From Apostichopus japonicus (taxonomy: Eukaryota), in contig NC_092565.1 of assembly GCF_037975245.1 (NCBI RefSeq), positions 23,274,063 through 23,338,062 on the forward strand: a DNA stretch of 64,000 bases. Reading direction: 5' to 3'. Made by a program: the position numbers and the translations under genes. The notes beneath the pieces are model-generated. The model was not told where the DNA came from. It saw only the letters and a list, made by a program, of their open reading frames with translations, and ran no database searches. This document shows positions 1 to 64,000 of the stretch, piece after piece. How positions within the stretch are numbered: the stretch's first letter is position 1; each line of letters starts with the position of its first letter.

Positions 1-50
1 GTATATATATAAATATACACACATATATAAATATATATATATATATAAAG
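1..50. repeat. (TA)n-like simple repeat at window edge
   Basis: gtatatatataaatatacacacatatataaatatatatatatatataaag read directly. Confidence 0.6.
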
Positions 51-3000
51 ATATTACCTACAATATTTCCAGCCGTAGCTCTACACGCCTGTGCCTCATT
101 ATCGCACTGCATGTTGAAGCCTGTGACAGCCGATTATTTTCATTTCTTGTCAATCGGCGTGCCATCATTTTTGAAAGGTGCATGTTTTTATTGCTGGTGT
201 ACTCTACCCCCTTCGTTTGCTAAACAGTACACCCTAGAACTCTTGGAAGGGTTTCGCTGTCAGGAACCTTATCCTTCCCAGATATTCGTTTAGTAGTTTC
301 ACCTGACAAGTTAAATACCGCGTCATATCAAATCCGCATGAGCATAAATTGATGGACGAAGTTTTTTGGAAAATGTCAGGTTCTTGATGGGTGGTCCAAG
401 ATAAAATGAAGGGCGCATTGTTTTGACAAGGGATGTTGTACCGGACTTAACTATGCATCTCCCAGTCAAACTTGACACGGGTCTGTCAATCAACCCCTCA
501 TCCAATCACTGTTATCCTAAAAATCTTTCTAATTGCCTCTTGAGATTCCATAAGGAGGGTTTTGATTGGCCTGCAGGTAAAGAATCTCTTGAACCACTCA
601 CTTAGCACTGTTAGAACATAGCTGCCGGCCCGAGGGCTGCATCCCCGTTGTGAAAAGTAATTTGCAGGCGGGCTATAATATCAACAAAATCCCTATATTC
701 GCTGCTGTCGTCTGCTCATCATCGCGAGCTCGATTCTTATCAAAACCAATCACCTCTGCATACTCTCCGCTCTCTTTCCAAACTCAGATAATTCTCTGTC
801 CTCTCTCCTTCTCTCTCTTCTAAACAGTCAGTTGGTTATATCAATGAGATGACACAAAAGAAGGAATGATGTCTGATATAGCCCCAGGGAAAACAGCGAG
901 AAGTTTTCTTTCGCAATATGAGTTTTAAAATATGACTCTACAAACACATTGACAAGAATGTGAAAAATCAACAGAGTAATGAGGCCAATATCGCGACTGG
1001 TTCCTTTCTGCGTGCTTGATAGTCGAGTTGATTGATAAGTTTTTCCTGAGATGTTGTCCATCGTATACATTCAAAACAGTCTAAATTGTTTTCATAAATT
1101 GGTGTTCCTGTTTATCTAATCGTTCTTTAATCTATCGGTCACGTGGATGATTGGCGTTTAGGAATGGCTTGTTGATGAGATTGCATCTGTAGTCTGCCAT
1201 CGCTGCACGGAGAAGCTTGCCCGTGTAGTATAGACATACACTACCTATTATAACACGACTAATCAAACAAGGAAAGAAATGTTTATTTAGATTTACACAG
1301 ATGCGCATAAACTTTTACTCTATCGAACTCAATGAAGATTAAAATGTCTGTAATAGATGAAACCTGATGTTAGTCATGCGAGAGCGGAGAATCCGAAGGG
1401 ATGAATCAGGGGCAATCAGTGATAAAAGAAACAATCACAAGTGCGGATAGGAAATAAATCATACGCTGTTTTTATATACACTCGTCAAGAATAAAAATAA
1501 TGAGGGGAGGGGGGGGGAAGAGATATAATAAAATTGGATAATTAGAGATGATCTGTGCTTAATGGCTGATTTCATTTGGACAAGGGTGAAAGCTGGGAGG
1601 ATAAAAAAATACTGGGAATTATGGACAGATAGAAAATAGTTAAAGGAGGAGGGCCAGAAAAAGTAGTCTGTAAAAGTTAGTATGTAGTATAAGAATAAAA
1701 GGTTTTCAAGTGCAAATTGATTTAAAAGTGACACTGTACCCCTACCCCCAAACCACCCCTGCACCCCGAAAACTTACCATATGGTAACTCAGCTTACTGA
1801 AAATTTTGTTTTCATGAATAATTTGTGTCAAAGGAAACTTTCATAGAAAATTGTAGGCCTATCTGATATTATCGATCATGCATATGTAACATTCAGACAG
1901 GACAACTTGAAATGGTTATATAGGTCAAAGGTTATAGCATTAAATTTATACGCCACTTGGATACATTTCATTGCAACGGCGGGAAGCGGTTACCACGGTA
2001 ATAAGTATCGTCCACAATCAAAGATATAGGTTTGCATAATGTGGGCTATGCTATACACGATGCTTTCTCATGTCTTAACATCCATGCATGGCACGCCGAT
2101 CATGACAAATTAGTCAGTTTTGTTGTTAGCTGTTTTCCGCTCTTTCACTTCTTACTTTTTGCTTTCCTATCCTATTCTTGTTTTTCTTTCCTTTTTTTCT
2201 TCTTTTTGGTTAGCTGTATACATTCAATGTATGAGTAGTACTAGTAGTATAGGTCACATACCTTTCAAGAAAAGACACGACACTTATAATGTTCCATTTG
2301 ATTTCATAAGAAACTGTTTATCTCTGACAAGGTATTTTAGTCTCTCTCTCTCTCTCTGTCTCTCCTAAAACCCTTTCAAGTCGATCATTGAGATGTCTCT
2401 CTTCTGTTTAATTGTCCAATCTGAAGAAGATTCTCTTGTGATCGCTTTTAACGACTTTTCAATCGTTACAAAGAGACTTTGCAAGGATTAGTAAACGGCC
2501 TCCGACCGCGCAATTAGTGGACCATTCTTGGCTGGTGTTATCTTCGACACTTCTTCTTTCAAAGAAAAACTCAAAGGCTTTCATTCACTCCTGACACTTA
2601 AGGCAAGAGAAAGTATATAAGCTTGTTCATGAAGAAAGATCGAAGACACTCCGGAAATATTTGCTTGGGATTCTCTTGTCACTTAAAAGAAACTTCTTCC
2701 TCTTATTATTTTCACCTGGGGCTAGAAAAGAAACAGCTAAACCCTACCCCTCCTCCCCCTTTACAATTGTCTATTGACTAACTATTGTTTAGTATTTACT
2801 TAAGTGGTTTTCAAGTACCTCATTACTGATCAATACATAGACGAAATGTATATGTTTGTAAACGATTGACGTATATGCAGAGCATGTCAGGGGCTGAAGT
2901 CTCACTTTTATAATTACTGGGTTATAGTCCCGGTTGACCCTGTTATTATTATTATTATTTTTTTTGTACACATCTCCGAGTCAGAAATTTGGGGGCTGTA

Positions 3001-6000
3001 TGCATTACGTATCTATTTTCGCCTTAAAGTTTACTATGAAATATAGAAAACATTACTCATCCTTCTAAAGTTTCCCAGGTCCCCTAAATTATTGACCCCC
3101 TCTGTAGCCTTCTCTGACCCCACGTGGCCCTTCATCAGCCCTCACTATACCTGACTGAATTCAAATAAAGCCGGGTCTCGATGTAATTGGTCGTTATCAA
3201 GAGTCAACATGGTCTACAACAAGCTTCCATTGGACTAACAGATTTGTTAGGCTATGAACCAGTTTTGTGTACGTTTCTCGTCTTCATTTTTAGCCTCGCT
3301 TTTAACTGATCCTCTGCTACGCAGCTCCATAAAATTGTGACGTTTGTTTGGACAATACTCGACTAAATATAGTATGCATATTCATTATATGAAGGCATTT
3401 CGCGATGTTGATTTGGAATTCCTATATATACCTTGTTGGCGTAGAAACATGAGAGTTGCACATTTTGCGGCTCCTTCACATGGAGAAATGCATGAAATGT
3501 GAAACTCGTAACGGCAGGGTCAACCATGACTACACCCAGGCGTATGGTGCGATATGTATTAATAACCCAGAAATACTCCAGGCATTTATCGGGTCAATGT
3601 GAATAGAGAAATCAAATGTCTTGGAATATAATGTTTCCCAGTTATGATGCATGCTATATAGACACAAACTGGCCATGTCGAACTAAACTTTCAAGCTTTA
3701 TTATCTTAGTTATACACAAATGATGTAATCAGCACCCCATTTTAATTATAAAAAATAGTACATAAATAATAATAATAACACATTCACAACATCTTATGTA
3801 CTGCATTCAGTGGTTTCATATTTAATTTGCCCCGGAATGCCCAAATCTTTCACCTTTTTTTTTAATTTTAATTATTTTCTTGTCTATTGAATGAGATATC
3901 GTTTCAACTCCACAACCAATTTTTGTTTACCACATACACCGTACGCACAATTTTACCGCCTATCACGTTTCCTACACTACTAAGTTTTCATGGTAACTAT
4001 TATTTTTTTTTAAAGCAGGTTAGATCAATTTCTAGCCAAGAGCTACAGGGTACTACAGATGGGACTCTTGAAGGGATATGGTAGGTACTTCATCCAACAC
4101 AGCGGGTCCGTAAGGAGGGGTAGAATTAAGTTTCATTTCCAATTGAGTGAAAGCTTGCCTTAAGAGGTGACCCATTGAGGGTACCTCAAAAGCTACTAAA
4201 GCTTCACACCACTTGAGTCAAAAAAGGCCGGTCAATCAAGGTTCATATACAAAGTTGCCTCTTCTTCTCTCTGTCTGCTGATAGATTCCAAAGTGGAGAG
4301 TTTACTATCTCCCTTCAATGTTTGTTATCCTCTTTGAAATGACATGAAAACTGTCAATACGAACAAAGCATCTCAAGAGCTATTGTGGTGGATTACTGTA
4401 AAGGTAAGCCCCCAGGTAAACAGGTCTGCTCAGGTATCTTTTGGGGGGTTGTTTCTTTGTTTACTTTGAAGAACCCAACAGGACGAGTCGGGTGTGAATT
4501 CAGTATTCAAAACTAGATTGCCGTCAATTATTTACCTATTGTCATCGTTAGGGACTAATGAAGTTGTTAGTTGCTACTGACACTTTTGGTCAAACTTGGC
4601 TGGATGACGAGCCTACCTGTTCAAAAACGGATCGAGGGAGGATTTGGGTCTTTTAAAAAAAAACACTTGGACCAACAGGGGGTCTTCTTGTACTTAGTAT
4701 ATATACCCCCATTGGTTGATCACATATCCTCGGTCTTTTCTTCCAAACTTTTAATTGGGACATCCAGGAGAGATGAGGGGTGCGAAATTAGTAAGATTTC
4801 ATGATTTTACAATCTCTCAAGTGGGGCAGAACTACGGAAACAACAAAAACGTGACGTAATCTTACAAGGCACTTGAATTTTTGTGAGAAACCCTATCGTT
4901 TTTAGCTGTTGATCACACACGGAGTTTCTCGTAATCTAAATGAGGAAGAAGTCATCACGTTATTGACACAAATATCACTGACAGGTTTGGTTGCTAACGT
5001 GTAGTGGAACAAGTGAACACAAATGGACGTATAAATGAGGCTGTTTTTGAGAGGGGGAGGGTAGGGGGCTGTGGTGTTGAAGAACTTTAGAAGTCCCTGC
5101 TCTCAGTCAATGTTTTTTTTTCTATAACCATTATTTTAAATTGTTTATTGTTTATATTTTACAAATAACTCTCGGAATGACAGTGGCTGATTCACCTAGT
5201 TTTAGCACGCGCATAAACCATTGGGTCATCTCACTATAGAAACAATCCAACTTAATTAAACAAAGGATGTTTTAATGGCTTTAAGAATCATGGTTGCAAT
5301 GATTTACAAAACTTGTCAAAGAAAAAAAACAGGTGTTGAATGTCAGCCAAAGATGAGATTCCAATTTGTTACACATTTACAAGAAAATCTAGTTTCTTCA
5401 GTTGCTAGAATTAATAAAACAATGGATTACATTATAACCATGTATTCTATACAGAGAAGCCGAAGTTATAATCAATTTCATCTGAATTCAACGAGCTTTC
5501 CAAGCAGTTAGCGGCATGAATTAAAAATAAATATCTTGTTACCCTGGGTATTTGTTCTACATAATTATGTCATGCAATCCATTATTTCCTAATAATTGTC
5601 CGATAATGACATAACAACACTGAAAATTTGATTCATAAAGTCATTCTTTAAGGGGATAATCAATATTTCCTAGCTATACATGTACATAAAAGTGGTCACT
5701 ACAAATGCTAAAGTTCTGCTACACTCGGATGGTATATACTGACAACTTGCACAAGGACATCCAATTGTCTTATTTTATACTCCTGATATATCTAGGGTAT
5801 TATATTGATAAAATCCAATTTTAGTATGCTAAATGTGGGAACAATGGGTGGACATAATGTACGCTAATGAAGGATTGTAATGTTATTATTATAGTGTTGA
5901 TATGTGCACACGATAAAACTTTAAAATAAACTGAAATACCTATGTTCAGGTCACATGCATTCCCTTTTGGGGTTACCAAGATGGTCATTAGTGGCGTGTA

Positions 6001-6724
6001 ACTAGGCCGTTGCGAACTCGCGGTCCGGGTCACAAGGGGAGGGGAAGGGGAGGGGGGGCGGAGTCATGAACCGCAAAGAAAGACCACATATCGGCTGAAA
6101 ACAATATCTTATTAATTTTCTTTTGTCTTGAATATTCTTGACAGTTCTCTTCAGATACCCACTGCAAAACGGAAATTCAAACGAAAGCCTGCCCTCAACA
6201 GATGAAGACCGATAAAGGTCCTATCTTGGCGGCTAGACATGCATGGCAAATATCAAGAAATTCTGGACTATCCTTTGGGCCCTTTGCTATAAGCGAATCG
6301 GGTCCAGGTTACTCTTTGTTACATAGCTGTATGGTGGTCATCAGTAATATATAGGCCTATATTGAATGTCCACAGTAATCCTCTGAAGCAATTGTTTTGA
6401 TGACTTCATCTCCTCTGTACTACTGTGACCTTGTGGTAGAAATTTTAATATCTATAAAAATGCGCTATTATAGCGATTATATTTTAGAATAATTTCTTAA
6501 TAAAACAGTTTTTTTTTAAGGTAGTGATCTAAACTAATACAATGCCGTAGTAACTGTTATCGGCGATTTGTAACTTGACAAAAATATTATTTTCCTGCCG
6601 AGGTTATCATTACATGGAACTTTAATCTACACTGTATCAAACACTGAATTTATTTGACAGTTTTGGAATTATATTTGATTATTACGAAGTCATCATAGCG
6701 TTGTAATTCCTTTCTAATCACAAT

Positions 6725-6732
6725 GTTGCTTG
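6725..6732. repeat. target-site duplication GTTGCTTG (left)
   Basis: identical 8-mer at 7997-8004 flanking the inverted termini. Confidence 0.55.
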
Positions 6733-7996
6733 CAGGGACGTAGCTAAGGCCTGATGATTGGGGGGGTGTAGTGTCTGAAATTCCAACTGGATGGGTTTTG
6801 GAGCAAGAAAATTCCGACTGCTGCCTTGTACCCATCCCCCCACCACCCCCCCCCCCGTACTACTCGTCAACATTAACATGTCGAACGCGCGCGTAGCGCG
6901 CGGAAAATTTTTTCGATACATTTGTACACAGGCCCTCACTTCACAAACTTATTAATCACTCTGGCTAAGCAAGTTAGCAACTGAGTAAAGTTATCTGCTT
7001 CTAGGCTACATAGACTACTAACTACAAAAGCTTAATGTAACAAAGGGGAAATTGTTTTGCAACAAATTATATTCGACGACATAGTGAATTACCAAAAAAT
7101 ACAGTGCTTTTTACTAGCACGCTTAATATTGTTTTCTTGGGGGGGAGGGGGGCTATTTATCACTCACATGAAAAACTTTCAATTGTGCGCTTCATTCCAA
7201 CTGAGCATTCAGAATGAAGTGAACAATTAAACATTTTGCAGAAAAATGTTGAGTTGACGAGATATGATAAGTTGTCAATTAAACATTTTGCAGAAAAATG
7301 TCCAATTGACGAGATAGGCTATGATAAGTAATTGTCAATTAAACATTTTCAGAAATTTTTCAATTGCTCAGTTAAAGCAACTGAGCAATCCAACATTTTT
7401 CTGATTTTGATAAGATTTTATCTTGTTATCTAAACAATTTACTGAAAAATGTCAACTTATGGGGCAAAGTTTTTCTTATTGATGGCATTTTTAAGCTTCC
7501 GTAGATTAACATTGCGCGTTTTAATCGTATACCATACAATGTATATCCTGAACTTATTTGAAGCTAGCGCACAGGGTCAACCCAGCAAATAGCAAAATTT
7601 AATACATGAATTAACCGAATTGAAGCTGGCGAACTTTGTACAGTAGTTCTATTAGAATTTTTTTTTTTTTTTAGAGTATTCAAAATCATACGAAGTTTTG
7701 TATGGTGGAGTATAAGGATCGCGAGATACAATTTCTCAATGTGACAAGGAAAACGTGGTAAATATCACTGATCAAAGGTCAATTTTGACCAAAAATTTTA
7801 GGTCAATCAAAAATTACAAGAATATGTGAAAATGAGAGTGCGACAGTCGGAAAATTAGAATGCGACAGTTGGAAAATTTAGAGTGCGACAGTCGGAAATT
7901 CCGACTGTGGCACTGAAATTTTCCAACTATCGTCAGTTTTACCAAGATTGGGGGGGTGAGACACCCCCCCACACCCCCCCTCTAGCGACGTCCCTG
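6733..7996. mobile_element. non-autonomous hAT-like DNA transposon (about 1.26 kb) with imperfect TIRs
   Basis: Left end CAGGGACGTAGCTAAGG. Right end reverse-complement CAGGGACGTCGCTAGAG (14/16 identity). Terminus CAGGG fits the hAT YARNG consensus. Perfect 8-bp direct repeat GTTGCTTG immediately outside both ends (6725-6732 and 7997-8004). Subterminal repeats ccgactg/gcgacagtcgg. No transposase-sized ORF. Confidence 0.55.
7216..7400. repeat. three tandem units of about 60 bp, each with a hairpin-forming inverted repeat aacatttt-gcaga-aaaatgtt
   Basis: caattaaacattttgcagaaaaatgt...gacgagata repeated at about 7222, 7277 and 7335. Lies inside the hAT-like element. Confidence 0.5.
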
Positions 7997-8004
7997 GTTG
8001 CTTG
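7997..8004. repeat. target-site duplication GTTGCTTG (right)
   Basis: identical 8-mer at 6725-6732. Confidence 0.55.
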
Positions 8005-11000
8005 TCAGAGTGACACAGACATCATCAGCAAATCTTTCATTGATTTTCAGACGTTACCGTATGGGTCGGTTCTTATGACTGGGAAGGAGCCTGGTCAATG
8101 TTATTGTCTGGGGGTACATGGGTTATCGAGGGTTAAAACGACGTGATTTGGATCCAGAAAGCGAAGCCAACCAATCGGTTGACGCAGCAATTTCAGAAAT
8201 CTTGTTCTTTTGTACAGTGCATGTCAGAGAGATGATTGGGATGGATGCATCTCCTTATATCTTCATTTTGCTTTTATTTTATCAAATTCTTGCAGTGTGT
8301 GTGCGTGTTGGTAGGGTAGGGGTGCGGTTATTCCCGGTTCTATGCCTCTTGAATTTGAGGGTTATCGGATGATGCTGCCTCAAATTTTGGTCAGTAATTG
8401 GGGAGAGGGGGGGGAGGGATAAAACTAGAGCTAGCCATATAGCACGGACTATATTCACTTTGCAATGTACAACCCGTTCCTCTCTCTCCACCTCTGTGGA
8501 GTTGGCGTTGAGCGAAAGGCAATGTTGGTTATATCGTCCATCTTCTCCAGTGGAATCCTTGATGAAGGTATCTTTAAGAAGACACGATCTGGCCGATGTA
8601 TCATGGTTTTGTTCATGAAACGTTTCTTTCTTTTACAATTTACAAATTTGTAGTTCAAGTTCTTGTTGTGTGCTTTCTTATAACAGGCCCTTTATCCAAC
8701 CACTTGAAGCCTAGACCTAACTAATTGTGTGTATAGAGAGAAATTCCCACTGTTGTACACCAAACTAAGAGATTTCGCCCGAATGATTCGGTGGCTCTAT
8801 GCTCTTCACGTTTCTTGGCACAACTTAAAGAGGACACAATTGGTGTATTCTCATTGTTGTTTGTGTCAACCATAGCAGATCCATGAAGGGGGGGGGGGTG
8901 GGTCGGGTCTTATAGGAAGAGACGAGCCATTTCTCCATTAGCATAATGAACCGAGGGCAGGGGTGGGTTACACCTTCAGAGACAGATGAAGTAAAAAAAT
9001 CCAGGAAGAGAAATACTCTTAAAGGAATAATGAGAGGCCTACCTACCATCAGTAAATGAGAAGACCTATAACAAACATGAACGCAGCAAACAATTTCGCA
9101 CCCAAATACAGCCTTCTTTTCAAATTTCAACTTACCATATATATCAGTGAATCACCATGGTGAACAAACACTATATTTTGTCTATGACATCACATCAGGA
9201 ACTTTAAAACAGCCATCAGCAATTTGGATTTAAATTTCCGTTAATTTTACCAAACCTATAGAGTAATACTTGAAAATAACATTACATTTGATCAACCTAC
9301 AATACCCATCCCTTTTACAGCCTCATCAGAAAGAAAAAAAACAAGTCAAAACCTTACTCAGCGAATGATTAAGGATTCCACTCGATTCTAAGTTTCATCG
9401 GCCAGACACTTCTTCCTGTAAGTATCAATCACATGTAAACAACAGAGGATGATGACAAAGAAATGTCTGCATGAACCAAATATATATATATCTTTGTCAG
9501 TGTCATCGCTAGAAAGAGCATTGTGAGCATCGTTCCAGAACTCTCTATCTTATAATGAAATTGACCTGCAAATACGGTAACACTAATTCGAGTCCGAGGT
9601 TTGTATAGTATAGGAGTACAACAGCATGAGATCGAGAACCAGCGATTAATTATTATAGCTGAAATGTCCTACATGTAAGGTTTATTGATGAAAGATTTCC
9701 AACAAGTTTAGAATAGAGGGCGGTAACATCTTATTGATAAAAGGCATCAGGGGGGCACAACCACCGTTTTGAACTAGGGGGAGGGGTTAAGATGTTAAGC
9801 CATTTAAGGGGAGGGAGTTAGGGGAGGAGATGTCCACTCCCTATTGAACATTTTTGGTTAGATGGAGGGTACTTAGATGCAAAATGGTGCTACTGTGTGC
9901 ATCTTATGAAACAATGTTGAAAAATTCCAGGCCGTTTGGGTTGTATCACACATAACTGTTATGTATTTAGGTATGGATGCTAGGACTATTTCTTAATATT
10001 GTATGCCAGTGGGGAAGGGGAGGGGGGGGGAGGGCTGACCATCCAATTGATTTTACAGAGGTATATATGACTGTGCCCGTGAAGAGCATCGTAATAGGTT
10101 ATGAAGACTTGTTTTTCAAAGAAATATTATCCAATTATTTGTATTATGGTGAGTTTTTCCATCATAATCTTGGATTATGTACAGCTGTATATGCTGTAAT
10201 TTTACCTTAAGAGGGCCCAAAAAAAAAGTCTTGAAGTCACAGAAATGCTGGTGTTATTCAGCTTGTATTTATGGATACAAAGAGAATCATTAATATTTAC
10301 AATTAGTAACATTCATTAAATCCCCACTCCTACAAGACCCCCCTCCCCCTCCTCCACCTCTCCTTTTGACCTTTCCAAGAACAATAAGGCTTTTGGCAGC
10401 AGTGTTTGTTTCGTAAATATTACCAACTCTATGGTGAACTAATGAAAAGTCAAAACACAATGTGACTGATCAAACTTACAACATTTTCCATAACTTTTTC
10501 TACAAAGTGAAAGTTGATGATTACTTGTTGATTTTGTTTGTCAACATTTTGGTAGTCAAGACTCATTTTTCATGTCTGTATTATGATTATCAGTTATAAC
10601 ATGCAAAGAGCAACTTTGACAAATTCAAACTTTGGACTTGTACTTTATTATTTTGAACAGAGTGTTGACTAGTTAAGCTTAAGAGTTACATTGATGTCAG
10701 ATTCTTGAATTACATAACATCTTAAAACTGATCAAATTTCAACAAGATCACGATCAACAGGAACTTGAACAGAAACTTGAACAAAACCATTGATTAAATT
10801 AAGACAGCCCTTGTAGACATTTTGTACCCGAATGCATCAGTACTGACCAAGTCTATGAGAGTCTAAAAAGTGAATTGAAATGGCACTATTTTATGTTTTT
10901 GCTTATCACATACAAACAAACATACAAACAAACAAAATATACAAACAAACATACAAACTGACAAGTCATCAACTACGAGGGAACATAGTGCTTTGTTATG

Positions 11001-11798
11001 GGACAGGTTTTTAGTATTAACAGCTTACCAAAGTTAATGCAAATACTGCTTCAGCACTTGTCAAGAAATAATGGATAATTCTGAGAATCTTGCAATTTTT
11101 AAAAGAAAACTCAAAACATATTTATTTCCTGGCTAATCACTTTTATACTCAATTTTTAATTTTTGTATTCATTATATTTCATATTTTTGAATTTTTCTTT
11201 TAGATTTTATATAACATTTTGCATTTTCTTTTTTTCTCTTTGATTTTCATAGCAATTGTATATTTTTTTGTACATTCATCTAGTACATTTTTCTACGCCA
11301 TTTGAGATCTTATTTTCTTATGATTGGTTTTTTTCTTTCTTTGTATTTTGTTGTTAAGCGCAACCGAAAACTTTGTTGGGGTTGCGCTATATGAAATTCA
11401 ATAAATAATAATAATAATAATTAGTACCCCATGCCTAACCATTCCTCCCCACCCCTCCCCGACACCACTTTTGCAAAATTCCTGCCAAAAAAATCCCTCT
11501 TCTGCATAATCGTCATTAGAATGAGAACTCCTCAGTTCATTTGGACGTTTGATAGAATGCAGCCTTCATTTCTGCATTTTACCCAGTTGTCCCTGGAGCC
11601 ATCTTTGTCTCTCTATTGACTCTACCTAATACCACCTTTTACGGAAAGAGTCTTCCTTAAATGAAACCCTCACATATCAATGTTTTCATTTGACATCAAT
11701 CCACAAGTCTAGTCCAACCTGCAGGGGTAGTATAACATATTGGACAGAGAGTTTGTAGTTGCTGTTCTCTTCTACACAGTTTGTTTTTGATACCCTGA

Positions 11799-11925
11799 TC
11801 AATTTTTGGGTTTCGTTTCTTGATCCGAAACATTTCTGATGAAGATGGCGTCCTCGGGATGTTCCACATCCTCTCCCATCTCAAACATATACGATGAAGC
11901 AATGGCCAGAGTGGATCCATCGTTA
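11799..11925 (-). CDS. BUB3: BUB3 coding exon 6 (terminal, stop TGA at 11801-11799)
   Basis: (S)[41 protein letters not shown]. Acceptor cag at 11928-11926. Confidence 0.85.
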
Positions 11926-14900
11926 CTGAAAATATATTTAAATTTTTTTTTTAAAATGCCAATAATCTACAAAGAAACGCAGATTTTATTGATGAGAATT
12001 TGCCACTAAAGACAGTAAGACACCAAATCACTGTGTCTATGTTTAATATTCATACGAAAGAGAAAAGATAATGAAAGGGTTTCCAGAAAATTATTTCAAG
12101 ATATTAAGTTTTCTGAATACTTGTACGACTGGCGCCCACATTAAGTTAAATTGAGATGCTATTATGTTACAGTCACTTACATTCAGTCTTTAAGTCTCTT
12201 CCTTTTCAATCTAGTAGGGGATCCTGGGCGCCAATAATTGATTTTACGAGGTTGGGGTTTAAAATATGTTCCCCACATCCCATCTTCCCACCCCCGCGAC
12301 CCTTCCCATCCTTCACGATGCTACACTTGACTAAAATAGATCTCAATAAAATGTTCTCCTTTCCCACAGCATCTTCCATCTCAAAGAACTTAAGACTATG
12401 CTCTAGAAGCAATTGGGGAACATGGACAGCAGATATTTTTAAAGGAAGAAGTCTAGGATAATTTTATACCTGAATGCCAGTGAGCTGATGCTGGTAGGAT
12501 ATCGGTGGAATTGGCAGAGCCTCTTCTTGTTGAAGCCGTCCCAGATGTTAACGTAACCATCTGAGCCTCCGGAAGCAAATGTATTGTGTCCATTATGGAA
12601 GGCGATACTCAACACTGGGTAGATGTTTTCTTCTCCGTTTACCTTAAGATGTGACAATATTATTTAAAAGATAAAAAAAAGGAGTGAGAGAAGGTAAAAA
12701 TTGCAATTCTTTCTAGTGTAGCTAGAATTTTAAGTAAGTGACAGATCATTGCATATATCACTAGTTCAATGGTTATAACCAAAGTTGCACAAACCAAACC
12801 ATATTGAACCACTTCACACTGTTAGTGAAGCCGATACCTGATTTCTCTACCAACTCCACGTTTGAAGCAAGATAATTGCCCAGACAAAGTCTTAACTTCC
12901 ACTTGTGTTGCATTCAGAATCATCAAATTTAAGAAAAAACAGGTAACGTTGTGAAAAATAATGGAACCATTTCCTTGGGCCCTTAAGGATTTTATCTAAA
13001 TTCATATTTCTCTAAAGAAATTTACATTACAGTTAGACGACTCATTAGAGACTGAAGATATCTAACCAATTGTATGCTGTTTACTTTTGTTTCACATCAA
13101 TGGAGTAAAAATTGGCGCATATTTGTTGATTTTGCTGTCATGTCATACAGAGACTTGTATTGGAAATGTTGGATTCAATAAATAATCCCATATCTATCTG
13201 CAAGTCTAGGACATTTCATACCCTCGACCGCAAAAGGGTTAGTTCAAAGTTGAGATTGATGGGCGACATTTGTAGTGTCCCGTTGGGTAGAACTTTACTA
13301 TGATAACAGTACTAGGGATAATGTAATAACAATGGTGTGATTGATATGTAGTGAAAACCATTGTACCCTCCCACAGGTAAATCAATAGACAGTGAATATC
13401 AGAGGAAACAGGGTCATGACCCTATCAAAGCTCTTTAACAATCAGAACAATCTTTGGATGACCTCACTGTGTTGAATTCATAAATCCAGTGTCTTTTGTA
13501 TTACTTTAGTTGATGATGATTAATGATGACACTTGATGACGAATAGAGTCATCGGCTGCCAACATCGGTGCCATTTATGAGAGCTATCCCTATCCTCCCC
13601 CAACCCACCCCCTCCACCTCCCATCATAAAAATGCTTTGGGCGACATCTAGAGAGGATGTATCTAATAATGACAAGTGATGAATATATGTATTGGAAGAA
13701 ACAATTTAAGGACAAAGACATGAGATGGCAAAAGAGGTTTGCTATTCAAAGCAGGTACAAAGACAAAGTGATAAGAGTTGAATTCTACAAGAAATCTTTG
13801 TTTTGTAGTTTGCACAAATGATGCTGTGGATGACCAAATGACTATTGCAGGGAATATTTTAGTATTAAAAGTCTTGTGTCATATTTTTGACTCTGCTGAA
13901 ATCTCTCTCCTATAAAATACTATGGTTCCCGTGTAGAAAAAAATGTGACACAAATTTTCGCTTGTATAGCAATTTGTCCAATTATTACCAAATTATTTGC
14001 GAATTATTACCTGTATTGACCAGGCAGGTATTAAACAAAAATGGAAAAAAAGTTAGAAGTTGGAAAAATGCGACCGATCAAGTTTAAAACTCTATGCAAG
14101 AACCTTATGAAAAGGAAACAAGAAATTTTTTGGATACTACTGAAGTTTTGCGGCTGTTATGAGAGACTAATTCCGAGCAGGTGATTCCCTCATGACACAT
14201 TAAGATGTAATACAAATGACCCTGTCAAATAGGTACCATTCTTTCTAAGAACCCAAGGAGAAGCAAACCCAACTGTCAACATTAGCTTTACATTATAAAG
14301 ATACTTGTGATAGACAACTCTCAAGAAATAAAGCTAAGAATTGTTGTGTTCTGTTGGGACATAGCATGGTCTAAAAATCATGACAAGAGGCTGCCATTTT
14401 GTTAATACCAGATGTTTAAGTGACTATGAGGTGAAATCTAGTAGATTCATTTAATTTTTTCACAGAGAATGTAAGTAATACTACCACTGTAAACATTGCA
14501 TACATTAGGCCTTGTTACAAATTTATTTATTTAGGGAGTGTTTTTCTGCTGTTTGAGGGGACAGGTGGAGGGAAGGTGGCTTTGGGTGTTGTTCACCAAT
14601 GACCTCTACCATTCAGGTGCAATTTTGTTGTAATGGATTGTTCTTTAAATGTTGGATGCTAACACTATAATATCCACAACGGCTTAAAGCCAAATTTGAA
14701 TCATCCCCCACATAAACCCTTTCATATGCTCACCTTTATTCTGTGACACTTGAATGCGTATTTCTTCTTCTGGACCTCGGGACTTGGATCTAGGTACTCC
14801 ACTGCCACTCTGCCTTCTATACTGCTCAGGACGTAACCTTGTTTGTTCGGGAAGCACCGGATGCAACGTGTCTGGTACTTGAGACTGGACTCTCGCCTCT

Positions 14901-17687
14901 GTTGGACGTAACCCATGTTTCGGAGGTCCCACACCAGCACCTTTCTGTTGGCTGTCCCCACGACTAAACGGTCCCCGCATAAGGCCATGGTGTACACCTG
15001 AAATAGTATTTATAGTATAACCATATAACGATAATGAAGTTTGTACACACTGTGTACTTGACCACTTTGAGATATGCTTTTAATCTATATAACATGGTCA
15101 CAGACTTTGCATATGTGGATGGTTTGATGTGTAATGAAGATAATTTAGACTTTTTCAGTTAGTAAAGAGAGCAATTGTCTGCTTCTTACTTTACATTTTA
15201 ATGCACATTTTAAGCCTTTGACACTCTTAGTAGATGAATTACACTTGATGAATTTCTCCAGGTTTCCCAAAATGGCTTCAATTACCAAATTTTAACACAC
15301 AAGGAACTTTTTTTGATGCATGAAGATGCTACCTCCAAAGCTTAGAGATACTGAAGGCAGTAAACAAATTGACTGACATTACTACTATAGGGTCAAACGA
15401 GGAACTATATAACCCCCAAAAATGTATACTCTGTGTCATGAACTAGCATGCACACCCTCCCCCACCCCCACCCCCCAGTGTTAGCTTAAGCACCTTAAGA
15501 GTGAAGAAATTAATGGTGAGAACAGTATTCAAACCAGTGACCTCAGGATTACAGACTACAGTCTTAGAAGAAGTGAAGGTACTAATCCGCTTTGCTTGAC
15601 GTATAGCTCACAGATTTTACTCTCTGTGCCAGAGTATTCCAAGGCCGATGTTCTACTTTTGACAGAGGCTTGTAAAAGTGATAATTTTTTTACCTTATCT
15701 GGCTGTGAGAAGGACCCAGCACAGTGAGAGATACGTGCATCCCATAATTTGACTGTCTGATCCCAGCTGCCAGTGACTAACACATTAACATCTGAACAAA
15801 ACTCCACACAGCGTATCGCATCGTCATGCTTGCCCACTGTTTCCTCTGTGAAAGCAAAAAAAGTAAATGAGAGTTTTGCTTAGAAGACTTTACTAAAAAG
15901 AAAACAAATTTGCATGATTTTGCTATTACATTAGCCCCCATTCGGGAATCTAGTGTCAAACATGGAATCGATTTTCACTCTATCTACACTATCAACTTGG
16001 GCCAGTACAAATGTTGCCAGTATATGGTTAAAGGCAACAGATCGAAACTGGTCTTCACATTACAGAAACATTCATAAAGTCCGCCAGCAATATTGAAGTG
16101 GGTTAGTTATTACTTTATATAGACACTGCTGTGATTCCAAAAGTTGGTATCACAGCATGGCAATTGAACTGAAGTAAATTTACATGATATTTGCAACAGG
16201 CGACTTGTGTGCTTGGGGAATGTTCTTTGGGTTCTGCAGTTTTGATAAACTGCTGAAACTGATAGTCTCCATGGAAATTTAGGAAAGGCTTATGTTAATA
16301 TTTTAGTACTGAAATGAGACCTGCTGCTTCAACTTAGTAAACACTTATTTATTTTTCAACAACATCACAAAACTGATCAACAATGGTGGTTTGAAAAGCA
16401 GATTTCTCTTGCAACTTTTAGTTTTAATCAATCTGCATTCAGTGCATTATTCGCATCGAAGAAGAAAATCAAGTTTGTAACTTACCTGTACTCTTATTGA
16501 TGTCGAACATTTTCAGTGTGTTGTCCAATCCACCACTAAATACATGTGTTTGATCCTGTCAGGTTAAAATGAAGATAACGTATTGAATTCCTTTTTCTTA
16601 GTTGCAACCCAGTCCCACCGACTTGGAAGTTAACCAGAGCTCCAATTGTTTTGATTATGGGACACAACAGGGCCAAAATGACTTGTTGCATGATTTGAAT
16701 CACTAAGAAAATTCAAAATTCTGTTGTAGGCTATTACACATAATTCACCAGCTTGCCTTAGGCTTGGCCATATCGTTAAAGTTACACCTTGCAGTTAATG
16801 TGATAACATCTGTACTTAACCATTGATGGAAAAGTTCAGTAAGTCTTGAAAATATAAACTACTTCAGTCCACTGATATCACATCAGGAATGATTTAAATT
16901 AAACAGAAACTATGAAAAGGTATCCAACGGACACAATAAAACTATGAATTAAATCTGTGGGATAATTTTTGTATCGAAAGAAAATGGTACAATGGAATAA
17001 ATTGAACAGCCATGTTGTTGACCTCCATTCTTAGAATGTGGACTACTCAGTAATTTCAGTAGAAAATGCACATAGTTCAACTTTTGCATGGTAGGTTCAT
17101 AAGAAGGAGAAGGTGGGGGGGGGGTGGGGTGTCCAGGAAGCAGGATATAGGGGGCCCAGTGCTAAAACATTTCTAGTCACATAGTTTAGATGGATAGGAA
17201 AGTGCAAAGGTAGATTGGAGACAGGTAGAAGAAAGGAACAAAGTTAGTTCTAAATATCTGGCCATGACCAGAATGATGCAAAGCTACATCCCAATGCAAG
17301 ATGCAGCTTTACCGAGGTTCTGGAGTCATTATGTTTATTTCTTCATAAAGGTTCCCCACTTACATGAATATATGTTAGGCTGTACATAATATAACCTCAG
17401 TATGACATAGTGTGGCCACTGTCATGAGATCAGCATGGAAGACACACTGTACTATTTCTCCAAATGTTACACAAGAGTCTACTACTTACATGGAAACAGC
17501 AATCCAGGACAGCTCTGTCATGTTTGTACTTGGCTCTCATGCTGTTAGACTGTACATCATATAACCTCACTGTCTCGTCCCACGAAGACACTAGTAAAAA
17601 TTGGGAGCTGTTTGGTCCAAACTTTACAGAAGAAATGCAATCTTCTGGAGCATCGTTTAATTTGAATTCACTAGTTGCATCAGGCAT
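11799..17687 (-). CDS. BUB3: BUB3 mitotic checkpoint protein gene (CDS span, 6 coding exons, 327 aa predicted)
   Basis: Spliced translation [44 protein letters not shown]...[11 protein letters not shown]...[38 protein letters not shown]...[29 protein letters not shown]...[26 protein letters not shown]...ETKPKN*. Near-identical to vertebrate BUB3 along its whole length. All exon phases are consistent. All junctions are GT-AG. Confidence 0.9.
12470..12642 (-). CDS. BUB3: BUB3 coding exon 5
   Basis: [57 protein letters not shown](S). Acceptor aag and donor gtataa. Confidence 0.85.
14734..14997 (-). CDS. BUB3: BUB3 coding exon 4
   Basis: [88 protein letters not shown]. Acceptor cag and donor gtgagc. 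The ORF-track 'M' at 14997 is a GTG. Confidence 0.85.
15694..15845 (-). CDS. BUB3: BUB3 coding exon 3
   Basis: [51 protein letters not shown]. Acceptor cag and donor gtaaaa. Confidence 0.85.
16486..16555 (-). CDS. BUB3: BUB3 coding exon 2
   Basis: [23 protein letters not shown](G). Acceptor cag and donor gtaagt. Matches human DPTHAWSGGLDHQLKMHDLN. Confidence 0.8.
17140..17260 (+). repeat. dispersed SINE-like repeat of about 120 bp, copy 1 of 4
   Basis: ggcccagtgctaaaacatttc...ggagacaggta...gaacaaagtta. Shared core with the copies at 49095, 55250 and 58005. Confidence 0.45.
17490..17687 (-). CDS. BUB3: BUB3 coding exon 1 (ATG at 17687-17685)
   Basis: [28 protein letters not shown]...RAVLDCCFH. 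Donor gtaagt (plus-strand acttac at 17484-17489). Confidence 0.85.
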
Positions 17688-19976
17688 CTTGTCAGCAAGT
17701 GTTTTAACTGAAAGAGAAGAAACGTTTTTGTTTAAACTAGTGACATATTATATCAAACTATGAATATGACTTTCTACATGATTTAGTATTTAAACAAGTA
17801 TATATAAGATTTTTTAATCCTGTCCCAGTCTTGCTCTAAAATGACTAAAATCATCTCTAACTTAAGAAGAAACACATTGGTGCACCTCTCCCAGAGGTTT
17901 CTTTCATGAGATATATTGCAGAATGCACTCCACAATGCATTCATCTAAGAAAAGTAAACAAATTGAATGTTTCATATCTTAACAGCAGCACAAACTATGA
18001 AGCTTGGGCTGAATCACAGTGCTTTAATTGAAAAGTTCTGCTATCCCTGTTGTAACAATGTGTGATTGAATTAATGTGCGCATCAACTGTGCATGTGTGA
18101 TGGGGTTAGCATTGTATACATGCATTTGTTGGTTGTGTATGTGCCTTGGGATGCGTGATTTGTTTGAACGGTGCGTGTTGTGCGTGCTTTCTTTAAATAG
18201 GGTTTGGAACGTATTGGGAGGTAGTTATTACTTAGACTTAGACTACAAGACGTGTTCTTTTATCATGGTAAGACTCAGTAAAATTGTGAAGAACAACAGC
18301 TAAGAAAATCAGTTATCCCAGCTTAAAAGTTTTTATGATGTTATAGTGCAAAAATAATAATATTGATAATGATAATATTAATAATATTAATCATAATCAC
18401 CAGCTATTTTAAGACGCTTAAGCGGCCACAAATGTGGGAGAAACCAGCAAGGGCTTATGGATTATAACTTACATGTCGCATGGATTCCAATTCAACATTT
18501 TAGCTCAAATTTGGAACCTTTTCAATTTAGAAAGTAATTTCAGATCTGAAAACCGTAGATTGCTCTTGGATGTAAAACGCATGTTACTATTACCCGGACA
18601 GCTATTGAACCCAAAACCTCCCAATTGCCTAGCCTCATTGCTTCAAATGCCACCGCCTTTTTCCACTCGGCCACAGCACAGGTAATAAGAAATTGCAGTC
18701 CTTTCACAATTTCAAGGTAGAATATTAGCAGCCTTTTTCACATTGAAACCATTTCCATCATTAGCAAAGCCTAGGGCATGGTGAAAGCTTCAATAGTTGA
18801 AATGTAATATTGAGCCTTTGCAAAACCCATGTTACTACTAGTACAGTACTAGTATTGTTCAGAAAGAAAAACAAAATGAGGAAAATGTGGCTCAATGATG
18901 CTTGCCTTACACCTGGTACAATTCTATGAATATTGTTAACATACTAAAAGGTACAGTACGGTGTACGGTAATTTTGCATGTCCCCAAAATTTGGAAACTG
19001 TGTTCATACATATATGTACAGTAGCTGTACTGATAGACAGTATAGCTGCTGTGCTCATAAGTCAAATTGTAACCACTTTTTGAATCACAAGTTTAATATA
19101 CAAAGCCTTAATGGAAACGGCTCAAATTGTCACATATGCAAGAAAACATCAAATTTGTATTTTTTGAAACTGTCGTGGCTTAATACCCATTTCGAAGAAT
19201 TATACTGGTAACCTAAGTGAGAGAGAATTACCTTGTTTCATGGAGTTTGACTGCCGATCTTTAGTTTAAAGTATAAAATTCTTTATATTTCTCGCAGAAT
19301 CAGGTAAACCATCAATGAATCACATAGCTGAAGAATCAAGCTAAATCTCTGAGCCAAATCACCATGATCGTCACCACTGCTATCATTGAAAAGAACATTA
19401 AATCTCTAGCTATCTCGAAATTACCGTATACCATTCATAGTACTATTTACTAACTGACTTGACAGTTGAAACAAAAACATGCACGGAATACGTAACACTA
19501 GGCCCAGACTATACATACAAAATCACGTTAGGATAGCAACAGCAGACCTACAAGTAAAGGACGGGAGGACTAGGCTACAGATGAAAACTGGAAGTTTTCA
19601 TCATTTCATTTCCAATATAAAGAAGGACATAATTATCATTACGTTAATACTAAGTGAACAAATTCAATTTCAAAGGTTTACTAACCTCAATCAATAGAAA
19701 TTTATAAGTGCGGCTTCTGGACGTGGTTATTCAAAACAACCTCCAATGCAAGAATTGGAGGCGCTCTACAAATTTATTAATTGATCAAAACAAACATGAC
19801 ATCATACTGTACAGCAGTGATGAATATCGACTGTACAACAACTCAACAAGGGTATCGCTAATGACCATAAATTGTGATGAAATATACTTCCTTGTCTAAG
19901 CTACGTCGCCGTTAAGCATTTTATCCGTCCGAGTTTCTTTACATTTTACATACAGAGCACATTTAAATAAATAAAA
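17688..19976. promoter_or_regulatory. intergenic region between divergent BUB3 and MVP start codons (candidate bidirectional promoter / 5'UTRs)
   Basis: Head-to-head gene arrangement with 2.29 kb between the two ATGs. No TSS is determinable from sequence. Possible acceptor (tacag) 20 nt upstream of the MVP ATG hints at an upstream 5'UTR exon. Confidence 0.35.
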
Positions 19977-20030
19977 ATGCATAACCTGGTAGATGTCGGT
20001 CCGCTACAGTTTGTTCACATCTTGGATATG
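19977..20030 (+). CDS. MVP: MVP exon 1 (ATG)
   Basis: [18 protein letters not shown]. Donor gtaaga. Compare human IPPYHYIHVLD. Confidence 0.8.
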
Positions 20031-23000
20031 GTAAGATTTTTGTATTGAGTCGATAGGACATGGTCAGTGAACTGACGATATATGCTATTTGCTAGCCTAT
20101 ACTAGGATGAAAACAACCCAGTGTTGCAAGGTTTTTAAATGTGATATTAGAATAAACCTGAGATCATTGCATGGGATCGTGACGTCATAAAAAGCCCCAC
20201 AACTAGAAATGACCACAGGGCACACTAGTAGGACATATACACTCAAGTAACTCCCTTCGGAATTCAGGCTACGATATCGTAGCTTGGTAATGTCTCATCC
20301 ATAGACAGTTGTAATTCTGACGTGTTATCATATATCTCATCGTAGCAAGCAACAACAAGGCAGTGGTTTACAGTTGTACTGCAATTACCTCTCATGTCAG
20401 CTGCATGTTATTTATATAAGAGTTCTAAGGTAAGAAAGGGTGAAAAGTGGCCCTGATTCAGAGGGCTTTCTGATGAACCAGGGGCCACTATTGGAGCATA
20501 TCACCAGGTGTCATATTTTAATCTATAATGTTAAAGTTTAGTTTAGTCTAGTAGAAAGAAGGATCAGGAGGGACATTCAAGTCCCCATCAAGGACCCTAT
20601 AGGAGAGAGAAAAAAAAAACTGAAGACACAAACACTCGGAACGATTACAATGCTTAATGTGCTTGTTCAAAGCATTCTTATACCCATTCACACTACTTGC
20701 AAATTGTACAAATTTCTCAGGCAAACAGTTCCACCCATTCACAACACTATTAGTCTTTTGATGTGCTGAAACATACAGTAAGAAAATGTTTGTTTGTAGT
20801 TTGTAGTATATGCCAACGTCTCACATACTACAGTATATAGCAGTATACACTTACCTTTTTCAACTCTGTCTTCTCATCTGTTGCAGTCTACAAACATTAC
20901 CAGACTTGAAGTTGGACCAAAGAAAGTTGTTCTTCAGTACAATGAGAAACTCTCAGTTGGACCTCTAAATCTGATCATTGTCCCTCCTGGAAAATACTGC
21001 TGTATCAAGAACCCTGTCAAGTAAGTTAATCATTTTTGTAGGTGGTCTAAATATCTTTGCAGAATTTTACAATGGATTAAAAACCTGTTGCAAAGTTATG
21101 AAAAAAGATTCAAGTAATTAGATCTTACCAATTTGACATGTGATAGTGTAAAAGTTTCAGCCAGAATTCTAGCCAGGATTGTATAATGGGAGCACAAGTA
21201 ATGCCTTCATACTGACTTCTTTGAAAACTATGTTATTTTAGTTATATTTCTAGCTCAACATGATAAACATAAAAATACCATAGGTAACCACAAAAGTTGT
21301 GGAACCCCAATATTACATCACAGGTAAACCTTTGACAATATTTAACCATTGAATCATTTGAAGCTCTATGGTAATGTAGAAGCATACAGGTGTTTTCAAC
21401 ATCTCTTCTTTTCAGAGCTCACAAATTCGGTACCATTGGAGAAGTAGCATACACATATTATAGTTTTCATTGTAACCTGATTTACAAGTATCCTGGAGTC
21501 TAATGTATCATGTACTGTAATTAAGTCACAACTTTCTTAATCATTAATAACTTTTTTGATGCATCTTGCATTCTCTCTTTCAACTTTGAATTAATGTGTT
21601 GATAAGTTTTTGCTCCAAGAGTCCTTAAAGTTCCAATAATTTTGAAGTAAATCGGATAATATCATAAATTCCTTTTGTTATGGATCCTGTTTATCTCATT
21701 TGATTTCTATGGAAAGCCTTTGTATCTTGTCTGTTCATCAGGAACTATGAGGTCGGTAAACAGTGTGAGCTCAAACATGGTGATGTGGATGTACGATTTA
21801 ACCAGGTAACCGGCTGCCTTTAATTCATTCTCAATAACATTCTATACACAAACCATGTGTACAGGTACTTAGTTACCAATAGGCAGGTACTTGGCAATGG
21901 TGTGTTTGCAAATTTCATTGCCACCAAAACAGTTCCTAGCAACAAGATATTACTCAAAATACATTGGAAGTATTGTTTGGTGCAATCAAAACAGGGGATG
22001 TGATTTCATGCAGTTGGTTAAAAAGTACAGTTTCCTTGAAAGTACTGTTTGTTAAAGGTAAATATGTATCTCTCTTGGTGTCAATGTTTTAAAAATGCAA
22101 GATTATTTTAGGTACATGGAAGGGAGACATGTTTCTACTCAAATAATGTCTGCTAATTGAATTTGTGTAGCCCAGAGAAACATCTTCGTAAGCTTAAATG
22201 CACAAGTGACTATAAAAGTACAGTAAGAGATGACATTGATCGTTCACAGCTAAATCATTAAAGGAGGATTCAAGCAATGTTTAATATTTTGTGTGTAAGG
22301 TATGCAGGAAGACAGAGAGTGTAAACTTGTATGTAAAGTCATTTACTTCATTTTAATATTGCTGGAATTGTTGGAATTATTTTCTTCCAAAACTTAAAAC
22401 AAAAACTTAGTGGGAATTCAGCAATAATGTATGAAAAAGGAGCCTAAATTTGTTATTTTTGTGTGTGTTTTTTTGTGCGTTTTTTATTGCAGGAGCCGTT
22501 TCCTCTTTACCCAGGAGAAATTTTAGAGGACGCTGAACGATATGGAATTGATCAATTTGGTAAGAAATAACACAATCGTTGAAATTGTACTAATGATATA
22601 GATATTATGAGTGAGCTAATTATTATTAAACTATACAACATTTCTTTATGTTTATCGGATAATCTGTGTTACTTTACCTCACATTAAAATGTCTCCCTTA
22701 TCCTACATATAGTAAAATGGCTGTCTGTTTTGTTTAACTCTGACATACTTACCCATCACTGGTAGAGATTATCATATATCTGCTCTAAAGTGTTGTTGAT
22801 ACCATATCTGTTCAAAAGGTATTAAATCAAACAGAATGTCATGAAACAGTAAGAACATGCCAACACTCTATTTGTGTTGATAGGTTACTCCAATGCCATC
22901 AAGAAACTACCTGTAGTGAAAGCTAACCAGGCTGTGAGGCTGTGCTCAAGGGTTGACGGAATGGTTGATGGGGTCGCTAGGAAAGCTGGAGATCTTTGGC

Positions 23001-26000
23001 AACTGGAGGGTCCACTCACCTACAAGCCATTATCAGATGCAGTAAGTCTGTTGCTTTGGGGAATATCTTTCTTGAAGCTTTGTTAGGTAACCCAACTTCA
23101 TATTTTATCAAAAGTCATGCAAATATTTCTCAATGGTGGAATTACTCGTTATTAATCTTTTCTTAAAGTTCTTCTTTTTTTTCAATCTATTTTCATGGTG
23201 TTTAGTATAGTTGCTGCAAAGGAAAGGGGCATATTCAGTTTATAGGTGGTACAATTGAAATATAGATTAGTGGTTAATAGATTAGTGGAGATTAGTGGAG
23301 AAATAGATTAGTGGTTTAATCGGGATTTCAGTTGGAGGAGATTGATCTCTTTTCTATAATATTTTAAAAAATAACAACAAAAGTCTTATTGTTCTGTCTA
23401 TTTTTCAGGAGATTACAGGAGTTGTAGATGCTCAGGTGATTGGTATAAACCAAGCTATAAGAATGAGGGCCAAACAAGATCTCACTACCAAGTCAGGAGT
23501 GTAAGTCAATGAGAACAATAAGAAAGAAATGATGAATGTCATTTAATATTAATTACTTTTACTCTGACTAATCATCTCTTTGTCTTGCCCTTCTTACAGA
23601 AAGAAATCAGCCGGAGAAGAATGGCTTGAAAAGAAAGTTGGATCTTACTTGCCAGGGGTCTATGAAGAGGTAAGAATTATGTGGACTAGAGGACCAACAA
23701 TGAAGAATTTTAAATGGTTTATAAAGCAACCTGATTGTGTCTTTAGCTAAATTGCCCAAGAAATTATGGTTACTTTTTAAAGCAATTATCAAACACTTCA
23801 TGGAGACCTCTGTAGCAGGTACATGTATTTGTAAAGGCTACTTTCCAGCTACAAAGTCAGTACACAAAGTCAGTAATAAGTTTAGGCAAGAATAAATATT
23901 GGATATTGAAAGTGCAATATTTACCTGCATGAGAAAGGAATGAGTGGTTCGTCTGAAGTTGTAGGAAGGTTGTAAAATGACATCTGATTTACGGGGAGCT
24001 TGAGCCCAACTGGAGAGTCAAATATTCCTTTTACAGTAACTTCTCTAACTCTGTAACCATATAGAGGTTAATATTTGATTCCATTTTCATTGTTAAGCTT
24101 TGGTCATCACCATTGGATTCAGCCGTTGACAACTTTAATTAAGTTCTTGCTAGGATGGAAACGTCAGGCTCTCTAAAGTTGATAGATTTACCTTCACAGG
24201 CTTTTTTGCTGTTGATAACCAGTTTATTAACAGTTTTTGCTCTCATTACCTTCATTTGTTGTTTATAACAATTAATGTCCTATATATATAAACTCTTGTG
24301 ACAGGTAGTAGATCTAGTTCCTGCATACACCCTCAAGCCTGAAGAAGGATTGCACATCAAGGCCACTCACAACTGCGTCGATGCTCTCAAGAAGAAGAGA
24401 AGTGCAGGAGAAATGTGGTTGGTGACTGGAGAACAGATCAACAGTTACATCCCAGAAATTGGAGAAGTGAGTAATGTTTTGTTTTGAAGGCATAACTTAA
24501 AGGCATTGAAGACTCGCCCCAAACAGCGTGCCGTGCTCTGAAAAAGTTAACTTTCCATTGCTTGCAAGTGAAGTGTTCTGCTTGTCGCTACAAAATGCAG
24601 ACAGTAATGAAACGTGATACCTTGTTATCTTAAGCTGGACCTGAGATCCATAGCTGAGTCCATTGCTGTATTGTTTGTACACTGTGCTGTGGGTATTGAC
24701 CGCAGCTGTATGTACTGAATGTACACTAGTGTCTAATTACCGACGGTAGCAAGTTGTGTGCGTATATTCTGAGATTGATGGTGGTGTCTAACACTTCTGT
24801 TACACCTCAGTCGAAACTAGGTCATATTACCGGCATTAGACGTTTCTTTTTGCGCGAGTCTTCATACCCTTTAAGCTGAGCGATCCAACTGTCATTTATG
24901 TGACTTTTTCCATTGCTGAGATCATGTGAAATACTGCACCTGTTTTCATTCCAAAGAATATCATCACACAGTTCTATTTGAATATTCATGAACGTAGTAC
25001 ACTAAAAACAATTTAGAACTGCTCTCTTCCCGATGTTGAAGGGAGCCAAGTATTATAATTTGTCCCCAAGGTCGACCTGGCATATGACAACCCCCCGCCT
25101 CCCACACCAGATTGTGTGTCCAGCTATCTTTGGAGGTGAGGCTGATTCACTTTAGAAGTAATTTGACATAACATTTTATGGTTATATCTTTAGAAATGGC
25201 ATTTAGGTCATTGGGATATAGGAGACATACTTACAACAAATTACTAAGAAACCATTCAAAATTTGTTTATTTTACTCTCATTTCTAGGAGGTCATGAAAG
25301 CTGTTCAAAAGACTGTCCTTCGCAAAGGTCAGTTCTGTGTCGTGTCCAACCCTGTAGACAGAGATGGCGTTTGCCAACTCGGAAAGGAGAAATTATGGAA
25401 AGGGGTTGTCTCTTTCTTCCTACATCCAGGTAAAGTTATTTATTCCAGAGCTATCCAAAATGACTGACGTGTTTATCATACAGTATTTCATTCATTTCAA
25501 CTTTTCTATCCTAGGGTATGAAATCTTATCCTTAACATGACCTTTGAAGGATTTTCTTTTTCACTCACAATAGCCCTACAAAACATAAAAAAAACTGATT
25601 TTTAATACCTTTTCTTTATCAATTCTATTTTTCTAGATATTCTTTTATGAAAATAATACTTATCAGAAAATCAAATCAATAAACTTTAGAATTGGATTTT
25701 TTTTTTGATACTTATATAATCCCAAAATTTCAGGAGAGACAATCAAGCATGGAATTCAAGAACAATTTATCCTCGGCCCTGATCAGTCCATCGTTCTTCG
25801 GGCCAACTGTGAATTCACCGATAAGTCTGCCGGAGGTAAGCATACAAATGTTTATGATAAATGTAAGTACTAATTGTATAGGCTGCAAACAAGTGTTTCT
25901 TTTAGTGTTAGGATATGACAAAACCACAAGTACTTGTAAACCTAGTGTATTAGGCCATCAGCTGAAGCTCAAAATGTGGCTGTAAAATCAGTTTCGTTCC

Positions 26001-29000
26001 AGCAACAACGGGTCTAGACTTTTAATGCATTTTTGGGTAGTTTAATGCATCACAAACATTATATCAAAAGTTCTCCAAAAAATTTCCTGCAGTATTTTTG
26101 TAAGAAACCCTTGAAATTGGGTATGTTATGTAGACATTACGTGCTACGATGCTATGTATTAGGAACACATGTGCTAACGTTAGATTTGGTACAGTGGTGC
26201 ATACATACCACTCTTTTCTTATATGTTAAATTACGACTGATATATTTTTTTTGTAAAATAGTTGGGTCAGGGTTACAAGAATGGTGGAAGAGGATTCTGG
26301 TCTAAGGGTCAGTGAGGATTGTTTTCAGGCATTACAAGTTGTGCCCCCCCCCCCTCCATTTTCGCCAAAATGGTAAAAAATCACATTTTCAACTTTGAAA
26401 TATGAAATACAATTTTTGCACATTATAGCTTAAGGGTTTTAATTATGAAAATGTACCACTTTTAATAAACTCAGATATAATGCTTTGTAATAAATCAAAT
26501 ATTTTTAGATTTTCCCCCTATGTTATGAATGCATTTCGTCTGTGCATGTATGCGTAAATATACACATATAATGAAAAGTTCCTCTCCATAATTGTTACAC
26601 TCCCCATCCAAACTGTTTTACAAATGCGACCCCCTCCCCCTCTACTTTACATGTAGCTAAATCCCTAGTTACAATGAGATGTACCAATGCCCCAAGACCA
26701 GTGAGCTATTTCTTTTGTATAAATCAATATATAAGTTGGCACACTAAGACGTCATGGCATATCGTAGATGTGAAATAAAGTTATAGTCGGTATATATCCG
26801 TTACCTTAGTACTCTTTCTACAGTCTTCTGCAAAACTAGGTACTTTCTCCTTGTTACTGAAATGACATGTTTATAATTCGTATTCGTGCAAAAAGAGTTT
26901 CCAAGGGAGTTAACGTATAAAAGAAAAGATCGACAAGGTTTCGAATGGTATCTTGAATAATAATAGTTCTATATTCTACAAATAATATGAATAATAAAGG
27001 TGAATGGTACAAATAAGTGAATAACAAAGACAGTTAACTTAAGCCCCAGATAGAAAGAAATAATGTATCTATTAAGACTGGGTCGATACACTCAATGGTG
27101 TAGTAGAGCTGGGCCTTTGCGATGATTCAAGATACAGGTTCTTCATCAAAAGGCGCGGCGCGGAATTAATAAGTGATTAAAAGTTCATCCAAGGACAGTT
27201 GTACTAGTCTTAACAGTATCCACTTCAATTCACTGCATGGAAGTCAGATATGGTATGGAAAAGGGAAAGTCTATTCCGTAGTAGAGGTGAAGATAATTAG
27301 ACGAAATAAAAGTCACTAAAGACTTGAATATCCTTCAGTCAAAACTTGAACAGATGCACAGAACATATTAACAATATGAATAAAACAGGTAATGAAATGT
27401 TACGGCAAACAATAAAGAACCGTGATATTGGAACAGGGTCAGGGGCGATGGTTCCCCAACAACAGTATATAAACCTTTGACTGGTTTCAGGACGCAGTAT
27501 TTGCGTCATCGTCATCAGTAAATGTAGTTGTGAATATGCAAGAGGTAAAGCATGCCCATAACACCCTCCTCCCCCCTCCCCTCTCAAAAAAAAGTGTGAT
27601 TTGAAGAAAATGTGGATATTTATCAAAGGTGTCTGGTAGGTAGGGTAATCTACGTAAAGCTACTAATAGCTAAAATGAATATATGAATAAGATCATGTTT
27701 TCTGGTTCCTTTAAACTCTGGGGAACAAAATAATGACAACATGACTTTGAAAAAGTTAACCCTCTTCACAAACTTCAAACTTGATTAAAATTTCAGACTA
27801 AGATATCAAGATTTAACACCATCACAGTTCATCCTCCAAATCATCTTCCCCTGCATCAACAATCTCAACATCTTCTTGGAAGTTGCTGCAATTTATATAT
27901 TTACATAGGTCTGTACACGGTAGTTGTGCATTCATTCAGGAACATCTTCCTTTAAGACATTTGCCGACTCTACAGCTACTGCTGACACACTGAAGCAAAA
28001 CATCTGGGTCAGGTGGCTTCGTCATCCAAGTGATTATAAGGTCATCATTTTCAAGTTTCCATCCATGTCCCTCTGGTGAGAGTGCATCAATCCTTTGCTG
28101 CAATGCCCTACTGTGAATAGCAGCCTGGTTGGTGCAGCGCTTTACATGCTGGATCAGAGCATCTTTTGTTGGTGGTAAACTCTGCTCTGAGGAGGAGATG
28201 AACAGAACACCTTGTACCATGAAATTCGATATTTTTGAGTCTCACATTTTATGATGGGGTACCAATATAATTACAATTCAGCTAGAAATATGTTGCAAAT
28301 TACTTTAATAATTTCAATGGAAAGATTAACCTGATATTGCATCTCAAAGCGTTTAGAGAATTTTTTAATTTTCCTTGGGGGAGGACCCCCATATTCCAAA
28401 AGTCCTAGATCCACCCCTGAACACTCAATGAACCACACATTGGAGAGAGAGTACTTTACCTTTCAAGATCTGTATGTCTTCCTTGTCAAGAATTGTATCT
28501 AGTTTCTTCAACATAGAGAGTGGTACCTCACTTCAATGGCAACACGGTCTTTTCCTCTAATATTCATAAAATCTGGGCTCATCTTTTTTCCGCTCTGCTG
28601 CTTGTCGCAGCAATACCTTAATAAAATGAAATAAAAAAGCAAATTGTTTTGCATTTTCTGTTGATCAAAATGTAAGTTTGAACAAATAAGAACTAAGACA
28701 ATTTTATTTATATACCATGTGATCTGCTCATCTTCTATGGACAAACAAAGACACATTCAAATTTTGCAAACCAGTGTCATGCAAAAAAGAATTAAAACTG
28801 GCTTTTTTTTGACAGTACAGTACATTATCTCTTAATGTTATGGTTTAAATTATACAATGGTAGATTATATCTGTTACTAATAATAAAGGAGACAGATACT
28901 TGTTCATTTTGGTAAAGCTAGACAGGCTGACCATAAGACCTTGCAAACCTAACCTTATTGCACCTTTGTTACACTTATTTTTCTAACTAATATAATATCC

Positions 29001-32000
29001 CTATCATTCAAATAAAGGGCCACAGTAAGAAAACTATGAAGCCTGTATTTAACACTTAGGCTAGTGCCCAGATGGAGAATTTGACACAAATTTCCGTTCC
29101 TACCACCATATAACAAAACAAATCAGATGACCATGCCACTAATTATATTATGTTCAGGTCCAACACTGTGCCCTTTGACTTGGATTATATCCCTTAAGAG
29201 CTACTGATCTTGCATTATGCAACTTCTCTTAACACTTCAACTATGCCACAGAAGTACAAGTAGAGTCGTGTAGTATGCTTAGGCTTACCTCCATCGAAAG
29301 TCTCTGCCTGCTGCAGCTTGTCCCGTTTGCAACGCCTAGTAATGTATTGTTTCTTTTCCCACATATAATAAATTGAACAGGCAATACACCAGAGCTTCTG
29401 CTTGGTTTCCTCGATCTTTTCCGTCAATTCTTCCTTTAAAATCATATGGGGTCTCGTCTGGAACTGTCCGTTTTCTTGCAGCAATGTGCTTGCTATCAAT
29501 GAACCGCCTGTAACACTTATCGTGGAACCCCATCATACTATGCTGTTGAACACACGCTTCATCGTAGTAGGCCATGGAGTAATCAGTAGTACGGCGATAT
29601 CACTGTCTCCCCCGCTGAGATTAAGCCAATCTTTAGCGCAGGAAGTAACTTTAGTCCATCGTTTATTCGTCAGTGCCTTGAATGCTTCAAATTTTACAGA
29701 TTCAATGTGCACTGAGCACTGTAGATTTCCGTGTGTCGGAGACTGACTAGCGCCCGTGGGAGCCGCCATGTTTGTTGTTTTCTACAAAGATTGCACACAG
29801 AACTCATGGCTCATTGGACAATTCATATCACATGGTACAGATATCTCACTGGCGCACAACTTTTGAACGTAAAACGGCAAGTTTCTTAACATACGCAATA
29901 AAAAATATAGTTCGATCTTTCAAGCGGAATTGCAAAAAAACTGCAGGAAAGTACATGGAGAACTTTTGGATCATTAATCTTAATTAATTTATATATTCAA
30001 TGCTGTAGAGAAATTTTAGACCCGCAGTTGCTGGAACGAAACAAGCGAATTTCGACCTTCACCTGATGGCCTATATCTTTTATTGATCGCGTCAGGAAGT
30101 TCAACAACTCAAAAGGAATACAATTTGAGACATCTGTTTCTTTCCCCCTCTGTTGTTTTATATTCTCTGTAATGTCATGTGGAGAAAATACTTATGTGTG
30201 TGAATGTTCTTCACACAAACACTTTAAAAAACATCCTACATGCCTCCAAAACACATCTTCTTGATGTACCCTTCAAATCCATTCGTGAATTGCATAGAAT
30301 TAAATTTCATTTATTGTTTCAATTTTTCTCCTCCTTAGAGAAACCTAAAGAGCGTAAATGCGGTGATCGTTGGATGATTCGGGGACCGCGCTGCTACATA
30401 CCTCCTATAGAGTTGGATGTCGTCGAACAAGGAGATGGACAACTTGTCCGGTAAGTCAAATAATTAACTACCTTCGAATGACTCCCTTATAATTTATCAA
30501 CGAACAGAAACATACAATTTCTGAAAGACAAATCTGAACTTTTCTTCTTCCCTATATCAAGTGAACATGGAATGTTATCTTCATTCATATTGTATTATCT
30601 CTGATATTAGTTCCACTAGCCAACCATTGATTGGTTAAAGTTTGCACTTGAATTAATGCTTAATGGTTCAATTCATAGAGAGAAGGACCTTGTTCTCTGG
30701 AGTACTACTTGTTCATATCCTCTTCAAGCCCAAAAGTTCTAACCTCTATCGAAACAAACTTTATATTTCCCAACATCGTTTATCCTTTACTCAAATAATA
30801 AAGCAAAGAGACAATTTTTTTAAAGCTTATCTTCTCTCAGTTAAAAAATGAACTAAGTGAAATAGACATACATCATTATGATCCCTTTGGTCGTATAGTA
30901 TGGAACTAATTATTAAATACTAATTAACATTGATCAGTGATTATTTTTGGAAGATGATAACAACAAAGCAAATCTAACTTCAGTGTTTGTTGATGATGTG
31001 ACAAGGTCTTGATTTTACTTTTTTGTCTTTTATAGAAAAGCCATACCTCTTGGCGAAAATGAGGGAATCTATGTGAGAAATCTGCAATCTGGAGAGGTAA
31101 TTTCTTGTCTATGTAATTTGTGACCAAACTTTTTTTCTTCTTCCTTTTATTAATTTTTATCATCCCATAAAAATCATTTTCAGACCATTTGTGTTACTCT
31201 ATAAACTTCTTGAGATCATGGTCTTCTGTGTCACGATTCCTATGGTATTTGTATGTATGATTGTAGTCAATTATGAGAGGGCTCTTTATGTTTATTTTTC
31301 ATTTGTTGCTGATTTATTGAAACTAGTCACGTAGCATTATTAGATTTACAAATCCAGATTCCACTTTTTACCATATTCACTCAAGTAACAAGAGCAACTT
31401 TTGGCTCAACTGCTATAGAATTTGTTGTTTCTTGCAAAAAGCTGTTTTTATTTGAGCTCTTTAATAACTCTTGATATATATATATGAACCACAACTATTG
31501 ATTTTATTATGAAAAGTAGGCTAGGCCTTGTTTCATTTGCTTTAATGTTTTCTTTAGCCATGGTTATTATTTTTTAAATGAAACAGATTTTCGTGAGGTA
31601 TTTCAGGGAACAAGTTAGTTTCCAATTTTTGTGTAACAGTTTTGAGTGCTCCTAATTTATGTGTCTTCTAAAATACTATGTGTCCCTGTGTAAGAAACTG
31701 CTATGCATCTTGGGACTTGTAAAGCAGTTTGATCATTTGCATATTTTTTTTGCCATGTGATGCTGGATAACTTGTTCCCTCTATTGAAGTTGTGCAAGAA
31801 ACTAAAAATGACCTATTTGCATGTTGACCAATGACTGGTTGCAATCAAAACCAGTTGTGTAAAGATTGAATACATCTGGTAGTAGTGTTTTGTAGACGTG
31901 TAGTGTGTCTGCACTCTTAGTCTAGCCCAGTTGCCTTAGTAGTGTTTTGCAGACGTGTCATGTGTCTGCACTTTTAGTCTAGCTCAGTTGCCTCAGTACT

Positions 32001-35000
32001 CATACTCAGCCTCATGGGTTTGTACTTGTATTATACCTGTAAAGATTGAATACATCCGGTAGTAGTGTTTTGCAGACGTGTAGTGTGTCTGCACTCTTAG
32101 TCTAGCTCAGTTGCCTCTGTACTCATACTCAGCCTCATGGGTTTGTACTTGTATTATTTCTCAGATATTTGGGAAATCTAGTATATAAAGTAGTGCAATG
32201 TATGTACTCGTCCTAACACATGGAGCCCTGTACTGGTATTTGTACTTGACCCTGCACTCATCCTTGTGACTGTGTGTGTAATCCTACTTGCACCACAAAG
32301 AATTCCAAATTGGTAAGCCATGTCTATATATTTAATTTATGCGGATTACACGATCAATAAAGGTTTCCGGTTCTAAACTTCACAGGTGAAGGCCATCATG
32401 GGACCGCAGTCATACCTCTTAACAGAACACGAACAACTCTGGCAGAAAGAGTTACCAGAAGTCGTGGAGAAGATTTTACAGTAAGTTAACAGTGGAATGC
32501 AAAATACATGGAATTTTTACTTAAATTACTTAAAATAAAGTTCTTGTCGTAGTTTGGCTAAGATATCCACCAATCTCAAGGAAATGTAAGCATAACAAGT
32601 TCCATTTTCTCCTAAAGCGAACTAAGATAACTGGAAGTCTGAAATCAACTAATGAATGATATGTTAAGGTAATAGCCTTTTATAAGCAGATGTATCTTTC
32701 GGGTTTAACTTTCCACTTCCCAATGAAACGAGTGAAATGGTGAAGAGTTATTGCACAACCAGTAGCTTTTGAAAATGAAGTCTTACGCTTTCAGGAAATT
32801 TAAAGTAGAGGAAGCTGACATTTGAAAGAGGTGATTTCAAAACAGATTTAGCAGTATTCATCCTTGAATGGGATGGATTTAAAATCTAAATATTGAAAGA
32901 CTATAATATGTAAATAAAACGAGACAATTATCAATTCAACTTTTTTTATTCAACAACATTCAAAGCATTTACAGCGATGTGTTCAGACAAGAGACTTAAA
33001 ACATGATAAATGGTTGAGGGGATTACACAAGGGAGCTACTAAAAGACTGTGGAATGTGAATCTGTTTTACAGAGAAAAAGAACAAAAGGTTTTAATTGTC
33101 TCAAGGGTTATCATGGGTTAATTTAAATGGGGGTTATGTATTTTGATGTGAATATGTACAGAACAGAGTAGATTAAATTATGTATGTTTCAGATTGCTAC
33201 ATGGAAGTATTTTGTGTATGTACCTTATATTTTCATTTAAATTAATATACCTTAAACTTCTCTTCTGTTTGATAACTAAAATTGTTGACTCTTTTCTTTC
33301 ACCAACAGAAATGGAGGTGGTTTTGGTGAAGGGGATATTAGAAAACTTGCCTATTTTGAGTCATCTATTGATTCCGAATTTAGTGGAGAAAAGGTGAAGA
33401 AATAAAGAGATTTTGCATCATAAAACGTTTAATTTAACATGATTGTTTGCATCAGATATGCTTCCATATTCTCGTCATTCTTGTATGAGGAAATCGACCT
33501 GCATATTTGATAAGATTCTTGATAAGATTGTAGCCTTTGGAATGTGATAATCAAATTTGAGGATTTTTTCATTTTATTTTAGCTGAAACTGTTATTTTAT
33601 GAGTTTCGGTTTGTTTGGAATGTTTGGAATATGCCCTTAATGCAAATCTGATGATTTGAAAATAACTCAACATAGGTCTGAGTAATAGTCGGTGAACTCA
33701 TGTTAAATATGCTCTGCTAGATCTTTAAAAGAAAAGTTTTTTTTGTTTTTTTGTTCTCTAATTTTAAGCCCAATATATCAGCAAAAGGAGACCAAATGAT
33801 AACAGCCAAGTCGTCCACACACATTCACAAAATAAATTACTCCAAGGAATTTAAGCTAAGATGGTTATTTGGTTGTCCAACCGCATTTAAGTTGTCTAGA
33901 AGAATCAGACAACCATTAAAAAAAAGTTATCAAGTCAGAAGTATAACGTCCTTCTTACATCTCTGTGTAGCAAAACTTTCCTGTTTTGTTGGCGACATAT
34001 ATCTCATTCATGCAAAAATTTCTTCATTTTACAGCCCAGGAACAAAACCAGAGTCATTCGTTACAGATGTCCACACAACACTGCTGTACAGGTAATATTG
34101 AGAATTAATAACTTCCCATGACCTCATTAGTGATTCATGTTGCATATGTAAATTATATTAATGTTAGACGGCCTGACATTTCGATCTTAGCATGACCATC
34201 TTCAGATGGGAACTATTTGCTGTTTTTTGGGCTTTTCTTTGAGTTATATATAAGTGTTAATGGTGGATATTGGTTTGGGATCTTTTTATTATTTTTTGTG
34301 TGTATCCATAACCTTTCCAAAAGTGATCCGCAGATGTATCATGTATGTCCTTGTTGTTGTTGTTTTTTTGTTGTTGCTATGGTGGACTGTGTAATGATGT
34401 TGCTCGGCCCTTCCTCTTCTCGTGAATGAATTTCAATAGATTAACTGGTGCCAGAGCACCAAAAAATGAATTATTGAGGGAGATGTAACATTTTACATGA
34501 GTGATAATATCTCTCGATTAAAAAAAAACAAAGATTGTGTGCTTTGAAATATCACATAGATTGTGTGATATCATTAGCAAGTAAGTTGTATTATTTAGTA
34601 GTTACAATAATTAATACTCAATTCATATCTATTTCTACACACTCACACACACCATTGTTGCACACACACACACAACCACACACACACACATGCAAAATCT
34701 TTCATGGTGATTCTACTGCATGGTATTTATTTACTCTATTTATCATCATATCAGTCTCTTACCCACCCACCTTCCAACCCCCTCCCTCCCCTACCTACTG
34801 AAGGAAGAAATGGGCACTTTTTGTAAATGTATAATTTTTTCTTGCTATTTCCCAAACAGGTTTACAAATACCAGGAGAAAGTTGGACGAGTCGTATTTGG
34901 ACCAGATATGGCCATCCTTGGCCCACATGAAGATTTTAATGTACTTAGCTTGAGTGGTATGTAAAGAAAATGGTTGTAAATGTTACATTACTTGTAACAT

Positions 35001-38000
35001 ATCCTAATGATTATCTTTTTACCCAAGTAAAAGTAGCCTTGCCGATTGCACACAATGTTAAGCAGTAATACCTACTGTATGTTCAGTATCTTTGAGTACT
35101 AGCTGAGGGCCGGGGGGGGGGGGGCCGGTTGGGACAGGAGAAGAATAAATATGCGTAGCTGGCAACATCAACAGACTGATACTGTTAAATTTGATTGTTA
35201 AGCAACCTTGGAATCTCAGCCACTTCGTTTATGATGTCCTTGTGGAAAATGTTGTCAGCGATAACCTCTGTTTATGCAAATTTGAAATAATATAAGTAAA
35301 TTGAGACAACAGCAAAGTGTTTTTAAAACTGCAGAAGCAGATTTTTCCCTTTCTAGCTGGTAAAATTACTTTGCTTTATCAAATTTTGAGATAAACCAAA
35401 TATTGAGATATTGTTTCTTCTACAGCTGGGAAGCCCAAGAAGGAGAATGCTCTTCAAACCATCTGTCTAATGCTTGGACCTGATTATATCACTGATATTA
35501 TTGAGGTAATGAATATTTATACCATGTTTATTCATGAGGAATATTTATATCATGTTTATTCATGAAGAAAGTGCTATGTAGCTAATGTTTTATGAAGATA
35601 AGCAATAAGTGATCTTTGTATAAAAGTTGCTATTTTTGTGTTTTCTTTGCTACAATCTGGGGAAACCATACTTGACCATTAAAATGATTTAATTTATCTT
35701 GTATTTTATTTTTTATTTTATTACACTTTTTTCTCTTTTTTTCTGCAGGTCGAAACATCTGATCACGCTCGTTTGAGAATCCGATTAGCTTTCAATAACT
35801 TCTTTGAGGTCAGTGCTTGTGATGAATTCTGGTGAGAATTTGAGATGTGGTGAAATGTCTGACTCTGTGTGTAAATGTGGTATATCCTTCAATGAAAGTA
35901 CATATAGACAGGACAGGTAGTTTCGGCATTATGGTAACTCTCCAAAGTATGGTGTCCTAAACCTAGGCATTCATTCATAACATATTCCCCCCCCCCACCT
36001 ACCCCCAACCCTTTATCTATATAGTGACAGTAGTGTATTATCATGAACAAACTTGTCTTGTATTATTGATTCACTCTATGGGTAGATATGCATTTTATTA
36101 CCATTTTAGCAGTTTGAATAAGGGGTGGAGATAGCACGGTGGTGGGGTGTGGATCAGATAAGCAGACTACAAGGTATTTGTATGCTCAATTGGTCCAGTC
36201 TGTGTGAACATGATTTTCCCTTGTAAAATTGTTAGGCAGAGCAAAATGTTTCCAATGAATTGATGATATTTTTTACCTCTTCCCATCCATTAGTTTGAGC
36301 AAGGAAATGAGGTGGAGGAAAAATTGATATTTTCTGTACCAGATTTCATCGGTTTCGCTTGTCGGCAAGTTGGTGAGTGAAGTTCTTGTGTTTCAGTTTA
36401 CATTGTCAGAGAATACTTCAGAAGCTTTGTTTTCCTCTGGAATTGGCAGTCAATACCATTCATCTTTGGTATCTACGAATACGCAGAAGCTTTAATCTAT
36501 GTGAATATTTTGTTTAAATAAAAATAAAATGAAGAATAACTAGCAAAAGGGTGGGCTCAAAAAATCCCTTCTGGTAACTTTCACATTCACAACTTTTATA
36601 ATGTCTCACAGAATGTGTTTCTGGTAGCCTGAATAGCTCCCCATCTCGACACGTCCGTGTAGCCAGTCTGTTAAGATAGAAGTTGCCGGCCTTTGGCCTC
36701 ATATTTATGTTTTCCTATTGATGAATTGATGTGTTCTAATCATCTTTGTCTTAAATCTTTCTCAAGATGAATTGCTTATTGATTAATAAACTGATTATTG
36801 ATTTTGCTCCTTTTTAACAAACAGGGAGTAGAATCAGAGGAGCAGTGTCAAGGGTCAAATTTGACGAGTTTCATCGCCATTCTATGAAGCTTCTGCAAGT
36901 GGCTGTCTTTGGAACGGATGATAAAGGCCAAATGAAGTCAAAACTGAAATTTGAAGCCAACAAATTGGTGAGTTTTGTGTGGTCTGATTATTCACATTAA
37001 AACATAGTCGCAAGATTTATAGTAAGAATGAGAACATTTTCCAAGAAAAGAGTTGAACTGTTTTAATAGGTCAGGTCAGGTCAGGTCAGGTCATTCTTTT
37101 CCACTTGTTTACACCAAGGGATTTTGGTAGAGACTGGTTGTTGCAGTAGCTTTTTGTAATCTTAAAGCAGATATCTGTTTGTGCTTATTAATAGTCAGCA
37201 ATTTTACCAAACTCTACCAATTATTATCTCATAAAAGGGCTAATTAACTAAGAAACTGTTTAGAGTTTTTCACCTTCTATATATAAATGTTTGACTAATT
37301 TGTGGAATACTTCAAATTCTAATAAAGCTGTTGCCAAGGCACTATTTTCATGTACTGTTGATCATGTGCAAGATCAAGATGACCACTTTCAACGATTTTG
37401 TTACATATTATTTTCATTATCTGACTTGAAAATTAAGTAGTCACACTAATGAACTGAATTGTTAAGGAGATTTTTTTCCTGTTACAAATTTACCATCATC
37501 GATGGAAGAAAGCCTCTTTAAACCGTAAAGCAACTAGATGTTTCTGTTGAATTTACAAATGTGAATGTTCAGAAAGTAGTGAATTACAGTCAACGTGACC
37601 ATAAATTATAATCTTTCAATTATCTGCTCTTTCATCATCATTTGTTTGTAGTATCCATCAGTCCTTTGATATTTATATTTTATTTTTAGGTCATCACTAA
37701 TATAGACATTCAGTCTGTTGAGCCGGTGGACCAGACCATGAAAGACAGCTTGCTCAAATCGGTTCAAATGGCAATAGAAATTGCAACCAGGTGAGTGAAA
37801 TAATTAAATTATTAAAACAAAAGAACCTAAACTTGACAAACCGTGTCATTTCATGTATTTATGATAGTAGCTCCGAATGGACTCACAAGGGTATTAAATT
37901 ATACACAGGCTCAATGGTGACATAATTTTGCCAGCCAAGAAAAACATGAAAGGCATAATGGAAGACTTTTAGGTGCACAAGGGGGAAACCCTAAATATTG

Positions 38001-41000
38001 TATCCCAAAATTTGAATGATGATTTCAATGTGAATAAAAGACAGAAGAGAAGAAAGTGGGTTGTTTTGCTTAGTAATTCTAAGGTGATTTTTGTTTCTCT
38101 TTGTCTGTGAGGTAGGATTTCTCACCCCCCCCCCACCCAGATCCTTCTACATCAAAGAGAAAAGCATATTGTGGACATTTCCCCCCCCCCCCCCTCCACT
38201 ATTCTTAGAAGCTGCAAATCCACTGCTACTATGTAATCAAATCTCTTGATTTCTTTTTCTTTTGTCAGTTCTGTAGAGAGGACAGCTGGCCACGAGGCAG
38301 CTCGCAAGGAACAAGAGGCCAAAGGACATCTGGAGAGACAACGACTGGTGAATCAGAAGGAAGCAGAGAAAGCCAGGAGTATTTTATACGAACTCAGAGC
38401 CCAGACATCGGCTGTGGAATCAACAGGGCAGGCCAAAGCAGAGGCACAGGTGAGGCACCAGCTAGTACACTCTTTCAGGAAATAGTAAACATGTTAAAGT
38501 GATTACTTCAAAGTGATTACTTTCTGGTAGCAGGAGCAAATTGTACCAAAAATTTGGTCACAAAAAGTCAGCATGACTGATAGGTAGAAATTACTTGGGG
38601 AAAACTGTTATATTGGTAGATAAAACAACACATACTGCCCACCCCACCCCTCCCCCCCTTGCCCCACTTCATTCTCTCCTTGAGTTTGTAGATGCTTATC
38701 TGGTGAAGCGAGTGTCAACCAACTTTTACTCGGTTAGACTAAGATGTTGAGATGAAGTTTTCACCCTCCAGTGTGGTATATTATTACATTGATATATCCA
38801 TACAACATCCTGTGGCTATATTTGCATGGGTCCTTAGAACCCCAGACTCCTCCACCCAAAGAAAGAAAACACTTGTGTTTCAACTGTCTCCTCAGGCTCT
38901 GCATATCCTTCTCAGACTACCACTAAATAAGTATAAGAAAAATGGTGAGCTGCCCTCTCCCCCTGTCGCTACCAAAGAAGAAGGAGATTTAGACACCCAT
39001 AAACTTCAAGGTGGCTATGCATTGATATGTATATATATCACTAATGAGTGAGTTATTGTTTATGTTCAGGCTCAAGCTGAGAAGCTCTTGATAGAGGGCC
39101 AGAGCAGTATTGATGAAGCAACCCTGAAACAGGAGGCTGAGAACATCATTCACTCTACCGACCTGGAGATACAGACAATGCTGAGAGAGGCAGAACTGTC
39201 TTACCAGCAGCAACAGGACACGCTGGAGTTAGATACGAAGAAGAGGATGGCAGAAATAGAGGTGAAATGGACGTTAATGGGTCCTGAATGGGTGGTGAGG
39301 TGGGAGGAAAGGGTGTATAGGGACCAAGGTTTGTGTACTAAAGAAGGCTTGGAGGAGGGAGGAAAGGGTGAAAGCAGGAACAAGGTTTCTGTACTAAAGA
39401 ATGCTTGGAAGTGGGAGGAAAGGGTGTATAGGGACCAAGGTTTGTGTACTAAAGAAGGCTTGGAGGAGGGAGGAAAGGGTGTAAGCAGGACCAAGGTTTG
39501 TATACTAAAGAAGGCTTGGAAGTGGGAGGGATGGGTGTAAGGAGGACCAATGCCTGTGTACTAAAGAGTGCCTGGAGGAGGGAGGAAAGGGTGTTAGTAG
39601 GACTAAGGCTTGTGTACTAAAGATTGCTTGGAGGAGGGAGGAAAGGGTGTAAGCAGGACCAAGGCTTGTGTACTAAAGATTGTCTGGAGGAGGGTGGGAA
39701 GGGTGTAAGTAGGACTAAGGCTTGTGTACTAAAGATTGCTTGGAGGAGGGAGGGAAGGGTGTAAGTAGGGCCAAGGCTTGTGTACTAAAGACTTAAGACT
39801 AAAGTACTGGCTGGTACATCTGTATCAAGTTGGGCATTGTTTGCTTTGTAAGTGATTTCTTGAAATAAAGTCTCTTTGTCAAGGTAGACATGTTTTTTTC
39901 ATCTTGCAGGTTGAGAAATTTGCATCCATGGTGGACAGTATTGGAATTGAGACCATCACAAAGATAGCCATTGCTGGACCTGCATCCAAGGTAAAGATTA
40001 CCTTAGAATGACCAGAGGTTTATTCACCATACATTCCTGGTTTTAAGTAATTGTATACCTGGAAGTGTTTTATGTTTGCTTTAGTTTCTCTTCTGATAGC
40101 TTGGTTAAAATGTACCTGATATCATATTTAGAAACTCAGTTTTCCCACACAGTTTCCAAAGTACATTTTGTGTTAAGTGTACTAAAATTGCAGTCTACTC
40201 GTTAAGGGAAATCGATAATATGTGAATAATTACAATCTAGGACACTGAAAATGGGAGGGCTGTCGATGCCCTATGATGGTCAAGTCTGCCTATAGAAAAA
40301 CAGTCTTCCTCAAATTCAATTGAGCATTAATAACTTGTTACTTGATAGCACAAACTACCCAAAGTACTGCCATTAGGATTCATCCTTGAGCGCACCTAAT
40401 TAATTGACCAGTCACCTGTATGATTGTAAACACAAGTGCTCTTTTGGTCAGCACTACTTTCCTGTATGAAGACAAATTTGGCTTGACCACTGAAATAGTA
40501 CACTTTGTGTTTAAACATGAATTTGTGTAAAGGAGCGTTCAGTATGGCTAGCATTATGAACTCGGGTCGATATTAAATCTCCCTTTTTTGGCCCAAAACA
40601 GGGGACTCGGTTGGTATTTGCTATAGGCAGGGTAGACCATAATGCCTTCTCTCAGCCCCTTAATCCTTTTCCATCTCCTGTTCTGTTTTTTCCATTCTTC
40701 TTGGTTTAATTGAGAGAAGCAGTCAAGTATGGAAAAAGTGTTTACTTGATGCTTACAGGCCAGACTATCTAAAAGAGGATAAAGTCTTAATTCAAAGTAA
40801 AAAGAAAACGAGAGAATTACCTTTCTATTGTTATTACCTGTTAGTTTCTTTGGCCAGTCAGTGAACTACCATTGGTATATTCTGTGAGCTGCACTCACTG
40901 ACTTTTGTGAGGGAAGCAAAAATGGTAACCATTTTGTACAAATGGACAATCTTATATTGAAACAACCTTACTGATTATGGTTTGTTGTTTAAGTCAATAA

Positions 41001-41191
41001 TTGATCTGATTGTATTCGTGCTTGATTACGTCATTATATTTCCAACATTCATATCTTTTCTCTTCCAGGTTAATCTACTGAAAAGCCTGGGAATCAAATC
41101 TACCTTAATAACTGATGGCAACTCTCCCATAAATCTCTTCCAAACGAGTGAAGGTTTAGTCGCTGGAAATACCGGAAAGGGCAAAAAATGA
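19977..41191 (+). CDS. MVP: MVP major vault protein gene (CDS span, 25 coding exons, 863 aa predicted)
   Basis: Spliced translation contains [163 protein letters not shown]. Collinear with vertebrate MVP across all MVP repeats, the shoulder and the cap-helix. All junctions GT-AG. Cumulative phases consistent (2592 nt). Confidence 0.92.
20887..21020 (+). CDS. MVP: MVP exon 2
   Basis: [45 protein letters not shown]. Acceptor ttgcag and donor gtaagt. Confidence 0.85.
21742..21805 (+). CDS. MVP: MVP exon 3
   Basis: (K)[21 protein letters not shown]. Acceptor atcag and donor gtaacc. Confidence 0.8.
22493..22559 (+). CDS. MVP: MVP exon 4
   Basis: [22 protein letters not shown]. Acceptor ttgcag and donor gtaaga. 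Confidence 0.9.
22884..23041 (+). CDS. MVP: MVP exon 5
   Basis: [53 protein letters not shown]. Acceptor gatag and donor gtaagt. Confidence 0.85.
23409..23500 (+). CDS. MVP: MVP exon 6
   Basis: [30 protein letters not shown]. Acceptor tttcag and donor gtaagt. Confidence 0.85.
23600..23669 (+). CDS. MVP: MVP exon 7
   Basis: (V)[23 protein letters not shown]. Acceptor cttacag and donor gtaaga. Confidence 0.85.
24305..24466 (+). CDS. MVP: MVP exon 8
   Basis: [54 protein letters not shown]. Acceptor gacag and donor gtgagt. Confidence 0.85.
24501..24870 (+). mobile_element. TTAA-flanked MITE copy 1 (370 bp) inside MVP intron 8
   Basis: Terminal inverted repeats AGGCATTGAAGACTCGCC / GCGAGTCTTCATACCCT. 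TTAA immediately outside both ends (24497-24500 and 24871-24874). A second copy in inverted orientation lies at 44889-45233. Confidence 0.65.
25288..25429 (+). CDS. MVP: MVP exon 9
   Basis: [47 protein letters not shown]. Acceptor ttctag and donor gtaaag. Confidence 0.85.
25734..25835 (+). CDS. MVP: MVP exon 10
   Basis: (G)[33 protein letters not shown]. Acceptor tttcag and donor gtaagc. Confidence 0.85.
27936..29769 (-). pseudogene. degenerate Cys/His-rich antisense ORF cluster in MVP intron 10 (transposon or nested-gene remnant, unclassified)
   Basis: Overlapping frame-shifted minus-strand ORFs at 29769-29533, 29575-29336, 29499-29215, 28756-28508 and 28220-27936. They encode e.g. [52 protein letters not shown] and [16 protein letters not shown]. 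The frames switch without GT-AG boundaries, so this is decay rather than introns. Confidence 0.3.
30339..30450 (+). CDS. MVP: MVP exon 11
   Basis: (E)[36 protein letters not shown]. Acceptor ccttag and donor gtaagt. Confidence 0.85.
31036..31096 (+). CDS. MVP: MVP exon 12
   Basis: (R)[20 protein letters not shown]. Acceptor tatag and donor gtaatt. Confidence 0.85.
31858..32158. repeat. tandem duplication of a unit of about 180 bp in MVP intron 12
   Basis: gtaaagattgaatacatc(t/c)ggtagtagtgttttg(t/c)agacgtgtagtgtgtctgcactcttagtctagc...ctcatgggtttgtacttgtattat occurs twice, with an extra internal partial copy. Confidence 0.6.
32386..32480 (+). CDS. MVP: MVP exon 13
   Basis: [31 protein letters not shown]. 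Acceptor cacag and donor gtaagt. Confidence 0.85.
33309..33393 (+). CDS. MVP: MVP exon 14
   Basis: (Q)[28 protein letters not shown]. Acceptor aacag and donor gtgaag. Confidence 0.75.
34035..34091 (+). CDS. MVP: MVP exon 15
   Basis: [19 protein letters not shown]. Acceptor ttacag and donor gtaata. Confidence 0.85.
34625..34695. repeat. imperfect (CA)n microsatellite
   Basis: cacactcacacacaccattgttgcacacacacacacaaccacacacacacaca. Confidence 0.6.
34860..34956 (+). CDS. MVP: MVP exon 16
   Basis: [32 protein letters not shown]. Acceptor aacag and donor gtatgt. Confidence 0.85.
35426..35505 (+). CDS. MVP: MVP exon 17
   Basis: (A)[26 protein letters not shown]. Acceptor ctacag and donor gtaatg. 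Confidence 0.85.
35749..35808 (+). CDS. MVP: MVP exon 18
   Basis: [20 protein letters not shown]. Acceptor ctgcag and donor gtcagt. Confidence 0.85.
36294..36372 (+). CDS. MVP: MVP exon 19
   Basis: [26 protein letters not shown]. Acceptor cattag and donor gtgagt. Confidence 0.8.
36825..36967 (+). CDS. MVP: MVP exon 20
   Basis: (G)[47 protein letters not shown]. Acceptor aacag and donor gtgagt. Confidence 0.85.
37690..37790 (+). CDS. MVP: MVP exon 21
   Basis: [33 protein letters not shown]. Acceptor ttttag and donor gtgagt. Confidence 0.85.
38269..38449 (+). CDS. MVP: MVP exon 22
   Basis: (S)[60 protein letters not shown]. Acceptor tgtcag and donor gtgagg. Confidence 0.85.
39070..39261 (+). 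CDS. MVP: MVP exon 23
   Basis: [64 protein letters not shown]. Acceptor gttcag and donor gtgaaa. Confidence 0.85.
39295..39790. repeat. minisatellite of about 60 bp x about 8.5 in MVP intron 23
   Basis: Unit gggaggaaagggtgtaagcaggaccaaggcttgtgtactaaagattgcttggaggag. Begins about 35 nt after the exon 23 donor. Accounts for the spurious ORF 39088..39540 and its antisense partner. Confidence 0.8.
39910..39990 (+). CDS. MVP: MVP exon 24
   Basis: [27 protein letters not shown]. Acceptor cttgcag and donor gtaaag. Confidence 0.85.
41069..41191 (+). CDS. MVP: MVP exon 25 (terminal, stop TGA 41189-41191)
   Basis: [40 protein letters not shown]. Acceptor cttccag. Confidence 0.9.
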
Positions 41192-44100
41192 TGTGATATG
41201 GTCATTTTATTGGTTGATTGAATGTATCCTTGACAACAACCTGTTTGGTTTTCTTATCTGTTTACAATACTCGCAGAATTCAAGTCTCAAGTAATCAAGT
41301 CTTTGGAGCAATGTTTAGTGCAAGGATGTTAAAAAAGGGGAAATTCCCCAGTCAATTTATGTTAGGGGTGATTTTTTTTTTTGTGGGGGGATTTTCAAGA
41401 GTGTTAGTAGTTAGACATATCTACAGATGCCGGTACGGAAATTTAGCGCACATATAGTACATACACTGTAGAGTGCCGCACTAACGAAGCCAGTGTTTCT
41501 TTTTGGAAAGATTTGACCAATCACAATTACTCCTTACAAAAATTGACAAAGCTTTATAATATCCAGCTTTTTATTGGCAAGTTTTGTAACTACAGTAATG
41601 GTGCAAGTAGCGGGAAGTACCAGGAATTGTGGGAGATTCCCCCAAAGAGAAACTATTTTTGTGGGACCCTCAAGGTAAATTGCTGGAATCCTGCAATCGG
41701 ATGTCCTAGTGTGAACACTGCTTCAGAGTCCTTATATAGTGTTACTCTGAGTACCTGCTGTTTTCTTATTGTAAACAGGAAAATTATGCAACAATCTGAA
41801 CTACAAGAAAATTCATGTCATTGTATATGTAAAGCCCAGGTTGCTTAAAGTTGCAAGCAAGAATACTAACAAGTGGAGTGGGGAGAGGTGGGGGGAGGGA
41901 GGGGTGTTTTGAGTTGGTTGCTTGGTTGAAAGTTATTTTGAAAACCAATAACATGTCCTAACAGTAATAAACTTTGGCATTTTTTCTGATATTGATATTG
42001 GAACAATCACTAATTATGATTTTAAGATTACTCCACCACTTTATATGTCCATCAGGCAGGTTGGCCTTCCCTGGTTTATAGTTTATAAAACAGTAGTAAC
42101 AGTAATTTGGTAATTTTTCTCTTTTTCATGTTTATTTCATATAAGGTTTTATATAAATAATGTGGTGAATAATAGCACGTGGCAGGTATACTTAGGGCCA
42201 CTTAGATATATTGATAATGGTCTTCATGCAATAGTTATAATGTACCTGGTCTTTCAACGTCTGTCTTAGTGGCCTTATCATTTATTCTGGAATATTTAAG
42301 CCACTCTGGTAAGAGATTCTTGTAAATGTTCTCCTTCAAACCTCTTAGATTTTTTTCATTCTTCTTTTTGAGCCCCATCCGAAGGGATTGAATAAGTCAG
42401 AGTTATTTTCAGAGTTTACCCAATTATGTCAAGTTTTCAAGTACTGCCATACTTGTTTGGTATTAAAAGTTATTATAAATTAACTGCCATTTTAACAGTT
42501 CTTACTTTGTGTTTAATTTCGTGAATCAAGCCGGTAATCAGGTTTCTAACAATCCAGTATGCATTTAAAAAAATGAATAATTATTATAGTTTATGTATTT
42601 AAATTACATGCAATTTTGGTGAGAGAATGGAATTAAATTGGAGAGATAATTGGAGTTTATGATTGCAAAGATTAAATAAGGGCATATATTGTCATGTAAC
42701 TACCCAAGAAAGAGTTGTTTTCCTCTTTTGTTTTTACATTTGCTTGATTAATACAGGGAAACGTTAGGACCAAAGTTAAATGAATGAATACTGACCAGTA
42801 CAGTATCAGGTCATCAGTTGAGGGTGGAATTTTGAGGGGAGGGGGGGGGGGATTAAAGGACCTTCATCCTCCCCAAACTTAAGAGTTGGGTGTAGTTTGG
42901 ATCTGCATCACTTTCAGTCACATATCACTTCCTGTGCGTCTCTGTTTTTTTGTTTTTTTTTGCGGTTTTCCCTGCACAAGATAATTACAGAAACCAGGCT
43001 TGCCTTAAAGTTTTGGTGGGTGGTAGGGCCTATTGGGATTGACAAACTTTCTGACTGCCTAGTGGTAAAATAGATATATCCTGAAGAAATGTCTGGTGTG
43101 TTAAGAGTGGGGGAGGGGGGGGGATGGGGTCGGCTTTAGGGAGTTGTAGACCAAACTTAAGCTGATTTTCCTCAACCATGCATTATAAAAAAATGGAAAC
43201 CAGCATTAGGATTCTGAATGCCTGGCCAGCACAAACCTCAAAATGTAAAGGTTTGGGACTATGTAACCCATTTGATATTGCTAATAATATTCTGTGTGGG
43301 ACGCTGAATTTAAAGACCCTTTTACGTGACTCGCCAGGTGGAGCCAAAATGTATTGGTCAAATCATCATTTCAAATTCAAAGCAGATTTCCACAGAAAAC
43401 AGAACCAACCCACTTACATCTTCCAATGAACGAATCTTATAAAACCACATAAGGCTGGGAACCCTGTTTGTTCACCAATTTTCTACCCCACATACCAACT
43501 TCTCCCTGTTCCCCTCCCCCTTCCCCCACCTCGATATGAAGCCATGAGTCAGATTTTGGTGCTAAAATAACAATCTGCCATTGATGGACCCTTCCACAAC
43601 ATTATATCACTGACACTTATTACATTGTAAATGTTTTTGAAGACTACAAAAAAAAAAAACTATCATGGGACAAGTACAATAATAAGTTTGATTTGGACTA
43701 CAGTATGTGACTATTATGTAATATATATGACTCCCACTAACCCACTCACCCCACCCCCTTTACCATCAGAATTAGAAACGTCCATGTCATCAAGCGACTG
43801 GGGCTTCAGAAACTTGCACAAGAAATGAATCAAGGAACAGGATGTGAAAATTACAGATTATTAATATTCATCATCTGAAAGAGAATGACTTTTAGATACG
43901 GATGCTGAAAAGGTTACCATAGAAACACTCATTGTTTTAGAGGAAAGTATATTAATGCATTGTACCCTCTCATTGACTGTTATTAGCTACTGGCTCTGAC
44001 AATGTTGATTTATCTTAAGTTATTTTAACCTGATCACTAGCTTAGAAATACCATCTTCAATATTCATAAGAAGTGAAATAGCATTTAAGATTTCAGATAA

Positions 44101-44888
44101 ATACTTAATCCAATGACATTTTCATCAAGCCTAAAAGGTTATACCATTAGTTAAAATGAAGATGAGTAAAAATTTCATAGGTAACTTGATGAAAATAAAA
44201 AAATCAGTCCAATCATAAATATTTACAAACTAGCACTCTGAGATGATCATATTTATATGATGAAAATCAATGTCTGCAAACTAGGTTAGACAAAAATAAA
44301 AAATAAATCTTCTTTTACAAGTCTTGGGGTTTTGACTTTATTTAGCAGTCATGACTTTGATTGTCAATTTGTGGCAATATTATCAAACCTACCAGTTATT
44401 ACATGGAAAAAGATTGTGAAGATTTTGGTATAAAATAAAGCTTATTTAACATTTTTAACAATTTAAGCATTTCTTTGACCAGAGAAGTTACTACTGTACA
44501 AGTATTAAAGGATGATGTTATTAGTCAAGGTTGTCTTTCTATAGCAATTTTAATTGTTGAGCTATGACCCTTTAAAGAGATTAGGTTCATCAATAAAAGT
44601 GACTGGACAATATAGTCTAGTACATAGACTGTTAGATTAGTTCCTCAGATGCAATACAAAACCCAATGGAAAACATAAGAATTTGATGGTCTCAAATAAC
44701 ATGTTTATATGATGTGTTACACATTTTTCAAGGACAAATTATGTTGATAGTAATCCAAGGGTGTTCTTTTGTTGATATGAAGTTAAAAGATGTTTTGGTT
44801 GAGTTATTAGAATTGATAAAACAATGGATTCATATGGACATTGAAGGCCTGCACCGTAGAGCTCACATCATCATCAATCTAGCCTTAA

Positions 44889-45233
44889 AGGGTGTTTAGA
44901 CTCGCGCACAAAGAAACGTCTCATGCCGGTAATCTGACCTAGTTTCGCACGAGGTGTAACAGAAGTGTTAGACACCACCATCGATCCCAGAAAATACACA
45001 CACAGCTTGCTACCGTCGGTAATTAGACACTTGTGTACAGTCAACACATACAGCTACGGTCAATACCCACAACAGTGTACATAGCAGCGATGGACATCTC
45101 AGGTCTAGATAAAAGATAACAAGGTATCACGTTTCATTACTGTCTGCATTTTGTAGCGACAAGAAGAAAACTTCACTTGCAAGCAACGGAAAGTTAACTT
45201 TTTCAGAGGGCGGCACACCGTTTGGGGCGAGTC
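44889..45233 (-). mobile_element. TTAA-flanked MITE copy 2 (345 bp), intergenic, inverted relative to copy 1
   Basis: Termini AGGGTGTTTAGACTCGCGC / GGCGAGTCTTCAATGCCT. TTAA at 44885-44888 and 45234-45237. Internal sequence aligns as reverse complement to 24501-24870 over its full length. Confidence 0.65.
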
Positions 45234-48231
45234 TTCAATGCCTTTAAAGGATCATTCCCAGGGATTTAGTATATTTCAAAGATGAATATCTTGATAACTG
45301 TTATAGTTATATAGAAACATCCATAGTGCTCAAATTTTTCTGTTTCCTTATACTAAAAAAGCATTTCTGCCTATTAGCCATCCTTTACCTGTATGAAGAT
45401 GGCAACTCTGATAGAATGACAATTCTCAAATGGCTCTGTCTGCATTATTTAAATTAAGTGAAATTCAAATAAGATCAAGGAAATGAAAGGCATAAATTAA
45501 TGGGAATATTTGTATCCATAACTATTGATGATTTACCAAACTCTCAAAAAAGTAAAAAGTCAACTTTGCTGACATTGTTTAGTGATAATTAAGTATTGTT
45601 TACATTTCTATTGTTTTAAGAAAACCAGATTATTAAATTAATGTTTACACTTTAAATTGTGTTTTTATCATTGTGATTTAATTTTGTTTCTTTTGCTCTA
45701 GGGTAAAAATTTTGTCATTTTTTTCTTTACAAATTTTTGTCATTGTTATTATATTTATTTACAAGGATATAATCTCTTCCATGACAGATAACAGGTGTGG
45801 GGATTGTGGGGGGGGGATTGAAACAAAGCACTTTTTTGTTTCTGTTTCTGAACATATGCACTGTGCTTTACATAATTCTTAGCAATAAGTGTAAAAATCC
45901 TTGAGTTTAATGAGAGGACTGAGCATGTACAAACGTACATCTCTTGATATATCCACTGCCTGTCAGTCTACGGGCAATGATGAAATTGTTAATGTTTGTG
46001 CTATTGAAACCAAGGAAAAACTAGCAAAATTTGAACAGTTTTAGCTTCAGATATGACCAGTATTAAAATGGTTGTATCACCCATGAACGAATCGTTTTCA
46101 CATTTGATCTGGCCGTCCAATTGTAAAAAATACCTTTAAATGTAGTTAAACTCTTTGACCCTGTTTATAACGATGTGTCGTCCACGAATTTGCCTTTACA
46201 TTATCACCACTCCTCGGGCTGTTTCAAATTAAAAGTTCCTCTTGTTTGTGTGTTTGTCTGTCTGTCTGTAATGTTAGTTACAATATCAAATACAATATTA
46301 GATTATGTTGAATATCTTGGAGCCTATCACAGCTTTTTAGGACCAGAGCAAAATTAACTCAATATGTATACATTTTAAATATGGGATCTGCCCAAGCTTA
46401 CCTTCTTGTTAACCAGGTTTTCACAATTTGACCCCTGGTGACCCCAAATGATATTTGACCTCCACAAAACAAGAAGCTTCTTGTTCTCAATGTGGTACTT
46501 CTACACACCACATATGAAATTGTTCGAACCTTCCCTTCTTCAGATATTGTGTTTACAAGCCAGGCGTCACAAAGCCAAACACACATATGCCATCATGAAT
46601 GCAAAGGTTACGAATTACCATCGAAACCAAAAATGTCTTCTTAAATAACACCTTTCAACGAGCCATTAAATTGGGCTTTCAGAAAACAGTTTGACTGTAT
46701 GGCTTATAAAAATATCAAAATGTAATTTAAAGCAATTTTGTATTTAAGCAGCAATGCAATATCTTTGATACTGAAATGAAATACACCTGGTACACTTAAA
46801 GGTACACTCTCTCACACAATACATCTATTCCAAACCAGTGCAACTTGTTCAATATTCATCTGCACCAGTACACTAATAACGCATGACAAAGCTTCGCTTA
46901 AATGTCAATCATACAGCTTTGTGAGTCTTTCAGTTAACATCATTTACAATACATGGATGCTGGTTTTCTAAAATACCCCTACCCCCCCCCCCCCCAAAGG
47001 TATAAACTAATGATGTTGATTATCTCATGTAAGTATCGGTTACCCATGTCAGCACTGACCAATGAAATACTCAGATATTTGACGTATCAATTATGCTACA
47101 GACTGTGTTAATGTGATGGTGACACCTGTAACCCGGTAAAATGCTTGACAGATGCCTTACTCACTAAAGTAAACACTTTCCTGGGTCTAGACAACGTTAG
47201 CTATACCTGGTATATATCATATGATTACAAAATAATCTATCTTGTCAAATGAACAAACAACCAGCTGAACAAGTTAGCCAATTCAAAGTGATCTGGAGTC
47301 TCGGGATATTGAGCATATGTTATCACACTACAGCTAAAAAACAAACTAACGTTACGTTTTGTGCTGATGTGTCTGCATTTGTGATCACACTACAGCTAAA
47401 AAACAAACTAACGTTATGTTTTCTGCTGTGTTTGTCATGGACGATATTATATTGCAAATTCACACCAGCTGCTTATAAACACTAAAATTGAAAGAATTCT
47501 TGGTTGGTAAGAACAGCCAATGAGAGTAGAGTACCATCAACGTCCTACAATATTATATAGAAAATATTCATAATATTAGTAATTATAAAAAGTGTTCACA
47601 AAACCTCACACACTGTTTCAGACAGCTCTGTAAGAAGATATTAGATTTGGATTTTTAATGACACAAGCAAAGAGAAAAATTTAAGAATACCATTCTATAA
47701 GTTGAGCATAACCATCATAAATTATTATCATATTTTGTCCATTTCTTGGTCCACAATGACAGGTCCAATGAGAATTAATAAATGAATGAAAGAGTAACAT
47801 TTGATGTTAACTTGAAAACTATTATATCTTACTTTAATAGACATACTAATCAAGAAAAACAATCTGTACTGCATGGAGCTAATCATATACTTATTAACGA
47901 GGTAACAACCACCTTTTCATTTACATATATTCAAAACCTTCAGACTTTTCTTTTAGGAATTAATATTGTGGTACCCTTTCTTCATATTCCCACCCATCTG
48001 AAAAAATTTGAAATTATAAAGATAGAAAAGGTATTATACATATGACAAAAGTACTCTAATATTTTCTCATTATCTGCGATCCCAAAACCTCATACGTGAA
48101 ATTAGCATCTTGAATAATGAAACAGAAGCCAACAAATGGACAATATCGCCTTCACCAATGTAACATGATACCTCTTATTCACACTACCATGTTTAGTTTA
48201 AAAAATAATGTTAATAAGATGGATCAATGTA

Positions 48232-48595
48232 GAGTAGAGGTTATCTCAAAGCAGAGGTTATCTCAAAGTAGAGGTTATCTCAAAGAAGAGGTTATCTCAG
48301 AGCAGAGGTTATCTCAAAGTAGAGGTTATCTCAGAGTAGAGGTTATCTCAAAGTAGAGGTTATCTCAGAGTAGAGGTTATCTCAAAGTAGAGGTTATCTC
48401 AAAGTAGATGTTATCTCAAAGTAGAGGTTTTCTCAGAGTAGAGGTTATCTCAAAGTAGAGGTTATCTCAAAGTAGGGGTTATCTCAAAGTAGAGGTTATC
48501 TCAAAGTAGAGGTTATCTCAAAGTAGGTGTTACCTCAAAGAAGAGGTTATCTCAAAGTAGAGGTTATCTCAAAGTAGAGGTTATCTCAAAGAAGC
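48232..48595. repeat. 17-bp tandem repeat (agaggttatctcaaagt)n, about 21 copies
   Basis: read directly, with minor variants (gcagaggtt, aagaggtt, gtagatgtt). Confidence 0.85.
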
Positions 48596-49094
48596 ATGCT
48601 TTAACCATTCATTGCAAAGAAACCATTTCTGCCAATCACAAAAGCAAATGCACTACATTGGCTGTTACAATTGCAATCCAAATGCCTTCTGCTTTTTTAT
48701 TTTTAATGTAGCCTGCCAAGAAACAAGCTGCATCTTGTTTGTCCAGCCTTTCAAATGTAGTGAAGCATATATATTTTTGGGAGGGGGGGGGGGGGGGGGG
48801 GAAAGGGAGACCTACTCCTGATCAAATAACATCCTGAATTTTCATGATGAGTTTCATCATGACATTGTTCATCAATGTGAATTTCCAACGAAAAATACAA
48901 AAGACAATCTTCCTTATTTGAAAGTAAAAAGTGATTTGATATATTGGAAAAGGTTATTCAAACATTTGATGAAGTGGCAACTGATGACTTTCTTAAAACG
49001 TAGAAAATACAACAAACATTATAAAACTTACTGGTTTATATATTTACGAGTGACCCACTTACTTTGTGGGTAGAAAAATGAAGGAAGGCCATTT

Positions 49095-49200
49095 GGGCCA
49101 GTGAGGGTGTACAGTGTTAAAAGATTACCAGGGCATTCTAGACACGGTAGAATGCGGTGCATAGGTTGTGGGGAGACAGGTAAGTGGGGAACGAAGTAAA
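49095..49200 (+). repeat. dispersed SINE-like repeat, copy 2 of 4
   Basis: acagtgttaaaagattaccag...tgcggtgcataggttgtggggagacaggtaagtggggaacgaagtaaat. Confidence 0.45.
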
Positions 49201-49799
49201 TCTACTCCATTACGACTATTTTCAAATTTTATACTGTTTGGAAAGTTAAATCTATAGAAAAATGAAACACTTTTGCCCATGTAAGCCTTGTGGATATCAT
49301 TAGCATTATCTTCACATGCAATACTTATTAGTTGAAGGTGTGTCAAGAGCTAAAAGCTGGCGAACACTTAAGACTCCTTCACCACCTCCCCCCCCCCCCC
49401 CGTCCCCAACAACCTCTCCACTCCCCTTACCTCTCAAGTCTTCTATATGGAACTTGAAAACAGTAAACAAAATTTGTATAGAAAGTGGTTTGTAGAAAAG
49501 AATAGCTCTTCCCAGCAATTGTGCATGCCTGTAGCTAAATACTCATGTGCAGTACTTAGTAGCAAATCTGACTAATAACATCGTCAGCTTCACCACCCCT
49601 TCCTCTCTCTCCTTTGGAATCATCTGCATTATAAAAGTTACGTTTCCAAAAAATGCCCATGCTTTGGAAATGGATGTTAAAAACAAAACAGCAATGTAAC
49701 TAAAATGTCACAGTATATAGGAGAAAGAGTATCTGTAGGTGTCAAACTCAAGAACAAAAACTTCAAAAATGAAGACCAGCAATGGAAGACTTTTGCAGA

Positions 49800-50160
49800 A
49801 TTTATTTATAAATCAAAATTAATCTCATAGTTTAGTCTTCACCACGAGACCAATGAGCGTTGCCCTATGCTGCAGTCTCCATGGGTGAGACCACTAAATT
49901 TAGTCTCACACTTTGGTCTGCACCGTGAGTCCATGAAAATATGCCTATAGATTGGTCTGCACCGTGGGAACATTGAATTTAATCTCATAGTTTGGTTTTC
50001 AGTTGTCAGACCGCTAAGTTTAAAATGGTCTCATAGCGTGGTCTTGACAGAGAGACCATTGAACCAGTCACCAATATAGTTTGGTCTTCATTGTGAGACT
50101 GTTTGGTCTCATAGTTTTGGTCTTCACTGAGATGCGGTTGAGTCTGTCTCCGTATCTACC
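49800..50160. repeat. degenerate short tandem array (units like gtctcatagtttggtcttcaccgtgag) in the PANK 3' region
   Basis: Repeated tggtct/gtctca/gagacc motifs at 20-40 bp spacing. Overlaps the PANK stop codon region. Confidence 0.5.
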
Positions 50161-50282
50161 TCTCTGCCGCTGCTGTGGCTGCCATTTTGCTCCTTGTGAG
50201 GTGATGAGATGATATCTGTGTTGCTGCTTTCGTGGGAATAACCCATGAGTTGAAGGAAGGCACCTACGGATCCAAAATAGCC
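50124..50282 (-). CDS. PANK: PANK terminal coding exon (stop TGA 50126-50124)
   Basis: [52 protein letters not shown]. Acceptor tttag. The C-terminal tail is longer than in vertebrate PANKs, so the downstream boundary is less certain. Confidence 0.65.
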   Translation of the reverse strand, partial: GYFGSVGAFLQLMGYSHESSNTDIISSPHKEQNGSHSSGREVDTETDSTASQ

Positions 50283-53200
50283 CTAAACCGCCACAAAAAA
50301 AGAGAGAGATGAAAATAAGACAACAACAGAAGAAAACAAATAAGCCAATGGTCTACAATAGCATTAAGTTTATGATAGAAACAACACTGTAATGATTTTG
50401 AATACTGTCGATTTCAAGTGATCAACAAGGCCTTTTAGACTGACTTTATATGTAGACATATTTTAACATGAAAAGCGATAGGGTTCACTAAGTGGGACAT
50501 ACCTTCCAAGAAGTAACATTACACACAGCTGTGCTTTTTGAGTTATCAAGTGTTGCTTTATCACTATACATAGGTGAAACTACACAGTAGGTATGCAAGT
50601 CACCCAAGCTTTACTTTTGTAGATGACATATTACAAGTTTTAAACATCAATCTCTTTTGACTTTGAAACAGGATAGATCTTTTTTGCACCCTCCAAAGTT
50701 TACAAATTATACAAAGTGTTTCATACCTGCTGATATCAAGTGACCTATGACCTTCACCAGAAAGGGAGACCTTTATAATCAGCATAACTATCATTGATTT
50801 GTGGTTGGCTTACTACAAGCCACGCTGTGCAGTTTCCTACGATATATTTCAAGGAGGGTTGGAGAGTATGTACAAGGAGGAATGGACAGGGAAATGAAGT
50901 GGCCATGATACAATTACTCAGCTACCGATTATGTGGACTTCCCGCAACATTATCTCATTGAAGAAGCCATCGATATCTATAATAACCAAAAAATTATAAA
51001 AAGATGATGAAGAATTATTAAAGATAATATCCAGACTAACCTCATGCTCTAGGAAGAGAGCTTTTAATGCGCCTCCCGACCAATAATCCATTGCGTAGGC
51101 CAAGAGCTTCATTGCTATTGGGTTAACTCTCAGGAAATTGCCCACAAATACTACACGAGTTAATTTCTGCAAGAAGAAAGAGAAAAGATTGGGAGTGAAA
51201 CTCTGTACTACAGCAATCAAGATGTGATGTTCTTCTTGTACTTGAGGACACTGACCTGAATAAAAGTGAATTTTTATTGTTTTTATGGCTATACGCAAGA
51301 ATTGTCCATAGAAGATATCAGTGTTCTGTTATAGATTAGACATTTTGCTGCAATGTCACCTTAGACACTACGTCACTTTTGTACACACAATTCTTGAGGC
51401 ATTTGTTACCTCCAGGGCAGTAAACCAGTAGCATTGTTGCGATATGAGATTTTTCCATATCGATATACCGTTAATTCTGTTCTGCTATATATATTGTCAA
51501 GAGTCATTCCAATTTCAACTCAGCAAACTCCAGTCACAAAGAGCAGTACTCTTTGCATGATTGATATAATTTAGTCCAATTATCAGTACCAGTAAGACAC
51601 ATTTTTCACCCCAGTTGATTTTTTCTGACAATCCATTTTCAACTAATCAACTTATAAAAAAATGGAAGCAACAACATTTCAGTTCAAGAACATATACCAT
51701 ATTTCTTTGATTTTAGTTTTTTCAAATGTCTTTTCTTTTGCATTCGTGATCAATTTTTATAAGATGTTGCACTAAAATTTAGGATCAGGTGATCTGGTGG
51801 CGGTTTCAATATAAAAAAGTAGAATTTTTATACTTTTTATTTTAAATACGTACACTCAATAAAATGGTTAAAACAAAAATATGGTTATGATTTTACAAGG
51901 GTTGCACCACTTCCATCAATCTGACAATGTCTTCTGAGCATTCATCTACTTTAAATCGTTCTTGTTTTGAACCATCAATCGTTAACTCTCTGAGTTGAAG
52001 CACTCACCAAATTCATGGCAGTCATCATAGCCAGAGAGCCGATATTGTTTGTGATCGTAACAAGAGTTGCTCGGGCTAGATCAGCTTTTGAAGCTTCCTC
52101 TCTCTTCTCTTTTCGATGCATAAATCCAAAGCTGTGGGAGAGTAGAAATATCACTCCACATGTTAACTCAATTAACCAAAAAGTACATTAACAGTAGAAG
52201 TTAACAGTACATTAACAGTTAACAGTAGAAGTTAACAGTAGAAGTTAACAGTAGAAGTTAACAGTAGAAGTTAACAGTACATTAACAGTAGAAGTTAACA
52301 GTAGAAGTTAACAGTTAACAGTACATTAACAGTAGAAGTTAACAGTAGAAGTTAACAGTTAACAGTACATTAACAGTAGAAGTTAACAGTAGATTAACAG
52401 TTAACAGTACATTAACAGTAGGAGTTAACAGTAGGTTAACAGTTAACAGTACATTAACAGTAGAAGTTAACAGTAGAAGTTAACAGTTAACAGTACATTA
52501 ACAGTAGAAGTTAACAGTAGATTAACAGTTAAGAGTACATTAACAGTAGAAGTTAACAGTAGATTAACAGTTAGGTACATTAACAGTAGAAGTTAACAGT
52601 AGATTAACAGTTAACAGTACATTAACAGTAGAAGTTAACAGCAGAAGTTAACAGTTAACAGTAGAAGTTAACAGTAGATTAACAGTTAAGAGTACATTAA
52701 CAGTAGAAGTTAACAGTACTGTAGATTAACAGTTAAGAGTACATTAACAGTAGAAGTTAACAGTAGATTAACAGTTAAGAGTACATTAACAGTAGAAGTT
52801 AACAGTAGATTAACAGTTAAGAGTACATTAACAGTAGAAGCTAACAGTAGATTAACAGTTAACAGTACATTAACAGTAGAAGTTAACAGTAGATTAACAG
52901 TTAACAGTACATTAACAGTAGAAGTTAACAGTAGATTAACAGTTAAGAGTACATTAACAGTAGAATTTAACAGTAGATTAACAGTTAACAGTACATTAAC
53001 AGTAGAAGTTAACAGTACATTAACAGTTAACAGTACATTAACAGTAGAAGTTAACAGTAGATTAACAGTTAACAGTAGAAGTTAACAGTAGATTAACAGT
53101 TAACAGTTCATTAACAGTAGAAGTTAACAGTACATTAACAGTAGAAGTTAACAGTAGATTAACAGTTAAGAGTACATTAACAGTAGAAGTTAACAGAAGA

Positions 53201-56200
53201 TTAACAGTTAACAGTACATTAACAGTAGAAGTTAACAGTAGATTAACAGTTAACAGTACATTAACAGTAGAAGTTAACAGTAGATTAACAGTTAACAGTA
53301 CATTAACAGTAGAAGTTAACAGTAGATTAACAGTTAACAGTACATTAACAGTAGAAGTTAACAGTAGATTAACAGTTAACAGTATATTAACAGTAGAAGT
53401 TAACAGTAGATTAACAGTTAACAGTATATTATAACCGAAATTACGTTTCGTTAGAAAAGAGTAGAAAAAACAAATCAGCTCATTAAACACTGCAAACGAT
53501 ATTGAAAGACCTGACTTTCAAACTAAAAGGAATTATTTCATACTATATAGTAACCTACCTGTTGGCTACTGTGCCTCCTGGCAATTCAAACCTGTTGTAG
53601 GCTACTCCATATATATCTCACATTAACTAGTCTATCTGCCAACCTTACAGTTATTTAGGTTGTGATGAGTACCAGAGAGAAACATCAAACAAGGACAGAA
53701 TGAAACATGCACATCACAGAGAAGGCTTAATGTACAGTAACCTACCTGCTGGCTACTGTGCCTCCTGGCAATTCAAACCTGTTGTAGGCTACTCCATATA
53801 TATCTCACATTAACTAGTCTATCTGCCAACCTTACAGTTATTTAGGTTGTGATGAGCACCACAGAGAAACATCAAACAAGGACAGAATGAAACATGCACA
53901 TCACAGAGAAGTTTTAATGTACAGTAACCTACCTGCTGGCTACTGTGCCTCCTGGCAATCCAAACCTGTTGTAGGCTCCTCCATATATATCTCACATTAA
54001 CTAGTCTATCTGCCAACCTTACAGTTATTTAGGTTGTGATGAGCACCACAGAGAAACATCAAACAAGGACAGAATGAAACATGCACATCACAGACAAGGC
54101 TTAATGTACAGTAACCTACCTGCTGGCTACTGTGCTTCCTGGCAATCCAAACCTGTTGTAGGCTCCTCCATATATATCTCGCACTAACTTGTCCACCTTT
54201 TGGTTGTCCCCCTGAGTAGCCATGTCAATGGCTTCTTCAAACGTTTCACAGCCGGTGAGAAGACAGCATAGACCTAGAAATGTACCTCCCCCCAGACTGT
54301 TGAGGAGAAGGAAACAAAAGGGATTAAACTTTTCAAATAAATATTCATATTTAAATGAATATATGACAGTGTGCATTTAGGGTCACCAATAAATGTACTA
54401 CGTACCACAAACCTTTCACAAAATATGTTAAAATGTTGCCAAGAAGGAGGTCAAGGGTTTGACCTGTACGGAAAATGCAAACTTTAATGCTGTCCTCAAG
54501 TCTTGGCATAAGGCTAACCTTCCAAAAAAATTATCAACAACTTATTTTTAAATTTTATCTAAATGCATATAAATTATATATCGTCAAAAGAAATAAGAAA
54601 CAGCTTAGTTAGTTCACAAGCTGGGCAAGCTTAATTTGCCAGACAATTCTGTACACTACAGTATCAACCAATAACAGGCAAAAACCTCACTGTATGCAGT
54701 CAAGAAACAAAAGTTGCAAGAATATGAAGAGTATGATATTCTGTTATTTACAATGTATGATAAAAATCTAACAAAAGTCTAACAAATGAAACATCACCCT
54801 TGCCCGAATAATGTTCCTGTCTCTTAATAATGGCTGTACTATTTTTAACTGTCCGAAGAGAAATTTGAATATCTCAGAGGCATTTCTCTTTTTCCTACCC
54901 TCTGTTTTGTCTTTTTTGACAAAGAGATAGCCTTACCTTGTTCCAGAAACTCTTTGAAAATCAGTTTGGGAATGTACTGCTAGGATGCTGACCCCTGAGC
55001 CTATGTTTACGACCAGATAAGGGTAAGGGTCACGAAAGTCATACGGCGTTTTGACACTGCTCTCTGGGTTACGCGGGTCAGAGTGGTTCCAGTAGTAACA
55101 CTCGTTGGGGATCAACCGGTCGATGAAATGAATTCCATGAATCAGACAGTTGAGTTCATCGTGTTTCTGTAGTTTCATGTTTACGATCTATAAATTCAAA
55201 GTCATAACACATAAACTATTGAGCAGATATTTACGAGTGACGGCTTTTGGTGGAAGCCCTCCTCATGAAACCAGGAGTGACCGGTCTGAGAGGACGTACA
55301 GTGCTGAGAAAAGGTTACCAGCTGACTCAGATATGGTAGAGGGAGGATGCGGATGTCTGGGGGAGACAGGTAAGCGAGTAGTGACGTATAAAATTCATTC
55401 ACTGGACAGGAATGACTTGGATATTGCATTGTACATGGTGACAGATGATGATATAAATGTATTAATATGTCACAGTGCTACACCAAAATGCCCAATTCCG
55501 TTCCAACCCTCAGATAGGATTTGTTTTGTACCAAAGAAGGACAGATAAGTGACTAGAAAATTTTGAACGTATTTGGAAAAGTGCCAAGAAAAAATAATTT
55601 TTAACCTACAGTAGCACAGGATACAGATCCAAAGTCTGTTGAAGTCTTGTATATATATGAAATCCTCATTTTTGGTTGACGTATTGTCGAAATGATGTAG
55701 GGCCTGTTCACACTAGAACTGAGTCGAGCACAGATCTCTGAGTTTAAACATGGAGTTGAATTCAAAATTCTGGTGTCAACGCAATTCAGATACTGTATTT
55801 TAAACTTAAATTTTTCTGGAAATAAAGTTTCAGAATGAATAGACAAATACATAACATCCAAAACTTACATTAAAGAAGTCTTTTTCAAATTTGAATGCGC
55901 CACCACCAGTGGCATGGATGACTTCTGCCAAACTGGACAACTTCTTCTCTTTCACCAGATGCAGGAATGTCTCCATCTCGTAAGTGGGGAATCTAATGAA
56001 ATGGAGTGACCCCGTGTGACCCAGTACGGTCACGTTGGGTATCTCCAGGTACACGTCCCGGACACCTGTGTCACCGTAGGCAGTGTTTGACTTGAGGTAG
56101 TGTTGAATCGTTTCTAGGGCATCTGGTTCCACATCGGGGTCATTGTCCCCTGGGAGGACGTCGTTTGGCTCGAAGTACACCAACTTGGCAAGAGTACCGC

Positions 56201-56225
56201 CTATGTCCACACCAAACCATGGCAT
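50124..56225 (-). CDS. PANK: pantothenate kinase (PANK1/2/3-like) gene, CDS span, 6 coding exons found (about 397 aa). An upstream 5' exon is possible.
   Basis: Spliced translation [20 protein letters not shown]...HFIRFPT...[13 protein letters not shown]...[14 protein letters not shown]...[27 protein letters not shown]...[11 protein letters not shown]...[14 protein letters not shown]...[26 protein letters not shown]...[19 protein letters not shown]. Collinear with animal type II PANK. All junctions GT-AG and phases consistent. Confidence 0.88.
51041..51166 (-). CDS. PANK: PANK coding exon e
   Basis: [42 protein letters not shown]. Acceptor ttgcag and donor gttagt. Confidence 0.8.
52008..52131 (-). 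CDS. PANK: PANK coding exon d
   Basis: (S)[41 protein letters not shown]. Acceptor cacag and donor gtgagt. Confidence 0.8.
52183..53430. repeat. minisatellite of about 1.25 kb (gttaacagtagaa / gttaacagtacattaacagtagaa units) in a PANK intron
   Basis: Read directly. About 100 copies of 12/24-mers. Explains the spurious ORF 53062..53490 ([13 protein letters not shown]...). Confidence 0.9.
53550..54119 (-). repeat. three tandem copies of about 180-190 bp duplicating the PANK exon c 3' end plus donor plus proximal intron
   Basis: Each copy carries ...ggagtagcctacaacaggtttgaattgccaggaggcacagtagccagcag|gtaggttactgtacattaa... (minus sense). That is about 90% identical to the authentic exon end [16 protein letters not shown]|gtaggt at 54120-54170. 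Copies start near 53550, 53738 and 53918. Confidence 0.8.
54120..54296 (-). CDS. PANK: PANK coding exon c
   Basis: (S)[58 protein letters not shown]. Acceptor aacag and donor gtaggt. Confidence 0.85.
54937..55187 (-). CDS. PANK: PANK coding exon b
   Basis: [33 protein letters not shown]...[30 protein letters not shown]. Acceptor tttatag and donor gtaagg. Confidence 0.85.
55250..55400 (+). repeat. dispersed SINE-like repeat, copy 3 of 4 (in PANK intron)
   Basis: acagtgctgagaaaaggttaccag...gatgcggatgtctgggggagacaggtaagcgagtagtgacgta. Confidence 0.4.
55869..56225 (-). CDS. PANK: PANK coding exon a (ATG 56225-56223)
   Basis: [23 protein letters not shown]...[15 protein letters not shown]. Donor gtaagt. 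A cag acceptor sits 2 nt upstream of the ATG (56230-56228), so this may be an internal exon. Confidence 0.8.
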
Positions 56226-58004
56226 AGCTGTAAGAGGTAGAAGACAGTGATATGTAGTAACGAAAGGGTGTTAAAACATAGCTCTGATCATGTAAAACCT
56301 GTCAATCTACTGCAGAAAGAATCCTCGATGATATTGCAATCTCATTACTTTGTTGTAAATACTGTTTAATATTTAATAATTAATCAGGTAATAACGTATC
56401 CAGTATGGCATCCCAAAATGCAATGCAAAATGCTTGAAATGCTTAAGAAGTGCACTTGATGCATAGCAGTTTTGTACACAGAAACCATATATAGTAATTC
56501 ATAAGATATATAAATTCAGAACCCATCCAAACTGCTACACAAAATCTGAATACTTCATTATTTCCCGATGGGGAAGGGAGGTGGTGGGAAATGGGTGGGG
56601 AGGGTGGGGAAGGGGAGGTGGTGGGGCACGAGTGTGAAAGTGGTGGGGAAGAGGTTATCCACCACTCTTTTTTTTTAGAATGTGAAGCAACATTTAAAGA
56701 GAGAGTTGTCATATATTTCTACTTGAATCGTCAAACAATAAATTAAACCTTAACAATTAAAATGATCTTCATAATTTCAACTTTCACGAGGAACGCTCAC
56801 AGTTTGTGATGAGATGGTAGTGAGAGAGGAAGGGGAGATGCATGGTAGCAAAAGTGGATCCATCATCCACTGTTATCAATTGTCTTAAAACAAAACCAGC
56901 TGCAAAATGAGACATCCTTTGGGTAATCTCACCCAAAGTTGACAAGGACAGTATGCAATATTTACAGCATGAACGAGACTTATTGGGTAATAATATCAAT
57001 TTCCCTTTATCTCACTGGGAGAAGTTCAGCCCAAATGTGCACCTGTTTCAAACTTCAATAGGATTTAATAGAATTTTATGCAAAACTATTCAAGTGGTGC
57101 AGACACCAGGCAGAGGTCATCTATTGTTTCCATTGTTTGCCCAGAATTTTTCTTCTTTTGTCTACGTTTAAAATCATAATCAACTCTACCAATCTGTAGC
57201 ATATATGGTTACTGAGCAAACTCCTACCCATCTAGCAGTGAAAATCGCTCTACTATTTAACAGTAATAACAGCTCAGTTATAGGTTCAAACAGTAGTGTC
57301 ACCACAGGTGAAGGTGGGAATCTTAGGAAAGTTTACCTATTTATTCTCAACAATGTAGAAACTTGCTTAATTTGTCTGTAGTTTGCAGGGGCAGTGAAAA
57401 AATCTCAAAAGTGCCCTTTTAATAAATAGGATGTGCCCACTTTTGAAAAATCACGCTCTGATTTTCCATTTATTGCAATTAAAATTGACATTATTATTGA
57501 ACATTATTGAAACAATGCCCTTTTGTTGACAATTTCAATAAAATTATACGTGAAAAAAGTGCACAGTTGTTGAAAACTTGACGAAAGAACATTCAATCAA
57601 AAAGTTCCCTTTTTATAAAAATAAATTTTTTTTTAAAATTTACAAATACTGGAATTTGTAGTACCGAATGAACAGATGATCCATTTGTCGGAAGGTTTTA
57701 AGCTTTAATGTAACCTTTTGCCTCCTCAATCAAAGTCACATGTCCCTCCCCCCCCCCCAGCTCCTCCAAGTTTGTGCCCCATCACCCCAGATTGAACCTA
57801 CTTCTGCAACCCCTGATATTAAATCTTATCAATAAATAACTTTACTATTAAACTGACTGTGAGACCACAGTTTAGCCCTTCCCCTCCTAGCTACTTTACA
57901 AGTTCATCAAATTTAATTCATGCTTGGAGATCAATCACTCATAAAATTTTTGCTAACTAAACGTGTAGTTTTCTTCCTGGGTGGTAGATTCGGAAGGAGG
58001 TGTA

Positions 58005-58125
58005 TGTGGTCAGTGCCAGGGGAGCGAGGGCGCAGTGCTAAAACGTTCCAATGTGTAGTTAGGTAAATAGGGGGAAAGTGCAGATGTGGAGTGGGGAGAC
58101 AGGTAAGAGAGGAGCGAAGTAAATA
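58005..58125 (+). repeat. dispersed SINE-like repeat, copy 4 of 4
   Basis: gcagtgctaaaacgttccaatgtgtagttagg...gcagatgtggagtggggagacaggtaagagaggagcgaagtaaat. Confidence 0.45.
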
Positions 58126-58379
58126 ACAAAACTCTCTTCGAGCCGTGACTCTTTCATCCTCCCCCTGCCCCCACCCTCCCAATTTATGTCACATTTTGAA
58201 GGTTCAGCTTTCCACTGTACGGCACCTGTAACTTAGAGACTACTTGTATACCTTTTTTTTCTTTTCTGGAAGGTTCTACTCACCCATTACACACCAAATC
58301 AAACTCAGAGCACTGGGTTCAACACTGTGCTCGTTGTCAAGTATGATAAGTGTTTCAGAAGGTTTGAATGGTAGCATTA

Positions 58380-58700
58380 CCAACCAAATACAAAGAAATA
58401 CTTTTCGGGAGTGCGTTGTGTTCAAGAGGTTTAAGGCAGTGGACTTGTGATCTAAGGATTACAGATTCAATTCCTGGCCAAATCATTGCGTTGTGTCCTT
58501 GGGCAAGACACTTAATCTCCATTGCCTCTCTTCACCCAGGTGTATAAATGGGGACCTGTGAGATAAAACTGTCAGCCAGGCGCTGTTTAGCTGCTGCCAT
58601 GTGGAGGGGTTGTCTCTATGTTTGACAGGTTATCGTTGACCAGGGTAATATTGTGATGCGCCTTGAGCACCATTATCGGTGGATATGTCTGCTCTTTAAA
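58380..58700 (+). mobile_element. SINE-like element with tRNA-related head (ggattacagattcaattcctggcc) and conserved body (tgtgtccttgggcaagacacttaatctcc...cacccaggtgtataaatgggga)
   Basis: T-arm-like motif, plus a body motif that I recognise from interspersed repeats in other aquatic animal genomes. Followed by an A/T-rich tail at 58700-58760. Confidence 0.4.
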
Positions 58701-60114
58701 AATCCTCAAAGTTATTTTTTTAATAATTATTATTATTCTAGACAACATATATATAATAATTGGGGTAAATGCCATTCATAAGTGGTGCATGCCCTGGCAT
58801 TCATCTCCTTATGTAAAACAGAATAAACTTGGTGACCCTTGGAATCACAATCATAAAACAGATAGTATCAGCAATAAATTTTAGGGTTATAGAGCTTCTT
58901 ATATAATATAAATAGGGTCACTTATGGCTTGCACAGGCAATTTGGTTCCAGTATATACCAACATGAGAGTTTCTTCAAACATGAGACAAATATGATGTCC
59001 TTCACAATTTATCAAAGATACTGTAGTGTAAAGACTAGTTTGTACCAACACCTGCTTGATAAATGATATGGGCCTGTAACAGGAGGGTAAAGTTTCATTT
59101 TAAATCAAATGTAGCCATTTCTACCTAAGGAAGCAGGAAAAGACACAGAATAAACCAGGGGACTATAGTGGAATACAGAAATGACTTCAGCCTAAGGGGG
59201 CGAGGGGGCAGGGGGGTGGACCCCTGACCTGGCACCACCCTCCCCTGGGCTTGTAAGAATGCATACATGACATAAATAATGACCCAAGAGGCCAATGTTA
59301 CCAGCTGTAGTGGTTAGCATTTGAGCACATTAAGTACTCCACTATAGAGTGGATCGTCTATATAACAGTGAATACACCATTGATATAAACTATCTGGTAC
59401 CACTACCTTCCTCTACTTCCCCAACCTACAGTATAACATCCACGTTCAAACTGCAGAGGAAGTTTCAGATTAATGCGATTCATCAAGCTCCTCTGCTCCT
59501 GTCAAGGTCAAAGTTGAGTTACCACGATCAAACTTTTACCATAAATACAAAAACAACAGGCATTCAATCTGGTAAGCAAAGGACTATATATTCAGGTTAC
59601 AGTACCATAAAAAGAAACTTTATTTGCTAACGTTTCCAGGTGTGCCAGCTGACTGTTAAGATTTAATTAAGTGGACCCACCCCTAATTTAAACTCACTGA
59701 TTATATCTGTGGTTTTATTCGCAGAAGTTCAACTCTGTAAATTGTGTACTTTCAAGACAGTACTGTAAGCCTATAACAGTAGTCAAGTGTCAGCACATCA
59801 AACACATACAGGTGGGTAAGGCTTGTGCGTCTTCCATACATGTAGTTGAGTTCGCAATTTCTGGCTGTACTGAACAGAGATCCTGACTAAAAACAGACCC
59901 GGATCGAAACCACTGGTTAAAGTAACCGGTTCTCATAATATTGAATGTTACATGATGTTTTGGTCATAAAATGAAACGTAGGGTTTACCAGAGATTAAAA
60001 GAATACAGCATGAATAGCAATAGCATACTGAAGAACCCTGGTACAGAGAGTGCAGTAGATGGTGTGGTAATCTGACAAGGTAAAACAATACATGATCACA
60101 AGTTCATGTAATTG

Positions 60115-61040
60115 ATTGTTTAATTGTTACACTATGAGCTGTTTAATTGTTACACTATGAGCTGTTTAATTGTTACACTATGAGCTGTTTAATTGTTACA
60201 CTATGAGCTGTTTAATTGTTACACTATGAGCTGTTTAATTGTTACACTATGAGCTGTTTAATTGTTACACTATGAGCTGTTTAATTGTTACACTATGAGC
60301 TGTTTAATTGTTACACTATGAGCTGTTTAATTGTTACACTATGAGCTGTTTAATTGTTACACTATGAGCTGTTTAATTGTTACACTATGAGCTGTTTAAT
60401 TGTTACACTATGAGCTGTTTAATTGTTACACTATGAGCTGTTTAATTGTTACACTATGAGCTGTTTAATTGTTACACTATGAGCTGTTTAATTGTTACAC
60501 TATGAGCTGTTTAATTGTTACACTATGAGCTGTTTAATTGTTACACTATGAGCTGTTTAATTGTTACACTATGAGCTGTTTAATTGTTACACTATGAGCT
60601 GTTTAATTGTTACACTATGAGCTGTTTAATTGTTACACTATGAGCTGTTTAATTGTTACACTATGAGCTGTTTAATTGTTACACTATGAGCTGTTTAATT
60701 GTTACACTATGAGCTGTTTAATTGTTACACTATGAGCTGTTTAATTGTTACACTATGAGCTGTTTAATTGTTACACTATGAGCTGTTTAATTGTTACACT
60801 ATGAGCTGTTTAATTGTTACACTATGAGCTGTTTAATTGTTACACTATGAGCTGTTTAATTGTTACACTATGAGCTGTTTAATTGTTACACTATGAGCTG
60901 TTTAATTGTTACACTATGAGCTGTTTAATTGTTACACTATGAGCTGTTTAATTGTTACACTATGAGCTGTTTAATTGTTACACTATGAGCTGTTTAATTG
61001 TTACACTATGAGCTGTTTAATTGTTACACTATGAGCTGTT
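60115..61040. repeat. 23-bp satellite (ctgtttaattgttacactatgag)n, about 40 near-identical copies
   Basis: read directly; almost no inter-copy divergence. Confidence 0.95.
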
Positions 61041-61342
61041 AGAGCAGCAGTGATTAATCACCCAGGTGCTGCAGTTGTTAACCCTTGTAACTCTTGTGTT
61101 TTTAAAACCAAAAGATCCACATGTACTTCACACCAGCATAGAGTTTAGCCTTCATCTCAATGATAAAAATCTCTAGTTAATATTTACAGCGTTATCACAT
61201 CATCAGATAAGGTGATTTGAACTGTTTACTTGCCACTGAAAACAAATCGTAACAATACACTTAAAATGCTTGGTAATGATATGCTTTAAAACTTAACACC
61301 CAATTCACCCTTCTGATCTGGATCAATGCAATTCATACAGCA

Positions 61343-61346
<4 letters not shown>

Positions 61347-61385
<39 letters not shown>
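61347..61385. repeat. (AT)n microsatellite
   Basis: atatatatatatatatatatatatatatatatatat. Confidence 0.9.
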
Positions 61386-61388
<3 letters not shown>

Positions 61389-61473
61389 ACCAAACCAGAA
61401 CTAGTATTGTTAGAAACAGGTGACAAAACGCCTACTGTGGTTTCTAACCTCTAGACATACAATCAGCGTCCAT

Positions 61474-61536
61474 AGCCTAGTGATTAGGGTGTCCAAGTGG
61501 TTAGGGAGGCCCGGGTTCAAATCCCGGTAGAGGCTG
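61474..61536 (+). ncRNA. tRNA-like fragment / SINE head (box A-like agtggttaggg, box B-like ggttcaaatcc). Not a complete tRNA.
   Basis: T-arm ccggg-ttcaaat-cccgg is perfect, but no anticodon arm fits between the D-like and T regions. The D-like motif is duplicated (tagtgattaggg / agtggttaggg). Confidence 0.3.
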
Positions 61537-64000
61537 GAAGTTGTTTCACTGTTCTGGATTTTACAATGTTCACATTACAATTCAATATATATATATTTTC
61601 TATTTCTACAATTCTGTGATTTTCAGTGTGTGGTCATATTGCATTAATTGTTGGGGAGGTAATGTCAATGGTACCGACAGAAAACGGATAGATTCTATTA
61701 TAAGCCAAGTCAGTCGCATCCTAGGCGAACGTCAGCAGTCAGTGAACACCTCATATCATCTTCACCTTCAAAGTAAACTTGTTGGGGTTCTCAACAACTA
61801 GCCACCCTCTACACATTAATTTGGAAAGTGCAATAATACCCCGCAGTGGGCGGATGAGACTACCCCGTGCCATTACGAATCGTTACAAATCCTCCTTTAT
61901 CCCTCGTTGTATTAAACTTCATAATGAATCTTTTACTCGTTAGGTCACTAATCTTGCTCATTGTGCAATCCAATGTTTCACAAGTATCTCTGGTGCTGTT
62001 TTACTGTTTTTTGTATTTTACCGTTTTTACGTATCTTGCCAGCTTTGTTTTAAGTCTTATGTCTTAGTATTTGAGAGTCTGATATATTTTGTGTGTATTT
62101 TATGTACTGTACGTATGTTTTATATTGTGAGCAATCAATTGCCCAGCTTGGGATGCAATAAAGAGAATCTGAATCTGAATAGATATAAATATATGTATAT
62201 ATATATATGTATAATACATGGTACAGTAAATATTGATGTATTGTTCATAGTCATTATACAGATTATGATAAAAAAATGTTTATCTGGGGTCACAATACAA
62301 GTTCTGTAGACTTTACACACTACTGTGCTATCCAGTAGATCCAGTAGAGTTTGCCGTAAAACCCTGATTTAGAGCTCGGTTAGTATTAATGTAGTAAATT
62401 ATATTACAAAAAGCATGTTGAGCCTTTTTTAATTTCAGGCCATTTCCTCCTGAAGGACCCAGTGCTAGGGATTCACCAAGGACATTCTTATATTGTATTT
62501 GTACAGTATGTCTCAACATTTCTTAACTTTTCAAAGATAAGTTATAGTACTACTGCCACATTAGTTGCAGGGGCAAGGGTCAACTTTGACATGGAGTTCT
62601 GTTTATAATGTCACCGTTAGTTTCTGCCCTGCTTAAAAATTTATTTAGTACACAGTAGGGAAAAATAATGACTGATATTATCATTGATTTAAAGAATGAC
62701 TTTAACAGAAAACACACACACAAATCATCAAAGAAACAATTTTCCATCAAAATAGCATCACAATTAATTTTGATTCCGTTGCAGTAGTGGGGAAATACCC
62801 ATGGCACAACTGTCAAAATGACGGATTACAGACTATATTTTTGTTGGGTTGAGTATTACAAACTCTGATAATTTCAATAATCACGCACACATAACCGAGG
62901 ATGAGTCAGGGGCCAAATGGCCATTACAACTTGCCAAATGACCTCTCAGAGAAGAAAGGTACAGTATGCTAGGATCTGTTTTTAATTCTCAGTAGTCACC
63001 AGCCAATTAACAACTCTCAGATATTACTTTGTGTTCCAAACAAGAAAACTATAAAACACCAAAAAAACAGAAAACATAAATAGTATGTGTAACCTGGTTA
63101 CTGAGTGATAGTTTTATACACTACATCATTTAGTATCAATGATAGGTTAGCCCCTGAACAAGGTACCACTTTTCACAGAAAATGGACCCTGTTCACCTGG
63201 TCTTCGAAAATGCAACTATAAAATTAATAGGCATCCCCTTTCAAGGGATTTTACAAGTGAAACAATAATGTATCAAATTACCTCTGTATGAGAAGGATAT
63301 TAGTATGAATGGCATAATAATTCACAAATATATTAATTTTGTGTGAGAAGACAAAATTTAGATTAAATGGTTATTAAATCTTTAATAAAGGATAGTGCAA
63401 AGTTATAACCACTTTATAGATCTCTCAGTTTACTGCTGTGTGAATACCACATAGCTTGGTTAGTTTACCCCAAAGTTACAACCCAATAGAAGACCAAATA
63501 AAAGACTTTCAAAATTAATATTAGCTCCTTTTGCCTTTAGTTTATCATCAAGTCACCAATCCTAAATATAAACTGGATTTTGTGTATAATTTACAGTAAT
63601 AATAACATTGTACCACAAACCTGGTTGGCCTTTCTCCACCTGAAATTTTCTCGACCTGGAAGGCATCCTGTCGGCTGAATATACAGTAGTCCGAGTAAGA
63701 TCCTACAAATTCTCCTTCACATAAAAACCTGTTGAAAATTTCAGTTTGTGACTCCTAGTTAAAGAAAAACTGTGTTGTACTTTCAACTACCTACATCATA
63801 TTACAATCTCAGAAGTATGTGAGGTGAAAGAATTGTCAAACGTCTTGGATGTCAAAATTTACATTAAAAAGAAGGCAATGACTTAAAGGCTCAGAGACCA
63901 AAGATTGCACTCAAAGTTCAAGTTATATAATTTCAGTTCTCAAATGAAAAACAGGGGTGAGAATGATGATAATCTTCACACCAATGGAAACAGTAGCTAC

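What the first reader, a model, noticed from the sequence alone, without database searches (positions are those of the whole stretch)
24497..24874. TTAA-flanked MITE inside MVP intron 8, with a second inverted copy 20 kb downstream
A ~350-370 bp element with 17-19 bp TIRs (AGGCATTGAAGACTCGC...GCGAGTCTTCATACCCT) occurs at 24501-24870 and, reverse-complemented, at 44889-45233. Both copies are bracketed by TTAA on each side. TTAA duplications are the hallmark of piggyBac-superfamily integration, and also of some PIF/Harbinger-like TWA sites. The two copies differ by scattered substitutions, so this is a real dispersed family rather than a segmental duplication. Both copies sit close to genes, in the MVP intron and in the MVP/PANK intergenic 3' region.
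Basis: partly seen in the sequence, partly recalled or inferred. Interest (0 to 1): 0.55.

Follow-up and report, generated by a model that had tools for sequence, protein, structure and literature searches.

The report
TTAA-flanked MITE family in sea cucumber
Two copies of a short, non-coding "cut-and-paste" transposon (a MITE) sit in and near the major vault protein gene of the sea cucumber Apostichopus japonicus; it is an ordinary piece of repetitive DNA, and its end sequences fit the Kolobok transposon superfamily better than piggyBac.

Summary
They carry imperfect 17-bp terminal inverted repeats (14/17), and homology stops exactly at a TTAA on both sides of both copies. The window is Apostichopus japonicus. 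A six-frame protein search found two more full-length copies on other scaffolds, so there are four independent loci with unrelated flanks, and all eight ends abut TTAA. This is a real dispersed MITE family, not a segmental duplication. Copy 1 lies in the intron after the 8th coding exon of MVP, 28 nt from the donor site. Copy 2 lies between the convergent 3' ends of MVP and PANK.

The piggyBac reading is not supported. piggyBac ends begin with a highly conserved C, and these begin AGG...CCT. TTAA plus 5'-RR...YY-3' termini is the published signature of Kolobok (compare Xenopus T2-MITEs, TTAA + AGGRR). It is not the solo repeat of the published KolobokP-1_ApJa.

No autonomous partner and no empty site could be found, so the Kolobok assignment rests on TSD and termini alone. 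The element is ordinary and of low interest.

The parts
24497..24500 (.). TTAA flanking copy 1, left (putative target-site duplication)
   Evidence: homology among all copies starts here; upstream flank is unique
24501..24870 (+). MITE copy 1, 370 bp, no coding capacity, in the intron after MVP coding exon 8
   Evidence: no Pfam or Rfam match
24501..24517 (+). Left TIR of copy 1, AGGCATTGAAGACTCGC
   Evidence: TTAA plus the first 18 nt of the element are identical in all five sequences
24854..24870 (-). Right TIR of copy 1 (reads AGGGTATGAAGACTCGC on the minus strand)
24871..24874 (.). TTAA flanking copy 1, right
44885..44888 (.). TTAA flanking copy 2 (next to the right TIR of the inverted element)
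44889..45243 (-). MITE copy 2, 355 bp, inverted, in the MVP/PANK convergent intergenic region; also present in the 2017 assembly allele (L011:18758-19112)
44889..44905 (+). Right TIR of copy 2 (AGGGTGTTTAGACTCGC, degraded: 2 mismatches to the family's right TIR)
45227..45243 (-). Left TIR of copy 2 (AGGCATTGAAGACTCGC on the minus strand)
45244..45247 (.). TTAA flanking copy 2 (next to the left TIR)
24305..24468 (+). Context: MVP coding exon 8 (…IPEIGE|gtgagt); the MITE's TTAA starts 28 nt after the donor site
25288..25434 (+). Context: next MVP coding exon (…tttctag|GAG GTC ATG…; aligns to rat MVP ~265-322); 3' boundary approximate

Best explanation
[quoted passage not shown] They are non-autonomous class II DNA transposons of ~355-370 bp with no coding capacity. 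They were moved in trans by a DDE transposase that recognises the ~17-bp terminal inverted repeats (AGGCATTGAAGACTCGC / AGGGTGTGAAGACTCGC), and they integrate at TTAA, which is duplicated on both sides. The combination of a TTAA target and 5'-AG(G)...(C)CT-3' termini places the family most probably in the Kolobok superfamily, like the Xenopus T2-MITEs, rather than in piggyBac.

Shown: the element structure, the TIRs, TTAA at all eight ends of four independent insertions, the lack of coding or RNA-family signal, and the host species.

Inferred: that TTAA is a duplication made on insertion, that a Kolobok transposase was the mobilising enzyme, and that the copies are now inactive relics. The two copies in the window are passive passengers, one in an MVP intron and one in the intergenic DNA downstream of the convergent MVP and PANK genes. 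There is no evidence that they have a function.
For: Four independent loci with unrelated flanks and full-length homology bounded by TTAA on both sides: window 24497-24874, window 44885-45247, L012:9344-9711 and L013:18358-18711. The TIR pattern is found only at element ends, with 0 expected by chance. Pairwise p-distance is 6.4-10.5%, and 2.3-4.0% to a 4-copy consensus. No Pfam domain in any ORF, no Rfam family, and no Kolobok-like coding remnant nearby. The host was identified as A. japonicus from PANK and BUB3. Literature: Kolobok makes TTAA-specific TSDs and, unlike piggyBac, has 5'-RR...YY-3' termini (PMC9587614). T2-MITEs have a TTAA target and terminal AGGRR, and full-length Xenopus Kolobok TIRs begin AGG/AGA/AGC next to TTAA (PMC6004289). 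The first C of piggyBac TIRs is highly conserved and the terminal G is needed for excision (PMC5381638). Copy 2 is shared, with the same diagnostic indels, by a second assembly whose allele differs by 4%, so that insertion predates the split of the two haplotypes.
Against: No autonomous element with matching TIRs was found, and none could be searched for genome-wide. A Kolobok transposase profile gave 325 hits, none named A. japonicus among the 120 listed. The superfamily call therefore rests on a 4-bp target and 2-3 terminal bases. The T2 'AGGRR' motif is matched only in part (AGGCA on the left, AGGGT on the right). No empty site was recovered, so duplication of TTAA is inferred, not shown. 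Only four copies were seen, and two of them came from a search biased towards gene models. The only Kolobok family published for this species (KolobokP-1_ApJa) is unrelated in sequence and not TTAA-specific.
Confidence: 0.68

Rival explanations
1. A piggyBac-superfamily MITE, mobilised by a piggyBac-like transposase that cuts at TTAA.
For: TTAA at all eight ends. TIR length of 17 bp is within the 12-19 bp typical of piggyBac-like elements (PMC5381638). The second and third TIR bases of piggyBac-like elements are known to vary.
Against: In 157 piggyBac-like elements the first TIR base is a highly conserved C, and deleting the terminal G abolishes excision (PMC5381638). Here both termini start with A (AGG...CCT) in all four copies. 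Kojima and Bao use exactly this difference to separate Kolobok from piggyBac.
Confidence: 0.12
2. A Tc1/mariner-type (Stowaway-like, TA duplication) or PIF/Harbinger-type (Tourist-like, TWA duplication) MITE, in which the apparent TTAA is a shorter duplication plus terminal or flanking bases.
For: TA, TTA and TAA are all nested in TTAA, and without an empty site the exact length of the duplication cannot be read directly.
Against: A TA duplication needs T before and A after it at all eight ends by chance. That is roughly 0.32^8, about 1e-4, at this base composition (inference). A 3-bp duplication needs one extra invariant flanking base at each of four copies and shifts the two TIRs one base out of register. 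The TIRs are in register only for TTAA or TA. The termini do not resemble the usual starts of PIF/Harbinger or Tc1/mariner TIRs; this last point is from my own knowledge and was not tested.
Confidence: 0.07
3. Another or unclassified TTAA-associated group, or a solo terminal repeat or fragment of a larger composite element such as KolobokP.
For: KolobokP occurs in A. japonicus, and its solo LTDRs look like MITEs with short TIRs. Sola2 and Sola3 target preferences could not be checked.
Against: The KolobokP-1_ApJa LTDR is 469 bp, begins GGTAGCGTACGCC and contains neither TIR of this element. KolobokP LTDRs cluster at ~450 or ~660 bp and show 3-5 bp TSDs without target specificity. Here the lengths are 355-370 bp and the target is strictly TTAA. 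Sola1 uses AWWT (PMC3845634). No homology extends beyond the TTAA at any copy.
Confidence: 0.1
4. Not a transposon: a segmental duplication or chance inverted repeat.
For: Only two copies are visible in the window itself.
Against: There are four loci on three scaffolds with sharp, identical boundaries and unrelated flanks. The TIR pattern has 0 matches expected by chance.
Confidence: 0.01

Closest known systems
Xenopus T2-MITE family (Xmix etc.), non-autonomous members of the Kolobok superfamily (Hikosaka et al.; PMC6004289)
   Same: Short non-coding elements. TTAA target on both sides. Termini read TTAA|AGG... at both ends. Short TIRs. Dispersed, often in or near genes.
   Different: There is no sequence similarity beyond the terminal AGG. 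The T2 motif AGGRR is matched only in part (AGGCA / AGGGT). The host is an echinoderm. No autonomous partner has been identified, whereas Xenopus has full-length XKol elements.
piggyBac-type MITEs and piggyBac-like elements (PMC5381638)
   Same: TTAA flanks and TIRs of 12-19 bp.
   Different: piggyBac TIRs start with a conserved C (CCC...GGG or C[C/A/T][C/A/T]). This element starts with A at both ends.
KolobokP-1_ApJa and its solo LTDRs, the only Kolobok family published for A. japonicus (Kojima and Bao 2022, PMC9587614)
   Same: Same host. Kolobok-type RR...YY termini. Solo LTDRs are MITE-like units with short TIRs.
   Different: Unrelated sequence. The LTDR is 469 bp against 355-370 bp here, its TIR is 7 bp against 17 bp, and KolobokP shows no TTAA specificity (TSDs of 3-5 bp).

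Membership tests
MITE (generic non-autonomous class II element) | Short (<800 bp), terminal inverted repeats, no coding capacity, several dispersed copies with sharp common boundaries | tested here: met
   355-370 bp; 17-bp TIRs (14/17); no Pfam or Rfam hit; four independent loci
Kolobok superfamily | [quoted passage not shown] | tested here: met
   TTAA at 8 of 8 ends at four loci; feature as stated in PMC9587614
Kolobok superfamily | Termini 5'-RR ... YY-3' | tested here: met
   5'-AG(G)...(C)CT-3' in all copies; feature from PMC9587614 and PMC6004289
Kolobok superfamily | Autonomous relative with matching TIRs encoding a Kolobok DDE (THAP/H2CH) transposase | tested here: inconclusive
   tblastn of 12 Kolobok cores against 200 kb of loci found nothing. 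The profile search listed no A. japonicus protein among its top 120 of 325 hits. The genome itself is not searchable with these tools.
Kolobok T2-MITE family | Terminal AGGRR motif next to TTAA | tested here: not met
   Left end AGGCA, right end AGGGT: AGG is shared, but positions 4-5 are not both purines. It works like a T2-MITE but should not be filed as a member of that family.
KolobokP (solo LTDR) | Sequence identity to a KolobokP LTDR; length ~450 or ~660 bp; direct-repeat architecture around an internal region | tested here: not met
   No TIR or core match in the KolobokP consensus set, including KolobokP-1_ApJa; length 355-370 bp; no second direct copy or shared flank
piggyBac superfamily | TTAA target site duplication | tested here: met
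piggyBac superfamily | TIR begins with a conserved C (CCC...GGG or C[C/A/T][C/A/T]); the terminal G is needed for excision | tested here: not met
   Both ends begin with A (AGG) in every copy; feature from PMC5381638
PIF/Harbinger (Tourist-like) | 3-bp TWA target site duplication | tested here: inconclusive
   TTA and TAA are nested in TTAA. This reading needs an extra invariant flanking base at 4 of 4 copies and puts the TIRs out of register. An empty site is needed for a strict test.
Tc1/mariner (Stowaway-like) | TA target site duplication | tested here: inconclusive
   TA is nested in TTAA. This reading requires T and A flanks at 8 of 8 ends, about 1e-4 by chance (inference).
Sola1 | AWWT 4-bp target | tested here: not met
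   TTAA does not fit AWWT (PMC3845634)
Any TTAA-duplicating transposon | Empty (pre-insertion) site carries a single TTAA | not testable with these tools
   Copy 2 is present in both assemblies. The alternative-assembly locus for copy 1 could not be fetched. No paralogous empty site exists in the loci held.

The most novel reading that the evidence does not exclude
The family would be the footprint of a classical, TTAA-specific Kolobok lineage (Kol0/T2-like, not KolobokP) that was active in holothurians. The literature I could search records only KolobokP for echinoderms and lists no echinoderm among hosts of classical Kolobok. It would imply an as yet undescribed autonomous Kolobok transposon, possibly still intact, in sea cucumbers. 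Repbase or Dfam may already hold such families; I could not check.
Probability: 0.25. Interest if true: 0.25.

Novelty: new member of a known kind. Interest (0 to 1): 0.13.

Why it matters
It matters little beyond repeat annotation. Correct masking of this family would improve A. japonicus gene models: two models in the 2017 annotation run into a copy and stop inside it, and a fibrillin-like gene appears to be split at one. If the Kolobok assignment holds, it adds a TTAA-specific Kolobok MITE family to echinoderms and gives a TIR sequence with which to look for the autonomous element. There is no indication that either copy affects MVP, BUB3 or PANK.

Tried and rejected
1. MVP exon query in the protein database, to reach orthologous or allelic loci: only two distant hits.
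2. Exact look-ups of 23 ORFs around the copies and in BUB3/MVP exons: only the PANK exon-1 ORF and my spliced BUB3 were on record.
3. BUB3 (P0133) led only to RNA-seq contigs. So copy 1 could not be examined in a second assembly.
4. The PANK locus of the 2017 assembly (L011) contains copy 2, so there is no empty site there.
5. Reconstructed empty sites matched nothing else in the loci held.
6. The Holothuria leucospilota locus (L001) has no copy and is too diverged (80% in exons) for intron comparison.
7. Two metagenome scans with TIR patterns: 0 hits, then 10 hits that match only the 21-mer and are chance.
8. KolobokP-1_ApJa LTDR as the source: rejected, unrelated sequence.
9. Search for a Kolobok transposase: none in 200 kb of loci, and no A. 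japonicus protein visible in the profile search.
10. Structured RNA or SINE origin: no Rfam hit better than E 0.95. The single-strand fold is only the TIR stem.
11. The Sola2/Sola3 target preference could not be checked; the paper is not held.

Full report
OBSERVATION. Reading the two regions directly and running blastn of 24497-24874 against the whole window confirms one other full-length match, 45247-44885 on the opposite strand. It is 87.4% identical over 380 columns, with three small indels. Nothing else in the 64 kb rises above noise.

The global alignment shows homology starting exactly at a TTAA and ending exactly at a TTAA in both copies. Beyond these the flanks are unrelated. The termini are AGGCATTGAAGACTCGC (24501-24517) and, on the other strand, AGGGTATGAAGACTCGC (24870-24854). 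That is 14 of 17 matching, with an 11-nt perfect core. The TIR pattern including TTAA occurs four times in the window, at the four ends, against 0.00 expected in dinucleotide-preserving shuffles.

One coordinate needs correcting. Copy 2 is 44889-45243, with TTAA at 44885-44888 and 45244-45247, not 44889-45233.

HOST AND CONTEXT. The exon-1 ORF of the pantothenate kinase gene in the window is on record in a cluster that holds Apostichopus japonicus and Holothuria leucospilota PANK. A. japonicus RNA-seq contigs match the window's PANK exons at 98-100%, whereas H. leucospilota matches at about 80%. My spliced reconstruction of the BUB3 gene (minus strand, ~11.8-17.7 kb) is identical to XP_071828609.1 of A. 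japonicus. So the window is Japanese sea cucumber.

Alignment to rat and human MVP structures, together with splice-site inspection, places eight coding exons (starting at 19977, 20887, ~21749, 22493, ~22898, 23409, ~23598 and 24305) before the intron 24469-25287. 'Intron 8' is therefore consistent, apart from any untranslated 5' exon. The element's TTAA begins 28 nt after the donor site, and the element makes up 45% of the 819-bp intron. Copy 2 lies between the convergent 3' ends of MVP (~39.3 kb) and PANK (~49.5 kb).

IS IT A DISPERSED FAMILY? No tool here searches a eukaryotic genome by DNA, so I translated both copies in six frames, concatenated the open stretches and searched the protein collection. 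Two A. japonicus gene models from the 2017 annotation matched: a 'fibrillin-1' model and a 'mucin-4-like' model. Fetching their loci gave two further full-length copies, L012:9344-9711 and L013:18358-18711.

The PANK locus of the 2017 assembly (L011) carries the allele of copy 2, with the same diagnostic indels and 4% divergence.

The five-sequence alignment shows that all four independent insertions read ...TTAA|AGGCATTGAAGACTCGCC......GAGTCTTCACACCCT|TTAA... The TTAA and the first 18 nt of the element are invariant. One kilobase of flank on either side is unrelated between loci. Pairwise p-distances among independent copies are 6.4-10.5%, and distances to a four-copy consensus are 2.3-4.0%.

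It also excludes a segmental duplication.

WHAT KIND OF ELEMENT? The element has no coding capacity: no Pfam hit for its longest ORFs. It has no RNA-family signal (best Rfam E 0.95). As a single strand it folds only through the TIR stem. It is a MITE.

Two superfamilies are TTAA-specific in the literature I could read, piggyBac and Kolobok.
- In piggyBac-like elements, the one strongly conserved TIR feature across 157 elements is the first C (motif C[C/A/T][C/A/T][T/G/A]...), and removing the terminal G abolishes excision (PMC5381638).
[quoted passage not shown] - The Xenopus T2-MITEs are defined by a TTAA target and terminal AGGRR, and full-length Xenopus Kolobok elements have TIRs starting AGG, AGA or AGC next to TTAA (PMC6004289).

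The sea cucumber element starts AGGCA and AGGGT. This meets the Kolobok criterion, fails the piggyBac criterion and only partly matches the T2 motif. I therefore describe it as working like a T2-type Kolobok MITE. I file it under Kolobok with moderate confidence, and I do not file it in the T2 family.

SHORTER DUPLICATIONS. TA or TWA duplications cannot be formally excluded without an empty site, but both are disfavoured.
- A TA duplication needs T and A flanks at eight of eight ends, about 1e-4 by chance.
- A 3-bp duplication needs an extra invariant base at each copy and puts the TIRs out of register.

Sola1 (AWWT) does not fit.

KOLOBOKP. KolobokP was reported in A. japonicus, and its solo long terminal direct repeats look like MITEs, so I checked it. 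KolobokP-1_ApJa has a 469-bp LTDR that begins GGTAGCGTACGCC, has a 7-bp TIR and contains neither TIR of this element. KolobokP also lacks TTAA specificity. I rejected it as the source.

WHAT COULD NOT BE SHOWN.
- No autonomous partner was found. Kolobok transposase cores taken from the supplement of PMC9587614 find nothing in the ~200 kb of holothurian DNA held. A profile search returned 325 relatives, with no A. japonicus protein among the 120 listed. This is not evidence of absence.
- No empty site was found. Copy 2 is present in both assemblies. Copy 1 could not be reached in a second assembly. No paralogous empty site exists in the loci held.
- Metagenome scans with TIR patterns gave only chance 21-mers.

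So the duplication of TTAA and the identity of the transposase are inferences.

MECHANISM. A transposase encoded elsewhere binds the TIRs, excises the element and integrates it at a TTAA, and repair of the staggered cut duplicates the TTAA. This is the standard cut-and-paste cycle and is inferred, not shown. The divergence between copies, the degraded right TIR of copy 2 (TTTAGACTCGC instead of TGAAGACTCGC) and the sharing of copy 2 by two haplotypes that differ by 4% all suggest old, now immobile copies.

Nothing indicates a function for either copy. Read-through from MVP exon 8 meets a stop at 24485-24487, before the element.

VERDICT. This is an ordinary repeat family and a new member of a known kind, so interest is low.

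Noticed in passing
L012:9344-9711 and L013:18358-18711 (2017 A. japonicus assembly, MRZV01002193.1 and MRZV01000419.1): Two annotated proteins (P0011 'putative fibrillin-1', P0012 'putative mucin-4-like') read from flanking DNA into the 5' end of a MITE copy in the same frame (…KGIEDSPQT…) and terminate inside it. In L012 the next gene model starts at 9615, also inside the MITE. A fibrillin-like gene was therefore probably split at an intronic MITE. This is either an annotation artefact or real exonisation; it was not resolved.
   Followed up: partly
window 53549-54193: A 187-bp unit is repeated 3.4 times at 96% identity and overlaps the 3' part of the PANK exon at 54120-54301. PANK transcripts hit both the real exon and a second site at 53933-54006, so part of an exon plus adjacent intron has been tandemly duplicated.
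   Followed up: no
window 60117-61040: A perfectly homogeneous minisatellite: a 23-bp unit repeated 40 times at 100% identity. The 2017 assembly also holds the array at this locus (L011, about 5.2-6.2 kb).
   Followed up: no
window 39297-39791; 48233-48591; 52232-53431: Three further tandem arrays: 56 bp x 8.9 just after the last MVP coding exon; 17 bp x 21 in the MVP/PANK intergenic region; and 42 bp x 28 inside a PANK intron.
   Followed up: no
window 44636-44853 versus L011:19147-19156: A 218-bp stretch lying 31 bp from copy 2 is absent from the 2017 assembly allele, which instead has the 8-mer CTCTACGG duplicated at the junction. It is an indel polymorphism of unknown origin. I saw no TIR or TSD.
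   Followed up: partly
window ~17687 (BUB3 ATG, minus strand) to 19977 (MVP ATG, plus strand): BUB3 and MVP are arranged head to head, with about 2.3 kb between their start codons, which suggests a shared bidirectional promoter region. The BUB3 protein spliced from the window equals XP_071828609.1 exactly.
   Followed up: partly
window versus L011 (whole PANK region): The window and the 2017 assembly differ by 2-9% in alignable non-coding DNA, with many indels, and the two alleles of MITE copy 2 differ by 4%. This reflects very high haplotype divergence in this species, or assembly of divergent haplotypes.
   Followed up: no

Follow-up and report, generated by a model that had tools for sequence, protein, structure and literature searches.

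The window analysed here, a 64,000-nucleotide stretch of the Apostichopus japonicus genome, carries exons of MVP on its plus strand; tblastn with a human MVP sequence as the probe places them between about 20.9 and 41.2 kb. Most of the other gaps between mapped exon matches are 0.2-1.5 kb. One intron, at 25,836-30,338, measures 4,503 bp; its donor gt at 25836 and its acceptor ag ending at 30338 were read directly, so that the position and the 4.5 kb length given for it in a preliminary description of this DNA are correct. When the two flanking exons are joined across the junction, a Pfam Vault repeat results. The following features lie at and within this intron.

25734-25835, plus strand: MVP exon upstream of the host intron (splice sites read; spliced peptide matches Pfam Vault, E=3.4e-17)
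30339-30450, plus strand: MVP exon downstream of the host intron (splice sites read; Pfam Vault; tblastn with the human MVP probe)
25951-30073, residual ORF on the minus strand: whole element of 4,123 bp, very probably AcademX-derived and non-autonomous (end-to-end BLAST to loci L001-L005; six-copy consensus)
25948-25950: target-site duplication TAT, left copy, as read on the plus strand (same as 30074-30076)
30074-30076: target-site duplication TAT, right copy (direct reading)
25951-26103: terminal inverted repeat, element 3' end (inverted match to 29930-30073)
29930-30073: terminal inverted repeat, element 5' end (terminal 17 bp at 30057-30073)
26104-27821, minus strand: non-coding stretch of about 1.7 kb downstream of the residual ORF (as conserved between copies as the remainder of the unit)

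Subtraction of the element and one target duplication (4,123 + 3 bp) leaves an intron of 377 bp, comparable to the neighbouring introns. The single oversized MVP intron is accounted for by a transposon copy, and the earlier suggestion that an insertion antisense to MVP had lengthened it agrees with the antisense orientation of the residual ORF.

Ends and copies of the element

The preliminary description confined the inserted sequence to 27936-29769 and proposed that flanking inverted repeats and target duplications be sought around 27700 and 29800. The ORF chain is indeed found there, but these boundaries are too narrow, as the full unit extends from 25951 to 30073; inverted repeats and duplications exist, and it is at these two ends that they lie. 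In blastn searches, five other A. japonicus loci (L001-L005) each gave one colinear match covering 25950-30074 at 97.0-98.3% identity, and the copy at L003 carries an internal deletion. The comparison comprises the window and these five loci, and the genome has at least about 6-8 copies. Pairwise identity among the copies is 98.2-99.9% over aligned bases (differences of 0.15-1.8%), and the window copy is 98.5% identical to the six-copy consensus. The flanks are unrelated, while TAGGCC...GGCCTA bounds the element in all six. Each copy is enclosed by a perfect 3-bp direct repeat of its own (ATA, ACA, TAT, GTG, TAA and AGA), and the chance expectation for matching 3-bp flanks in 6/6 copies is about (1/64)^6.

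At the element 3' end, the terminal 17 bp (25951-25967) read TAGGCCATCAGCTGAAG. The opposite terminus in the window copy (30057-30073) has one substitution, CTTCACCTGATGGCCTA versus CTTCAGCTGATGGCCTA in the consensus. The 17-bp terminal inverted repeat is perfect in the six-copy consensus and extends imperfectly to about 145-155 bp; in the window copy, 25951-26103 and 29930-30073 are about 71% identical across some 150 bp, and the imperfect repeat contains several conserved blocks. The termini, 5'-TAGGCCATCAGCTGAAG...CTTCAGCTGATGGCCTA-3', begin with a 5' T (pyrimidine) and end with a 3' A (purine). Within 26104-27821, no tblastn match to 170 family proteins, tandem repeat, Rfam family or Pfam match on ORFs was found.

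The coding remnant and its relatives

Minus-strand ORFs with Cys/His motifs form a frame-shifted and stop-interrupted chain at 27,822-29,769, and the remnant makes up about 45% of the element. Its parts are as follows.

29533-29769, 29336-29575, 29215-29499, 28508-28756 and 27936-28220, minus strand: ORFs in the chain (ORF list; the frame changes repeatedly)
29584-29769, minus strand: N-terminal module 1, first half, from ATG (MAAPTG...LQCSVHIE...DIAVLL) (tblastn)
29468-29530, minus strand: N-terminal module 1, second half, H-x2-C part (tblastn with P0013 residues 61-86 and P0025 residues 88-107; alignment)
29287-29388, minus strand: N-terminal module 2, first half, C-x2-C part, starting CIACS (tblastn with P0059 residues 154-184; alignment)
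28611-29286, minus strand: AT-rich spacer bounded by gt...ag (GC 29-34%; relatives are contiguous here)
28458-28610, minus strand: N-terminal module 2, second half, with one frameshift and one stop/frameshift inside (tblastn; alignment)
27825-28216, minus strand: C-terminal remnant with (Y)KVFCS, the LPPTKDAL...GHGW domain and a degenerate CXC cluster (tblastn)

All five ORFs occur where the preliminary description had placed them, with the repeated frame shifts that it reported. The Cys/His spacings that it quoted are real: C-x4-C-x4-C-x4-C lies at 27942-27989 and the other motif within 29468-29530. Its remark that GT-AG junctions are missing is not strictly true, as a candidate GT...AG pair exists at 29286...28611, whereas the frame switching itself stands.

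A simple possibility is that these ORFs cluster by chance in intronic sequence. They are short (40-95 aa) and give no above-threshold Pfam match. However, searches with the C-terminal piece give matches to A. japonicus proteins at E~1e-49. The GenBank model P0003, which comes from another copy and whose C-terminal domain is 100% identical to that of the window, aligns with a 925-aa relative at E=8e-22 in a library of 1.8 billion proteins. In the same library, HMMER found the C-terminal domain in 869 cluster representatives at E<=0.001, some of them 900-1,624 aa long. Proteins of ~1,600 aa show colinearity with the ORF pieces over their first ~220-280 and last ~135 residues. Protein matches, this colinearity and the five further genomic copies refute a chance origin, which has a practically negligible probability; the preliminary description had named a lack of protein matches and of other copies as the outcome that would favour it.

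By tblastn with the 170 family proteins, the window holds only the N-terminal (29290-29772) and C-terminal (27825-28277) parts of the long relatives; neither the transposase (DDE core) nor the XPG-type nuclease was found in it. The alignment of the N-terminal modules took in 25 relatives, namely P0012, P0025 and 23 proteins of 1,480 aa or more. The first half of module 1 matches P0059 residues 5-61, with E=1e-6 when the element is searched and 5.9e-4 when the whole window is, and P0025 residues 5-51, and the second half of module 2 matches P0059 residues 186-218, P0013 and P0012. The relatives are uninterrupted at the point of the spacer (AETLDGG is directly followed by SLREVAERKKDE in P0059), GenBank gene models splice at the GT donor of 29286, and tblastn with family proteins detected no protein homology in 28611-29286. 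The spacer probably represents either an intron that the ancestral transposase gene had or an inserted sequence; the frames join uncleanly across it.

The C-terminal remnant is 53% identical to P0008 over 123 aa and 40% to P0059 over 119 aa. Its CXC cluster, at 27882-27989, aligns with a nine-Cys cluster of the relatives and has lost three of the nine conserved Cys (C to S, C to stop, C to Y). The stop is an in-frame TGA at 27936-27938, and the frame runs on to a stop at 27822-27824; the GenBank models P0001-P0005 all end at the same GRCS*. A family profile matches the LIN54 CXC domain (PDB 5fd3) at E=1.3e-5, and three relatives pass the cut-off of Pfam TCR (PF03638), namely P0115 and P0192 (both 30 bits) and P0013 (26.5 bits), with E down to 6.4e-7. 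The window cluster scores 17.5 bits (E=0.0054), below the cut-off of 23.5 even with the stop repaired to Cys. Zinc-finger profiles of the THAP, BED, TTF-type and FLYWCH kinds, suggested earlier, gave no Pfam match in three conceptual peptides (E<=1) and none in the full-length relatives (E<=0.01-0.1), and this identity was rejected. Judged by sequence similarity, the Cys/His motifs belong to two parts of AcademX transposase proteins, the Cys/His modules at the N-terminus and the CXC (Tesmin/TSO1-like) cluster at the C-terminus.

It might be supposed that the ORFs are exons of a working gene nested in the intron, or encode a domesticated small Cys-rich DNA-binding protein, such as a transposition regulator without catalytic core. 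Near-identical copies are annotated in GenBank as hypothetical proteins of 138-200 aa, with the donor GT at ~29286 and an acceptor AG before EQSLPP, and intact-frame short forms joining the N- and C-terminal parts are known in other animals (P0012 from Paramuricea, 334 aa; P0025, 383 aa). Against this, the sequence occurs as a repeat scattered through the genome, with inverted ends and duplicated targets, its frame is broken several times relative to intact relatives, and one of the three missing Cys of the CXC cluster is now a stop codon. Near-identical copies receive differing gene models that read through out-of-frame stretches, and the P0007 model is chimeric, as it also takes in a chromo-domain gene next to it. 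It therefore seems highly improbable that a working gene is nested here, and the nested-gene fragment offered earlier as an alternative is unsupported. The remnant is, as far as comparison with intact relatives goes, the broken N- and C-terminal ends of a lost transposase gene whose frame is repeatedly interrupted. The broken ORFs recur in the six-copy consensus, and the coding defects are common to all copies examined.

Assignment to AcademX

The Academ superfamily of eukaryotic DNA transposons includes the AcademX lineage (Kapitonov & Jurka 2010; Kojima 2020, PMC7165386), in which a single large protein combines a transposase with an XPG nuclease and what may be a Cys8 finger (Kojima 2020, PMC7165386). 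In animals, AcademX elements have 3-bp target duplications, 5' pyrimidine / 3' purine termini and inverted repeats sometimes longer than 100 bp (Kojima 2020, PMC7165386). Transposase domains from Data S3 of that paper match the long relatives over their full length, with E=1e-63 to 1e-117 for the relatives' core span; behind this core come an XPG/FEN1-like nuclease and the CXC zinc cluster. Academ-2_SP aligns with P0013 at 45% over 422 columns (E=1e-117) and with P0059 at E=7e-109; Academ-4_BF and Academ-1_GA match long relatives at E=4e-97 and E=7e-68. The AlphaFold model of P0008 has a pLDDT of 84.8, and its first 39 Foldseek hits are almost all XRN/EXO1/FEN1/Rad2/XPG/GEN1, with probabilities of 0.8-1.0 for 37/39 and marginal E-values from 1.5e-3. 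Profile searches of the relatives against the PDB gave EXO1/FEN1 matches, weak ones only.

The element shares with AcademX the 3-bp duplication (6/6 copies), the 5' pyrimidine / 3' purine inverted repeats (17 bp perfect, ~150 bp imperfect) and, at 27882-27989, a C-terminal Cys cluster, though degenerate; we infer that this CXC cluster corresponds to the published Cys8 finger. The DDE transposase domain is seen only in the full-length relatives, and so is the XPG-type nuclease of the same protein, which is absent from the window. As the window contains nothing of the DDE core, the element is non-autonomous. Its membership would be that of a deletion derivative, resting on coding remnants, duplication length and terminus type, with the diagnostic DDE domain missing here. 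No end sequence is shared with two Holothuria leucospilota AcademX loci, and neither an autonomous partner with the same ends nor a closely related full-length A. japonicus protein was found. For the C-terminal domain, identity to the best full-length relative is only 59%, and no A. japonicus label occurs among the best 120 listed relatives of P0008.

Another superfamily with 3-bp duplications (PIF/Harbinger, CACTA/CMC-Chapaev or Zator) may have captured fragments of an AcademX gene. The absence of the DDE domain, by which the element's own transposase is not readable, speaks for this, and 3-bp duplications are made by superfamilies other than AcademX too. Some PIF/Harbinger elements have ends of the GGCC type, and the present ends start with TAGGCC. 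However, the N- and C-termini of one protein are kept in correct order and orientation and adjoin the element ends, which is expected from internal deletion and not from capture. The TWA form (TAA/TTA) of the duplication is seen in one copy of six, against PIF/Harbinger, and the ends do not begin with CACTA or CAC... as in CACTA/CMC (EnSpm, Chapaev). The 5' T / 3' A termini and the long inverted repeats fit Academ. Published hemichordate and sea urchin Academ ends also begin TAG..., a weak point as these are of the AcademH lineage. Origin from another superfamily is thus improbable.

Taken together, 25951-30073 is very probably a copy of a young, multi-copy, non-autonomous AcademX (Academ superfamily) cut-and-paste transposon, derived by internal deletion. 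The preliminary reading as a dead DNA transposon is borne out by the inverted repeats, the 3-bp duplication, the five further copies at 97-98% and the antisense residual ORF. 'Dead' holds for coding capacity, and with nearly intact ends the copy might be movable in trans.

Proposed history and comparison with known systems

In the history that we propose, a copy inserted into a short (~377-bp) MVP intron and duplicated the 3-bp target TAT. The cis requirements of transposition have been kept, namely the TAGGCCATCAGCTGAAG termini and the ~150 bp imperfect inverted repeat. Of a transposase gene of ~1,600 codons, all that is left is a stretch of ~220-280 codons at the start, with two Cys/His modules, and ~135 codons at the end; the latter encode the conserved LPPT...GHGW domain and the CXC cluster, the DDE core and the XPG-type nuclease being gone. 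The pieces that persist have frameshifts, a Cys-to-stop change and the loss of two more zinc-ligand Cys. The defects are common to all copies examined, and therefore the family multiplied after the gene had decayed, presumably mobilised in trans by an autonomous AcademX transposase recognising the same ends. Within MVP, the copy is most likely carried neutrally in the intron and removed together with it by splicing. Because the copies differ by only 0.15-1.8% and yet no annotated autonomous partner was found, A. japonicus could conceivably still have an active AcademX transposase that annotation has missed, or a cross-mobilising related family, although we consider this rather unlikely. As a more remote variant, the short forms with N-terminal modules and C-terminal CXC (the element family, P0012 and P0025) may be DNA-binding transposition regulators.

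The relevance is mostly to annotation; this is ordinary genome biology that would not surprise a transposon specialist. The A. japonicus hypothetical proteins BSL78_07488, BSL78_11113, BSL78_24716, BSL78_19796 and part of BSL78_26369 in GenBank are transposon remnants, and the name AcademX can be given to widespread animal proteins labelled 'uncharacterized' or, in a few UniRef names, by their CXC/CRC domain only. Academ is among the least studied superfamilies of DNA transposons, and a non-autonomous family that is young and has clear, well-defined ends would be a useful handle for finding an active partner. If an active AcademX were present, this would be one of few cases in which AcademX moved recently, and an active Academ transposase might be obtained from it for study.

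Ds derived from Ac and deleted P elements keep the ends and terminal gene parts, have the middle deleted and receive transposase in trans. They resemble the MVP-intron element in layout but differ in superfamily, and the contrast with them includes a repressor function of the truncated product, for which no evidence was seen here. The family's Cys cluster at the C-terminus resembles the Tesmin/TSO1-like CXC (CRC) domain of LIN54, to which its profile matches; LIN54 and Tesmin have paired CXC units, whereas the AcademX relatives have a single unit at the end of the transposase, degenerate in the window. The AcademX elements Academ-2_SP (sea urchin), Academ-1_GA and Academ-4_BF have the same 3-bp duplication, terminus type and long inverted repeats. 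The end sequence itself was not matched in the AcademX material compared, with no autonomous partner found in the same genome, and the transposase and nuclease united in the AcademX protein are both wholly lost from the MVP-intron element. Academ-N1_NV to Academ-N5_NV of Nematostella (formerly DNA-3-3_NV to DNA-3-7_NV) are catalogued non-autonomous AcademX elements (Kojima 2020, PMC7165386, Table S3). Compared by description, they too are non-autonomous, have 3-bp duplications and are assigned to AcademX, in their case through ends similar to autonomous elements and in the MVP-intron element through coding remnants. The element is very probably an additional non-autonomous member of AcademX, of a kind that is itself already known.

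The long MVP intron and the repeat within it

The MVP (major vault protein) exons occupy the plus strand colinearly between about 20.9 and 41.2 kb; they were found with a human MVP probe, which served for exon location only. Other gaps between the exon matches are mostly 0.2-1.5 kb. The 4.5-kb intron reported in the preliminary description was confirmed at 4,503 bp, from the gt at 25836 to the last base of the ag at 30338, and joining of the flanking exons gave a peptide with a Pfam Vault repeat match across the junction (E=3.4e-17). In a collection of 5.8 billion proteins the spliced peptide (exons 25734-25835 and 30339-30450) had a single match, to a protein 60% identical to it, and none to an A. 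japonicus MVP; the gene is possibly un- or mis-annotated at these exons in public A. japonicus gene sets, or the window may stem from an assembly without annotation or from a close relative. Also within MVP, between exon matches at about 38455 and 40781, a 56-bp unit is repeated 8.9 times (39297-39791, 86% matches), and this array yields an ORF of 150 aa that is internally duplicated (39088-39540).

By blastn, five A. japonicus loci (L001-L005, from GenBank GCA_002754855.1, with gene models P0001-P0004 and P0007 on them) each gave one colinear match to 25950-30074 at 97.0-98.3% identity, with an internal deletion in one of the five. In the multiple alignment with flanks, similarity begins and ends at identical bases in all six copies. 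The boundaries proposed earlier were too narrow, and the true unit is as follows.

Extent of the element, window coordinates
25951-30073: whole element, 4,123 bp (six-copy alignment with flanks, direct reading)
25948-25950 and 30074-30076: target-site duplication (TSD) TAT (direct reading)
26104-27821: non-coding remainder, about 1.7 kb

The element ends are TAGGCCATCAG...CTGATGGCCTA. The flanks are unrelated among the six copies, and on either side of each copy stands a perfect 3-bp direct repeat of its own (ATA, ACA, TAT, GTG, TAA and AGA in element orientation). A check for terminal inverted repeats (TIRs) and TSDs had been proposed; both were found, but at the 25951 and 30073 ends. The consensus TIR is perfect over 17 bp and can be followed, at about 71% identity, out to about 150 bp, with conserved blocks that include GTTTCGTTCCAGCAAC and CAAAAGTTCTCCA; one terminus of the window copy carries one substitution. 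Pairwise identity among the copies is 98.2-99.9% over aligned bases. Within 26104-27821, searches for protein matches, tandem repeats, Rfam families and Pfam domains were all negative, and the element as a whole likewise yielded no tandem repeat, Rfam family or additional Pfam domain. The element is multi-copy and young and has the cis features of a cut-and-paste transposon, and it cannot encode a transposase. When element and TSD (4,123 + 3 bp) are subtracted, 377 bp of intron remain. Therefore, insertion alone explains the unusual intron length, and the earlier proposal that an antisense insertion in MVP was its source is borne out.

Several other features were observed in the window. The array at 60117-61040 is perfect, with 40.2 copies of a 23-bp unit TGTTTAATTGTTACACTATGAGC that match throughout (100%) and contain no indels; such homogeneity is unusual for a minisatellite.

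Further tandem arrays, window coordinates
48233-48591: 17 bp x 21
52232-53431: 42 bp x 28
53549-54193: 187 bp x 3.4

The 42-bp array gives a repetitive 142-aa ORF (53062-53490). The minus-strand ORF at 55830-56225 has a Pfam match to Fumble (type II pantothenate kinase, E=2.6e-19) and represents exon 1 of a pantothenate kinase gene that lies downstream of MVP on the opposite strand. Four stretches (6733-6828, 7878-7980, 44602-44891 and 46404-46613) have 69-89% identity to other parts of the A. japonicus loci (L004 19284-19387, 18133-18235 and 802-1086; L001 5675-5837) and are other interspersed repeat families.

The coding remnant and its long relatives

The chain of minus-strand ORFs described previously is present at about 27.8-29.8 kb, and the protein-like reading does jump repeatedly among three minus-strand frames. 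Both of the Cys/His motifs quoted for it were located, one within 29468-29530 and the other, C-x4-C-x4-C-x4-C, at 27942-27989 on the minus strand. The last ORF is closed by TGA at 27936-27938, and the same frame runs on through ...DEL to a stop at 27822-27824. The C-terminal peptide matches six A. japonicus 'hypothetical proteins' at 82-100% identity. Among the GenBank gene models on element copies, P0001-P0005 end at a common GRCS stop, and P0006 departs from that frame about a dozen residues before it.

A full HMMER scan with P0003 gave 869 cluster representatives, nearly all aligned to the C-terminal ~85 residues; several of them are 900-1,624 aa in length. When 170 such proteins were compared with the whole window by tblastn, matches were confined to 27825-28277 and 29290-29772; for residues ~280-1465 of the long proteins (~1,600 aa) the window has no counterpart. 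The remnant pieces proved colinear with both ends of the long proteins, as judged from piecewise mapping and from alignment to 25 relatives, of which 23 measure 1,480 aa or more and two, P0012 and P0025, are short forms with N- and C-terminal parts only.

Remnant pieces, minus strand, window coordinates
29769-29584 and 29530-29468: N-terminal module 1, C-x2-H...W...W...(Y/F)H-x2-CY-x2-F
29388-29287 and 28610-28511: N-terminal module 2, C-x2-C...AET..G, L..AAE.K.DE...-x2-C
From 28216: C-terminal piece, starting (R)YK(I/V)FC, with LPPT.DAL..H..R...QAAIH...P.P.GHGW...W, then a Cys cluster

These protein matches, the colinearity of both ends with relatives and the five further genomic copies exclude an ORF cluster arisen by chance.

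The preliminary description had held that the frames shift without GT-AG junctions. The frame breaks stand, but a 676-bp AT-rich stretch with gt...ag bounds (29286-28611) interrupts module 2 where the relatives are contiguous. Most simply, this stretch would be an old intron; we infer this rather than state it as observed because the frames across it join uncleanly. A finger of the THAP, BED or FLYWCH type had also been suggested, and none was found in a Pfam search of the window's conceptual peptides, which returned only a sub-threshold TCR match and noise (BrxC, RING-like). No Pfam family covers the two N-terminal modules, either in the window peptides or in the long relatives.

The six-copy consensus has identical broken frames and the identical stop, which indicates that the family multiplied after the gene had decayed. 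A functional nested gene, as another reading of the antisense ORFs, is contradicted by the repeat structure and by the frame breaks common to the copies. In addition, the zinc cluster is degenerate, with Ser, a TGA codon and Tyr in place of three of its nine conserved Cys, and the gene models are inconsistent between near-identical copies. The A. japonicus 'hypothetical proteins' BSL78_07488, _11113, _24716, _19796 and _26369 are models on transposon copies; splice choice differs among them, and in P0007 the remnant is fused with neighbouring chromo-domain sequence.

Assignment to AcademX

In the long relatives, Pfam detected only a Tesmin/TSO1-like CXC domain and weak DUF6589 matches. The 3-bp duplication, together with motifs conserved in the relatives (DHEEADTR...SPDTDV...GLH.FTGCDS.SAF.GKGK), suggested AcademX, a lineage of the Academ superfamily. 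AcademX is defined to include a single large protein (transposase, XPG nuclease and putative Cys8 finger) and 3-bp TSDs in animals, with ends that start in a pyrimidine (5') and finish in a purine (3') and TIRs from <10 bp to >500 bp (Kojima 2020, PMC7165386). Four AcademX transposase domains from Data S3 of that paper were de-gapped and compared by blastp with the collected relatives.

Published AcademX domains against long relatives (blastp)
Academ-2_SP (sea urchin) and P0013: 45% over 422 columns, all 413 query residues, E=1e-117
Academ-2_SP and P0059: E=7e-109
Academ-4_BF and P0013: E=4e-97
Academ-1_GA and P0059: E=7e-68
Academ-3_SP (more distant) and its best relative: E=2e-37

An AcademH fragment, used as outgroup, had no match among the same relatives. 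Therefore, the long proteins represented in the window by their two ends belong to AcademX. Two additional results on relatives were consistent with this. An AlphaFold model of the long relative P0008 (45-sequence alignment, pLDDT 84.8, pTM 0.77) was searched with Foldseek. The first 39 matches were almost all XRN2, EXO1, XRN1, FEN1, Rad2, XPG and GEN1, with probability 0.8-1.0 for 37 of them, E from 1.5e-3, and a target TM of about 0.45 for FEN1/EXO1/XPG-sized chains. The family profile matched the LIN54 CXC domain in the PDB (5fd3, E=1.3e-5), and its remaining matches were weak and to EXO1 and FEN1 only.

Taken together, the repeat ends, the TSD and a remnant made of the ends of an AcademX protein support the earlier reading of a dead DNA transposon. 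An element of another superfamily with 3-bp TSDs that had captured AcademX fragments would be a less parsimonious reading, because the remnants are both ends of one gene, in order and adjoining the element ends. PIF/Harbinger was rejected on the TSDs, which are ATA, ACA, TAT, GTG, TAA and AGA, only one of the six matching TWA; CACTA was rejected since the element ends are not of CACTA type.

Two N-terminal Cys/His modules of ~75 aa each, C-x2-H...H-x2-CY and C-x2-C...YH-x2-CY, are common to AcademX proteins and are absent from the three-domain list in Kojima 2020 (PMC7165386). DUF6589 (PF20231) falls just below cut-off on the transposase core of P0192 (residues 629-861, E=1.3e-5), P0013, P0221, P0266 and P0270, and it also appears in precomputed domains; it may correspond, by a different name, to the Academ transposase core. 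A literature search on DUF6589 gave nothing informative.

Proposed origin, mobility and comparison with known elements

Internal deletions are the usual outcome of interrupted gap repair. An autonomous AcademX element probably lost its interior by deletion to give the present element, which would have been mobilised in trans by an AcademX transposase able to recognise its ends; the conserved subterminal blocks are the likely binding sites of this transposase. The MVP copy, antisense within the intron, would be spliced out.

The search for an autonomous A. japonicus partner of the element gave none: among the best 120 relatives of P0008 listed, no protein was labelled A. japonicus; full-length copies there came from Holothuria leucospilota, sea urchins, a crinoid, fishes, cnidarians, a hemichordate and tunicates. 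By the C-terminal domain, the nearest full-length relative is P0008 itself (59% identity). A literature search for Academ in A. japonicus gave nothing relevant. Two H. leucospilota AcademX loci were compared at their ends and had none in common with the element. One of them, L007 (CM055980.1), has candidate ends of its own, TGCCCCAGTCACACTA, at ~2281 and 13250, together with a TAA duplication; coming from a single locus, these are suggestive only. At this locus an H-x2-CY N-terminal module is encoded at 3718-3801, upstream of the annotated start (6001) of gene model P0212 (HOLleu_38227), whose first exon is apparently missing.

The value of these results is mainly for annotation, in that a long intron is explained and several GenBank proteins are recognised as transposon remnants. 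In its TSD and type of ends, the element agrees with the structural definition of AcademX; it differs in having no catalytic domains, and is therefore filed as a non-autonomous AcademX deletion derivative and not as an autonomous member. AcademX elements and their non-autonomous derivatives are already catalogued in other animals, and the present family is at most another member of this known class.

Follow-up and report, generated by a model that had tools for sequence, protein, structure and literature searches.

A tandem repeat of an exon-intron junction with intact 5' splice sites in a PANK3-like gene of Apostichopus japonicus

Results

The window analysed in this study is a stretch of 64,000 nucleotides of Apostichopus japonicus contig NC_092565.1. 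Its G+C content of ~0.36-0.37 agrees with the 36.75% that has been published for this species (PMC5638244). The minus strand carries a gene for a type II pantothenate kinase that is PANK3-like (hereafter PANK). The predicted protein matches the Pfam domain Fumble (PF03630; 1.7e-124) over profile positions 1-334 of 334, with 415.8 bits against a cut-off of 28.5. Six exons were located by tblastn with a PANK3-like probe that served for locating only, and the exon boundaries were set on AG and GT sites. The joined open reading frame is intact and comprises 397 amino acids counted from exon A. A search with exon peptides yielded only fragments covering one exon from other species, with an identity of at most 83%. 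With the full predicted protein as a query, echinoderm pantothenate kinases were retrieved. The best protein cluster (8 members) includes A. japonicus XP_071828600/603 and PIK55479.1, to which the window protein is 100% identical, and Holothuria leucospilota KAJ8025981.1, to which it is 92% identical. The features of the gene are as follows.

63619-63666, minus strand: first coding exon of PANK isoform X2
50124-56227, minus strand: span of the PANK3-like coding exons A-F
55869-56227, minus strand: exon A (tblastn, AG and GT boundaries)
54937-55187, minus strand: exon B (tblastn, AG and GT boundaries)
54120-54296, minus strand: exon C, 177 nt, phase 1 to 2, ending in ...GLPGSTVAS (tblastn, AG and GT boundaries, RNA-seq contigs)
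52132-54119, minus strand: intron C-D, 1988 nt in the window
52008-52131, minus strand: exon D, acceptor partner of the authentic donor (tblastn, AG and GT boundaries, RNA-seq contigs)
51041-51166, minus strand: exon E (tblastn, AG and GT boundaries)
50124-50282, minus strand: exon F, which holds the stop codon (tblastn, AG and GT boundaries)

Intron C-D consists almost entirely of repeats. From the donor side it contains 579 nt of a tandem array, 109 nt of unique sequence, 1200 nt of a minisatellite and 100 nt with the acceptor. The minisatellite, which was identified with Tandem Repeats Finder, fills 60% of the intron. The array has a period of 187 nt and 3.5 units, and it occupies positions 53541-54198 of the minus strand, in and just upstream of the intron. 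Tandem Repeats Finder delimited it to 53549-54193, with a period of 187, 3.4 copies, 96% matches and 0 indels, and a repeat search returned three 284-nt copies at a spacing of 187 nt across 53541-54198. Each unit is composed of the last 79 nt of exon C and 108 nt of the intron, so that the unit spans the exon-intron junction and is repeated head-to-tail, as in a boundary tandem repeat. Two kinds of segment were distinguished in the array, namely 'a' with 97 nt (the 79 from the exon plus the first 18 of the intron) and 'b' with 90 intron nucleotides, which gives the layout a1-b1-a2-b2-a3-b3-a4, followed by unique intron sequence.

54102-54198, minus strand: array segment a1
54012-54101, minus strand: array segment b1
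53915-54011, minus strand: array segment a2
53825-53914, minus strand: array segment b2
53728-53824, minus strand: array segment a3
53638-53727, minus strand: array segment b3
53541-53637, minus strand: array segment a4, the partial terminal copy of 97 nt
53432-53540, minus strand: unique intron spacer between array and minisatellite, aligning to positions 4976-5050 of the second A. japonicus locus (L002, see below) and then interrupted by indels
52232-53431, minus strand: minisatellite with a 42-bp unit, 28 copies and 90% matches

An initial annotation of this DNA had described a PANK exon-intron junction in three extra tandem copies, and the 187-nt array of 3.5 units bears this out. The sizes given there, ~50 nt of exon and ~130 nt of intron per copy, have to be corrected to the 79 and 108 nt that were measured, and the last copy is partial. 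Likewise, an identity of ~90% to the authentic junction does not apply throughout: it amounts to 96% for copy 2, 95% for copy 3 and 91% for copy 4. The same annotation held that the copies keep an open frame over the duplicated codons. This is correct for the last 19 of these codons. In the PANK frame, however, each copy has two stop codons (TAG and TGA) within the first 7 duplicated codons, reading QID(stop)LM(stop)DIYG... The open frame in the copies is without consequence in any case, because read-through past the real donor (AGg TAG) meets a TAG after one codon.

The 187-nt unit does not occur outside the array in the 64-kb window. A dispersed repeat or transposon as the origin of the unit was therefore rejected within the window, as the unit is confined to the array. 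Exact look-ups were performed for array-specific open reading frames, namely that of exon C, one of 65 amino acids spanning copy 2 and three copy-specific antisense ones of 37 amino acids, and none of these was on record.

Several other repeats were observed in the window. In the 5' intron of PANK, between the first coding exon of isoform X2 and exon A, a 23-bp unit is present in 40.2 copies that are 100% identical (60117-61040; Tandem Repeats Finder score 1848). Such perfect identity is unusual and points to a very recent expansion or an assembly effect. Downstream of the 3' end of PANK, a 17-bp repeat is present in ~21 copies (48233-48591), and ~19 copies are found at the second A. japonicus locus (L002 8575-8879). 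A 56-bp repeat of 8.9 copies (39297-39791) lies inside the sole G+C-rich patch of the window (38-40 kb; G+C 0.44, GC skew 0.19). On the plus strand, positions 61466-61535 match the Rfam tRNA family with 35.5 bits (gathering score 29) and were not called by ARAGORN; this match could reflect either a tRNA-derived repeat or a pseudogene.

Exon C ends in ...GGA AGC ACA GTA GCC AGC AG/gtaggt, where the slash marks the exon-intron boundary. Closer examination of the array revealed four identical CAG/GTAGGT donors, the GT of which starts at 54119 in the authentic site and at 53932, 53745 and 53558 in the copies. A 40-nt pattern ending in CAGGTAGGT had exactly 4 matches in the window, with ends at 54114, 53927, 53740 and 53553, against 0 matches in 100 shuffles.

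54114-54122, minus strand: authentic 5' splice site CAG/GTAGGT with its GT at 54119-54118, used in four transcript contigs
53927-53935, minus strand: decoy donor 1 in copy 2, CAG/GTAGGT (pattern search)
53740-53748, minus strand: decoy donor 2 in copy 3, CAG/GTAGGT (pattern search)
53553-53561, minus strand: decoy donor 3 in the partial copy 4, CAG/GTAGGT with an A at position -4; the positional orthologue in L002 is CAG/GTCGGT

That the donor consensus is intact in the copies had been claimed beforehand, and upon re-examination all three decoys indeed read GTAGGT and are unmutated. They had been placed at ~53928, 53738 and 53550, which is within 4-8 nt of their actual positions. The view that the copies lie in the downstream intron, directly after the real donor, also held, and the 9-mers of the donors are identical to that of the real one. 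According to the pairing rules for U1, each of the 9-mers can form 8 Watson-Crick pairs plus one G-Psi wobble. As the four 9-mers are identical, any strength model that is based on 9-mers will score them equally, and strength cannot discriminate between them.

When any of the three decoys is joined to exon D, the protein is predicted to end in ...VASR, as codon 263, counted from exon A, is the first stop. The anticipated truncation of the kinase by decoy use is thereby substantiated, since the predicted end ...GSTVASR falls on residue 262 of 397. In the array, no AG was preceded by 18 nt with a pyrimidine content of 60% or more. In the absence of such a pyrimidine-rich acceptor the copies cannot be cassette exons or recursive sites, and both a poison cassette exon and a recursive splice site (ratchet point) were rejected.

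The 17 nt on the 3' side of the first three donors (AGGTTACTGTACATTAA; 54101-54117, 53914-53930 and 53727-53743) are 82% complementary to the 42-bp unit of the minisatellite (52199-53028). This complementarity has a perfect 9-bp core and could allow pairing in the pre-mRNA, but it is probably a chance match in AT-rich sequence. RNA structure that hides the decoys was rejected, because this stretch of 17 nt with 82% complementarity was the only one found and is also present at the authentic donor, so that it provides no discrimination.

Donor choice was assessed in four assembled RNA-seq contigs from separate SRA runs (L003-L006), which show only the dominant stable isoform. All four match positions 54298-54120 and then continue directly in exon D (54120 joined to 52131). 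The junction reads ...GTAGCCAGCAG/CTTTGGATTT, with T as the first base of exon D in L003. Over exons C-F and 702 nt of the 3' end, contig L005 shows 100% identity to the window, and the other contigs differ from the window at 1-2.5%. The identity of L005 implies that a window-like haplotype is expressed and spliced canonically, though the individuals sampled by RNA-seq may have lacked the 3.5-unit allele. Decoy-spliced junctions were not detected in the four assembled contigs, from which minor or NMD-degraded isoforms would escape, and none of the 8 proteins in the cluster is a truncated ...VASR product.

The window was compared with a second A. japonicus locus (L002) from the independent 2017 assembly GCA_002754855.1, which is based on Illumina and PacBio data. 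The initial annotation had suggested a second haplotype as a source of information on copy number, and a difference was indeed observed: the array of L002 comprises a-b-a' only, which corresponds to 1.5 units versus 3.5 in the window. It should be noted that this is a comparison of assemblies rather than reads. The single decoy donor of L002, CAG/GTCGGT, is mutated at position +3. Intron C-D measures 520 nt in L002 versus 1988 nt in the window, and only ~1.4 copies of the 42-bp unit are present at the place of the minisatellite (L002 5209-5268), which constitutes a second large length difference in this intron. Over the region compared (49800-57000), the flanking introns of the two loci show substitutions at 4-11% of positions and, in addition, indels. 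The differences in the exons are synonymous only; all 8 in exons B-E leave the protein unchanged, and exon C has three synonymous SNPs. The L002 decoy has 10-11 private differences from each of the window decoys. Together with the flank divergence of 4-11%, these private differences imply that L002 does not represent the window sequence in collapsed form. The published heterozygosity of A. japonicus is 1.59% (PMC5638244), and the present region is well above this value. The window and L002 represent two deeply diverged haplotypes of a species that is very polymorphic.

At the genomic locus of H. leucospilota (L007), the intron has the same position and a single junction, ...GCTAGCAG/gtagga, and no duplicate of the junction is present. 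The decoy sites are thus absent from Holothuria and read GTCGGT in L002, and they show no significant excess conservation. Zero changes were counted in the 27 decoy donor positions, for which P=0.08 given 26 differences in 291 nt. When the mutated donor of L002 is included, the probability of at most one change in 36 positions is 0.09. Later changes in the exon-derived parts of the copies are amino-acid-changing (G>V, G>E, S>G and S>N). Nothing in these comparisons indicates selection to keep the decoys.

The distribution of variants within the array is informative on its history. All decoys in both haplotypes have five shared derived bases, at 'a' positions 3, 5, 9, 15 and 18, which implies that the first duplication predates the split of the haplotypes. 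The terminal copies a4 of the window and a2 of L002 have in addition T34, A90 and G95 in common and can therefore be regarded as positional orthologues. Segment a3 of the window carries the states of the terminal decoy at positions 1-63 and those of a1 from position 76 on, followed by b. This is the structure expected of the product of a mispairing of a' with a1 and a crossover inside the 'a' block. Segment a2 of the window and the b segments are further mosaics. Overall, the differences in the array cluster at its edges, with 5 differences in 18 bases on the 5' side and 3 in 8 bases on the 3' side, and the interior is near uniform. Repeated exchange would homogenise the interior of the array and would be unable to reach the edges.

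Discussion

The array in intron C-D of the PANK3-like gene is likely to be a polymorphic, near-neutral and copy-variable intronic tandem repeat that arose by unequal crossing-over. Its history may have involved two steps. An old local duplication would have placed a second exon-C/intron junction 90 nt into the intron, giving the a-b-a' layout that both haplotypes carry. On the window haplotype, as the variant pattern suggests, b-a units would then have been added when a' mispaired with the authentic copy and crossovers fell within the 97-nt 'a' block, resulting in a-(b-a)x3. A recent unequal-crossover product had been one of the options put forward in the initial annotation, and it fits both the 1.5 versus 3.5 units and the recombinant a3. 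The internal decoy donors would be intact because crossover has recently copied the authentic donor region into them.

Where strong 5' splice sites are identical, a proximity rule favours the downstream one in vitro (Hodson et al. 2012, PMC3413131). This rule would favour the last decoy, but the assembled mRNAs use the first site instead. Exon definition is the likely reason for the use of the first donor in the productive mRNA. The acceptor of exon C and the authentic donor are 177 nt apart, whereas exons defined by the decoys would be 364, 551 and 738 nt long and would sit between introns of 640 and 1988 nt. The decoys would then be passengers that are essentially silent. If they were used, translation would stop one codon after the exon and the product would likely be an NMD substrate. 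Low-level or NMD-masked use of the decoys may occur.

Three other explanations have to be weighed against a near-neutral repeat. One of them is that the array represents a hypomorphic allele, of which the decoys are used appreciably, so that stop-containing transcripts are degraded by NMD and the kinase output falls with copy number without being selected. This seems unlikely, although four identical donor 9-mers with 8 Watson-Crick pairs and one wobble to the 5' end of U1 are present, the proximity rule predicts decoy use, and a stop codon lies directly after the authentic donor. The four independent transcript assemblies, one of which is identical to the window haplotype, contain the canonical junction alone, and the 8 proteins of the cluster include no product ending in VASR. 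Moreover, exon definition would disfavour exons that are extended to 364-738 nt and flanked by introns of 640 and 1988 nt. A related proposal, that the expanded array is a natural expression-lowering allele which directs a copy-number-dependent share of the PANK pre-mRNA to the decoys and NMD, appears doubtful as well. If true, the rate-limiting enzyme of coenzyme A synthesis would be tuned by repeat length from one individual to another, and the locus would allow the proximity rule for identical donors to be tested in vivo.

The number of copies could also be an assembly artefact, with the window count expanded or the 2017 count collapsed, in which case the copy-number variation would be unreal. 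Tandem repeats are indeed error-prone in assemblies, and the count in the 2017 Illumina and PacBio assembly could partly reflect collapse. Furthermore, the same intron also differs by the 1.2-kb minisatellite, and the exact look-ups of array-specific open reading frames found none on record. Yet the copies are non-identical, with nested recombinant variants that are unlike random error or simple expansion, and the a-b-a' core is present in both assemblies. The many private substitutions of the L002 decoy, the distance of 4-11% between the haplotypes and the other indels around the array likewise argue against an artefact, which we regard as improbable. Finally, regulated unproductive splicing had been proposed in the initial annotation. 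The decoys would then constitute a selected regulatory device, being maintained for regulated unproductive splicing (AS-NMD) of PANK. The window decoy donors are intact and their use would create a premature stop codon. However, the array is not fixed, as its copy number varies between the haplotypes and the L002 decoy has been mutated at +3 to GTCGGT; the duplication is missing in Holothuria; the donor sites lack significant excess conservation (P ~0.08-0.09 for unchanged donors); and the duplicated exon parts decay freely. Transcript support for decoy use is also missing, all four contigs being spliced from the authentic donor. A selected device is thus highly improbable, and the array is best read as neutral or slightly deleterious and not as a regulatory element.

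Tandem arrays that carry repeated splice sites were reportedly described by Zhuo and co-workers in PNAS in 2007. The present array is of a kind that is already known, namely a variable tandem repeat at an exon-intron boundary. In human genes, variable internal tandem repeats at such boundaries are often polymorphic and can yield alternative splicing (De Grassi & Ciccarelli 2009, PMC2812944). As in these human boundary repeats, the unit of the PANK array is repeated head-to-tail, spans a junction with a splice site, is copy-polymorphic and could offer alternative sites. In the human cases, however, the repeated sites are documented in transcripts, often as new introns or isoforms, whereas for the PANK array the first donor alone is seen in transcripts. 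In addition, every alternative in the PANK array would give an immediate stop, and the host is a single conserved metabolic gene instead of a recently duplicated paralogue as in the human cases.

New introns are recognised to arise by tandem duplication of AG/GT proto-splice sites (Lehmann et al. 2010, PMC2891723; Hellsten et al. 2011, PMC3265369). AGGT intron gain according to the Rogers model resembles the present case in that a local tandem duplication with AG/GT leaves the mRNA unchanged and the extra copy is removed. However, the PANK duplication spans an existing junction and lengthens an old intron, and splicing involves the upstream GT and the old acceptor rather than the duplicated AG. 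Intron gain by tandem duplication was rejected here, since the intron position is shared with Holothuria, the transcripts splice 54119 to the old acceptor at 52132, and no additional intron has been formed.

The arrangement also resembles the duplicated 5' splice sites in model pre-mRNAs from the Eperon laboratory (PMC3413131), in which identical strong sites ~174-187 nt apart likewise share a single acceptor. By contrast with those model pre-mRNAs, it is the authentic site, the most distal of the four, that is used in the assembled PANK mRNAs. Poison exons and the alternative 5' splice sites of AS-NMD have in common with the PANK array that alternative use gives a premature stop upstream of further exon junctions. 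Such AS-NMD elements are typically conserved and seen in transcripts, whereas the PANK array is haplotype-specific and decaying, with no decoy use in the assembled contigs.

As it stands, the array is an intronic structural polymorphism, without evidence of function, in a marine invertebrate that is itself highly polymorphic. On a small scale, the locus neatly illustrates that unequal crossing-over maintains uniformity inside a repeat even as the edges drift apart. It also amounts to a natural experiment, in that an essential gene with copy-variable alleles contains four 5' splice sites which are identical, near-consensus and spaced 187 nt apart. The locus could thereby reveal how the correct donor is selected in an animal cell in a situation where the strength of the sequences offers no discrimination.
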